Source: Antedon mediterranea (taxonomy: Eukaryota > Animalia > Echinodermata). From it: 64,000 nt of DNA. The stretch covers positions 13,006,795 to 13,070,794 of the forward strand of contig NC_092670.1 of assembly GCF_964355755.1 (NCBI RefSeq), written 5' to 3'. Both the position numbers and the translations under genes were made by a program. A model generated the notes under the pieces. It saw only the letters and a program-made list of their open reading frames with translations, was not told the DNA's origin and did no database searches. Below, piece by piece: positions 1 through 64,000 of the stretch; positions within the stretch are counted from its first letter, which is position 1; the number at the start of each line of letters is the position of its first letter.

Positions 1-2051
1 TAACGCGTGTTTAATCTTTCTATTGACCATGAAAATGTGAGTTTTACTGCTTAGTTTGATTGAATTGCAGCATTTTATGCACATTTATAAAGAAAATAGA
101 TTAATTCATAATGAAAAAAGGCTAATTTGCATATTATGCAAATTAGACAAATTTCCCATGTTGGGATTTTGGGGGACTTTTAGTATAGTGTTTAGGGGAC
201 CATACTAAAATGTATTGTAGTAAAAAAAATTCTTTTGCAATTAGTGGTGGGTGAAGGTACTATTTTGACTGGACTAAGTGGCGTTACGCAGGTGACAAGG
301 AAGGGCCCCTGGTTTAACACGCAGGGCCCTTCAACCCTGGATAGTTGCTTTGATGCTTCTATGCTTCGGGGCCCCAAAACTCTCGGACCCCTGGGTTAAG
401 CCAGTGAGCGCTCATAGCCGTTACCACTGCACCCAGACCAACGATTCGGGTTTTACGATATTGTCCCTATGTATTTATGTATCACGGTCACCGTCGTATA
501 TTCAACAGCATTTCACGTTATCCATTCCAAATACACAAAATACTCAATTGATTATTAAAGCAATTGTACTACAATATAATAAACGCATTTAAAACAATTT
601 ATTCAACAAAATGTTTATCCAGGATTTCACAATCAGGTAAAGAAAAACTTTTATTTTATCCCCATCCAAGTTAAAATCATCACTATGATATAATTATATT
701 TTTTAAATAGTTTTTTTTATTAATACATTCAATTCAATTGCAATTTATTTTTATTTTTCTCTTTATCATGAAGATATAGCATTAGTGATAAATAACATAG
801 ACAGAGGAAGAAGTATAACAAATAGATATTATAATCAAGGCTAACCGCGTGTAATTATAATAATATGGTAAAATATTTTTGTTTTTTCTGTTTGGTATGA
901 ATAGCCATTGACATTCTAATAAAAATTACATTCATCTATAAATACTTTTTGATGGTTTGTGATTCATTTATGATCGGAAACATCTGTATTGATGTTTCTA
1001 TACGATACTTTCCACACATGAATATCAACAATAGGTCAATAAATACAAATAATATTACTATTTACAATTGAACTGTGTAACAACATTAAAAACAGCGTAA
1101 AAACTCGTATCAAAAACTCCATCAGAAAAGATAACTCAGTTGTGTGGGCGTAAACAAAAATAAAATTTAGCAATACTCAAAGAGACCAATATTTGCAATG
1201 AATCTTTTCGTACGTTAGGTTTTTAGACTCTACTGCTCACTACGGTTGGTCGGTCGGTCGGTAAACACTAACTCAAATTTGAGCACGCGACTGCAGCCAT
1301 GTATATGACATTGTTTTTGTTATTGATCCCTGCATAATAACAGCCTTCTGAGTCTGACAGAAGTGGAATGTTTTAAATCACACACATGGAAATGCAGACA
1401 AAAAATAGCTAAACTTAAAAGTCTATATGGATTAACACTGCAGTTTAAAACTAATAAGCATTTCAACAGTTGTTAAATGTAATGCATTTCAACTAGCCAA
1501 CTCCCATTCCACATTACTTCATAGTGAATCAGTTTTTATTTGGACGGACTTTGCAAAAATAAAAACATATATACTGTATATTCTAACACACGTTATGGAT
1601 AATTACATACATTTACTATAATTATTTTACATTTCACAAGCTTCTTTGGTCGTTTGTTTTTATACTGTAGTCAATGTATTATTTTACATATAAAGCATGT
1701 TTATGTGTTGGATGGTGAGAATATTTTAAAGATTTATAAATAATAATAAATAAATAAGAACACTACTCAACCCACACTTGCATTTGTTTCCCCTCGTTCT
1801 TTCATGAGAAAGTTTCCGCATAAAAGAGGTGTTCCAAAAGATGAGTTTTACAATTATTAGCGGTGATTAATTTAATATTGGTTAAAAAAGAAATGTGTTG
1901 GCACACACGGCGTGTCATACGCATAATAAGTAATAACACTAGAAATTTGATAATACTTTGTATTTGGTACCTCTGTTACAATGCAATGTCAGCTTTCCGA
2001 AAACCCTGAGGCACTTCCCACATTCTTTCAGTTTTTCTGTGTTCTAGTTTA

Positions 2052-5000
2052 TCATTTTTTGGCTACATAAGTCGTATATGATGATTCATTGTTTTCTGTA
2101 TTTAAGTTTAAGTCGCTCCATTTACCATTTTGATACAGCGATTCAGCTTGATACAGATCTCTAAAATCGCCTTGTTGTTCTTCTTCGCCTTCTTGCTCTT
2201 CTTCGTTATTTGGTATACCAATGTCCAAATTAAGCTGCCCTGGTCCACAGCTCACAAATCCTGCATCCGCGACACCTTGTCGAAACACACCACCAGTTGC
2301 GCTCAGAGGCTGGATGTCTGACGTTGTTGGGAGCGACCGTCTTGCGTTGTTAAAACCTAAACATAAAACACATTGAAAATTATGTATAAATATTACCATG
2401 ATATGAACAGTGTAATTATGATAATAAAATTGATCACTTTATCTTAAAAGTAAGTAAATAACAACTTAGGCGTCCTGGCTAATGTATATCCTACAGTATT
2501 TTAAGCAATTAATTATAATATTTTGTAGTGGAGCTGTAGCTTGGTTAACGTGCTTGCCGATCTCAAGGTTCCATCCTAACCTACCTGTTTTTGCTGTGAT
2601 TTCGTTCACTTTGTCTGCTGCATCGACCATTCCACAACTTCGAAGATGAGGTTCGAGCTTTCTAAAATCGTTGTCATTCATATTGAGATATCTGGTAACG
2701 GCAAGCTCAACACAAATATTGTCTTTTTCTGCCTTGTCAAAGTCTTTGTAAAGGAACTCTTTAAATGCTGGTGTTATGCTCTTCTCGATGGCTGCGCAGA
2801 TTGTTTTCATGTTGTCTTTTATTACGTTGGTTTGGGGTTTTTTAAAATTAGTTTGTCTGGTTGTATTGCTTAGATTTAGTTTGGTCGTATGTGATTTTCC
2901 CTTAATAATACAATCTATAATGTGTATATCTGTCGTTTCAGAGACCGGAATGCCCAATTTAACTGATGATAAATTGTCATCGAAAACACACGCAAGATAG
3001 TTATGTAACGGCACCTGTAAAAACAATACTGATGCAATTAAACTTGTAAAATTATTGAGCAAAATAAGGCTCAGTAACGGTTTTTTTCATTCCTTATTGC
3101 TTTTTTGAGAGAAAACCGACCCCCTCTTCCACCCTCTCCCACCCCCACATTTTGAAGAAACGTACAACAGCTGAATGTGCATAGGCCTAATGTAAAATTT
3201 AGAAAATTGTATTAATATGTTCTCTTAATAAGGGTTGACCGTACTGTTAACAAATATAACTTACCGTGCGGTCATCGATAATGATATTAACTTCTGAATC
3301 CTTATTGCAATAGCATTGCTTCTCAGAATTCAATGATTTTCCTGGGTCTTCTGTCTAATTATTAAATGTTAAATATTCATATTAATTTATTCTTTAGTAC
3401 AATTAGTAAAAAAAAATCTTCTTGTTTTAGCCTACAGTGTATTGATGGATCATTTTACAATTATTCTACTCCAGTTACTGCAGTAACTACATTTTGTGTA
3501 ACTTGATTATGCAATTTTTGAGAATGTTTTTTTTATGTAATCGATTATTGCAGTGACTACCTCATAAACCTCTAAAATTAATAAAACTAAAATTTTACAT
3601 TTATTGCAGTAAGAAAATGTAGTTATATTCCATTTTGTTTAATGTTATATTCATAATATCTTTAGTTTATTTAAAGAGAATTCCGAAGGCTGGGTCAACT
3701 TTTGAATCTGTTTTAAGTTAATTTCAAGCTCAAATATAAAAGTAATTTTACTTACATTGACTTTTCTGACTTCCATGTGAACCTCATGTCTTCCGTGAAC
3801 ATATATTTGACATGCGTTTATCTCCAAAAGCGTCATCCGCTCGAGTTCTGAACAATTATCGTTGGCTTGGTCCAATTCTGTTTTAAACTTGGTAAAGTGA
3901 TTTACAATTATACAAGACTTATTATTCTTTATGTATGCCGTACCATCAGACTTGCACATTTTGGTCCAGTCGCCATTTTCCTGCTTACAAGATACAATAG
4001 ATCTTGGTTTCTGTAGCACATTTTCAGGTACGTTACCGTACAGCTCGACACGAAGGGTCACGTACATGTCAAATGTAAGACCTTCTGGACCACACATTAC
4101 TTCTGGACATAAGGGAATCTTTCCATCGGTTTTCATATATCCCAAGTTGTAGATGAAAACATACGTCTGCTTTGGCAACGCGCCTTCTGGGATTGTCAAC
4201 GAAATCATGCCCAACGTTAGAGTCGCACCTTCCTTATCAACAGTCGCAACTAGCATTCGTCTATCTTTCGATAGTATGTATTTGTCACGTGGCTTCTGTT
4301 TCAAATCTCGTACTAAGCCAGAGTACATAATTTCAAACTTATTACGTTTCTGTATGTGTTGAACCTCTCCGGCATCGACCTGTAGAAAATAAGCATACTG
4401 TATTTGTATTTTGCTGGCAGTAGGCCTACAGTAATTAAAAATTACCTATTACACGGACTTCTTATAGTCTGTATGCCTAAATCTGTGTCTACACTATCAA
4501 AAATATGATGTGCCCATATATGGACATGGTGATGTCATATCGCTATCACATTTGGGCATATCAGTACCACGTCACACTTTTTTTGTCACACAAAGTTTGA
4601 TAGTGTAGACAGAGCTTAATATTGATTAATTGTTCACACGGCTGTGTTTACACACACTAGATAGAGTTGAGTTAAACTGGTCCGAATCATATCCGAGTTA
4701 CATCCGACGCGAATTGCCCTTCTGGTCAGAGTAACTCCGATATACACTGTTTTAATTTATTGTTTGATTTAGTCTAACCGTTATCAGTTTAGTGTAAGAG
4801 AGGGCATATCACAACATTCAATTTAAGTCATTGAATTCTACGTGTAATCAAGGCAATATAGCAACAGGGATGCTGAGCTCCAGAGACCAACATGTTTATC
4901 TACATACCACACCCAGACACGGCACGCCGCGGAGAATATGTACATAGGCCTAATGTTGGTATTTGTCGTAGCAAGATAGAAAATCAAAGGACTGTTCCTA

Positions 5001-5285
5001 TCTCTCCATGGCGAGCTCAGTGTCCTGTTGTTAGAATGTCTTGGTTTAATGGTATTTTTGATGTCCAAAGCGACTTACCTTGTGGGTTTCTTGTGTTCTG
5101 GCGTACACATGATGATCATCATTATGACCGTTCAGTTGCTGTACCTCTTTGTCATTGTAAATGTTGCAATACTCCCCTTCTGTTAATCCTCCTAATGAAG
5201 TCACCGCACCATCAGTGACCGTCACTTTCCTATGTAATTTGTGTTTAACAGCTTCGTTCGGTTTGTAATCTTTATGATTCATCAT
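2052..5285 (-). CDS. Paralog A: ZU5-UPA-like-death domain protein (UNC5C-like/UNC5CL/PIDD-type architecture), about 551 aa, 5 coding exons
   Basis: Exons 5285-5079, 4379-3756, 3354-3265, 3014-2585, 2356-2052; all GT-AG and phase-consistent. ZU5 signature GATLTLGMISLTIPEGALP...PLCPEVMCGPEGLTF..VTL, then VNHFTKF. Death-domain-like end LEPHLRSCGMVDAADKV. The start Met is chosen by conservation (MNH/MDH) and is uncertain. Confidence 0.85.
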
Positions 5286-6419
5286 TGATGTATTCTCACA
5301 ATATGGACACATTTCCTGGTGGTGTACCGTACTCAGTTTCTTCACAGAAAACTCAAACCTTATATAGTGCGTGGGAAAAATAGACAATAATTATAAGTGG
5401 TGTTTTACTTCAGGAAAATCCCTATTCTCAAATTCTGAGATAAAGATTTTAAAAACAATCAAATTTAAGCGATGAAGACTTCATTTTTATCATTGTTTAC
5501 TGTATGTTTTGGCCGCACGCAAAGTTAGTAAAATAAAAAGACGTAGGCCTACAAATCAAATTTATTCAATAAAAGAAAATCAGTAACAACAAACAAACAT
5601 CAGTAAAATCGGGTGGATATTACATTACGTTAAGCTCTGTCTACACTATCAAACTTTGTGACAAAAGTGTGTGATGTGCCCAAATATGGTAGTGATATGA
5701 CGTCAATCAACGTCAATTATGGACACATAATTTATTTTTTTTGTGTAGACAGAGTTTTACATCGATAGAACTAGATTTTGGCTTTAAAATCAGCTGACAC
5801 CCGACAGAATCGGGTGAGTTTGAAGGTATGCAGGTATGAATTAAAAAGTAAATAAATAATAAAAATAAGGAAGATATGCAGCGGAGCTCACGTACTTATT
5901 CCCGTCAGAATCAGGATGTTATTACCCGGTTCGTTTCGGCCCATGCCTGACTTTCGTTTAACTTTAACAAGTCTTACTTCCAAGTAGGCAGCCCACTTTA
6001 TGCAACAGATTGTCAATATATATTTGTTGTGGTATTATCTAGTTTTAAACGATCATCCATAATATTTAAAAAAAAATCATACTTTTTAAAAACAAATCAA
6101 AATCATAAGCATCATACACTATCACTAACTAATTTGACAAACAATCTCCAAGAACCATTGTCTACACGTAGCCTAACTAGAGGGTCAGCGAGCGTACCCT
6201 AATTATTATTAATTAACAAGTAACTTCTTTTCACATTTAGGCATATGGCATTATAAAACAAACCTCAACTTCGTAACTGTCTTTTTTAACGTTAAAACAG
6301 AAATTATAACCTAAAACTTACAATTATATTGTAACCTTACCTGGAGTCACTTCTTCTTTAAACTAAACTAAACTAAATATTAAATTACAGTAGCAATAGT
6401 ATATCTACTCGCGTGGAAA

Positions 6420-6455
6420 TGATTCATTATATAATAATAAAAAAGGGGGAATTTT
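6420..6455. promoter_or_regulatory. Conserved AP-1-like / AT-rich / kB-like module upstream of paralog A
   Basis: TGATTCA..TATAATAATAAAAAA GGGGGAATTTT. The same arrangement lies upstream of B and E. A minus-strand donor (CTTACCT) is about 80 nt downstream at ~6340. Confidence 0.45.
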
Positions 6456-7189
6456 ATCTTTTGTCCTACCTGTCAAATAGGAATTGTTAAAATTTATTTC
6501 CTTTAAAGAAGTAAATACAATTGTTGATAGTTCTACTTTAGAAAATAAATAGTGTAATCAAATTGTTTGTCAGGCCTATGCAAAGTTCATTATCTATAAA
6601 CTATATTATGTCCTAATGATAACAAGAGTTTGACGTTTTTATTTGAAACACGTCAAATTGTCAACTGTATTTCCGCCTTTGTAATATAAATACATACAAA
6701 TAAATTCATTCAGTTCTGTTACTGCACTATAATATGCAATTATTAACGCCATATGTTATCATACAATTTGTCTATAGTTACGGTTTAGGCATATAGATAC
6801 TATTTTGTATAAGCCATAAGTTTGCTATGCATGAGGAACCGAACGATGTCGTCAGTGCAAGGGACAGCTAGCATTACTTGTTATATACGAGGCGGACTAA
6901 ACTAATTAGTACATTGTCTCACATTAAATCGTCCTCTCAATATTCATCCAATGTATTTTGATCATTACCGTAATGTATCTGAACATGAACGGTTAGCTTT
7001 CTCACATTTACGACTTGCGGTGGTTTCGCACGCCACCCGATGAATGCGGCAAAGTGCAGACCAAGCTTCACACGTTATGTGAATGCCCCTTTACTGCACA
7101 CATACGCCAACATTATAATATACATTCTCATTGACTTTGTGTCTATTTTCTATTGAACCTTCATTACTGTCAAAAGTTATTAGTTTATA

Positions 7190-9422
7190 GGCTCTATAAT
7201 AATAATATAGAAGTAAGTATAAGTATTTACCTCAACATTAATTCTTTGTATACATTAATGAGCTTCTTTACGCAATCAGAGTCATCATAGGTAGGCCTAT
7301 TGACTTCTTAAACATTCAAGGAAGAATGATAATATTTCTTGACTCAATTCAATATAACGGAATTACCAACAGTTGACAATTGTGTATTAGAAGGTCAAAC
7401 AAAGTAAAACAGAAACAGATCTGATTACTGTAACGCCTGCTGAAGCAAACAACTAACAAAACAAAACGTAATAATTATAATGATTCAATTAGTTTTACGT
7501 CATCACACTGAGATCCCTTAAAGCGTGGTTCCCACTAGCGAAACAACGTACGCCACGTAAGAAAATGCCCTTCCAATAATTGCGCTTTAGATATACAGCG
7601 CATGTTTAGTTTTCTTCAGTTTTTGCGCGAACTGTAGTTTGTTTGTTATAGAAACCAACAATAGCCTTCAATGTATCAACCAAACAAGGAAGTTACAGAA
7701 TTAAATACCGTAAATAAAACAAACAATCCCAAATTAATTGGCATTATTATAGCTATAACTGAGTAACATTTACCTTGTGTCACCACGGTATATAAATCAT
7801 ATTTCTATATTCGTGATTAAGGAAAAACCAACTTTGAGGAAATGATAAGTTCTACTTCCATGTTGATATTATTATCATGTTTATCCGAAATACACTAGCA
7901 AAACACAACAAACATTTAGGCCTACTAAATAGGCTTAGGCCTACCAAAAAAAACCCCACCAACATAAGGGGACGCACGCCACTGTTTTGGATCTCGAAGA
8001 TTTTGTAAAGAAGATCGGCGTGACTGATACCCTATTAATTTCTGTTATTTGTGCAACTTGAAAAACACGTCAAGTGCCAAAATTAAGAACGTGGCATTTT
8101 GTGTTTCGCTCTCCGACTGAGATACGAGTAAACATAATGACGTACGTCATAATACTGTAGAAGTTTACCAAAATTATGGCGGATATGATCTCGCTATTAT
8201 TTTCAGTCGTAGGTTCACCGTTACTGTCGACTATCACCCATGTGGATGTACGTGAACGCAAATTGAACGCAAATTGAAAATTATTTTTTACAGATATGTA
8301 AGGCTTAAGGCAGGAGATGGACGGCCAGATGATCAATTGACACACATTTAAATGAATTCAAGTAAGCATCTAGGCTACATGTTTGCATTTGTTTGGTGTA
8401 TGACCGTATTTACCTAGCATGTGTTAGCATTGACATTAACACAACATAATGTTCTCCTCTACGTAATAATAGTCAAGGAATGTTAGAATAAATGAATAAA
8501 TAACTTGATGCTATTATTATAGGCTCTATAATAATAATAATAATAATAATAACAAATAATATACAAGTATAAGTATTTACTTCAAAATTAAATCTTTGTA
8601 TACATTAGTGAACTTCTTTACGCAGTCAGATTCATCATAGGTAGATTATTATTATAGATATAAAGTAACATTTACCTTGTGTCACCACGGTATACAAATC
8701 ATATTTCTATATTCGTGATTAAGGAAAAACCAACTTTGAGGAAATGGTAAGTTCTACTTCCATGTTGATATTATTATCATGTTTTCCAGAAATACACTAA
8801 GCAAAACACAACAAACATTTAGGCCCATTAAATAGGCATAGGCCTGCCACAACCACCCCCCCCCCCCCACCAAAAAAAAACTAACATAAATAAACTGTCG
8901 CTACTGTAACGAAGATAGATATTTTTTTTGCCACCGAAAGTACAGTATACCATATTAAAATATATTGACCGGTGTGGTACCAAACAAATCACTTTCGACA
9001 GTAACAAACATACGTACAGAACCCTTATAGAGTACACCCCCATTAAGGGGATGCATGCTGAGGGGACGATTTACCGTGAAACGAACGGGGAAAAGTATTG
9101 ATACTCCATGCCACTGTTTTTTTTTATCTCGAAGATTTCGTAAAGAAGATCGACATCGACTGATACCCTATTAATTTTGGTTATTTGTGCAACTCGAAAA
9201 ACACGCCAAGTGCCAAAATTAAGAACGTGTTCAGTGGCATTTTGTGTTTCGCTCTCCGACTGTGATACGAGTTAACGTCATACTACTGTGTAGAAGTTTA
9301 CCAAAATTATGGCGTAATGATCTCACTATTATTTTCAGTCGTAGGTTCACCGGTACTGTCGACTATCACCCATGTGGATGTACGTGAACGCAAATTGAAA
9401 ATTCGCAATTATTTTTTATAGA
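7190..9422. repeat. Local tandem segmental duplication (~7190-8296 vs ~8520-9422)
   Basis: Long shared blocks, e.g. AGTAACATTTACCTTGTGTCACCACGG and GTCGACTATCACCCATGTGGATGTACGTGAACGC, each present twice with different insertions. Confidence 0.9.
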
Positions 9423-9709
9423 TATTGTTATCATAATGAATTCGAATGTGTGGGACCATCCAAACTGTGTTTTAATTGAAGGGAGTAGTAGCTAATCTGA
9501 TAGGTGATAATGCGAGTATTTAATTTGAGGGTCGAGTTAATTTGAGGGGTCTTTAATTGAAGTGAGAACTGTACAGCTAAGAACTTTAATTGAACTAGCT
9601 GCAAGTACAACATTGATATATTTATAACACGTAGAAACTAATCTACAAAGTTATACAAAATCTAACCCAACGAGTACCGTACAGCCTTCCCAGGTGATAA
9701 TTCTTCTTA

Positions 9710-9930
9710 AAGCTTGGTTCCCACTAACGACGCAACGTAACGCAATCTACGCAACGTAAGAAAATGCCCTTCCAAACATTGTGTTTGCCCCCGCCTGCGT
9801 GAAATCAAACCTACGATGTTTGATGTTTGCAGCACTATTGCGTCGTCGGTTCCCACTTGTGATTACGCAATACAGCACGTTGCATCAATACGTCGCTGCG
9901 TTACGTTGCGTTCTAGTGGGAACCACGCTT
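9710..9930. mobile_element. PIF/Harbinger-like MITE (same TIR family); further copies at ~12907-13111 and partial ~7521-7585
   Basis: TTAAAGCTTGGTTCCCACTAACG...CTAGTGGGAACCACGCTTAA. Confidence 0.75.
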
Positions 9931-10452
9931 AACTGACAGTTCATCACTCATTTTTATTGCGGGCGTGGTGGTTTTTATACAATAGTATAATGGTTCATTT
10001 ATGATGATGAAAAGGGGGAATTTTACTTACAAATTTATAGTGTTACATTATTTATTGTGCCAAGGTCAGTGTCTATAAACTAATTTTCTAATAATAACAA
10101 AGGGGAGTTTTATATTTGTCCTTTGAAACATAATATTTTGTATTGTATTTCCGCTTTTAAAATAAATAGGCTACATTAATTGATCTATAAAAAATAAACA
10201 ATGTTATCCCACAGTATTTACCAAAAGGCAACTGTCCAATATGTATGTTAGTTATAGGAGATTATTATAATATATGCATTAATTTGTATACAACTAATAA
10301 GGGGAGTTTTACATTGTTCGTTGAAACTTGCATTTATATATTAATATCAATCAAAAACGATTAATTATCGTGCAGTATTTACAAAAAAGCAAGTTTCCTT
10401 ATACAATTTGATGTTAGTTATAGACCTATAGATTATTATAGATATTGTATTT

Positions 10453-10899
10453 GTAAAGGTAAGGTAAAGGTAAAGGTATTTTATATTTGTCCTCAAGCTT
10501 AACTGGAAACTGAGGAAATTCTGTTTAGGCCCTCACGGACCCACGGCAGCCAGCAGTGTGCAGCGCCTACCAGATCAGCACACCGACTCTTTTCGAATAG
10601 TGTACCAAGTTCTTTAACGTGCACTGTTAAGTACACGGGACCAACGGCTTTACATCCCATCCGAAAGATGAGGCAATGAGAGTAAAGCATCTTGCCTAAG
10701 GATGCAATTAGTATGGTAGATAACCTCGAACCCATGCCGATCACATGCTAGTCCGATATTACCATTACACCATCACTCTCCAGTATATACAGCACCCGCC
10801 GCTATTTCTAGACGGTCCCCATCCAGAACGCAATCGGCCCAACGTTGCTTAACTTCGGTGATCTGACGAGAACCGGTGTTTCAACGCAGTATGACCGTA
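10453..10899 (-). mobile_element. SINE with 5S rRNA-derived head, tRNA-like segment, Deu/Nin-like central domain and (TTTACC)n tail
   Basis: Minus strand order: 5S-like 10899-10789; A box TGGTGTAATGG and B box GGTTCGAG; TTTCGGATGGGATGTAAAGCCGTTGGTCCCG...TTAAAGAAC...TTCGAAAAGAG; simple-repeat tail. Confidence 0.65.
10789..10899 (-). pseudogene. 5S rRNA-derived sequence (pseudogene or SINE head), not a functional 5S gene
   Basis: TACGGTCATACTGCGTTGAAACACCGGTTCTCGTCAGATCACCGAAGTTAAGCAACG... matches metazoan 5S in the 5' half; the 3' half and box C are diverged; no T-run terminator. Confidence 0.8.
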
Positions 10900-12076
10900 T
10901 ATCTATATAAATGACATCACAAACCACCACACCACTTCCCTCCCCCTCCACCACCCTTCCCACAAAAACCTCAGGAGTCGGGGGAATTTTTTTAAATGTA
11001 GTTTAAAACCTTCCGGGTAAAATTGCCATCATTTTGATACCCCATACGTATGGTTACGTGCAGAAACAGAAATTGTTATAACGAACAAACATCGAAAGTG
11101 GGGGTTTTGACCACATTTTGGTCCCTAACTTGGATCCTAGGTGGCGGATGATGTTGAAATATAGCTTAGAACATTCCCGGTACAATTGCGTTCATTTTGA
11201 TACCCCATATGTAAGATTATGTGCAGTAACAAAATTTTGTATAACGAACAAACAAACAAACAGACAAACAGACAGACAAACTCTCTCACTTATAATATAG
11301 ATACATATTTTATTCATTAACCAATATGACACCTATTCAATTACACATTTAGCAAAGTACTTTAACCATATCCAGCTCTGTATCGGTCTCTTGGATTGTA
11401 TCATTACAGACATCCATACCTGTGTGAACATACACATGTGGTTTACTGTAACTGTGTTCACCAATCCTCCAAGGAAAAAACGTCAATTGTGGGAGAGTGG
11501 GGTTTGGGTTCAGGGGATAGTGGGGATTTTGCTTACACCAGAATTGTGGTTGGAAAATGTTAAAGTATTTAATCATCCCTGAGAAGCGGATGGGAGTTTG
11601 GGGTGGGGATGTAGGCCTATCACCATGACCGAAAATGTATTTGGAATGTTTTAAACTACATTTGAAAACTACCGCTGAGGGATTGGGAGTGATAGTAACA
11701 TAATTTGTACTGGAACCGGCTTCAACACATCACCCAGTGTATCTGGGGTGTGCTTGTAGGGGGAGGAGGAGCGAAAATACTAGCGTAAGCCTATATGGTT
11801 GGATTGTACTAGGAAAAGTTACTAAATTTGAACTGTCCAGGGGAGGAGTTAAGGTTTGTTGATGGTGGCTGGGGTCGTGAAAGGAGAAAGAAGGCTGGGG
11901 GACCGCAGTATCTAAATTAGGTTGAATTTAATTTGTCCATCACTGGGAAGAATTTGTTTTTAAGAACAAGAGTATGGGGTGTTATTGAAGAGGGATAGAG
12001 GTTGGTGAGTATAGACAGATACTGGCGTCGGGTATACTAATTTTGAAACCCGCCCTGGGGCGGGTATAATTGCTAG
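10900..12076. mobile_element. Helitron-like fragments
   Basis: 3' end signature: hairpin ACCCGCCC-TG-GGGCGGGT 12048-12065, then CTAG|T 12073-12077. A minus-strand 5'-like end ATCTATATTATAAG...(GTCT/GTTT)n lies at ~11250-11302. Confidence 0.45.
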
Positions 12077-12144
12077 TATAATATATATATATAAACACAG
12101 TAGGCAAAGAACATTAATTCTAAACCGCCCGGTGATATACTGAA

Positions 12145-12302
12145 ATTTAATTAACTAATTTGAAACGGTAAAGATGAGGAAATCTGGGAGAATGAGAAAA
12201 AGTCGCCCCAACCGAGACTCGAACTCGGACCGTCTGCTTGATATGCAGTTGCCCTAACCATTAGACCACTAATTCATGGTATTGTTCAAACTCGATTGGA
12301 TA
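12145..12302 (-). mobile_element. tRNA-containing dispersed repeat (tRNA pseudogene, ATC anticodon), copy 1
   Basis: GTGGTCTAATGGTTAGG...CTGC-ATATCAA-GCAG...CCGAG-TTCGAGT-CTCGG, then a T-run; flanks are shared with the 32558-32716 copy. Confidence 0.65.
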
Positions 12303-14690
12303 GCGACTTTTTAACATTCTCGGCGTGGTACGGCGGAACAGCACTAGTCCTCAGTTGTACGCACGCGCAACAGATATATAATATATACTGTATATGTATA
12401 TAATATAGTTGTATACAACTAATAATAACAAAGGGGAGTTTTACATTGTCCTTTGTAACATAATTTGTATTGTATTTCCGCCTTTATAACAAATACATGT
12501 ATTTATATATTACTATCTATAAAAAAATAAACCTGCAGTATTTACAAAAAGGCAAGTGTCCTTGTACAACATGTATGTTATAAGTTAGGCCTATATATTG
12601 CATTCGTATACGAGTTTTGCTACAAGGGAGAGGGGGGGTTGGGGTACATATAGAGAACCATGGCGTCAGTGGGGAATTTTCATTAATTGATACTTCGCAT
12701 ATGCACCCATCAGAGGCGAGCTTGTCGATTCGGAGGTTAATTTTATCTCATCCAAAATAAATTATGTATTATTAGGAGGTCATCATTAACCTTTTCACGT
12801 TCAACCTATTAGGTCATCAATTTCCGACTTACCCAGAGCTTGGTTCGAATTACAGTTGAGACTGAGTGCGATAGTGACTCCGGATTGCGATATTTCTTTT
12901 CTCAATCGTGGTTTCCATTAGCGACGTAACGTAACGCAAACGACACAACGTAAGAAAATGCCCTTCCAATAATTGTGTTTGCCCCCGCCTAGGTGAAATC
13001 AAACCTGCGATGTTTGCAGCACTGGTACGTCGTCGGTTTCCACCTGTGATTACGCAATACATCACTTTGCGTCAATACGTCGTTGCGTTGCGTCCTAGTG
13101 GGGACCACGCTTTACATAAGTTATGGATCCCTCGTGAAACGTCACAAAATAAACCCTCCGGGTTCACCGAGAGAGTGCGGAGTGAACTTTCCAAAAACTT
13201 CCAGTCAAGTTTTCCGCTCATTTCGAATTGCATCGTTTAAGGAGTAACATCTAAAGTGGGGAGCGGTGGAACTCAATTTCCTCAGTAACTTTTATTCAAG
13301 ATATTATTGTCCCCCTCAAAACAATTTGTTTTCAGTATTTTTTTTCCCAATCAAACTGTCCATATAAAACATATATTATAAAACTACCAATATCAATTAT
13401 AAAAAAAAACACAAATGTACACAATATTATTTATTCAATCGATTATTATAGACTGGCTTATAATTTAATTACCGCATTAATTGTGTTAGCTTTGGCGATA
13501 ATAAAACATTTCTCCTCAACTATATAATAGTCACGACACATAATTTAAAAATCAAAATAATACACTGGTCTGGTAATAATTAAATTAAAATAAATTAATA
13601 TATTATATGCGACGTAAATGGTTCCTCTGCTTCTTCTTCGTTATATATTTTTTAGGATATTTAATGGATCATATTATTATTAGGCGTTATACATTATGTT
13701 ATAATATAACGGTAACATATCATGACTATTTGAAGATATTAAAAGTGAGAAAACCCACAAAAGGCAAAAAAAAATAAAAAAATACTGCTGGTCTCCTACA
13801 CAGCAAACAATAGTACAATTTATTACCACAACACAGTTACCTACGTGTGAACCAGGAAATTAAGAAATTATCTAAATTTATGTACCGTAAAATCCAGAAT
13901 AAATAAATGAATAAACAAATGAATTTACTTCTACCATACTTTACCAAGCAACTATTGCGTCACCAGGTCCATTACAATTATTATTTCTATATTAAAGAAA
14001 AAGGAAAAACCAACATTGAGAAAATAGTTTATACTTCCAAACGTTATACATATTTCATCATGTTTTTTTAGAAATACTCAGAACAAAACACAACCAACGT
14101 TGAATTAATACCAACATAAACAGATATAAAAAAGCATATAACACGACAGCTGCTAAAAGAAATTAGAGATTATTTTGGTGCAGGCGAGAATGTGAACATC
14201 GCTTCCGACAGCGACAGCGTGCAAAAATAGCACCCCTCCTGGGACACTCCTACCCCTATTCAGGGGAAATCCTTTTGGGTCCCAACTGTGTCCTCTTAAT
14301 TAGGAGTTTTGCTGTATTTATTTTTATAATAATAATAATTGTATTGCATTATTACGTTTACGGACGATGACTCTTTAGTTTTTAGTCGCGTGCAACGCGA
14401 CTCTACAGCTTTGCTCTACACTATGTCGGTTGGTCGGCAAACACTAACTTGAGCACGCGACTGCAGCCATGTATATGGCCTTTTTTTCTTTTTACTCGTG
14501 AAACGAATTGATTACGAATAGGAGGACAGTCTCGAACTATGTTCCGCTTTTTTCGTTAAACAAAAAAATATAGAATAATGAATACGCATGCGCTGACGCT
14601 TTCGATTCGCGCTAATTCTACTTTTTTTTCGAAAGTTCTGTATAGTAGCAGGGTGGAATTTGGAACAAACAAACAATGTTTATGTTTTAG

Positions 14691-15022
14691 CAAAGAACTT
14701 ATAACACAAGAATCTCCTGTTCTTCAATTTGCATTCAAAGCACATCGGAAGTACAGGGTTAAAAGGTCAAACTGGGCGACGCCATTTCACAGCATGGAGC
14801 AGCTCCCCCTCCAAACTAGGAAGTCAATTACTCTATCCCCCTAGCGACCCCCAAGAGTATTAGCAGATCCCCTCTATGATTTTGACTTTCTAATTTGATG
14901 CGGGCGCCCTACTCCATGGCTCACAATGGCGCCACCCATTAGCTCTATTCTATCCCACAATGCCTTTCGAAATTGTTACGCGCTTCGGACGAACAGGAGA
15001 TTCTTGTGTTATAAGTTCTTTG
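14691..15022. mobile_element. MITE with 32-bp TIRs and 7-bp TSD (P-element-like)
   Basis: GTTTTAG|CAAAGAACTTATAACACAAGAATCTCCTGTTC ... GAACAGGAGATTCTTGTGTTATAAGTTCTTTG|GTTTTAG. Confidence 0.8.
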
Positions 15023-15227
15023 GTTTTAGTTCGAACTTGGACTACAAAATACAAATTCAGCTTGTTTAGACGAAGGATACTTCATCTTCTCTTCATTAGG
15101 GATTAAATAAATGCAAAATAGCCCGCTACTATCTCTTAACTATAATCTTAATACTGTATACACAAATATACACACATAATTTATATTATTATATATACTT
15201 TACACTGTATGTTAAAGGGTAGCTCCA

Positions 15228-15331
15228 GTTTTTAGTCGCGTGCAACGCGACTCTACAGCTCCCTGTGTCGGTCGGTTGGTCGGTAAACACTAACTTGAGC
15301 ACGCGACTGCAGCCATGTATATGGCCTTGTT
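15228..15331 (+). mobile_element. Short (~100 bp) HINE/DINE-like element; further copies at ~14378-14483 and ~1219-1315
   Basis: TTTTTAGTCGCGTGCAACGCGACTCTAC...GTCGGTTGGTCGG...GCACGCGACTGCAGCCATGTATATGGCCTTGTT. Confidence 0.7.
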
Positions 15332-15938
15332 AAAAAGGGGTTATTCCACGACGCTTTTGAAAGTGGATTTTTATCAATGTTATTGCAAAGGTTCTATTTC
15401 TATTCTCTAATAACTAATAGAAATTTTAAACCCAGAGCTCTATAGACCCTTCAAAAATAATTTACCTATAAGATCCATAATTCTATTGAATAATTATCTT
15501 TTTTGTGTATCTTTTAACCATTTATTACTGTTATGTGTATCTTTTTAACATATCACCTACATGTACATATTGAGAGATTTGCATGTAGTTTTCGATATAA
15601 TTGATGACTAACATAATAAGTACAGTTTGCTGCTCTGAGTATTTAAACATTGGCACATGAGAATCACGGGATTGATACTTGGTGAATGCTTTCAATAATA
15701 ATTATCCACCTATCTACAAATTAGGCCTTCTATTTAATACATTATTAATAACTTGATAATGAATAGAAAGTAATTGGATGGTTCAATAATTGGATGGCAT
15801 ATTAGTATGGTTAATTAGTCGATTTCATAAGAATTTAAACAACGTATGTACTCCAGTACATAAATATTAAAATCGGAAACTCTATACCCACACTCTTTTA
15901 TTTACAATGACACTCGTGCAATAGTTTGTTTTCTGTAA

Positions 15939-18900
15939 TCACTTCTTAATAGCGGGCTTAATAGTCATATATGTAGGTTCTTTGTTTTCTACATTTATGT
16001 TCTCTTTCCTTATTACATTTTGATACGGAGGTTCAAACTTATGTTGACCTTCAAACTGATGTTGATCTTTAAACTGATTTTGACCTTCAGCCTGATGTTG
16101 ACCATCAGCCTGATGTTGATCTTCAACCTGGTGTTGACCTTCAACCTGATGTTGACCTTCAACCTGATGTTGACATTCAACCTGATGTTGACCTTCAACC
16201 TGATGTTGACCTTCAACTTGATGTTGATCTTCAATCTGATGTTGATCTTCAATCTGATGTTGATCTTCAATCTGATGTTGACCTTCAACCTGATGTTGAC
16301 CTTTAACCTGATGTTGACCTTCAACCTGATGTTCAAACTGATGTTGACCTTCAAACTGATGTTGACCTTCAAACTGATGTTGACCTTCAAACTGATGTTG
16401 ACCTTCAGACTGATGTTGATGTTCAGCCTGATGTTGCTGTTCAGCATTATGTTGACCTTCTGCATTATGTTGACCTTCAACCTGATGTTGTTCTTCAACC
16501 TGATGTTGATGTTCAATCTGATGTTGATCTTGTTCCTCTTCGTCTTCACTTGCCGTACCACCAATCTCAAAAGGAAGAGCATCTAAGCGACAGCTGTTAT
16601 CCCACATATTTACAACTCCTCTTGGTTGATAGGGACCGCCGTTTGTCATCAGTGACTGACAATCGGGGGGTAGTGGAAGTGAAAGTCGTGTATTGTCAAA
16701 TTCTGAAAAAATAAACATTTACAACAATTATAATTATAATACAATACACGGTATACCACGAATATAGTGTAACCTCTAGTATTAAAATGGAACCTTCACT
16801 CTTCCCTATGGGCACCAAAGTGTAACTCGATAGAGGTGTCGTCTGAACAGGGGTTATCTTACTATTCAATAAAATAGTTTTTCTTACCATATTTTGCTGT
16901 GATTTCGTTAACTTTGTCTGCTGCATTGGCCATTCCACACGTTCGAAAATGAGGTACTAGCTTTCTAAAATCATTGTCATTCATATTGAGATATCTAGTA
17001 ACAGCAAGCTCAATGTCAGTATTGTTCTTTTCTTCCTGATCAAAGTCTTGGTAGAGAAACTCTAAAAATTCTTGTGTCGGTGGGCTCGATTGGATAGCAT
17101 CGCAGATTGTGTTCATCTTGTCTTTGTTTACATTAGTTTGGGGTTTTTTTAAATGCTTTTCTCTCGTTGTGTTGCTTAGATGTATTGTTGTTGTGTATGT
17201 TCTTTCCGTAACAGTACAATCTATAAGGTGTATATCGGATGTTTCGGAAACTGGAATGCCCCATCTAACAGATGATACATTGTCATCGAAAACACCCACA
17301 TGATATTTATATAACGGCACCTGTAAATATAACACACTTTACCTTTAAAAAATGGTACCGTATGCATTTTATTATTTATATTTAGAAAATTAAAGGCTCA
17401 GCAAATGTTTGTTACTTCATACTGCTTATTTTGATAGAAAAAACACACACACAATTTGTGAAGAAACAGAATTCCTGAATTTGCCTACCAGTATCCTTCT
17501 CAACTTTCAACATGTACATGCTAAATACCCTATGTCTGTTTCTGTTATCACTGCCAAATGATTGTCTTAAACATTCATAGTATAATCTATACTATTAATT
17601 TTATGATTATTTAACATTATTAATTAATTGTTTTTAAATAACTTAATAGTGTATAAAAACATTTGCTTAGTCTGGTCTGCTCGTGCTTACAGGTGCTCGG
17701 TACACTTTGAAGCTAGTTTGTAATATTACCTTACGATCATCGATAATGATATGAATGTTAGAATCTTTGTTGCAATAGCATTGCTTCCCAGAATCCAATG
17801 CGTTTCCTGGGTCTTCTTTCTATAAATATTAAATGGTATTGATATGATTTTTACAAATTTATTTTTACTTACTATAAAGCAAGAAGAACAATTAGCACAA
17901 ACGAAAAGATGCATTGTCCTCAAAGCATGACATTAATTAAGATTAATAAAATTACACTTTGAATATTTTGCAGTCTTTATAAAGTTCCGTAGACAAGCCT
18001 GTCAGATGTGTTGTCAAAGTAAATATCTGACAATAAGCAAGTAAAATAGGTATACAATTATAATTATATCAAAATGGCTTGTATATCAGTGTGCTTAAAA
18101 ACACTTTAAAAACAATAAACATTTTAAAATTCATAATAACTTTAGCTTAAGTGAATTCCTCATTGTATGTGTGCTTCGTTATGATTGAAGTTTGACAATA
18201 CATATAATAATGGAATTGACAACTTTTACGCACATATTTTTAAATGATCATTAAAGTATTGGAATATAACAGTTATTTTCTTACATAGATTTTTCTGAAT
18301 TCTACGAGAACCTCTTGTCGCCCGTGAACATATCCTCTACATGCGTTTATCTCCAAAAGCGTCATCCACTCGAGTTCTGTACAAGTATCGTTCGCTTGGA
18401 CCATTTCTGTTTTGAACTTGCTGAAGTGCTTCACTATTATACACGACTTATTATTCTTTATGTATGCCGTACCATCAGACTTGCACATTTTGGTCCAGTC
18501 GCCATTTTCCTGCTTACAAGATATAATAGATCTTGGTTTTTGTAGTAACTTATTTGGTACATTACCGTACAGCTCGACACGAAGTGTCACGTACATATCG
18601 AATGTGAGACCTGGTGGACCACACATTACTTCTGGGCATAAGGGAATCTTTCCATCGGTTTTCATATATCCCAAGTTGTAGATGAAAACATACGCCTGCT
18701 TTGGCAACGCGCCTTCTGGAATTGTCAATGAAATGTTGCCCAGCGTTAGTGTCGCACCTTCATGCCCAACAATCGCGACTAGCATTCGTTTATCTTCAGA
18801 TACTATGTATTTTTCCCATGGCTTCTCCTGTTTTAAAGTTCGTATTGCATCAGTGTACATACTTCTAATTTTTGGTTCTTTTATGGTGTTTTCTTCAATC

Positions 18901-20115
18901 TGTCCTGGTTCTTCCTGATAAAATATAATACAATTTCATTCGTTATTGTTGAACCAGGGAAGAGTGGAATTTCTTCTCCCTGGTTGTACACTATCAACAT
19001 TTTTTAATCGATTAGGATAGACGTTTAGTTTTTAGTCGCGTGGAAGCGACTCTATTGTTCACTATGTCGGTCGGTCTGTCGGTCTGTCGGTCTGTCGGTC
19101 TGTCGGTCCGGTATCACTATGCGTTTTATCGCTTTCTGACCTTATCTTGATATCAGTTTAATCTAGCTAGGTCAATTTTTCACAGTATATTCCTTATGGC
19201 CAGGAATCGATGTGGTTATGTTTTCACGGTGCGCAATAAAAAAATTACGCGTTCTACGCACGATTTAACGAGATCACGTTTGTAATCATATCTTCACAAC
19301 CATGAATCACAATTAAATAAAATTTGGTACTCATAAATTTCAGGGCATAAATCATCATATGGCAATACAATTACGTGCGTAGCGCATGTAACACATACGT
19401 ACGCGCGCTTAAAATTTTCAAAATTTATTTTCGATGAAGTAAGAGTACGTTTAAGGCAATTTTAAGCGTTTACAAAATTGCCATGAGTGCCCATATTTTT
19501 GCGCGCGCACGCGTTAAATGTTGTTGTGCACTCTTTTTGCCCGATTTCTGTTTTCTTGACCTACTTTTCAACTCGAAATTACGTTATACGAGCACGTCAA
19601 AAGTGACAGGCTACGCACGTGTAAATTAAAAAAATATAAATGTTTTTAAACATTTCAACATTTTTAAACATGTTCAGTAATTTCGGTCAGTATAGTTCAC
19701 TATGTCGGTCGGTCGGTCTGTCTGTCTGTCGGTCTGTCGGTCTGTCTGTCGATCCGGTATCACTATGCATTGTAGCACGCGACTTAATGGCTGTTGGCCT
19801 TGTTAGTTATATGGATAATTCTGAATAAAGTTATACATTTTTACATAGTTTTTATAGTTTAGTTTGATTTGATACGTTAAATGTTGGAATGTTTTTGATG
19901 TATATTACCTTGGTTTCAGGTGGCATGAAGTATGCGTAATCATTTTCCTCGCAATTTGACTGATCTTCTTTGTCTTTCTGATTGGTGCTACAATATTCTT
20001 TTTTCAATGCACTTTTGCGATTTTCTTCAGACGAATTCGTCATGTTATTGGTCATGTTTTCATTTTCTTGTTGATGATTGTCACCCTTCGATTTGCGATC
20101 GTATTCATGATTCAT
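15939..20115 (-). CDS. Paralog B: ZU5-UPA-like-death domain protein with (QHQVEG)n repeat in C-tail, about 707 aa
   Basis: Exons 20115-19909, 18914-18285, 17819-17730, 17320-16888, 16702-15939; same intron positions and phases as A. ZU5 ends in VKHFSKF. Confidence 0.85.
16038..16532 (-). repeat. Coding 18-bp minisatellite, about 27 units, encoding (QHQVEG)-like hexapeptides
   Basis: Unit TGATGTTGACCTTCAACC and variants inside the last exon of paralog B. Confidence 0.95.
19028..19805 (+). mobile_element. Non-autonomous Helentron-associated (HINE/DINE-1-like) element, long form, in intron of paralog B
   Basis: T-run, subterminal IR AGTCGCGTG...CACGCGACT, (GTCG/GTCT)n microsatellite, 3' hairpin end GGCCTTGTT. 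Near-identical inverted copy at 42161-42897. Confidence 0.75.
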
Positions 20116-20637
20116 TGATGCATTTAAACAGTTAGAATTCCCGATATTAAATATGACATCTTTCCCGTCGTACTGCACTACTTCTTGCAAAGAATCTGAA
20201 CCTTGTCAGAAATAGTGTAAGGAGCAAAACATAAATTGTTTTCGGAATATGCGTCACGAAAATATTATTATTATCATGAAATAATTTTTAATAATTTTTA
20301 CCTATATTGACGTTAAAAATGTACAGTACTGAATGTATCCTTCTTTAGAGAAAGCTTGCCAACATTTTTTGTTCTGTGGGACTATTGCCCTGTCATGAAT
20401 AATGTCATAGCAACATACAGCAAATGTAAAGACCAATTTACATAGACGGGCGGTAACGGTAAGCGTTCTTATGAACATTTAAACAGAACGAGGAACAGAT
20501 TCGATTGCTCATCATAGGAACAGATTCGATTTTGTGAAAATACCGCGCGGTAATTGTAGATTCTGGCCAATCAACGACATGATTGATATGACGTCACCTA
20601 TCAACAACTTGTTAGCGCGATTCGAGTCGAAGATGAC

Positions 20638-21553
20638 TGTCACGCCAAAATCAGTCCGGGCCAAAATCGGTCCGGCGGACCAGTTTTGGCTGCCAAAATC
20701 AGTCCGGGGGACCATTTATGGCTGCCAAAACCTGTCCGGCCGGACCAATTTTGGCCGCCAAAACTGGTCCGGCCTGGATAAAATTGGTCCGGGCAGTAGG
20801 ACTGTTTTTGGCCGCCAAATATGGTCCGGTCTTACAAATATATGGTGCGCAATATGAGTCATAATGTATATATCATTAAAAAAAAAGGCCATGATTAGTC
20901 ATTATATTGAAAACTATGGGGTTTTATTTGTTATTTTAATATTATAAATTAAGCCTGTTTTTTTATTATCATTATTAGTAGTAACTCATCAATAATAAGT
21001 ACTAATTGTTAGGCTTTTTGTATACAATATGTATCTCTGCCTGTTTTTAATCCATTTTGTTCTTTTTTAACATCTTCGTTTCCCCATGATGTTAAAAACA
21101 ATTTAATTTATTAATTATTTATGGTTAATCAATCAATATATCAATTCAATACAATTATTAGAAAAAAAATTATCCAATATTGATTAGGCTGAGGAAAAGG
21201 AAAAAGGCCTCAATCATAAATCAAATCTAGCTGGCAATATCAGCGTCTCATACCCGTTCATGTGAGTGTGTGGCAGGCCGAAATATGAGTGAACACCTAA
21301 GTCATGTTTTTAGATAAAATACATTTGTTTATAGTATTTATCCGACAAGATAACTTACTAATATATATCATGGGATATTTTTATAGCCATAAACAATTTA
21401 AAACAGCATCATAGGCCTAGTAATTCAATTAAAATCGACAGAAGAAAAGCCCGGACCGATTTTGGCAGTGGCGGACTGCTTTTGGCCACAATTTTAGAGC
21501 CAAAACTGGTCCGGCCGGACCGATTTTGGCCCCGGACCATATTTATCGTGACA
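20638..21553. mobile_element. Non-autonomous DNA transposon, TGT...ACA termini, 4-bp TSD (Ginger-like)
   Basis: TGAC|TGTCACG...CGTGACA|TGAC; subterminal repeats GCCAAAATCGGTCCGG are inverted at the two ends. Confidence 0.8.
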
Positions 21554-21846
21554 TGACAATAAATACGAGTGCCGTAGGCCTAGCCTATATAGTTTCGGAA
21601 CTTCTATGATTATTCAGAAATACAAACAACTGTACTACGACGTGTCATGACTGATTGTTTGTATTGATATATGATTATATATACAAATAAGGATAGTGTA
21701 AAGAAAAGATTTGGGACGTTATTAGGCAACCAGTCCCTCTAAAACCTATAGGCCTTCCCTCTGCAACATGCACTGCCTCGAGGCCTATAAGCACATAGGC
21801 CTACTTTCCACCTCACCGCTCGCGAATTCCACGCGCTGTGGCCTTA

Positions 21847-22208
21847 AAGCTTGGTTCCCACTAGAACGTAACGCAAGGACGTAAACGCAACGCAAGCGTT
21901 TTAACCAATGACAAGCGAAGTTATAGACAGTTAGCAATCACAAGCGAATAAGCCATCGCTTGTGATTGGTCAATTCACTTGCGTTGCGTTCCGTCCTTGT
22001 GTTGCGTCGCTAGTGGGAACCACGCTTTAGCTTGGTTCCCACTAGAACGTAACGCAAGGACGTAAACGCAACGCAAGCGTTTTAACCAATGACAAGCGAA
22101 GTTATAGACAGTTAGCAATCACAAGCGAATAAGCCATCGCTTGTGATTGGTCAATTCACTTGCGTTGCGTTACGTCCTTGCGTTGCGTCGCCAGTGGGAA
22201 CCACGCTT
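21847..22208. mobile_element. Head-to-tail dimer of a PIF/Harbinger-like MITE; a diverged third copy at ~22341-22504
   Basis: TIR AGCTTGGTTCCCACTAG...CTAGTGGGAACCACGCT repeated twice (~180 bp unit) in TAA/TTA context. Confidence 0.75.
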
Positions 22209-22891
22209 GTAAGATGATCAACAAAAGCGTGTTTTAGATTATGATTTTACCTTTTAGTGGAGTATACGGTAACGGGTCAAATCCTACAACATGTTAGCTC
22301 GCTTGGCTATGAGCGGTCTGCGTATACTTATGTTTCTGTAAAGCTTGTTCCGACTAGAGACGCAACGCAGGGACGTAGTGGCAACTCAAGCGAGTTATGT
22401 TTACCAATGACAAGCGACAGTTCGGATAACTCATCGATTGTTTTGGTCAAATAATTTACGTTGCATTTACATCTTTGCGTTGCGTCTCTAGTTGGGAACA
22501 AGCATAAGAGTGTGCAAAATTACGTTTTGACTCGATAGCTGCGTGTAGTCTAGTGTACCGAGAGGAAATTAAAAGTCAACAAAGTTCTGTATGTGTAATA
22601 ACTATAGAAAATATATACCCGTCCCAGATACACGACATGACAGTTCATCAGTTTGAATTATAAAGCAGTTTACAGGAAAAAACTTTAAATATTAGGCCTA
22701 AGTTGCAATAAGAACGTCAGTTATAAAACAGAAATGAGACTCACCTAACAAGTTATATCAATATCTTTCACCTTAATAATAACCGTTACTTCCTGGACAT
22801 TCGATTCCCTATCTGTCAAAGCGAGCGCAGACTTTTAAGGCGATTAACTCGTGTCTCTGTATTGTAACCCCACTCAATTGTTGTGACGTGA

Positions 22892-22926
22892 TGAGTCATG
22901 GCATAATAAAAAAAATGGGGATTTTA
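22892..22926. promoter_or_regulatory. Conserved AP-1 / AT-rich / kB-like module upstream of paralog B
   Basis: TGAGTCATGGCATAATAAAAAAAATGGGGATTTT; candidate 5'UTR exon donor at ~22744. Confidence 0.45.
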
Positions 22927-23025
22927 TTTTATCCACCTTGAATCAGGTTAAGTTCCCCCTCTAGTCCTACATTAAATAAATAATGTAATCGCGGCGGTAT
23001 AGGCTACAGTATTAATGTCAGCTTT

Positions 23026-23920
23026 GTTTTTAGTCGCGTGGACGCGACTCTATAGTTCACTATGTCGGTCGGTCGGTCGGTCTGTCGGTCTGTCGGTCCG
23101 GTATCACTATGCGTTTTATCGCTTTTCTGTACTTTTTGAACTGTTTTGATGTACAGACAATTAGTCGCGTGGATGGACGCGACTCTATAGTTCACTATGT
23201 CGGTCGGTCTGTCGGTCTGTCGGTCTGTCTATCGGTCCGGTATCACTATGCGTTTTATCGCTTTTCTGTACTTTTTGAACTGTTTTGATGTACAGACAAT
23301 TAGTCGCGTGGGTGGACGCGACTCTATAGTTCACTATGTCGGTCGGTCTGTCGGTCTGTCGGTCTGTCTGTCGGTCTGTCTGTCGGTCCGGTATCACTAT
23401 GCGTTTTATCGCTTTTCTGTACTTTTTGAACTGTTTTGATGTACAGACAATTAGTCGCGTGGGTGGACGCGACTCTATAGTTCACTATGTCGGTCGGTCT
23501 GTCGGTCTGTTGGCCTGTCTGTCGGTCCGGTATCACTATGCGTTTTATCGCTTTTCTGTACTTTTTGAACTGTTTTGATGTACAGACAATTAGTCGCGTG
23601 GATGGACGCGACTCTATAGTTCACTATGTCGGTCGGTCTGTCGGTCTGTCGGTCTGTCTGTCGGTCCGGTATCACTATGCGTTTTATCGCTTTTCTGTAC
23701 TTTTTGAACTGTTTTGATGTACAGACAATTAGTCGCGTGGGTGTACGCGACTCTATAGTTCACTATGTCGGTCGGTCTGTCGGTCCGGTATCACTATGCG
23801 TTTTATCGCTTTTCTGTACTTTTTGAACTGTTTTGATGTAAAGAAAAGTTTTAAAGTACATTACTTTTTGAAAGTTCATTTTTTTCTGAGAGCACGCGAC
23901 TTATGGCTGTTGGCCTTGTT
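23026..23920 (+). repeat. Tandem array (6 units, ~120-150 bp) of the HINE/DINE-like 5' terminus, closed by one 3' terminus
   Basis: Repeated TTAGTCGCGTG..GACGCGACTCTATAGTTCACTATGTCGGTC(GGTCTGTC)n CGGTATCACTATGCG...GTACAGACAA; ends GCACGCGACTTATGGCTGTTGGCCTTGTT. Confidence 0.9.
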
Positions 23921-26339
23921 AATTTACTTAAAAGTAACCAGGGAGAACTAGGTACCATGTTGGTGATCTGATCTTTCCTTCCCCCCACCCCCCCCCCCCC
24001 CCCCCCCCATGAAAAAGCAAAACTTCTGGGATTTCTTATACCTACTTTAATTTATTTAATTTTTAATTTCCGAGAATTACCGTTATTATGTAACCGATGA
24101 TTCTGTGGATACGGTAGAGCCTACAGTAGATTGGCCATTTTAAACGGAATCTAATTTAAGGGCGAATTTCATTAACCTCAATCTTTTATTTATTAGTCCT
24201 TAGTTTCGCTCACGTATCTTAGTATTGTTGCACTTGCTTATTGGGCCTACGATCAGAAGATCTAAACCTCACATTATTACATAATACTCCTACATTTCTA
24301 CAATGAAGCCTAGAGATAGCGGCAATTTGACGCACATCTACACATACCACATTGATATTACTGTACTTCATTGCAGGCCTTAATTTATTATTATAGTTCA
24401 GTTTGGATTCCTATAGTAGGCCTACTTGATAGTAAGTAACTGGATAAAAGAAAAACCCAGGTAAACTGTGTGGTATTTCCCTCTCTATTCCGTCTATTAC
24501 ACTATATATGAGTAGCCTTGGGAATAACAATGTTTCAAGTCTGATACTTGCTAAAAAGCTAAGTGAAAATGATAATACTTGACAGCTGTAATATTTATTT
24601 GTATTGTTAAAAGGTCCGTGAACTTTTTGACGGATAATAGTTCCTTATTAGAGCTGTACCTCGGTACGGAATGTACCTGTATATTATATTACATGTCTTT
24701 TAAATCCGGGAAGTATGGCAGTAAAGCTATACGTTCACACTGAAACCGTATTCCGGTCCGGCGGCCGTATAAGTAATATAATAAATAAGATACCATGTTC
24801 CGTTCCGTAACGATACTGTTAGCATTCCTTTATTTATTTGACGTTTTACAACATGATACTCAAGAGTGGTTCTCGATTTTCACGTGGAAACATATTGATT
24901 TCACTCCAAAAAAAATAAATTCGAGTACTACATTTTTTCGAATTCGATACCACCTACACACTTTCTGCATGACGCGGACAAATAACAAACATGTCAAGCA
25001 AATAAATAATAAACACCGACAAACAACTAAAATAATAAACAGTGAAAATCAAATAAGTAGGCCTGAAGCAAATATCATGCTAAATAACTAGTAACGAAAA
25101 ACGAATACATAAACAAACGGAAAAATAAACCAACGATAAACTTCATTAAATCAACACTGAAAAACAAATAAATTAACAAACAAATACAAACAAATAAATA
25201 CATAAACGACAAACAAATAACTAATGTACCTAGTAACACAACATGCCTGTTCTTATTTTTAAATGGATCATGAAAAATTAATATTCAGAATGAATATAAA
25301 TTAAGGTACCTGTAAATCCAGGAGAAATACCTATTGTATCTGATACTTCTATTTATATACTTTTAGCTAACCATACTTCAGATCACCATTTCTATATTTA
25401 AAAGTAAGGTAGGGCTATAAACCGAACAGAGGAAATAAATATGTTTACTTCCTGTTAATGTTCTATAGTTTTTTAAAAAGAAAAAATAATAATTATAAAG
25501 CAATATTTTCCAAATCTATCCATGGTACTGTAAATACACCCTCAGCTAATAAGTTTCGTCAGATCAGAGAAGAGTTAATTAATTCTTCCCTGGTCAGATC
25601 TATTTATATAGTAATATTTATATTTATGATTATAATGTTATATTATGGTTAATTAATATCAAGATTTCTAGAAACCAAAAATCAACGTTAATGAAATATT
25701 ATATATTGTGTTTGAAAAAACGCAATGTACTCTATCCGATAATTAACGGCCCCTCCGCCCCACCACACCCAACTTCAAACTGTAGGTAACGATATCAATT
25801 AAAAATTTGTTTTTATATCTTGTTATAAGGCCTACCGTATGTCTTATTGCATCTTTCCATTATATACTAGTATTAGCATGGTATGTAGAACCATTGTTTT
25901 ATTGGGAATTTAATTGTTTTTGATAATTATTATGCCATATTAGTTGAAACATCAGCATAATTTGTTTGAATTGTATGATAGAAAACTCGATTTATCATCA
26001 TAAAGAAATGTTGAGATTATATGTTAAAATTAAATTTAGTATTTAAAGAGAAGAAAATCCCCATAATGGCATGGTGAACACCTATTGATGGAAATAAAAA
26101 ATCAAATAAGTTATAAAGGTGTTGTACGGTATCAACATCTTTCACTGTAGTCTACTGTTTTAGCTGTAGCCTAATCTAAATAAACATTTTTTGTGTACAA
26201 ATACTGAAGTTACTTGGAGGCATTTACAAATATTCTCAACGATTGAGTGGTTCAAATTACATTATTCAAAAATAAAATGATAAATTATCATCTGATTATG
26301 AAGATCATTTTACCATATCTTGTGACTTCTTTTTTATTA

Positions 26340-26760
26340 TTAAACTTTGTTTATTAAGGGTGACTCCTCAAAACAGCCGAGGCTGACATGCATGAGGCCC
26401 CAACACTTTAAATAACGGGAACGATACAAATAGGAAAAACAAGAAATAGAATTATAAAAAAAAGGAAAAAATAGCCAATGCAAAAATATATAATTATATG
26501 AACATTTCGAAACCCTCAGGCTTAACGGATTTAGGGGTGAGAGCCATAACAGATTTAGGGGTGAGAGATATTTTTAATCGAAATATTAAATGATATTGAG
26601 TTTCAGATTCCGATGAGTAGTGTATTGAACAGAGACGGTGCTTTATATAGAAAACTGTCCTTGAAGGTAAAGATGAGCAAAAGGAACAATGAAGTAACCT
26701 TTTGTAGAACTTCGGGTGCCAGAAAATTTCAAAAACTTCTAAAAAAAGTTGGTGGATATA
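26340..26760 (-). mobile_element. Decayed LINE (CR1/L2-like) 3' end fragment
   Basis: Minus-strand peptide FKDSFLYKAPSLFN resembles the C-terminus of CR1/L2 ORF2, followed by a 3'UTR-like segment. Confidence 0.3.
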
Positions 26761-28940
26761 CGGTGGATTTTTTTTAACAGTGAGAAAATAAATAATAATA
26801 CTATATTTTAATTCGTATCAATTTTTTTAAGAACCAGAATATATTTTTACAAGCATTAGGCTAGGCCTATAATAAACAAATAATAAAACTAATAATATAA
26901 TTGCACCATTAGTTAAAATAATTAAATATTTGCTGAAAACAAAATAGAAGTATAAAAACAGCACATTTCAGTTACCGTTCTCTTGTGTTGAAAGATGAAT
27001 TATAATTAAAAATAAATGAACTGTATTTTATGCAAAAATCTGAAATAATTATTAACAAAAACTAAACTAATAGATTATTGTTATCTAAAGGAACCTACTA
27101 ATTCAGAATACTAATATTTGTTTTATTTAGAAAAAAGAAACATTATTTAGTTTTGTAAATTAGTATAATAATTTTGCCATATTTATTATTATAATTTTGT
27201 TTTACCTCTGGGTATCTCTTGGTCAACTCTGACGCAGGCTAATTATTGTACTTAAAGCTCAGTAAATTTGAGGACAATTGAAAACAATTCGCCATTCGCA
27301 AATAATAATATTACCTGGCCAAACACCTTGTGTTCTCTTCATAATTATTCTTCGTCGGCGTTAACATTTTACACCAGAATGTAGGCTACAGGTTATACAG
27401 TGCATGTCATTGCATTATAATAACAACACCATCAGCAGACCATTCTAACCCATGTACTGACAGTCTAATGTGAATTTACTATTACACAATCACTTTATAG
27501 TCTACATGTACTCCTGATCCTATTTTTTATTCATCGGTATTCCCCATATTTCCTTCTCCTTTTTTGTTGAAGTTTTTTTTATAAAAAAGTATTATACTCA
27601 CAGAGTAGTCTCCAGGTATCACTGTGTTGCATCTCCCATTTATTATATAATTTATGTTTGTCTATTTATAAGTCTTTGTCGTTTGTACACGTTTAGTTGG
27701 ATTAACTATTTTAACATGACAATGTCACCTTTATCTATTTATTTCATCTATCTATGTAATCCTGCAAATCTATGACTTTCTCATAACCATACAGTTAGTT
27801 CCTGCTGTTAAATTTTACAATACAAATTGTCACCGAAAAGTTCGCAGAAGTAGATTTTGTAATATTCGGTATTTTTTAATACCATGAATGACCGAGAAAT
27901 AAAGTACTGCCATCGGGTAATAACCAAAAGCATAGCAATACAAACTAAAAATACGCTGCTATTGTCACTTCCATGGCAAAATATATTATTGGAAATACCA
28001 ACTTTATTTTCTGAACTAAAATAAAACTTTTTTAAAACCAAGGTATAAGAAATCTATACTAAAAAAATTTATGAATCGTGACTTTATGAGGGAGTAAAAA
28101 TATGCATTAATATACAAATTGGTGATAACCCCAACCCCGCTATCTGTTGGAATAATCTCGATAAATTATAAAGATAAGATTTTCTTTTTTGAAAGAGCTA
28201 TTTAAAAAACGGAGAGTACTCACTCGAACGTTTCGATCTCTATCAGAGATCTTTATCAAATGACTGCTTGTTTACGAGAAGCCCGAAAATCTTATCTTTT
28301 ATAAACATAGAAGTTAAATCTTCGATGATTTAGATAAATTAATTATGTTAGTAGCCTAGGCCTATTCTAAAAGTACAATGATGGGCGAATACCTCCACTC
28401 TCCCTACCCCCACTTGGTACCTTGAATCCAAGGACAGTTCTGTTACTTCCCCCAATCCCCATAACCCAAAGTACTTTACTGGGGATAACCTTTTTCTGCT
28501 TTTTACACACATGTAATCTGATACGTATTTGCAATAATGTATCTTTTATTTGTTTGAAATATAAGTATTGTTTTGGTATAGGCCAGAATGGTAAGCAATG
28601 GATGTTTTGACCATGATTATTACGCAATAATGTTGAACACGTATTTGCAATAATTTACCTTTAGGAGGAAATAGATATATTATTTACACTCTTTTGTACA
28701 CGTAAATTTATTACAATTTTGTGTGAGATGACGACATTAAATTAGGCTTACTTTGCAAACAGAGGGCGCTCTGTTTAATATTTGGTCAACAAATTAAGAT
28801 ACAGATAACTCGAGAGGATATGTGACGTCATCAAAATATCGATTTTCTTAAAAATCTATATGCATGGTTAATTGTTATTATATATTACACCAGGACGATA
28901 AATTACATTTTGGTTTCATTTAATTACTTTTCTGCTTCAT

Positions 28941-29153
28941 TATTGGCTACCGACATTGCATTTTAGTGACATCTTGTTACTCTATTTGCTCTATTGGCTA
29001 CCGACATTGCATTTTAGTGACATCTTGTTACTCTATTTGCTCTATTGGCTACCGACATTGTATTTTAGTGACATCTTGTTACTCTATTTGCTCTATTGGC
29101 TACCGACATTGCATTTTAGTGACATCTTGTTACTCTATTTGCTCTATTGGCTA
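28941..29153. repeat. 51-bp tandem repeat, about 4 copies
   Basis: Unit TATTGGCTACCGACATTGCATTTTAGTGACATCTTGTTACTCTATTTGCTC. Confidence 0.95.
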
Positions 29154-29174
29154 TTGATCATTGTATTTTATAAC

Positions 29175-29740
29175 TGACTTTTCTGCTCTATTTTCTACCG
29201 ATTTTTTTTTGGTAACTTTTCTGCTATATTAGCTATTGGTAACTTTTCTGCTCTATTGGCTATCGCTCTTTTGTTTTTGGTAACTTTTCTGCTCTATTGA
29301 CTATCGATCTTTTTTGTTGGTAACTTTTCTGCTCTATTGGCTATCGATCTTTTGTTTTGGGTAACTTTTCTGCTCTATTGGCTATCGATCTTTTTTTTTT
29401 GGTAACTTTTCTGCTCTATTGGCTATCGATCTTTTGTTTTGGGTAACTTTTCTGCTCTATTGGCTATCGCTCTTTTGTTGTGGGTAACTTTTCTGCTCTA
29501 TTGGCTATCGATTTTTGTTGTTGTTGGTAACTTTCTGCTCTATTGGCTATCGATATTCTTTTTTTTTTGCTAACTTTTCTGCTCTATTGGCTATCGATCT
29601 TTTGTTTTGGGTAACTTTTCTGCTCTATTGGCTATCGATCTTTTGTTTTGGGTAACTTTTTTGCTCCATTGGCTATCGATTTTTTTGTTAAAGTTTCTGT
29701 TATATTAGCTATCGATCTCTTTTTTGGTAACTTTTCTATT
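29175..29740. repeat. ~40-bp tandem repeat, about 13 copies
   Basis: Unit GGTAACTTTTCTGCTCTATTGGCTATCGATCTTTTGTTTTG with a variable T-run. Confidence 0.93.
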
Positions 29741-30130
29741 CATTTAAATCACTATACTTGTTTTTAGTAACTAAATTGAGTGCGTCTGTAATTTTTTGTA
29801 CTACAAATTTAATACATTTGAGAATAATTGAAAATAAATTCGCAAAACGACATCTTTTTGTTATTTTAAATATAATTATACCTGTTCAAACACCGTCTCT
29901 CTTCTAACATTTCTTCGATCGTTGGCATTGACATTTATTTTGCACCACAATATACAGGCTTTCTCGTGTGTATGTCATTGCATAATATATAGAACACTGG
30001 ACCAGTATAACCTAGGCACTGACAGTCTGCACTGTATAATGTAAATTATATTACACTATCGCTTTAACGTGCGGTACTCTTTCAAAATTTGTGAATTTGT
30101 GAACGTTCTGCTATAGTTTGTTTTCTATAA

Positions 30131-33077
<2,947 letters not shown>

Positions 33078-34007
33078 CTGTATAAATGACACAATAGTCA
33101 ATATTATTTGGTTACAATACTTTAGTAATAAACTTCTCTATATATTGTAATATTTAAAATAGACATTAGGCCTAATTATAAACTCCAATTTGTTTATGTT
33201 ATTGTCTATGCTTGTGCAATATCAAAACCATGACCTGGTTAGCAAAGCAAGCATACAATGCGGATTGATCGTGTGAATTTAGGTGATTTTCTAGAAATTG
33301 ATACTAAGCTAAACCACTGTTGTGTGTGATAGGTAATTCACTCAGCTTTGCCTCGTGTGAATTAGGGTGGTGCGTTCTGTATTAACATTCACTGTATACA
33401 CAAGCAAATGAAATCAAATATTTTGAATATATATAAAAGCCGCTTGCATAATAAAAAAAAATGAATTTAAATAGTAAACACGTGTCATTAAAAAAAATAC
33501 AGCCTCAAATCGATTTTTAAAATTTTTAAATAGGACTCCTCGTCGTTGTAAAATCTTTAAGCTAATGTGGAGAAAGACATTTTTTACAATAAAGCAAATC
33601 AAAGAAATCATACATATACAACTTTGCATACAAAGGAATACAACTTGTGCGTGTCATACATACAGTTTAAAATCGTATTTCGTATTTCGTTTTTTTTTTA
33701 TGTTTGCGTTAATTTGTCGGCTCTTCTAAATGTATTATCAAAACCTATTTTAAAGATAACAATTAAAGGTTGCATATTTGCTTGGCAAAATGCATCTTCG
33801 TTTAGGAAGGACAATTTTTAGTAATTGATGATTAAGATAATATTCTTTACAGTAGGAAGGGCAGGTCACGTCAGGACAATACAAATAATGTGTAAAATTA
33901 GTAGGTCTACTATGATGTGTCAGATCGAGGAGAAATAAATTAATTTCGAGAAAACGATCCTATTTGGAGGGAACGAAATAATAGCTGATGTGGCCGAAAT
34001 AGGCCTA

Positions 34008-37000
34008 CTAAGCCTGATGAAGCTCTAAAAAGTTACCTTGTTCTTCTTCCTTCTTTCGAATGTAAAAAGGAAGATCTTGTAAGTCACAGTTATCATCCCC
34101 CAATTGAATATTTGGAGTCAATGGAGATCTGCGTGACATGTCAAAATCTAAACATAAGAAATGAAAAAAAAAATAGAATCATTATATTAAATAATGTACA
34201 AGCTCCTTATGTTAAAAAATATAGTCATGAGTTGGATGCACAAAACATAACATGATGAAAATAGTATTATAATAATGAATATTAGCATATTATACATTAT
34301 ACCTATTATAGTCGCTTTTATGCAATACAGCATATTCGATTAAATAAGGGGCCATAATTATTTTAAACAACACTAAACTCTAAACATAACAGAATTATAA
34401 TCAAATAATATTTTAAAGTTATTGTATTAGTTTTAATTTAATACAGCGGAATGACACGCAGTACCTGCGATTTCGTTCACTTTGTCTGCTGCATGGGCCA
34501 TTCCACATGTTCGAAGATGAGGTTCTAGCTTTCTAACATCATTGTCATTCATATTGAGATATCTAGTAACAGCAAGCTCAATGCTAGTATTGTTCTTTTC
34601 TTCCTGATCAAAGTCTTGGTAGAGAAACTCTTCGAATTCTTGGGTCAGGTTCTTCTCGATGGTAGCGCAGATTATTTTCATGGAGTCTTTGTTTACGTTA
34701 GTTTGAGTTTTTTTTAAATGATTGTCTCTGCTCGTCATGCTTAGATTTATTTTGGACATGTATGCGCTTCCCTTGACAGTATAGTTTATATGGTATACGT
34801 CAGAGGTTTCCAAAACTGAGATCCCCCAACTAACGGATGAGAAATTTCTATCAAAAACGGCATATGTATATAACGAAACCTCCTGAAACAAATAACTGTA
34901 GTGTTACTTGACCTTCATTATAAATATTCATTTTAAAGCAAAGATATAAATGGAATCATTAAAGGATAATGTTAACAGTCAAGTATTACGGTATGTTAAA
35001 TCATGAACGAATTTTACCTATCTCTAAATCAACGTAAAATGTTTAATCGCGGAAATTGAATTTATTTAAAAGGTATTTTAAATTTAAACACATTCACACA
35101 AATTAATGATAAAGCTGTATTTACAAATTTGGACATGAATGGTATGAAACATAATAAATGAGTTTGATATATTATGTAAAAATCAACCAGTCGCTGTATT
35201 CCACGTCTAATACTGTATACGTATGTGATCAAACATTATCGTAATAAGCCTACACTACTCTATTGAGAGTTGAAATTTCGCATACTTTTACGAACTTGAG
35301 TTACATCGTCTCCTGCATACGCTTGAACTCAGTCACTCAGTCTCTGCTATCATATAAATGCAACTGTACCTGCTTTGAATTTTAACTTACTATGGGATTT
35401 TCAATACCGATATCAATTGCTGTATCCTTATCTCTATTCTTCTTTTATTTCTTTTTATAAAATAATATTACACATTTTAGTAACGCTCATATTTGTTACC
35501 AGTACCAATTTTCCTCCTTAATGGTACGTTTTCTTATACATACCTCGTCGTAACCTTCATAAATGATATCAATTGCTGTATCCTTATTGCAATAGCAGTG
35601 CTTCTCTGAATTCAAAGAGTTGATTGGATCTTCATTCTATATTAATAGTTAGATATTAAAATTGTTAGTCTTTGTCTTTACAATGTCCACGAGATACATT
35701 GACATTACTGTAGTTTTAATACAAACATAAAAAAAAAATTAGAATTACGATGTTTAGCCTAAACCTCTCAAAGTAAAACTATTAAAAATAATAGTGGAGT
35801 TGATATTCAAACAAAGGCTAAACTACTTTATATAACACCTAAATAAATTCCTGTCATTTGATTGGACGATTGTGGGTCACATGGCGTGCAATAGTACGCA
35901 CTATTAAACGATCGTTTAATGTTATTGTTATGACTGGTTTAGCAATGGAAATACATTTTCGGAGAGAGATATACAATATAATATGTACTCATTTAGATCA
36001 AAAAGGCATTTAAATTAGCTTTAGATCATTTTTAGGACTTTGATTAATTAATGGCAACATCTCTACAAGGCGTGGAATCGTAGAAAAGAAACATAATTAG
36101 CCTAGATGAGTGTCTGTCGAAGTTTTGCCTTTCAGCCTAGCTAGTACTAGGCCTGTTAGTAATAGGCTATGCCTAGCCTAGGCGTTTTAGCCTTGCTAGG
36201 CCTAGGATTATTTGGTCGTTTGTTGACATAATTAACACTAAAGTAGGTGCTTGTGATAAAATCTATATAAATATACATTTAATATATTATTATTAAAAAC
36301 TAAATGTTAATGTTTTAATCAATATGAATCAAGTGTAGGCCTTGGCTAGGCCTACCTTTTATTTCATTCAAATGACCGGAATCTATTTAGATGTTATGTA
36401 AAACAAAATAATGAATGTTTTAAATTCGTGTAACGGTACAAATAATGGCATTTGGTGAATGATGAAAGGTTAAATATTAACTCGGCTTTGCCTCGTTGAT
36501 ATATAACCTTTCATCATTCACTTCATGCCATTATTTGTACCATTACACTCATAAACATTCATTATTTGTATAATATTGCACTTTGATACTAATGTCGATT
36601 ACATAAACTTTTCTGAATTCAACGTAAATATCTTCTCTTCCGTAGAATGATTCTCTACATGCGTTTATTTCCAAAAGCATCATTCGCTCGAGTTCTGAAC
36701 AATCATTTCCTTGGTCCAATTCTGTTCTGAAATGTGTGTCTTGTTTCACTGCTATACAAATTAGAGTTTAGAAATGTGTTATAAGTGTACATGAGTAGAC
36801 AATTTTAAGAGAAAGATTGAATTCCAATAAGAGCCCAGCATATTTCTTTGCTCCATCTGTAGTTTTTCACCCCTATTATAATAGTGACAACATTTGTTAC
36901 TTTAAGTTTACCTTTTGCATTTGTTCCTTTGAGCATGCGTAATGCGTCGTTGTAATTAAGTTGATCAATGTGTGTGATCCATTCCTTTTGAAATATTTTC

Positions 37001-39338
37001 TGCTGATTTTCGTCTAAAACTAATATTTCTCCTAGGTCTTTAAGAAGCTGTCCACTTTGATGCATTTCCCATATGTGTATTAATGCATATTTGTCAATTA
37101 TAGACAGTGTGAGAACTATAGATCCTTTTCCTATGTGCAATAATTTCGAACCATTTACTTGGACGTAGTAGTAAACACGATGCTGTAGTTTATTATTAAA
37201 TTCCTTCGCAGCATCAGCATTTAGACTGCCAACATATTGGTCAAGTTGATCTAAGATGTCATCATCTATGTCGTTTTCGTTCTTTCTTTTAAGAGTTACG
37301 GTTAGTTGAGCTTCTATAATAATTGAATGATTAGAAAATATTTTCTGTACGGTATATTATCGATTATATTCGTGCAATATTTAGTAACTAATGAGATTTA
37401 TCTGTATACAATTCCTTACGTTAAACCAGTAATTAGATATACGTGTGTGACGTGCAGTTTCGATTTCGTGGTAATGAAAGGATGTTAGTGGTTGCTAGGA
37501 GCAGCTTTTTAAAACTCACAATAAAAGGTGAAGGTGAGTCCCGTATTCATTCTGAACGTAGGGGTGAGCTGTTAGGAGCTCATTGTACTAAGCCTCGGCA
37601 TTATGTGGTAGGGTGGCCAGTTCCTTTCCACACCGCCTTTTTCTCCCTAGTATTTTAAACCAGGTACTCATTTACAGCTGAGTGGACTGGGAGTTGTCTG
37701 GAATTGAACCCGGGTCTATCTTTATGACAGTCAAGTGTCCTAACCACTCGGCTATCCAACTCCAACAATACATATATTTAAATATAAATCAGTTAAAACA
37801 GTTTTCGAAGATAATGTGATTTAATAAATGGAGGAGATGTAGATTATTAAAAATATAAATGTTTACGTTTGTATCAACTAAATTTAAGTAAAAAAATAAT
37901 TGCAGTATTTTCAACTTGGTTAATGTTAAGAGTGTAAGACATCTTGGCATTTTATTTAAAGGGCTCCAAGTAATTGTCTGAAACACGAGAAACATATCAC
38001 CTTTGAATTATACATCAATTTGTTTATTGACCGTACCGTATCAATAATGTCTTACCCTTTAAATTAACTGTATCAACTTTAAACAAATTATCGATAATGT
38101 TATGATATAACACGTACAGAAAATGTTGCTTAAAACTTTAACAACCTTACATACCTTGCGTAAGAATTTCCACAGCTTTATGTAGTCCAATATTTGTCAA
38201 GGTCTTAATAAATGTTTCCATTTTCCCACTTTCTTTACAAATAATATGTGTGTGTTGTAGATCAAAAATAAGATCCCACCCATCTTTATAGTTCTTTGGT
38301 GGCCTATTGTACGAAGTATCAATTTTTTTTACATCTTCCTCTATTAATTCATTTCCAAACTTTGTAATTTGTTGTTGATGATGGCTGAATTTCGTAATAA
38401 TCTTGTTTTTAACTTCAGAAAGTGAGGGTATGTGTACGAAAGTTCGAAGTTTGTCTACAATACCAAACTGCTTGGTGGCCTTAATGGTATCAAACAGAAG
38501 GGTGAGATCTTTTGAACTTAGTTCTCCAGAATTAATTAATTGATTGAGCAAGTCCATCGTTGTAGTGGCCCTAGATAAATCAGCTTCTTCAATATAACCA
38601 TGATACAAAACTTTCAGTTTACTGATAAGTGATCGTTCATCATACCAAGTTGAAAAACATACTAAAGCCTGATTAAAAGAGTTTTCTAAAAAAGGAAGAA
38701 GCCCATAATATATAAAAAAAAAACTTTAACAATACAAACATTGGATCTTATAATTTGTAAAATGTACTAATGGCAAAGGTCCAAGAAGCAGTATTTTATT
38801 TCAAATCAGGTTAAGACATGACTCAATAATTCATTTCTGGCATAAATTAGGATGTTATAGAGGGCGCTATACACAGGTATGGAACAGGTTTCGGTTTGGC
38901 CAAGTGATAGTCTTCAGTTTATGGAACTGATGCTCATCAACATCATCCTTGTTTTTTTAAAATATAGATATAGTTGAGTTGAGAGAGATTAGGGCTATGA
39001 TCAGTTGTATTTAGAACATATGTCAGTAATGTAATTCTTTATCATAGAAAATAATAAATCTGCCTTACCCTGATTTGTAAATCTGTCTTTTATTTTTAAT
39101 ATTATAAATTAATCAAAACATGTGTATTAATACCAAAACTATGAGCAAATTAAGGTATCAAACACAATTTATAATGGCAAATTGTTTTGCTGGTCCGTGA
39201 ATAATCAGGGATGATTAAATTATTCGTAATCATCACCGCCATGAGTGAAAATTAGTAATATGTGAAATCCTGTAGGTCTACAACAATTTTGTACAGTCGA
39301 TGTACGTAAAATAGAGGTGACTTACCTGATTCAGCCAT
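34008..39338 (-). CDS. Paralog D: tandem DED-like + TRADD-N-like + ZU5 stub/UPA-like + death domain protein (about 581 aa alone; about 1067 aa if spliced to C)
   Basis: Exons 39338-39326 (MAES), 38685-38155 (two DED-like repeats, e.g. ATTTMDLLNQLINSGELSSKDLTLLFDTIK), 37313-36912 (HIGKGSIVLTLSIIDKYALIHIWEMHQSGQLLKDLGEIL, TRADD-N-like), 36751-36603, 35636-35544, 34882-34465, 34147-34008 (or internal donor at 34037). All junctions GT-AG and in frame. Confidence 0.78.
35826..36550. mobile_element. Non-autonomous element with a Crypton-like palindromic end, in intron of paralog D
   Basis: Long terminal hairpin centred on AACTCGGCTTTGCCTCGTT (36440-36545); similar motif at ~33335-33363. Absent from the equivalent intron of the other paralogs. 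Confidence 0.4.
37445..37765 (-). mobile_element. tRNA-derived SINE in intron of paralog D
   Basis: Minus strand A box TAGCCGAGTGGTTAGG, B box GGTTCAATTCC, then GTCCACTCAGCTGTAAATGAGTACC body. Confidence 0.6.
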
Positions 39339-42160
39339 GTTGTAAAATAACAGTGGTTATTCTCTTGTTTTCATTTCTAAAAAAAGTTGATAGTACCGGT
39401 AATGTAGAAAACAATTAGGTATAGGAAATATACCTATGCTGGAGTATTGCTGTGCATTAAAACCTGTTTATAATTACTTCGTCGTTGTAAGTTTCTAAAC
39501 TCACCAGTTAGTTCTACCGCCAATTTTGAGGTGGTCACCATGTTTATAAGAATCTAGTCTAGAATGTGTGAAGAGCTACGATCGTCTTTAAAAGCGGTTT
39601 TACAGACCACATTTTATGCCGGTCTTTAAGTAGAATGATTCTAATTATAAACCAAATCTGCTAATAAAGACCACTAAATCCCTGATCGACTTTCATTGGA
39701 GACCAAATTGCAAAAGGAAAACACAAATAATATAGGCTATGTATAGCCACAAACCAGAGTAACTTTTAGAGGCCATACCAGGGAACCCAACTGGCCATAA
39801 AAGAGATCCATCATAGACTTCTGGCCTACAAAAAGCCAAACTGCTCAAAGTGATATTTTATTAAGTGTTTTTTGATGATTGAATCTTACCTTGATAGTTG
39901 TTAAAAATCATTCCAATATACAGCAATATTATTAGTCAATTTATTTCCAATAGGGTAGTATTACTTCTTCTAAACTTGTAACCCGCAAACAACATAGATA
40001 TAGGGTCCATGTATATTGTATATACACGGAAGTATTATAATAAACTATTGTATGTATACACAATGCATTTATAGTTGAATAGCTAATTACAATAACAGCT
40101 TCTAGCCCACTCTTTCAATATTTTACTTTGTAACCAATATTAAGCTTTATCCATAATATATACCGCTTGGTAAAATTAGTATGTATGTTATAAGAAGTTG
40201 CTGTTTTTATATAAATGTTTGGGGTTATCCGTAGAAAGTGAACAAACCATTCTGGACCCACCGTCATCAAAGCGGGAGTGAGGCATGCGTGACCGGCAGA
40301 AGGCCGTACGTACACAATGACGTAACTTTATCGTAGTAAAGTATAATCATTCATCAGGACGTTACGGTATTACTTGGCATGAGAAATAATTGTCAGGCAT
40401 TTGCAAAGTATATTACTTGCTTTGTATGTTTCGGTTTTACCATGACTCAAACTCAAAACCTCTTCTTTCTACTGAGGTAACGATTAGGCCTACTGTGTGT
40501 TTCTTTCCATTATCCTGCTAATGCTATGCATTCACACTTGTTCTGTTTCACGGAACGAAAGATGGCGCCGTTTCTGTATACGATTTTCCATTATTTATTT
40601 ACTTCCGTTCCGTAAAACGTAACAAGTGTACGTGATTTTAGATTAATAGTGTTTCTTTCTTAAACGAATTTGACGCGCCTGAATCATCGCTCAACAAAGA
40701 CTTTGCTCAGTTTCTGAGTGATTTAAAGCGTGCCATAATACCGGCAAGGGTTCGAGGCTCACTCTCACCATTGTTCTGGCGGTAGTCTTCTCGGATAAGG
40801 ACTATGAACCGTCGGTCCAGTGTACACATTTAGCTCGTGTGCACTTTAACCTATAGTACATTTTTCGAAACGAGTAGTGGAGCAAATTATTATAATTTCA
40901 GTTATGATTTAACACACAGTGGTTGACTGGTTTCATGTGCTATTGAACAAGTGTATCATTATCTTTCATATTCAACATTCATCATTATCTTTGTCATCAT
41001 AAATAATTACTATATCACAATAATAACAATAATCTTCATTTATCACTGTCGGCATCAGTAGAATTGACAAAATCATGTTATCCATTCCAAATACGAAATT
41101 AAACTTTACTAAATCGAATATTTGTATTTTATAATTTATTAATCAATCAAACACTTTATGATTCAAGAAATAAGTTGTATATTTATAACTGTATATATGT
41201 GTTAATGATTATGATGCGGACCTATATTCTCTTGAGTTCTTTAAAAGCCAGATGACCAAAACATCGAGAACATAGAGAAATGGCGTTGAAGTATTTGGTT
41301 TAGTGAAGCCAATAATATAAGCTAAGACGTATAAAAGTTCCTTTTTTAAAGAATTAAATTACGATATTTTTCTTGAGGAACTGCTTGTATTATAAATATC
41401 ATTCATGTTTTAAAAATGTAATAAATATATGAAGTAAGTTTTTGTATAATTTAGACTAAATAAATGTCATAAACAGTATTCTTTAAAAATTACATTACAT
41501 TTCACGCTTCTTTGGTTTCGACAGTTGTCATTGGTTATTGTTATTATTCAAATGACAATGATCACTATTATTATTATTTATCACATTTGAATACAATAAA
41601 TTACTGTTTTTGGCTTTTGGCATAAATGGCAATATTGAGAGGTTCATTAATTATTGTACGGTTCAAAAATTGTTTTCTTGGGTTTTTCAAGTTTACTTTT
41701 ACATTCTCGATCACACTTTCTGGCTGTGACATATACACAATATTAGGCCTAATACATACAATATTTTAAGCAAATGTTTGAAATAGTAATTTTCCATAGA
41801 TCGTTCGTACGTTAAATTATTTACAAGTCCATGCCATGCACATTGCACAATATTAGACGCTAAAATATGGAATAACGTGATCATCAATAGAGTGGTCAGT
41901 AATAGACATATCAATAATTGGAAGGTCAATAAACGGATTGGTAAATTTTGGAGGGCTCAATAATTGGAGTATAATCATTAAATGGAGATAATATTACTTA
42001 GTAAACTGTCGATAGTTTAAATAAGGATTTAACATAATAATCAGTACTGTACACTAAATACATAAAGTAATCTGCAACAAATGTAAATACATGAAAAAGA
42101 ACGCAGAGGAAGGTAAATATTAGTTGATCTAAAATCCTAATCCAAACGATCTCAATGATA

Positions 42161-42897
42161 AACAAGGCCATATAGATGGCTGCAGTCGCATGCTCATTAG
42201 TGTTTAACGAACCGACAGACCAACCTACCAACTGACCGAAATTACTGAACATGTTTAAAAATGTTGAAATGTTTAAAAACATCTATATTTTTTTAATTTA
42301 CACGTGCGTAGCCTGTCACTTTTGACGTGCTCGTATAACGTAATTTCGAGTTGAAAAGTAAGTCAAGAAAACAGAAATCGGGCAAAAAGATTGCGCAATA
42401 ACATTTAACGCGCAGTGCGTGCGCAAAAATCTGCGCACTCATGGCAATTTTGTAAAAGCTTAAATTGCCTGAAACGTACTCTTATTTCATCGAAAATAAA
42501 TTTTGAAAATTTTAAGCGCGCGTACGCATACGTTGCATGCGCTACGCACGTAATTGTATTGCCATATGATGATTTATGCCCTGAAATTTATGAGTACCAA
42601 ATTTTATTTAATTGTGATTCATGGTTGTGAAGATATGATTACAAACGTGATTTCGGTAAATCGTGCGTAGACCGCCTAATTTTTTATTGCGCACCGTGAA
42701 AACATAACCACATCGATTCCTGACCATAAGGAATATACTGTGAAAAATTTACTTAGCTAGATTAAACTGATATCAAGATAAGGTCAGAAAGCGATAAAAC
42801 GCATAGTGATACCGGACCGACAGACCAACCGACAGACCGACCGACCGACAGACCGACCGACATAGTGAACTATAGAGTCGCGTCCACGCGACTAAAA
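42161..42897 (-). mobile_element. HINE/DINE-1-like element, long form
   Basis: Reverse complement of 19028-19700 joined to the 3' end of the short family members (GCAGCCATCTATATGGCCTTGTT). Confidence 0.75.
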
Positions 42898-43702
42898 AAA
42901 ACCACACACAACAATGCATAATTAAGTTTAAGCTAAGTTTGGCTCTAACTAATGATTTCTGTTCAAATCATTTCTGTTTTAAAACTCAATTTGATATTGT
43001 TTTTCTTGAATTGTAAAACTTTCGGCGTGTATTCAAGAGAAACAAAACATAAGTAGAATGTCTTTACAATTAGTTACAACTTGGTTAAGGGTTTGTTTAT
43101 GGTCTATGATATTACGAGATATACATTATTGTGAATTTGTTGTATGTACATTAACCAAATATTCTTAAAATACTGGATAAACAGGCACGAATGTGCGATA
43201 CACGGGGTACAGCAAAAGAAGCTGTAATGACGTTATAAGACGGGATGTGACGTCACATATACATCAATAACCTCGGTACCAAATACGGTTATATGGTACC
43301 ATCTTCGAGACGTCATATGGCTGCATCCGGTTTGAAATTTAAAAAAATCCGGCTCTATAGCTTTGAGAACATGTCCCTGTAGTATATTCATGCCAAATCC
43401 CAGCTCAATACTACAACGAATAAGGGATCGGAGGAGTAGTACTTTATAAATCTCACTTTCTACTCAATAGTGTCGGATGGAGGAGAAGATGAGAGAGTCC
43501 TAGACTCGGGTACCCCGAGTAATAAAAACAAATACAGTAGTACCGAGAAACGGGTGATGTTGACAATGCTTAAAACAGTGTATACCATTTTGTGAACCCT
43601 TCGAATGGAAATATTACCCTTGGAACTCTTCCAAAACAAATTCCCACATTCTTTCAAAATGTGTGTAGGCCTACGTTTTGTTAAGCCTATAGTTTGCTAT
43701 TA

Positions 43703-46251
43703 TCACTTTGGTGAAAACCCCATATATGATGGATTTTTGTTTTGTACATTTGAGTTCTCTTTCATTTTAACATTTTGATAAGTAGGTTCAGCTCGATCTG
43801 GATCGTGTAGTTCTTCTTCACCGTCACTTGACGCCCCAACCTCAAAAGGAATTAACTCTTGTGGTCCACAGCTGACATCCCCCACATCCGCAACTCCTTG
43901 TGAAAATATACCGCCGGTTGCACTCAGAGGTTGAATATCTGGTGTCAGAGGAAGCGACCGTCGTGACTTGTCATAGCCTAAATAAAAGACAATTAGAATC
44001 ATTCAACAATGCGCAAAACAGTTATTCTTATAGTAGAAGCAGAATATTAAAAAAAAACATTTTTTTTTACCCAAAATGTCTGTAATTTTGTCAACTTGAT
44101 CTGCTGCATCGGCCATTCTACACCTTCGGAGATGGGGTAAAAGCTCTTTAAAATCGTTGTCGTTCATATTAAGATATCTGATGATAGCCAGCTCTAGAGA
44201 AATATAGTTCTTTTCTTCTTGGTCGAAACATTGATACAGGAACTCTTCAAATTCTGGTGTCAGGCCCTTTTTGATGACAGGACAGATTATGTCCATGTTT
44301 TCCTTGCTTAAGTTAGTTTGTGGTTTTTTAAAATGGTTTTCCCTGTTCTCAGTAAGATTTATTTTGGTTGTGTGTACATTTCCGGTAACTTCTACATGAT
44401 GTATATCGGATGCGTTTAAAGCATCCGATATAGGGATGCTGAATGTAACTGAAGATAATTTGCTATCAAAAACACTTGCAAGGTAGTTATGTTCTTCTTT
44501 ATATAATGACACCTGTAAAACATCATAGAAAAAAAAAGATTTATTTATTATTTACAATTCTACAAAATGCACTTATTCACGGATCATAGTAAATGTTGTG
44601 CAAGCAGTACAAATTGCTTTATCAAGTATGGACATTAATGTACAATGATACAACATTATTAATACAATGATCTCTATTCTATATTATTGAATTTTTTTCG
44701 GGATTTTTTTTATAAAATAATATTACACATTTCAGTAACGCTCATCTTATTTGGCCTAATTTACTCAGTACCAATTTTCCTCCTCAATGGTACATTTACG
44801 TTTTCTTATACATACCTCGTGACCTTCAAAAATGATATTAATTTTTGAATCCTCACTGCAATAGCAGTGCTTCTCTGAATTCAATGAGTTGATTGGATCT
44901 TCATTCTATAGTTAGAGATATCAATCACACTGGTTATATAATAATAGTTCAATTAAAAAAAGTAGTACTGTACACAGTTCCAATCAATTTAGATCATCTT
45001 GTCAGGTCAAGCCTGTCTAGTGTCGGAAATGAATATTCAGAAGAAATAGTTGTAGTAGAATATTTTGTTTATAAATGGCATTGAAGAATAGAAATTTAAA
45101 TGCAAATGCTACTTACATCAACTTTCCTAAATTTAACTTGAATCTCTTCTTTTCCATGGACAGATGATGATTTACATGCGCTTATCTCAAAAAGTCTCAT
45201 CCGTTCAAGTTCTGAACCATCTTCGTTTGCTTGGTCTACTGCTGCATTGAACTTTGTGAAGTGGTTCACTATTATACAAATCTTGTTATTCTTAATGTAT
45301 GCCATGCAATCAAGCTTGTACATCTTAGTCCAGTCGCCATCTCCTTGTTTACAGGATACAAGGGATCTTGGTTTTTGTAGACATTTTTCAGGTATGTTAC
45401 CGAACAGCTCGATACGAAGTGTCACGTACATGTCGAATGTAAGACCTGGTGGACCGCACATTACTTCTGGACATAGCGGAATCTTTCCATCGGTTTTCAT
45501 ATATCCTAAGTTATATATGAAAATATACGTCTGATTTGGCAACGCGCCTTCTGGAATTGTCAATAAGATCATGCCTAATGTAAGCGTTGCACCTTCCTTG
45601 TCAACAGTCGCAACTAACATTCGTTTATCTTCAGATAGTATGTATTTCAAACCTGGATTATCCTTTAAATATCTCTTTAAACCAGTGTACATACTCTTAA
45701 TTTCAGGTTCCTTTATGGTGTTGTCTGGAACGTGTCCGGATTCTTCCTGCTGCGAATAAAAAAACACAAAAATCAATGTTTACTATTCATTATTGTACAT
45801 AATTGAATATTGTCGATCAGATCAACTTTTTGTTTGTAGGCCTATTCACAAATTTAAAAATAACAGTATTAATAATAATAGTTTATTGTTATATAGTGCT
45901 GAAATATATTATATATAATGTTAAATAATGTTGCATAAGGTTTATATTAATTTGGTTTATTTGTTTTGGTTTAGTGCAATCTTTTGGTAAATGATACATT
46001 TTTTACAATCTGAAAAAAAACCTTTAAAATTGTAAACTTGTATTTCCATGTACCTTAATGGTTCCTGGTTGTTCGTATGTGTGAACATCGTCCTCACCAT
46101 TCGACTCTTCTTCTCTGTCTTTCTGAATGGTGCAATATGCACTTAGGCGATTTTCTTCAGACGAATTCGTCGTCGTGACATTGGTCATTTTTTTCTTTTG
46201 TTGTTGATGATCATTGTCATATTTTGGTTGGTGATCGTTGTCATGATCCAT
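43703..46251 (-). CDS. Paralog E: ZU5-UPA-like-death domain protein, about 544 aa
   Basis: Exons 46251-46054, 45746-45117, 44905-44816, 44512-44071, 43977-43703; GT-AG and phase-consistent. VNHFTKF. An alternative upstream ATG lies at 46284. Confidence 0.85.
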
Positions 46252-47753
46252 TGGTACATTTTTGGAATTCCCGATATTCAGCATGACATTTTCCCTGTTG
46301 TAGAAAACTACCTCTTCTCCTTGTCTAAGAGCAATTAGCAAAACAACAAGTTAAAATTTGGGAATTAGCGTCATATAATCAAACGAATTTGTGGCTTAAT
46401 TTGACGTAAAGAATGTAATGAATGCCCAAACTCCTATTGCCTAATACTACTAAAACTACAAATTGTATTATTATGTACTAAATAAACAAAAATACAATAC
46501 AAAACACCTATAGCATATTACTTACTAATCTTGACCTTTCTTTCTTTCTTTATAATTTTGGCCTTCGGCCCATATTACATAATAACATGAATCAATATTT
46601 AGGCGGTCGTTTCTTAAACGAAAGCATTTTCTAAAACATTAAAATACAATTATTTCTCTTGATTTGGACATTCCTGAAGTTAAAACTTTTTTCAATGTAT
46701 ATAGCAAACAATCTTAATTCTTTTTTATTTCTAAATACATAATTCAAATAGGCCATAAGATTATTTGTTTTCTGTTTAAATATAATATTTCTTCTGGAAG
46801 GCACTCAAACTCAATGTAATGGTCTGTGCCGGTTTGACTATAGGTCGCAGATCGATTCAAATCCTATATTTAATTCAGTAAGAGCTTGAATACGCATCTA
46901 TTGAAAGTTTGTTGTTAGTTAAGAAAACAGTCCGTGTGACGTGTATTTTTGTGTGACTTGAATAATATTCGTGTGACAAGAGAGTACCTACAACATATAA
47001 ATTGAATCGCTTTACGTAATACGAAGGACACTCAAGGCCACGTGACACGCGTAATACACGCAAGGACGAATTACAGATCGAGATAAAAAGTCTCGCGCGT
47101 GACACGCATATAACATTTGACATCTAACATTAAAACGAGTAGGTCTACCGTCTGTTATGGTAAATGATGAAATTCATTATCATTAACTCTCTGGTTTAGT
47201 CATTTTTAAATAAGTTGTTATACTGTACTAATGTTGGTGTTAGATTGTTTATTAGCGCCCTCTACAATTTATCTATTTAAAATGTTACAGCGCCCTCTAA
47301 ATGATTTCATAACGCCTCCAAATATATAATTTTCTAACGTCTGAAAACCATATACGAAGTTATATTGAATTATAATATGGCTGAATTAAAACAGTCAGAG
47401 CTCTGTGTCTGATGCATAAATTACTGTAGGCCTATCTACAAACAAAAACTCTACTTAATGCCGTTAGTAATTAAGTAACATTATCACGTTAAATCAGAAA
47501 TGATAGACTCTAAACAATTATATTTTAATCTCACCAACCTAACTTGGTTCACGGTGGGCACAACCTTTGAAGACGATAACGATTTTCCCCGATATTGACG
47601 TTGAAAATGTAATGTATTATAGAGAAAGATTGTCCGTAAATGTTTCCCGACTGTAGGCTACTGACTATCATAAAATAACATCTTAACTGCACAAAGTAAG
47701 GTTTTTAAATGTCACAGTGGCACTCAACTGTGAAACAATTGTACCGATAGTAT

Positions 47754-47785
47754 TGAGTCATGCTATAATAAAAAGGGGGAATTTT
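47754..47785. promoter_or_regulatory. Conserved AP-1 / AT-rich / kB-like module upstream of paralog E
   Basis: TGAGTCATGCTATAATAAAAAGGGGGAATTTT. Confidence 0.45.
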
Positions 47786-49137
47786 ATTCTATGCACCTTA
47801 CAGAAGAATGTATTAAATTGTTGCCCACGTCTATACATAATATGCAGTTTATTGTTATAGGCCTACTAAATAAATAATGTAATCGCAGTTAGCTAAACTT
47901 CTTAATAAGGTCAGTGTCCTTAATTACTCAAAAGTCAAGCAGGTCGAGGCATAGTTCCTTAATTAAATTTTCGCGAGCCGAACCTATCTATATCTCCCTT
48001 TCCATCCCTGTTTAAAAGTTTGAACATCCGGGTTATTCGTTATTTCTCATCTCGCCCTCATTTCAAAGAATTCTGTCCGACACTGGGATTCGCGTATTCA
48101 CGTGTGTGTGCTAAAGGCACCATGTGATTAGATTTCTTATTACCAAATATTCTTATGATACTGGGCAAATATATTCTCGTATGTGGAAGTACAGCCCTGG
48201 AATTCGGGTAGGACATTGTGGATGCATGGACAAGCCAATTGAATGTTTCTATGCCATTTGAAACTTAAAGTGATAAATTATGTATCCACCAGACAGTTTT
48301 AAAGTAACATTTTACAACTACTTGCTTTCACCGAAACAGCAATCAGAAAAGTTGATCGTTACTTTATAGACTAATGCAGTTTCATGAAGCAGGAAGAACA
48401 TTATCGTCAATATACAGTAGATCTGTCTAGTAAGCCTTTGATATAATAGTTTATATAAATCCTAAAATAAGGCATACACACTCCACATTGACACGTTTTG
48501 GTATTCCCCATTATTATTCCGTTTATTATAACTAATTTTTAGCCTTGGGTAAATAAACATGTATACTTTTCGTTACGTATAGTAGTGAGGAATTTCTAAA
48601 AAGCTAGAATGAAAACAATAAACAACAATAGACTGCTTTGCGGTACTGTATTGTTAAAAAGTCCGTGAACTTTCTTTTACGGAATACTAATGCCAGTTCC
48701 CTTGTTAAGCAGGGACCCAGGTACCTGTAGGTACCTTGCCCGTACATCCAGGAAGTATACGGTAGGCCTACTGTTAAATAGTAATGGTATTTGTTTTTTA
48801 GTTGACATTTTACAGTACCGGACCCAAATGTAGTTTCACTTTAAAAATACATAATAAAGAATAATTTCACTCTACAAAACATATAACTATTCTTTACTGT
48901 GCAATTTTTTAGTTCAATTAAAATTCCATGACTAAATTTTTAGATGCTTCTCTGATTAGACTTGCTCTATGTCGATGTGTGTTTGTAAAGGATTATACCT
49001 ATGAAACTTAAACCAATTTTTACGTAGAATTGTCGTCTAAAACCAGACTATTTTTTAGTCTTTATAATTGTTTATGAATTACACGCGTGCTACGTGTGTC
49101 ACACGTGGATGAATAGGGAAAATTCATTTATTTATTA

Positions 49138-49430
49138 TTTATTTACGCTGGGTGACCTCTTCAGTCAAAGACTTCTCTCGCCCATAGGGCCCAGTTATGA
49201 TTAATGGGTGCGAGTGATTTGTGTACTAGTACAACGGTGTAAACCCCTACTCATCTCGAAAGAGAGATAAAGTGAACATGATCTAGATATGTACACTGGA
49301 CCTACAATGTATAGTCCTTATCCGAGAAGACTTGTTCTACCACCAGAACCATGGAGTGAATGAGCTTCTAACCCTTGCCTATGTTTTGGCTACGTAATTA
49401 CGGTTCCACTGTCTTAACCTGATCGGTACC
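49138..49430 (-). mobile_element. SINE (Deu/Nin-like body); related plus-strand fragment at ~40745-40880
   Basis: Both share GTTCTGG.GGTAG..AGTCTTCTCGGATAAGGACTAT...GGTCCAGTGTACA...TCGA.A.GAGTAG. Confidence 0.55.
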
Positions 49431-52400
49431 TATACGATAAAGAAATAAATCAATTCTTCTTCATGCTTACTTAAATTAACAAATGGAACACAGACGATAA
49501 AGAAATAATATAAACACGGTGCATACATTATCCTTTGCTCAATAGTAACACTAAACAAACAAACTAACAAATAAATAAATAAATTAACAAACAATATTTA
49601 TGACCTATTTGCTCATACTCGGGTAAGTATTAACACAACATTGTGGTAAAGGGTTTTATTCATTACCAATTATGAAATTATGAATGAATATAAATACCTG
49701 TATAAGTACCTGGGTAGGCCTACATGCATAAATAATAATTGCGCAATAATAAAATCGATTATTCTATAAATATACCCTAAGGTAACCAGTGACATCAGAT
49801 TTCTATATTTAAAATTAAGGTATTATCCAATATACAGAAAGGAAATAACAATTTTTATTTCCTGTTAATTTTCTATTTTTGTGAATTTCAAGGTTTAAGA
49901 TTATTTTCATTTTTTAAAGAAACTACTGTGGTACAACTTAAAAAGTATATTAGTATATAACATGTTTAGAAATTAACAATTTATTTCTAAATATCCTAAA
50001 ATATTTTTCCTACATATAGCTGACATTTTTTGTGCCAAACTTGTTGTAGGTAATTGAATAAATATTTTCTTTTTTTTTAACTGAACCTCACCTGTGGTGT
50101 AGTATCGATTCAAAAATAAAGGTTCAACATATTAACAAATAAACTATTTGTATTATTTCGTTGTATTATTTAACTAAACTTAAACATTTAGAAACTATAT
50201 TAGTCATTATCATGTAGGTAATAGTGGGTGGTGCATTTACAATGATTAACAGATTGCTAGTACTCCAGCAAACTTCGAATTTTTCAAGAAAAGTTTATAG
50301 TGCTAGTGTATAGATGACAAGTTGATACACTCCGGAAAACTGCAGTAACGCTCTTTAATGTAGGCTTCAAATATGCCAACTGACAACCTTTTGCAACTGC
50401 TGAAAACTTGTTTGCAGACTAAGTTAAGTTTATGCACCTTGCCTAGTCTATACTAGCAAACATTAGTTTGTAAAAAAATCGACAGTGTAGGCTAGTCTGG
50501 CTAGTTTGAGGTTTTTGAACTAGTCAACGAATCAAGCAGTATTTGTGATGGACAAAATTACAGCGCAGAAAAACTAGTGTAAAGGTATGAGGTATATATA
50601 TTATATAAACTTGGAGTTTTAAAACAATGATTGGTAGTCTATACACCGTACTGCTACTCCGAGAAAAATAGAGGACAGTTGAGGAATCAAGTTGCTGTTA
50701 ATTTGTCATAATATTGTTTTGTAATATTACACATTATTATGGCTGTGATTAGAATTTATTAACATTAAAATACATTCCTTTTGCAAAAACGTCGCTGTTA
50801 GGCCTTTAGACCTGTTCTCGATATTATTTTTTCAATTTAATAAAAAGTTAAACCAGTGAAGTATACAAAATTACTCCACTTCTAAAGAGTTATGTAGAGC
50901 ATTTTGTGTATATGCTTTTTCTTGTGAACAAGAATGCCAACTTTTAAGAAGGATAGTGAATAAAATTACTTATGGTTATCCTTGGCAATCTTCAAAAAGT
51001 ACCAAAAAGGTTTGTTTCAAAATAATAAATAAGTTGCATTATGTAAAATTGTTCTACTTATTGTATCATTATTGATTTATAATTATCTTTCTGAAAAAAA
51101 TAGAAGCAAAATAGACCATTTCAGTTTTATCTTGAATTGACAAAGGTTTAAGAAAAACTGAGATGAAAAATACGTTATGCAAAGCTCTATTTTATTTTTG
51201 TGAACATTCAAATGTGTATTATGTACGTGAGCAATCCACCTTGGTGGAACCCAACATGTATATGGAGAAGCAAATACAAGTTATTGGATACGGATACATT
51301 TAAGTTACAAAACATAAACTAATAATTGTAATTCCTAGTATTCTAATTGCATACGTATCTTGAATTATTATTTAATTAATATAATTTTTATCAATAGTAT
51401 TTGTTGGCGTCTGTGATTGCCGTAATTGCTTTTGAGAATAATTGAAAACAATTCGACATTTTTTCTCCTATTTAAATGGAAGTTATTTACCTGTTCGAAT
51501 AATTTGTCTTCTCTTTTAGCATTTCTTCGTTGGCGTTGGCATTGATTTTACACCACAATTTACATGCTCTCCTGTGTATGGCATTGCATAATCAATATAT
51601 TACACCAGTGTAGCACAGGAACTGACTATCTGCACATCAATACCGCGTATAATATAGTGCTCGTGCTCCGCATACTACTTTTTTTGGCAATCCCCATAAT
51701 GTTTAAAAAAATAACTATTATAGTTTTAAAAGTTATATATTATCATTCGTCAGCTTACACTGTGTTTCATCTACCATTTACAATATACTTTATTTGTATT
51801 AGGACAATGTGTGGGTTGTGTCCATTATAAGTCATGCGCAGGTCCCTTTAAAAGGATTTAATAGTTTTAAATGACAATATGATGTTCCCTTTATCTATTC
51901 GTTTTATCTATTGATGATACCTTTCTCTAATACCAGTGACATTTTCCTCCAGTAGTTCCTTGTGTATTGCGAATTTTTAAAAATATACATTTAACAAAAT
52001 CGCGGAAGTTACAGGCGATTTTTTTATAATGGGTTTTTTTTGTTATCGTGAATGACTAAGAAAATAAAAGTTACTTTATCGCAAAATTTAGTTAGCCTTA
52101 TTGTTACGAATAATACCATAATGAGTGAATTTTACTTCCTTAATTCTAAATAAGAAATTGGGTAATAACCAAAAACATAAAATAAAATTAAAAATTACCA
52201 CACAGAATAACTTATTGGAAATACCAACTTTTTAAAACCAAGCTATTTAAAGATGTATTGTCCCTTTGACTAATTCCAAAAAAATAAAAAATAATAGATT
52301 TCGAAAAAAGGTGGGTCATTTTGAAGTATCATAATAGTTATTAACTATCACCAAACATTTTTCGGGAAAAAAAAAATTTAACTGAAATACAGACGTTTTT

Positions 52401-52950
52401 TTGTTAAAAAAATAACTTTGACTTCCAGTCAAAGTTTTCAATCAAAACATATCCCATAATGAAACGCGCTTGTTTGGCTACTCTGTATGCATAATCATAA
52501 AACCTCCTCATGATCTGTGTGAAAATACCTTCTTAACCATGACGAGTTGTAAACAATCCTAATTTAGCATGCATAATGTGTACTCATGGTTTGAAATCTT
52601 TGTTTACTTTCGCTCGTGACGATTTTCCAGACGAAATGTAATCAAACTAATTTACCTGTTAATTACGTAAACTTGTTGTTTTTGGCTCAAATTTTCGACT
52701 TAAAGTGAATAACTTTAATATTTCTTTGATATGGCCACTTTAAATTTAGAATATTTTGACCTTCATTTTTTTGTGTTTCAAGGGACAATACATCTTTAAT
52801 TCAATTCAATTCAATCATTAACCCTGAAGACGTGGCCCGTATCCCATACGGTGTAATTTACTGTTCCAGGACGCGAGGCCTGTATATTTACAGGTAGACT
52901 TTTTGGGGTCACTGAAACTTTATGAGCATTTGACCTTTGACCTAGTTAAA

Positions 52951-53401
52951 CAAAATGCAATTTTTCGGAAGACCAAACAATTTCACATAACAATAAAACC
53001 AACAATTGCAGAAAGTTACAGTCATAAAAATGTATTTTGCGTTTTTTCTAAACCTATTAAAAATACCATATTTATCCTCGGTCACCTGGGGTTAAAACCT
53101 CGCGTCTTCAATAAACTAATAATAATTATAGGAACCCTGACTGTATCAGAAGAGTAAAATAGCAATGTAAAAGTATAGCAAACTACATGGAGAATGCTAG
53201 CTCTTCTGATACAGTCAGGGTTCCTATATAATATTAGTTTATTGAAGACGCGAGGTTTATATCCCAGGTGACTGAGGATAAATAAGGTATTTTAATAGGT
53301 TTAGAAAAAACGCAAAATACATTTTTATGACTGTAACTTTCTGCAATTGTTGGTTTTATTGTTATGTGAAATTGTTTGGTCTTCCGAAAAATTGCATTTT
53401 G
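52951..53401. repeat. Long near-perfect inverted repeat (foldback/MITE), ~200-bp arms, ~46-bp spacer
   Basis: 52951-53154 is the reverse complement of 53201-53401 with few mismatches. Confidence 0.9.
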
Positions 53402-55290
53402 TGTTTATGATAGGGCGTATTATGATATAATTGCCTTTATATTAGTTTAAAAAAGAAAATAATAATAATAAAATACTCAACTTCAGTTCGGATACGTTTT
53501 TGAACTTTTGATTTAAAATTAATTATATTAACTAACAATACTAAAACTATTACTATTATTATTAAAATAATATTGTAATTATTAGTGTGGCAGATTGGTA
53601 GATTTTTTTGCCATTGCTATTACGCAATAATATCGAATACTGTTCTTAGATTCGGTACTCTAATGTAACGTCATTCTATTATTGGAAGTGTTTGTGTGAC
53701 GACACAATAAATAAATTAAGCACTGAGAATCCGAGCTTTTCTATTCAGAGGGCGCTCTATTTACATAAGGTCCAAAATTGATGAGATACGATGACGTCAC
53801 CAATATTTTGATTTTCTTGAAAAAGGCATGTTACTGTAGTATACTATTTACAAACAAATCCCACCAAAAACAAACTTATAATTAAAAATATATTTATTTT
53901 TGTTATCGAACATTCTTCTTTTAATTTTCATATCAACTAATTGTATTTTTTTTTCTCTTTTGTGGGGGCAACCCACTTTTATTGCAATGATAAACAATAT
54001 GGTGAAGGTTACAGCATATATTTCTATCTATCTATTTATCAATGAATATTTAAGTGATATTACACAGACAGAGGTTAAAAGATTATATAAAATATTTTGA
54101 TATTGTGTTGAAATCTAGATAAAACAAACATGTATACAGAGAACATTTATATTACAGAGCTAAAACGATATAAAGATTGATATTCAGTATTAAAAAGAGA
54201 TTCGATATAATATAAATATATATGATAAAATGGTATATTGCATTATAAGATTATGTTTTGTTTGAATACTTTTATAAAATTGTATAGTTTTACATTTTGA
54301 AATTTTAGTGACCTTTTTGCTCTTTTATAATTAATTAGCTAATGTCGATTTTTTTTATCGAAAATTGTTAATTTCTGCTCCATATATTGGCTATCGAAAC
54401 ATCGCTTTTTAGTGACTTTTATACTCGAGCATTGCTTTATAATACTGTACAGTATATATTTTTCCTATTGGCCATTGATCATCGTATTGTTATTGGTTCT
54501 GCTCTATTGGTATCAGCCATTTTGTTACCTTTTTTGCTCTATTAATTTGGCCATTTAACATTTTATTTTAGTGAAATTGTTTTGCTCCATTTGCTCTCAA
54601 ACATCGTTCTTTTAATTACTGTTCTACTTCATTGGATCTACATTGTGTATTTTAGTGACTTCTTTGCTCTACTGCTGACCATTGTATTTTTTTTTTGTTA
54701 CTTTCTTGCTCTGTTGGCAATTGAATGTTGTTCTTTGTTTACCTGTTTTTTTAATTACTTTTTTCTCAATCGACCATTGTATTTTTGTTTATTTGATATT
54801 AGCTTTTCTGCTTGATATCAAAACTGTTATTTTGATATTATTAATGGCGATTTTCTTCTCTTGACTAAACTATTATAATAATAACTACTATTTATAATAA
54901 TGCTAGTATCCAAATATTATACCTGTGTGCTACATTAATGCCATAATAACAATATTCTGTTATACACCAGTATACAATATGATTTGAGAATTATAGTGAT
55001 TTGTTTATTTGTTGTTATGATAGCCTAAAGAATGATGAAATTATAAATGATTTACTGTAAAATAATGTTACCAGTTTATTTATTTTATACGTAGCTATAA
55101 ATAATTTCGTAAATGCCATACAATGATAACAAAATCGACATATCATATCGACCTGTATATAATATATACAATATATATAATATAATACGTTTTTTATTTG
55201 TATGACAATTTTGAATTCACAGTATATAACCCCTCCTTGGGACACCAGGAGATGCTTTCCTATGACATAAGTGATGGGGATCTTAATTAA

Positions 55291-56586
55291 AACATGGACG
55301 GCAAACCCCTACTCAGAGACCGAAGGTGTCTCATTAATAGAGCTTCTACTGTTAACACATGGACGGCAAACCCCTACTCAGAGACCGAAGGTGTCTCATT
55401 AATAGAGCTTCTACTGTTAACACATGGACGGCAAACCCCTACTCAGAGACCGAAGGTATCTCAATAATAGAGCTCTACTGTTAACACATGGACGGCAAAC
55501 CCCTACTCAGAGACCGAAGGTGTCTCAATAATAGAGCTTCTACTGTTAACACATGGACGGCAAACCCCTAATCAGAGACCGAAGGTGTCTCATTAATAGA
55601 GCTTCTACTGTTAACACATGGACGGCAAACCCCTACTCAGAGACCGAAGGTGTCTCATTAATAGAGCTTCTACTGTTAACACATGGACGGCAAACCCCTA
55701 ATCAGAGACCGAAGGTGTCTCATTAATAGAGCTTCTACTGTTAACACATGGACGGCAAACCCCTACTCAGAGACCGAAGGTGTCTCATTAATAGAGCTTC
55801 TACTGTTAACACATGGACGGCAAACCCCTACTCAGAGACCGAAGGTGTCTCAATAATAGAGCTTCTACTGTTAACACATGGACGGCAAACCCCTAATCAG
55901 AGACCGAAGGTGTCTCATTAATAGAGCTTCTACTGTTAACACATGGACGGCAAACCCCTACTCAGAGACCGAAGGTGTCTCATTAATAGAGCTTCTACTG
56001 TTAACACATGGACGGCAAACACCTAATCAGAGACCGAAGGTGTCTCATTAATAGAGCTTCTACACTGTTAACACATGGACGGCAAACCCCTAATCAGAGA
56101 CCGAAGGTGTCTCAATAATAGAGCTTCTACTGTTAACACATGGACGGCAAACACCTAATCAGAGACCGAAGGTGTCTCATTAATAGAGCTTCTACTGTTA
56201 ACACATGGACGGCAAACCCCTAATCAGAGACCGAAGGTGTCTCATTAATAGAGCTTCTACTGTTAACACATGGACGGCAAACCCCTAATCAGAGACCGAA
56301 GGTGTCTCATTAATAGAGCTTCTACTGTTAACACATGGGCGGCAAACCCCTAATCAGAGACCGAAGGTGTCTCATTAATAGAGCTTCTACTGTTAACACA
56401 TGGACGGCAAACACCTAATCAGAGACCGAAGGTGTCTCATTAATAGAGCTTCTACTGTTAACACATGGACGGCAAACCCCTAATCAGAGACCGAAGGTGT
56501 CTCATTAATAGAGCTTCTACTGTTAACACATGGACGGCAAACCCCTAATCAGAGACCAAAGGTGTCTCATTAATAGAGCTCTACTG
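55291..56586. repeat. 65-bp minisatellite, about 20 highly homogeneous copies
   Basis: Unit ACACATGGACGGCAAACCCCTA(C/A)TCAGAGACCGAAGGTGTCTCATTAATAGAGCTTCTACTGTTA; no spacers. Confidence 0.97.
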
Positions 56587-59500
56587 TATTGTTGAAAATA
56601 TAACTATTATGATTCAATAAAGTTAATATATTTACATTATAGTAATGCTATATAGAAATTTAATAATCTCGAGGCCTACATTTTGTCGATATGCATATAT
56701 GTTTAAAATGACAGACTATCAATACAGTTATTTCATATCGAAATTGTATATTATTTAGATTAACAGATCTATATTTATATGAATATTAATATTTCAATAA
56801 ATATGATTATCACTATCAAAACAATAGAATTTCAATATCTATTTTGATGAGAGAAGAGTTTAGCATTATTTTTTATTTAGGCGTAAATGTGAAATAATCT
56901 CGCTTTTCTCTAACATGTTGTTGGCTTGCTTTTGTTTAATGATGAAGATTAAACATATAAATTAATGATTGTATAACCTGCACATGTTCTCTGTTGAATT
57001 AGGCCTACATTCTTGGAAATCAATATACCGTTCGACAGGTTGTTACTTGCCTGCTGCTGCTGGTAAATGTAATACTTTCTTACAGGGGGATTGCCTTAAT
57101 GTTTTATTTGGGTTACAGTTTGTCATGGTCACAGTTACATTAATTGCAGTCAGTTGCATATCAATTCAGTTATTTTTGTTTAAACATAAGTTAAATATTA
57201 TATTTGTTCTGATCGTGGAATACAGATAAAACAATGGTTGATTTTAGCTACATTTACTTAGGCTATCTTTTTGACAACATACACAATAAAGTGACGCGTC
57301 ATAGCCTATATAACAGCCGATTAATCGCATTAACCTCTGACATCAATCGCAATAAAATACCTATGAGTATAGAATAATATCTATTACAACCTATAAAGTT
57401 ACATTTTAATCCAACAAATAATCAATAAATGTTTTATATACAATTTACGTACCTAAGTTTACACTTTCGCTTGACTTTCATCTTGAAAATTTCTGACGCA
57501 ACTGCGCATGACACAGACCGTTCGTAAAAAAATAACTTTTTAAATAGAAAGTTTTAAATCGTTTGTTGGTTTTAGTTTAATGTACCGCATTATATACTAT
57601 TAATTTTTTAAGTACATAAATATATTATATTCTTGGTGGACATCAAATTATTATTGTTTATAATAACATGATCACGTGATGATAGAGAAGGTTGTAAGAT
57701 CATCAACGAAATTGCACGATTAAGAACATCTTTTTTGAAACAATGTTATATAGATGATATAATAGTTAAAAAAAGAAATTAGTAATTTATCATCACAAAT
57801 ACCATTTCACAAAAACAAGAATTTAAAACAAAACAAATCAACGAGAACGGGAACAAACAGTTAGGTTACGTTATATAATTTGAATTTTTTTTTAAATAAT
57901 TTAAATCAACGATAAAAAGACTTTTTACAGTACAGTAATATTAAAATAAATATTTTAAATTTATAATACAATTGTATTTTTTTGTCCATTTGTTTACATT
58001 TCTATAAACAATATATTCGATTTTAATTATACAAATGCATGTACGAGTCTTACGTCAAGGTGTGCCGTTGTATCATGCCATTTGCTTACAATGTAGGCCT
58101 AAATATTATTATTCAATAAACAAACAAGTTAGAACAAGGAAGATGAATAAATATATATAGTATATTTATACAATTTTTCGTTTTTGTATATTTCGTAATT
58201 GTTATAAATTAGAAACGATTTTTTTACTTTTCGATCACGAAAGTTGTATCGGTAAAACGTGCTGGGTTCAATGACATTGTATGTATGTATGTCACAACAA
58301 GCTAGCGTGTGACAATTTCACTGTCTGGGGACAAACATCAGGTTAAACATGCGAGAAAGAATCGGAAACCATTTAATGGTAAAATATAGGCTTAGTACAA
58401 GAAATTAACAATGCAATTAATTATTAAGAATGTATTTAGCATGATAAGGCCTATCATAATTATTTTCAATTCCATTTAGGCCCTATTGGCTGAGTAGCTT
58501 AGTGTCTTCTTAGCCCGCCTAACAATTTGTAACAGACGGTCAAGGAAAGGCCATAGGCCTATTAGGCTTGTGTAAACTTTCTACAAAATAATATACACGA
58601 CTGTTGTACGAAAGTCGTTTACTATGATTAAAAATTAAAAAAATTATGAAATGTCTATAAACTCTGTAACCAGTAAATATTGTCCTCTACTGTTCCGATT
58701 TTTTTTGTTTTATTTTAAAAGAACTTTTTAAAAAATAAATCGCCTACAAAAAAAAACACAAATTATTCATATTTTTTTTTAAAAGATAAAACAAATGTTC
58801 ACACAAGGCATTGTTACCATATAAAAATTTTTTCAATAAATTACCAACATGTTTAAGTTTTTCAATGAACTTTTCATAATTAATTATACAAAATAAGAGA
58901 AGTAAGAAAATAAATAAATGGCAAAAGAATAACGTTTAACATTTTTCAACGAATATTAAAAGTATTTGAATGTAACAATGGCAACATTAAATAATAACAT
59001 AGTAAGCACAACTACTGTATAACATGTTATGGCCATATCCTATAGGCCTATAAAACTATATTTTAATGAAATATTAGCCATATCCCCTCTGCAGCTGTCT
59101 TAATTAAATTATATTTATAAATATTTTGTAGACTTATATTCATTCATTTCTTCATCCATTCTGTCAGTATGTAATAAAAATAAATGTATTCTTAGAAATT
59201 AAGTATCAGACTTACACCATTATAGCACAATTTTGACTATTTAACAACGCTGTTGATTACATTCATTTATTTATAGGGTAAATAAACCAGAAAACGTGCT
59301 AGTTATTTTGTACATAACTTATTTATTTGATTTATTTTAAATTGTAACAATAGGACTAAAGAAAAAAACTATAGATGTACTGTATGTATTATTATGTGAA
59401 TAAAGTTGAATGAATGAATGAGATAGGCCATGACTTCTTATGGCTTATTTCTTCTAATGAGAACTTCATTTTTTTAGGTGAAAATAGGTAATTTATAAAT

Positions 59501-60037
59501 TGATTGTACAAAAACAAGCATGAAAGCTCATTTTCTTTCCTTGTGTCTTTAAATTCCCGTAATCTTGTTTTTCTGTTTTGTTTTGCATTTTAAAAATGTT
59601 TTGTGATTTTTAATAATGATTGAATGAAAATGTTGACATGAATAATAATTTGAAATAAATGAAATCGCTTTAATATAATATGATATAATGATAATGATTA
59701 TTAAAACCATTTATGATATACAATGCTGTAGGTATAACACAACTTATAGGATGTATTTTTCAAAGTGAAATTACACTTTTTTTCATTTTACTGTTTCATA
59801 ACATAACAAAGTACCATATACAATTTAAGTCCGTGATAGGCGTCACTCGCGATACATATTTTCATATTTATATAATTATATAGGCCTATGTACGTTTATA
59901 CCTTTTATGTGACTGTTCATATTCGTTGCAGTATACCGTTAATACAGTATGTTGTCTTGTCTCATAATGGCATTCATGATCTGTAAAAATATTTAAAAAC
60001 TTTTCTTACTTTTACAAGTCATATATTTATCTTAAAA

Positions 60038-60199
60038 GCTCTGTCTACACTTTCAAAAAAAGTGTGATGTGCCCAAAGAGGGTAGTGATATTCCCAAATC
60101 ACCTGCCCAAATATGCTAGTGATACGACACCATCATGTCCATATATGAGCACATCACATTTGTTTGTCATTTATAAAGTTTGATAGTGTAGACAGAGCT
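60038..60199. mobile_element. Small PIF/Harbinger-like MITE; further copies at ~4480-4616 and ~5633-5755
   Basis: TIR AGCTCTGTCTACACT...AGTGTAGACAGAGCT, three dispersed copies. Confidence 0.75.
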
Positions 60200-61327
60200 T
60201 TAATATATTGTTTATCAATCCGAGGATAATACTCCTGTTTTATCATTTTTTGCATTCGAAAATTAATATTACTATTATCAACTCATTTTAAATTAAATAA
60301 TTATTTAATAAGTATTATTATTTATTTCTTTAATAGGCCTAAATTATGAAAAATTTAACATTTATGACGGCTTCAAATAAGTGATCGATGAAGCATTTTT
60401 CAGGTGGTTGACTCGTGAAAATGTTTATTTATATTATATGCATACTATAACATTATTGTTTTATTACGATATTTAAATGTATTTTATCACCGTCTTTATT
60501 TTCATTGGTTGAATAATTAGATTTTATTCAACACACTTTTTTATTTTACAATTTAATTATTCTTAAAATTGTAAACGTAGTATAGTAACTTAAAAAAAAC
60601 AGGCTTCAAATCGGATTTACTTACCTGATCAGATATTTAAAATAATCAGTATAAACACACAACATCGTCCTTCGGATGAGATCAAATAGGTTGTTATCTC
60701 GGTTTATTTTAGTTCTCATGACTTCTGGTGAAGGGCAAGACGCTGGTTAGTATTGCATTCTCTAAATTCTTTGTTTATGAGATATTTTATTTTACACTTT
60801 CTTTCGCCTCCAATTTTCCGGACAGGTTTATACCTCACCCTTCTCCACTCCACATCGTCTTCTTGTTCCAGCATTTATTTTATTTCTCAGTTAATCCATA
60901 TTTTAATAAAATTCTTTATCTCACAGCCAAAGAGTCTTCCCAGACAATCGTTGTTGTATACCCAACGTCTTTGTTGACAAATCCGTCCATGATTCCATTA
61001 AGTTTTTAAAAATTATTTCCAATCCGATTTTCAATTAACCAGATAATAACTACGTGATCAACAATCCAGAAAGATATCTTATTTCTTCTTTTGTGAATTA
61101 AAATCCATCAACCAAATAATTCAAAGTTTAGACTAAAAACCGCTTAAAATCACACAATTCTGCAGTAGGTTTTCTTCTGTTTTCACGTAAAACCAGACCA
61201 CCTTATGGTACGGATAGTCACCTATTCATGATTACTGTAGCTAAAATGATTTGTCTATAGAAACCAATTATATACACATATTATTTCTCTGAACAAGAAA
61301 GGCGTGCATTCTCTAGAAAAATGATAC

Positions 61328-61640
61328 GGGGATTTTCCCTAACAATGCGGTTTTGTTTTATGTAGAGCGTCACATAATGAGCCGTATATTCAGTTATGAA
61401 TGAACATAATAGTATTTAATGTTATCGACCGCGATACATCCGGGCAAGTATGTAGACTTCAACCACATCTATGTTTGCAATGCTTTATTTTATTATATCT
61501 GTAATTGGATAAACGATTAAAGTGATGATAATGTTTCTAAAAAGAAAAAGGGGAATTCCCTTATGAACCCGAAGTCTGACATAACTCTGCAACTTCGTTT
61601 CTCATTGGCCAAGTGTTTATACTGACGTCATCATTTCCGG
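61328..61640. promoter_or_regulatory. Cluster of NF-kB, CCAAT, CRE and ETS-like motifs (promoter/enhancer)
   Basis: GGGGATTTTCCC 61328-61339, GGGGAATTCCC 61550-61560, ATTGG 61604-61608, TGACGTCA 61623-61630, TTTCCGG ~61634-61640. Confidence 0.5.
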
Positions 61641-62540
61641 ACATCGTAAATAAGACAAAAAGGGGATAATATCAGGGAAGAGAGAAATTCACTCTTCCAA
61701 ACTTCCCTTGCCTTTTATATTTCGTTTTGTCCTTTTCTTTGTATCGTATATGGCAGAAATTGAATAAAAAATAAGTAAAATATGCAGTAAGTATTGTAGG
61801 CCTACTAATACATATAAAAACAAAAACAATAATTTAATTAAATAAATATCTTTAAAAAATCAAATAATACGGTAAGAAACCTCTGTGTTGTGCCCAAATA
61901 TGGTGTGATAGGTCCATCGCACATCACATATCCAGTGTATAAATATTGTATTTTGGTTAACATCATGGAAAGGATAGACCAACAAGATGTATATACACAG
62001 TATACTAGACCTATTATTCCATCTATAATAACAAATAATGAAATGTACTAAAAATATCAATTGTAGGCCTAGTCATGTCCATAATTGAATCATCAATAAT
62101 TAGTGAAGTTTATAACAGTGGTAGTCAAGTCCCGCAGGCAATTGAGAACAATCGGGGATATTATTATTATATTATCGGAAACAAGAGTGAAAGTTTGTGA
62201 GTACCGATCTCTGTTTGTAGGCATAAGTCTATTTTACAATAAATTATTGCTAAATATTATTATACTTCTGTCTAAAATTTTACACATTTGTGGTGATTGA
62301 ACGATTTTATCAGGTCTGTATACACACTGTTGCTGTATGTTTTTAAAATGATTTATACCTTTTATAACTGTTATATATATTTAATACCTTTAATGCCTAT
62401 GTTAAAATATTTATATATACAGTAGTTTTATTTCTGTTTTAATTTTCATTTTACTTGTATAATGTTTGTGTGCTGCCCTCATGAGATTATATCAAATGAT
62501 ATGAGGGCGTTTTCCAAACCGTTGCTATCAACCGCGAAAG

Positions 62541-63789
62541 ATGGCGGAAGAATTAAAAAGGTTTGTTGATTTTCGTATATTTATGTTTTTGTACACTATG
62601 ATTGTTGTTTATGCCAGTATGTAATTGAAATATATTTTTTAATACGGTATGATCCAATGTAATAAATGTTGTTTATTTACAGATTTATTTAATTTTGTTC
62701 AAAGCTATGTAAATTAGGCTAATAAGGGCCTAGGCCCTAGGCTAGAGGCTAGCTATGGCTAGCTAGGCTAGGCTAGGCCTACCTAGTACTCTAGTAGGCC
62801 TACTACTACTAGGCCTAGGCCCAGGCCTAGCTTGATAGAGGAGTTAGAGAGGGTTAGGCTAGGCCTAGCTAGTACTACTACTAGCCGGGTCGGAGCGCCT
62901 GGCCAAAGGCAGCTAGGCCTGTATCTAGCTAACTACCTCTAGCTAATAGGATGCCTAGGCTAGGCTAGCCTATAATAATATAGCCTAGCCTAGTAAACTA
63001 GCTAGTGTACTGTAGGTCTAGGCTAGTAGTAGGCCTAGTAAGCTTTAATTGTAGTACTAAATGATTATGTAGCCTAGCTAGGCCTAGGCTGAACTTCAAA
63101 GAAATCAAAGTTTAATCTTTCAATCATCTTTTTATAATTGACGGTGAAAAATAAAAATTCTGGCCATATTTTCATTCTCTCTCTACAATATCTCTGTTCT
63201 GTTTATATTTTCACAAAAAACATGACTTTCGCACCTACCTAGGTAGTAGAAGCCTAAATTTAAATTGTTTTGGCATATTTAGGGCAATGAAGTGCATTTA
63301 ATACAGGTAGGCCTATTGGCCTAGGCTAGTAGTAGTGTAGTGACAGTTATCAAACCAACACTTTTTACTACGAATTTCAAATGTTTTTTATACTGTAGCA
63401 CTTTATTTTACATTTATTTGAATCTTTACTATTTAGCCTAGTATTACAACTCTCTGGTATTACTAATTAGTAATAGTTACTAGATCATCGATATGTGTAC
63501 TCTCCAATTACCGAAAACCCTTGAGCTTTCCTAATAATGTCTTGGTTTTCTGGAGGAAACTCTGGAATTCCGAATGTTTTTGGACCTCACTCATCAAGAA
63601 AATCTGTTTTTATGAGAGTTTCTGGTTTTCAGAGAGTATTGGAAGAGATGACTATGAATTAATAATAATTTATATATTTAATGTGCCAATTTATTGTTTT
63701 CCTTACCAAGGCAAACATCGTGGGACTTTGGCTCTCCCATTAAGCCGTGCACTTACCCAACAGCATCATCTCAATTAAGCGCCTCAATG
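62541..63789 (+). CDS. Probable first two coding exons of an unrelated plus-strand gene running out of the window (MAEELKRQTSWDFGSPIKPCTYPTASSQLSASM...)
   Basis: AAGATGGCG (YY1/Kozak-like) start. Exon 62541-62560 ends phase 2 before GTTTGT. Exon 63711-63789 follows a pyrimidine-rich acceptor, ends before GTGAGT, and is open only in the matching frame. No family recognised. Confidence 0.45.
62720..63090. repeat. CTAG/AGGCCT-rich low-complexity tract in first intron of the plus-strand gene
   Basis: Dense TAGGCCTA/GCTAG motifs; a similar tract occurs at ~36130-36205. Confidence 0.8.
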
Positions 63790-64000
63790 GTGAGTTTATT
63801 ATGAAAATAATTATAGGAAACCACTCACAGATTATATTATTATCTAACCAAGAGCTTGATTGTTTACTTAAGAAAAGATTGTCTTTTAATTTCACTGAGT
63901 TGAGTAGTATGATTGGAGCAAGGACTGGTGGTGTCATCATAATAAACACCACTTTGGACTTGGTCTCAATCAGCTCTGCAATTTGAAGTGGATACTTAGG

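Follow-up and report, generated by a model that had tools for sequence, protein, structure and literature searches.

A spliced crinoid gene joining a tandem-DED and likely TRADD-N cassette to a ZU5-less UPA-death module, with a likely run-on into a complete second copy

PIDD1 (PIDD-CC), NLRP1 and CARD8 contain a ZU5-UPA-death-fold module with an HF|S-type motif at the self-cleavage position. In CARD8 and NLRP1, fragments comprising UPA and the death fold but not ZU5 are the active species, and UPA lowers the filament threshold approximately 100-fold (PMC7794386), while in UNC5B, which shares the supramodule with ankyrin, ZU5 sequesters the DD (PMC9162469). Tandem DEDs are found in caspase-8, cFLIP and vFLIP, and FADD combines a DED with a death fold in one chain. 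For invertebrates, Kaur et al. (2021; PMC8195603) described constant regions of DED and TRADD-N linked to variable effectors, ZU5-UPA among them, and proposed, from domain lists, that TRADD-N serves as a switch at the constant/variable junction. Their table holds at least 34 occurrences of DED+DED+TRADD-N, and the proteins they list include XP_011664960.1 of sea urchin (Death+Death+TRADD-N+ZU5+UPA) and XP_022803160.1 of coral (HEPN+TRADD-N+ZU5+ZU5+UPA+Death).

Here, we describe gene D, a chimeric gene on the minus strand of Antedon mediterranea, located in a window of 64,000 nucleotides (the whole stretch of DNA analysed) that harbors a cluster whose copies we named A, B, C, D and E. With roughly even confidence in the reading as a whole, we regard D as a spliced crinoid gene with a tandem-DED and likely TRADD-N cassette in frame ahead of a ZU5-less UPA-death module (module 1) and a likely run-on into a complete second copy (module 2, copy C); it likely functions as a cytosolic adaptor in immunity or cell death. 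The features are listed below in window coordinates.

39326..39338, minus strand: exon 1, coding part; ATG at 39338, phase-1 donor; RNA-contig leader to 39908
38155..38685, minus strand: exon 2, tandem DED (aa 5-182); phase 1-1; spliced in X1
36912..37313, minus strand: exon 3, likely TRADD-N-like (aa 182-316); phase 1-1; GS turn G245-S246 at 37125-37120; spliced in X1
36603..36751, minus strand: exon 4, 3′ remnant of the family ZU5 exon and start of UPA; entered via a new acceptor
35544..35636, minus strand: exon 5, middle of UPA (exon chain, X1)
34465..34882, minus strand: exon 6, end of UPA and six-helix death fold (aa 457-538; X1, model, fold matches)
34037..34147, minus strand: exon 7, shortened copy of the family last exon; phase-1 donor after 34037 (RefSeq), or reading on to the stop ending at 34008
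33031..33077, minus strand: exon 8, 47 nt, linker into copy C; phase 1-0; RefSeq model only
31437..32066, minus strand: exon 9 ('gene C'), ZU5 leading into the second UPA; HF|T intact at 31583-31575 (aa 750-752)
31148..31240, minus strand: exon 10, middle of the second UPA (RefSeq identity)
30500..30941, minus strand: exon 11, end of the second UPA and second death fold (RefSeq identity)
30131..30405, minus strand: exon 12, acidic tyrosine-bearing tail and stop (RefSeq identity)
43703..51522, minus strand: paralog E, 580 aa (P0006), with a ZU5-UPA-death fold; shares 96% identity with copy C across UPA-death
15942..20187, minus strand: paralog B, ZU5-UPA-death fold; motif HF|S; span from exon 2 to the last exon, exon 1 likely near 27340
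2055..4379, minus strand: paralog A (P0007), ZU5-UPA-death fold; motif HF|T

The chimera is real: seven exons are in frame and their six splices fall within one RNA-like run, X1. None of the runs is recorded as RNA; X1, one run from one study, is presumed to be RNA, its GT-AG joints being the only support. The chain (39338-39326, 38685-38155, 37313-36912, 36751-36603, 35636-35544, 34882-34465 and 34147-34008, minus strand) comprises 1746 nucleotides encoding 581 aa plus stop, with GT-AG at all six introns and an in-frame stop 21 nucleotides upstream of the ATG. One X1 contig of 1755 nucleotides joins 39908-39326, 38685-38155, 37313-36912, 36751-36603 and 35636-35543, and covers the start codon through the DED, TRADD-N-like and UPA exons. 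The junctions 38155/37313, 36912/36751 and 36603/35636 named in the original prediction are all joined in this single contig, and X1 does not display a transcript ending unspliced at the stop at 36805 but splices into 36751. A second X1 contig joins 35543-34881, its short side of 30 letters falling one below the bridging rule, and a third joins 34465-34147 with a short side of 43 letters; by this rule five of the six introns are bridged, and the sixth is borderline. The X2, X3 and X5 contigs are unspliced across 33400-34567 and 34602-35853. X1 has no cover at 33884-34011, just past the 34008 stop, a gap that carries no weight by the mapping rule. The proposed graft of the DED/TRADD-N part onto the cluster's UPA-death module was supported.

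The details of the graft are new. The splice acceptor of exon 4 is new and lies five codons ahead of the family HF|S/T position; D has lost the motif and reads Q319-D320-T321 there. H and F do not vary across the seven aligned ZU5 rows, and module 2 retains the motif as H750-F751-T752. A ZU5 profile matched UNC5B with an E value of 1.6e-12 and placed the F of HF|S/T on an UNC5B leucine, which has been equated with the CARD8 cleavage-site residue F296 (PMC3210808; the offset in residue numbers was inferred here). The graft point lies almost exactly at the predicted self-cleavage position of ZU5-UPA-death-fold proteins. Given the new acceptor at this position and the loss of the motif, the added piece, module 1, resembles the active fragment released by PIDD, NLRP1 and CARD8. 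In contrast to these proteins, D lacks LRR and NACHT and contains a single ZU5, module 1 is tethered and motif-less, and for module 2 cleavage is predicted. The RefSeq proteins of D likewise differ from UNC5B and ankyrin in having neither a transmembrane nor an ankyrin region. ZU5 is present in module 2 and in the paralogs but absent from module 1, and intron 3 holds no ZU5 remnant beyond approximately 10 nucleotides (101-422 of 500 shuffles scored as well).

The UPA of module 1 was modelled as a beta-sandwich with a pLDDT of about 58-73. Residues 334-533 of the UPA-death model aligned to UNC5B 688-942 with Z 5.5 and an rmsd of 9.2 over 173 residues, a middling match; generic Ig folds reach Z 4-5.5. 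The C-terminal domain is a death fold, modelled as six helices with a pLDDT of 91-96; its matches, at Z 7.4 or below, are spread over DD, PYD and CARD (3mop_K, Z 7.4; AIM2 PYD, Z 7.1), and the Pfam Death profile did not hit it. Derivation of this domain from either DED by copying was considered and rejected (profile probability 3% or less). A whole-protein model computed without alignment was useless (pLDDT 33.8). In the folding alignment, the Anneissia ZU5-UPA-death row covers only the death fold and the latter half of UPA; in two rows, ZU5 residues fall on DED columns.

The tandem-DED assignment, which draws on the structural model, is solid. Two six-helix death folds are packed in tandem, in agreement with the two DED-like repeats originally claimed: aa 6-186 aligned to the tandem DEDs of caspase-8 and cFLIP with Z 17.5-18.0 and an rmsd of 2.5-2.9 over 170-172 residues (best, 8ym5_A: Z 18.0, rmsd 2.5, 170 aligned), at a model pLDDT of approximately 95 and a Foldseek E value of 7e-4. 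The Pfam DED profile matched exon 2 only in the first repeat (E 1.2e-5, 25.9 bits versus a gathering score of 35.9, which 14 of 67 scanned relatives pass). As DED1 and DED2 matched each other weakly by profile (probability 11%), the second DED rests on structure. Single-sequence searches with the DED exon, the TRADD-N-like exon and paralog E yielded no PDB sequence match at E < 0.07. Fold and packing resemble those of caspase-8, cFLIP and vFLIP (Z 13-18), and, like FADD, D unites DED and death fold in a single chain. However, identity to these proteins and FADD is 11-16%, D has no caspase domain (a Pfam scan of the 1067 aa found no Peptidase_C14), and its DED family is crinoid-specific. The suggested caspase route is plausible, since a crinoid caspase-8-like protein carries DEDs of this family, its second DED pair being 44% identical to that of D.

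Exon 3 is likely TRADD-N-like, a claim that found moderate support in a Pfam match below the cut-off, Atlas neighbours, a conserved GS turn and a compatible modelled topology. PF20694 (TRADD-like_N) scored E 8e-4 and 19.6 bits against a cut-off of 23.7, and hits one of 12 family stretches; the Atlas neighbours pointing to a TRADD-N-like domain score below 0.9. The uS motif, which places S or C in the turn that links strand 2 to strand 3, corresponds to G245-S246 directly before the modelled strand 247-253, and a pattern drawn from the PMC8195603 consensus matches 11 of 12 crinoid stretches. Within the multi-domain model the exon follows the order strand-helix-helix-(weak strand)-strand-helices-strand, with a pLDDT of 56-87. 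TRADD-N was not among the best 50 fold matches, lists that other domains of the protein filled, and the TRADD-N-like profile found no match in PDB sequences; against 7992 word-prefiltered candidates it found five proteins, all of them crinoid.

Among 150 relatives, 141 contain the tandem-DED stretch, 22 the TRADD-N-like domain and 17 both, whereas two combine DED with ZU5, three ZU5 with UPA-death and none TRADD-N-like with UPA-death. The 17 with both are flanked by B-box, LRR, ubiquitin, Roc or nothing, and DED partners among 67 scanned relatives include NACHT (12), Roc (5), TIR (2), caspase (1) and Rel (1). The crinoid family thus shows a constant DED+TRADD-N part with variable flanks and TRADD-N between globular domains, and D likely represents a lineage-specific variant of the class published for marine invertebrates. 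The original prediction had seen no precedent for the architecture, which does not hold in view of PMC8195603. By architecture, D can be likened to the DEDD2-clade DED+TRADD-N expansions, which likewise have a death-like constant part, TRADD-N at the junction and a variable C-terminus. It differs from them in that UPA follows TRADD-N without ZU5 ('DEDD2+UPA' is absent among the table rows listed) and in that a whole second module likely follows. Retroposition has been proposed for some fusions (PMC8195603), whereas the D cassette does not look retroposed because it keeps its introns. Searches on crinoid DED/NLR, Antedon immunity, UNC5CL, exon shuffling and sea-urchin ZU5 found, at the level of listings, no literature on gene D. 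At the same level, the literature on TRADD-N and DED in invertebrates and echinoderms showed no apparent experimental test of the TRADD-N switch; besides PMC8195603 it yielded a virus survey.

The sequence suggests that D likely continues past 34008 and carries a ZU5 (module 2), because a RefSeq protein equals twelve window exons running into copy C. A single database cluster is 100% identical to the DED exon (one of four hits from 779 candidates). Its members are two RefSeq isoforms, 1066 and 1067 aa long, which a single residue at the exon 4 acceptor sets apart. The 1067-aa form matches letter for letter, leaves exon 7 after 34037 and proceeds via 33077-33031 into copy C at 32066-30131, the ZU5 of which scores 32.8 bits with Pfam (cut-off 21). 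This does not support the gene end originally placed at 34008, and the notion that the new domains stand in place of ZU5 applies to the first module only. The basis of the exon 7-8-9 junction is the RefSeq model, and annotation can fuse tandem paralogs. A main product of 581 aa ending at 34008, with copy C a separate or dead gene fused by annotation, is an alternative that we consider rather unlikely; it would alter the architecture but leave the adaptor logic unchanged. Nine codons past the donor still align in frame with the tail of paralog A, and the RNA mapping stretches end short of the 34037/33077 junction. However, the database search found no 581-aa entry, the 47-nt exon 8 fits the phases on both sides, and copy C lacks its own first two exons: homologues of paralog E exons 1 and 2 are absent in front of it, and C-E similarity begins at the ZU5 acceptor. 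The GT after 34037 is unique to D among the five copies. No AATAAA or ATTAAA lies between the 34008 stop and exon 8, which is uninformative, as the stop of E also has none within 800 nucleotides.

Distinctly less probable is that D is a recent product of shuffling that does little, rides on read-through RNA from paralog E and is heading for loss. Among the 150 relatives D occurs only in Antedon mediterranea, X1 contigs at 40036-40498, 40699-41111 and 41286-42194 lie between the E stop and the D leader, the RNA-contig leader holds nine upstream ATGs, and seven of the nine variant positions listed in D exons change a residue, which fits relaxed or diversifying selection. Nevertheless, the reading frame of 1067 codons is uninterrupted across 12 exons, two in-frame splice sites of which look new, contigs cannot reveal transcript starts or levels, and dN/dS remains below 0.5 (0.31-0.43 for D UPA-death pairwise against the four paralogs; D-branch pN/pS 0.33 in exon 6), though some of that evolution took place before the graft. 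D might instead be a decoy like cFLIP-short, vFLIP or PEA-15, its caspase-less tandem DED capping chains and its uncleavable UPA-death poisoning the neighbours' oligomers. This is unlikely in our view: the best structural matches do include cFLIP and viral FLIPs (Z 13.4-14.9), the 1067 aa hold no catalytic domain and module 1 has lost the motif, but Kaur et al. interpret the variable part of such proteins as an effector that TRADD-N, acting as a switch, sets free (PMC8195603), and the corresponding fragments of CARD8 and NLRP1 are active. Least probable, and in our estimate very unlikely, is a TRADD-like hub that recruits TRAF via TRADD-N and drives NF-kB, the second output originally proposed, for which we see no support. 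While the serine that contacts the TRAF2 MATH domain in TRADD is kept as S246, Kaur et al. argue against MATH as a universal partner of TRADD-N in invertebrates, see no MATH expansion beside the TRADD-N expansions and confine the classic TRADD clade to vertebrates (PMC8195603); moreover, an NF-kB route could be homotypic, as in Antedon P0028 a Rel domain is combined with a DED of D's family.

We return to D as an adaptor. The cassette may have arisen when two phase 1-1 exons of the crinoid cassette family were copied at the DNA level into the ZU5 exon of a cluster member, where a cryptic AG would have restored the frame. Like PIDD and CARD8, module 2 would undergo self-cleavage at F751|T752, and the UPA-death-fold units, D's own and perhaps fragments released by its neighbours, would oligomerise. 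Such oligomers could cluster the tandem DEDs, which would seed or enter chains formed by the DEDs of the crinoid caspase-8-like protein or of NLRs with DEDs. The hub role for the neighbours that was originally proposed would be conjectural. The TRADD-N-like domain at the constant/variable junction may hold the flanking domains off until a signal arrives, a brake standing in for the repression normally exerted by ZU5. A bolder and rather doubtful extension is that shuffling hard-wired a tandem DED to what in a PIDD-like protein is the active, post-cleavage UPA-death fragment, yielding a 'pre-cut' seed that would turn UPA-death oligomers, including those of the four neighbours, into caspase-8-type DED chains, with TRADD-N replacing the ZU5 brake. 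If true, D would be a one-gene bridge from PIDDosome- or inflammasome-like assembly to death signalling through DED caspases, and would put the TRADD-N switch model to a clean test.

D is a gene of one species within a known class. Its locus shows domain shuffling at the nucleotide level, with symmetric phase-1 exons, a new acceptor at the predicted self-cleavage position and a likely new donor. As intact and ZU5-less versions of one module lie side by side, both the switch model and repression by ZU5 become testable with natural controls.

A frame check on the window sequence yielded seven exons on the minus strand, from 39338 to 34008, that encode 581 aa and are separated by GT-AG introns, exactly the chain proposed for gene D in the original prediction. 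Five sequencing runs contain the D stretch, none of them recorded as RNA; one, X1, behaves as spliced RNA. A single 1755-nt X1 contig runs from the leader and exon 1 through the DED and GS-motif exons into the first two UPA exons, bridging the junctions between them at the boundaries predicted. In addition, separate X1 contigs join exons 5 and 6 (short side, 30 letters) and exons 6 and 7, and contigs of three other runs read unspliced through D introns. The splicing evidence comes from X1, one run of one study, whose contigs give neither level nor ends. D is a real, expressed chimera. As X1 contigs were also found between the stop of the neighbouring paralog E and the D leader, which contains nine upstream ATGs, read-through from E is possible. 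These contigs span 41286-42194 (depth 473) and 40036-41111 (depth 40-50), with an AATAAA at 41140, and 40036-42194 may represent an extended 3′-UTR of E, with read-through toward D. A possible leader intron of D (39889-39378, minus strand) has a good donor at ~39890 and an acceptor at ~39378; the X1 contig is unspliced there.

A query with the DED exon returned four protein matches of 779 candidates, all from Antedon mediterranea. The 100% match is to a cluster with two members, RefSeq isoforms of 1066 aa and 1067 aa that are distinguished by a single residue at the acceptor of exon 4. The 1067-aa isoform corresponds to twelve window exons: a donor after 34037 in exon 7 leads via a 47-nt exon (33077-33031) into the complete ZU5-UPA-death copy C. 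We consider this long form likely from the gene structure, because C lacks upstream homologues of E exons 1 and 2, its similarity to E (dS 0.038) begins at the ZU5 acceptor, and the GT at the exon-7 donor point is unique to D among the copies compared. Against it, the codons past this donor still align with the tail of paralog A as far as the stop. Further features of the window are as follows.

Further features of the window (window positions)
30032-29848, minus strand: copy of E's first exon, starting ~100 nt beyond the stop of C; its donor is in phase 2, and no acceptor to match it was evident
27431-27276, minus strand: copy of E's first exon; phase 1, fits exon 2 of paralog B
15942-20187: paralog B, frame open from the ZU5 exon onward
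16032-16531: 18-nt x 28 coding repeat in the tail of B, Gln/His/Glu-rich
42231-42898 and 19029-19691: 670-nt high-copy element, two inverted copies, 95%
35830-36570: palindromic high-copy element in D intron 4
55287-56587: tandem array, 65-nt x 20
23038-23785: array, 139-nt x 5

ARAGORN found no tRNA genes, and paralog B was absent among the matches of the protein searches despite its open frame. The tails of E, C and the Anneissia protein P0008 share a conserved P-T-Y-Q/E-N-V-K motif near the C-terminus, and their linkers carry a tyrosine directly before the ZU5 exon; we take these to be possible phosphotyrosine sites.

The Pfam match to DED in D is weak, and the DED family profile has FADD and cFLIP DEDs as top matches (best E 0.0015). 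A structure model of aa 1-540 (alignment of 35 rows, mean pLDDT 78.3; pTM 0.51, which does not fix interdomain packing) matched the tandem DEDs of caspase-8 and cFLIP with Z 17.5-18.0. The UPA region was modelled as a beta-sandwich (pLDDT 58-73) and the C-terminus as a six-helix bundle (pLDDT 91-96); residues 334-533 aligned to UNC5B 688-942 (Z 5.5, rmsd 9.2), and the bundle matched DD, PYD and CARD entries (Z <=7.4). Chain K of 3MOP, the match at Z 7.4, is IRAK2. The exon-3 domain is likely TRADD-N-like: PF20694 matched at E 8e-4, under the cut-off, and the ten best family-bearing Atlas matches, a lead only, belong to the same family or clan as TRADD-like_N (scores <=0.87). No direct structural match to TRADD-N was obtained for it in the fold comparison of the aa 1-540 model. 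Its model has a mixed alpha/beta order in which G245-S246 precedes a strand, in agreement with the beta2-beta3 turn where PMC8195603, the source of the labels PF09034 and 1F3V, places the motif in TRADD-N.

The architecture had initially been put forward as unrecognised. However, PMC8195603 describes D's class and lists almost identical layouts from sea urchin and from coral, and the supplement entries listed include 96 ZU5 places and 34 DED+DED+TRADD-N places; class and close layouts are thus previously published. Among these entries, no ZU5-less join appeared as 'DEDD2+UPA'; one may occur in the rest of the table or in the NCOA6 clade. Among the publications listed by literature searches, none concerned gene D.

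In the four paralogs A, B, C and E, a single 620-630-nt exon encodes ZU5 together with the beginning of UPA; of this exon, D retains only the last 149 nt. Similarity to the paralogs starts ~10 nt upstream of the exon-4 acceptor, whose AG sits where they have an Ile codon base. The graft point lies five codons before the putative self-cleavage motif HF|S/T, changed to QDT in D; its H and F are invariant in all seven ZU5 rows aligned. The ZU5 profile matched UNC5B (E 1.6e-12), the motif F falling on chain residue 137; with 541 as the first residue of the chain, an offset deduced from length and range, this would be Leu-677. According to PMC3210808, Leu-677 is equivalent to the CARD8 cleavage-site Phe-296 and the motif to PIDD HF/S, and PIDD, NLRP1 and CARD8 release a C-terminal fragment (PMC9162469, PMC7794386). 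Given this position of the join, D's ZU5-less UPA-death (exons 4-7, module 1) is close to the released fragment. Had the join fallen further upstream, a broken ZU5 would have remained, which may suffice to explain its placement. In two Antedon proteins, P0113 and P0119, DED and ZU5 are fused separately, HF|C occupying the place of the motif, so that this species has combined the two modules more than once.

A full HMMER search (E 0.001) gave 153 hits, 150 of them listed. Among 150 relatives, counted without D's two isoforms, a tandem-DED stretch occurs in 141, a TRADD-N-like stretch in 22 and both in 17; none joins TRADD-N-like to UPA-death. Antedon or Anneissia account for 23 of 24 clusters looked up. 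Partners of the DED family among 67 relatives scanned include NACHT (12), Roc (5), TIR (2), caspase (1) and Rel (1), besides others, and the family occurs with ZU5 twice. In a midpoint-rooted FastTree tree of 172 DED pairs, excluding shorter or weaker stretches and protein P0001, D clusters with four Antedon proteins (support 0.993) that lie on three other contigs and carry B-box, Roc, weak LRR or nothing. This grouping points to a putative donor of the cassette, which is present once within the 64-kb window, and the phase 1-1 of both its exons would suit exon shuffling.

We favour a role of D as an adaptor, the most likely reading at about an even chance. UPA-death oligomers would cluster the attached tandem DEDs, which would engage DEDs of their own family in caspase-8-like or NLR proteins; TRADD-N may gate this clustering, and module 2, the complete ZU5-UPA-death of copy C, would self-cleave. 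That D acts as a FLIP-like decoy is unlikely, and a functionless transient is somewhat less likely still. For the latter speaks that seven of nine variants listed in D's exons alter a residue, although paralog contigs may contribute and two of the nine, in the same codon of one contig, jointly yield Trp; this is set against dN/dS values of 0.31-0.43 for UPA-death compared with the paralogs and 0.33 on D's own branch in exon 6, a constraint partly older than the graft. A TRAF hub is the least probable. The UPA-death of D is also a mosaic (34465-36751), exon 5 being nearest C/E and exons 4 and 6 nearest A/B, with a death-fold dS of 0.20 to B and 1.2 to C, which suggests gene conversion or unequal crossing-over.

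Other crinoid proteins also carry this tandem-DED family: the Rel-homology protein P0028 (XP_071955940.1), the caspase-8-like P0030 (XP_033126911.1) with two DED pairs, and NLRs with up to five, P0009 being named with this group. Together they form what is apparently a large crinoid DED signalling network.

Follow-up and report, generated by a model that had tools for sequence, protein, structure and literature searches.

PIDD1 is reported to cleave at HF/S (PMC3210808, PMC9162469), and UNC5CL to keep self-cleavage (PMC10084454); background on the ZU5 domain is given in PMC3482391. According to the published descriptions of PIDD1, NLRP1 and CARD8, the ZU5 keeps the C-terminal fragment inactive, while UPA promotes oligomerisation (PMC9162469, bioRxiv 2020.06.27.175497, PMC8679799). 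A constant DED + TRADD-N combined with variable C-terminal partners, including ZU5/UPA, has been described in invertebrates by Kaur et al. 2021 (PMC8195603). Among the matches listed in supplement file 4 of that work are the sponge proteins XP_011408461.2 (DED+TRADDN+UPA+CARD) and XP_019855800.1 (DED+TRADDN+UPA+Death). These entries name no ZU5; as they are known from the listed architectures, a ZU5 might be present undetected. As for the origin of such combinations, Buljan et al. 2010 (PMC2926785) present exon joining of adjacent genes after duplication as the major route of domain gain in animals.

The window analysed here, a 64,000-nucleotide stretch of the crinoid Antedon mediterranea (contig NC_092670.1), contains a gene, D, that likely shares with the expansions of Kaur et al. 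a DED + TRADD-N pair joined to a UPA-type partner. D is a variant of this known shuffling pattern, the ZU5-less DED+TRADD-N+UPA architecture being already listed for sponge. It differs in that intact donor paralogs lie in the same array and that the junction is readable by nucleotide in two haplotypes. Compared to the route of Buljan et al., the junction of D is an acceptor inside an old exon and not an existing exon edge. The paralogs A, B, C and E resemble UNC5CL and PIDD1 in their ZU5 and HF(S/T) motif and likely also in a UPA-like sandwich and death fold, and exons 4-6 of D are the counterpart of the PIDD1-CC-like part. In contrast with these two proteins, the first module of D lacks ZU5 already in the gene and carries DED-DED + TRADD-N as fusion partners, and Pfam scans reported neither a transmembrane helix nor an LRR.

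The tandem array and its intact paralogs

The window harbors a minus-strand tandem array, on which all features below are located. Four copies possess a full ZU5 exon: A (3756-4379), B (18285-18914), C and E (45117-45749). Module C (30134-32066) comprises an intact ZU5, UPA, death fold and tail, and forms the 3' half of a RefSeq D+C gene. In the fifth copy, D, the ZU5 exon is represented by its tail only. Pfam PF00791 matches the four full exons above cut-off (E 4e-9 to 8e-8), and the ZU5 ends with HFT in A, C and E and with HFS in B. An Anneissia japonica relative with 37% identity also exhibits HFT. Protein searches with D and its neighbours matched RefSeq models of Antedon mediterranea, and word-index protein searches yielded 4, 2 and 3 relatives, crinoid without exception. 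Literature searches found no paper title on this crinoid family.

Beyond the ZU5, the domain assignments were obtained from models. The Atlas model of paralog A matches models of UNC5, UNC5CL and PIDD1 (TM 0.54-0.58), and the Atlas structure rows name UPA; Pfam gives no UPA match. The model of paralog A built here from an 11-row alignment has a mean pLDDT of 49.9, below 50 in the ZU5 part (a single-sequence model reached 33). Residues 157-265 of this low-confidence model align to the CARD8 UPA (VIA Z 5.8), a resemblance that, together with a ZU5 predicted to be intrinsically cut and to hold a UPA-death-fold fragment, relates the family to the FIIND of NLRP1 and CARD8. The paralogs nevertheless display HF(S/T) where the FIIND has SF/S, and a Pfam FIIND search gave no match. 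The last ~80 residues of the model (273-356) match death folds, with a best Z of 7.8 and nearly all top rows being death folds; this part forms six helices with a pLDDT of ~67-87 and has no Pfam match. All Z values are below 8, a range common for unrelated folds, and they lend support only jointly with Pfam and Atlas. Foldseek with the paralog model returned no match at E 0.001, and PDB sequence searches returned weak ZU5 rows only. As modelled, A, B, C and E likely contain a UPA domain, and their C-terminal domain likely belongs to the death-fold superfamily. Judging from their sequences, these four would likely be self-cleaving ZU5-UPA-death proteins.

Other features of the window and of the matched proteins were recorded. 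In the last exon of paralog B (15942-16718), six-residue units rich in Q/H/E make up a long low-complexity expansion, and a tandem array of ~65-nt units with 95-97% identity occupies 55287-56587. A dispersed element occurs at 19029-19774, 22900-23900 and 42231-42901, in inverted orientation and with 95% identity over 670 nt, with related tandem units near 23000-23800. The ZU5 protein P0153 displays HFS at its extreme N-terminus and HFT after its ZU5, as would the back portion of a protein with two ZU5 domains in tandem.

Gene D and its spliced ZU5 remnant

D assembles, in this order, a DED-like pair, a TRADD-N-like exon, the final 49 codons from a ZU5 exon, a UPA-like domain, a likely death fold and a tail, in a 581-codon open frame of seven exons. 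The coding part of exon 1, with the start codon, lies at 39326-39338, and its 5' UTR extends further up. Exon 2 (38155-38685) encodes the tandem DED-like domains (Pfam DED at E 1.6e-5, which is under the curated cut-off), and exon 3 (36912-37313) the TRADD-N-like domain (PF20694, E 0.0014, below cut-off), ending with a phase-1 GT donor. It is followed by the fusion intron (36752-36911), a 160-nt GT-AG intron of phase 1, and by the 149-nt exon 4 (36603-36751). The latter is the ZU5-exon tail, namely the segment after the predicted cut and the start of the UPA-like sandwich. Exon 5 (35544-35636) encodes UPA-like sequence and exon 6 (34465-34882) the end of this domain plus the probable six-helix death fold, as seen in the paralog A model. 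Exon 7 (34008-34147) reaches the stop at 34008 when it is read through; the RefSeq models splice it onward from a donor after 34037.

A first, sequence-only reading of this DNA had proposed that the fusion point is a splice acceptor inside old ZU5 coding sequence, and the D and B codons that it quoted are correct as written on the minus strand. Blastn aligns D 36599-36758 to the ZU5 exon of B (75% over 163 nt, E 4e-25), beyond chance, which establishes the homology. As also proposed, the rest of ZU5 is gone: ~160 upstream ZU5 codons are missing from the first module of D, whose motif is QDT or QYT. The idea of a remnant tethered to DEDs holds in that a DED-like exon lies in frame upstream, but the TRADD-N-like exon intervenes before the remnant.

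The D fusion is transcribed, and the acceptor inside the former ZU5 coding sequence is in use. In run X1, exons 1, 2 and 3 are connected at their predicted edges within one 1755-nt contig, which then passes from 36912 to 36751 and from 36603 to exon 5. X1 is not recorded as RNA; its transcript status was judged from exact exon joints, which DNA-like runs lack. It derives from another sample and study than runs X2-X5, in which no such joint occurs. This splice evidence consists of one contig from one run, which may also be part of the RefSeq evidence. Exon 4 is spliced, shows 0 mismatches in this second sample and is not a pseudo-exon; skipping it would produce a frameshift in D.

Upstream of exon 4, the likeness to ZU5 reaches merely 9-11 nt into the fusion intron. 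It is marginal in the window haplotype, its score being reached by 2 to 17 of 150 shuffles, and by 25 to 92 of 150 in a second haplotype described below. The fusion intron has no match elsewhere within the window (best E 0.094). Downstream, exon 5 and its flanks (35430-35666) are close to C/E, while exon 6 is far: the dS to C is 0.06 in exon 5 vs 1.2 in exon 6. This likeness probably stems from local gene conversion, as far as the sequences tell. Between exons 4 and 5, a high-copy, MITE-like repeat cluster (35827-36577) begins ~25 nt past the exon 4 donor, with inverted repeats at 36406-36567 and 35827-35864/36365-36402 and a summed depth above 100,000 in DNA runs.

The N-terminal half of D belongs to a widespread assembly. 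The DED + TRADD-N pair is common to many relatives in the protein match list. Among 154 proteins compared, 22 others are TRADD-N-like, of which 18 match D to near the exon end and then continue with unrelated sequence. The partners found in the 25 of 150 matches scanned include NACHT, Roc-COR, TIR, B-box, ubiquitin and Rel domains. From these sequence comparisons, the DED-DED/TRADD-N cassette is promiscuous and a frequent donor. The best 150 of 153 representative matches contained no orthologue of the fused gene, a weak negative since this list is made mostly of DED matches. To note, P0005, a DED-DED/TRADD-N protein encoded on another chromosome-scale contig of Antedon, is 64% identical to the N-terminal half of D and ends just past the TRADD-N exon, making it a candidate relative of the donor cassette.

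The NAGNAG acceptor and the second haplotype

The acceptor of exon 4 (36749-36753) is a NAGNAG, with a proximal AG (exon start 36751) and a distal AG (exon start 36748). Spliced to the phase-1 donor (36912/36911), either AG keeps the reading frame, in agreement with the sequence-only reading, and RefSeq lists both isoforms, XP_071958857.1 and XP_071958866.1, one Ala apart. The use of the two sites is documented unequally: the 36751 junction is present in the X1 contig, whereas 36748 appears as RefSeq isoform X2 only, contigs dropping minor forms. The acceptor had been ascribed to an ATA-to-GCA change, an origin that is not supported. An in-frame TAG already lies four codons before the S/T (position -4) in three of the four paralogs (B, C and E; A has no AG there), and the distal AG is the sole AG of the second haplotype at that spot. 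On this sequence evidence the distal AG is likely ancestral; it is likely and not proven because A has no AG at -4 and because exon trees do not fix the nearest donor paralog of D. The proximal AG, and hence the NAGNAG, would likely be a later gain in one haplotype. The novelty at the acceptor is its upstream context. The 20 nt before it contain 11-13 pyrimidines (13/20 in the window), compared to 7-8/20 in the coding sequence of the paralogs, and a branch-like motif is found upstream of the D acceptor and in none of the paralogs.

In runs X2 and X5, the segment 36699-36981 occurs in two versions of comparable depth (136.5 and 146.6 in X2). The first equals the window sequence, and the second, 281 nt long, departs from it by 28 substitutions plus 14 gap letters (~10% divergence). 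Rebuilt from the listed differences (281 nt, the record length), this second haplotype keeps the donor and the frame, has an acceptor with the distal AG only and reads QYT at the motif. A single base separates its Tyr codon from the ancestral Phe codon, and likewise from the Asp codon of D. An intermediate state, which the sequence-only reading suggested looking for in orthologous loci, is found in this second haplotype. Depth is ~220-260 over exons 1-3 and ~150 downstream; the pattern fits two alleles in one animal, a duplicate being another possible source.

At the HF(S/T) position (36735-36743), the degenerate motif is QDT in the window. Its H and F are changed, and the codon of the Thr nucleophile is intact in both haplotypes: the catalytic motif, earlier described as erased, is decayed rather than erased. 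A later 'HF' of D (36734-36729) was rejected as the motif, as aligning it would take two indels and the ungapped alignment suits the second haplotype. In CARD8, the Phe is described as a buried anchor required for cleavage (PMC3210808), so the Phe of D would be free to drift without a ZU5. Residues invariant among the paralogs are retained in D in 2/5 cases within the first seven positions vs 78/92 afterwards (Fisher p 0.036, for a zone chosen after seeing the data; p 0.063 when the Anneissia homolog is included). The dN/dS of the remnant against the paralogs is 0.42-0.61, vs 0.22-0.57 among paralogs; the former includes pre-fusion divergence and does not separate constraint before and after the fusion.

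These data bear on whether D may be a tolerated by-product of array turnover, with little function beyond providing a promoter and leader for C. Its divergent haplotypes (28 substitutions and 14 gap letters apart), the apparent conversion of exon 5 from C/E, and the fact that TRADD-N and this module are combined in no other protein among the 154 compared would all suit such a locus. Against it, the 581-codon frame is intact over seven exons, frame and splice sites are kept in both haplotypes despite ~10% divergence, 78/92 invariant residues are retained and exon 4 is unchanged in a second sample, and we hold this reading to be very improbable.

Position of the junction and possible roles of D

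The piece encoded by D begins 4-5 residues before the position aligned with the HF/(S/T) site. In this respect the sequence-only reading, which saw in D almost exactly the post-cleavage C-fragment, is close, but the N-terminus of D is tethered and the cut site is a predicted one. From this proximity it could be argued that selection favoured a gene-encoded copy of the post-cleavage fragment and that the fusion point marks the functional unit. Further arguments in this direction are that the earlier AG is used although in-frame AGs at +5 and ~+15 would also keep the UPA, and that conservation picks up directly past the motif. The sponge DED+TRADD-N+UPA+CARD proteins, ZU5-less as listed by Kaur et al., would then be a case of convergence.

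The choice of sites was however narrow. In-frame YAGs within five codons of the site number 1/7 in A, 2/10 in B, 2/10 in C and 2/13 in E, frequencies that make one such event unremarkable, even before considering the need to fold. The next in-frame YAG upstream of -4 is at -63 or -64, ~60 codons away, and would leave half of a ZU5. On the other side, the UPA-aligned residues of the model start 15-20 residues past the motif. Since the fusion must drop ZU5 and keep UPA, about three choices are left (-4, +5 and +15), and between -4 and +5 the first-AG rule of splicing prefers the former. The position was therefore likely set by the availability of splice sites and the domain edges, and not by selection for resemblance to the cut product. 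A junction within 5 codons of the cut site is weak evidence for design, and so is the claim that the position independently marks the functional unit, as the available splice sites and the boundary between ZU5 and UPA would lead to almost the same spot. Considering also that D is tethered, unlike a released fragment, and that cleavage of the paralogs is itself predicted, selection for a fragment copy seems unlikely to us.

The product of D may extend further. In both RefSeq models, exon 7 is left after 34037 and followed by a 47-nt linker exon (33031-33077, found in the RefSeq models only), then by the intact module C. The resulting D+C product is 1067 residues long and carries HFT at 750-752. 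It makes doubtful the earlier description of D as uncleavable. When the linker exon was compared with the upstream exons of B and E, the likeness was not significant (405 of 1000 shuffles for B, 335 for E). One X1 contig, with a depth (7.9) close to that of intronic pieces (5-6), continues past the 34037 donor through the stop at 34008; it fits a short isoform or unspliced RNA. To note, an X1 contig over exon 7 (34037-34147) has a depth of 142.6 vs ~26 for the upstream D contigs, contig depth being a poor measure. Exon 7 contains an in-frame ATG: C might have an internal start, or another locus might share exon 7.

The UPA-death unit of D could also act as a decoy or brake: tethered to a bulky N-terminal part, it would cap or dilute the assemblies that released fragments of the paralogs form, or silence its own C module, in keeping with RefSeq placing D in cis with C. 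Uncleaved full-length CARD8 is reported to have dampened released-fragment signalling (bioRxiv 2021.01.13.426575), and an N-terminal MBP tag to have limited fragment assembly in vitro, although the tagged fragments still made small oligomers (bioRxiv 2020.06.27.175497). The CARD8 brake, however, needs an intact FIIND and DPP9, both foreign to the first module of D, and a braking role appears distinctly unlikely.

The account that we prefer, by a modest degree of confidence over even, joins a history and a role: D would be a chimera formed via a pre-existing in-frame AG, acting as a ZU5-free adaptor. Through a rearrangement of the array, a truncated paralog would have acquired a mobile DED-DED/TRADD-N cassette on its upstream side. 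The phase-1 donor would then have spliced to the TAG at -4, the earliest usable in-frame acceptor at which the ZU5 body is removed and the UPA stays whole. H and F would have drifted afterwards, with no ZU5 core left to hold them, and one haplotype would later have gained the proximal AG. The adaptor role is proposed by analogy to NLRP1, CARD8 and PIDD1: the uncapped UPA-death unit of D may assemble together with the UPA-death fragments that A, B, C or E would release, while its tandem DEDs may attract either a DED caspase or a partner of the FADD type. In the long D+C product, self-cleavage would be retained, at F751/T752. A bolder version makes D a gene-encoded stand-in for the released UPA-death fragment, linked to tandem DEDs so as to bridge self-cleaving ZU5 sensors to DED caspases and independent of the sponge proteins in its origin, with splice-site birth and motif decay visible as two segregating haplotypes. 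This we put forward tentatively, as a possibility that is more doubtful than probable.

One locus records, at nucleotide resolution, the birth of an immune architecture, with four intact donor paralogs, a recruited acceptor and two stages of motif decay. It provides a natural test of whether a tethered UPA-death-fold unit can signal and, by analogy with the known systems, a candidate connection, in echinoderms, of DED caspases to ZU5 sensors predicted to cleave themselves.
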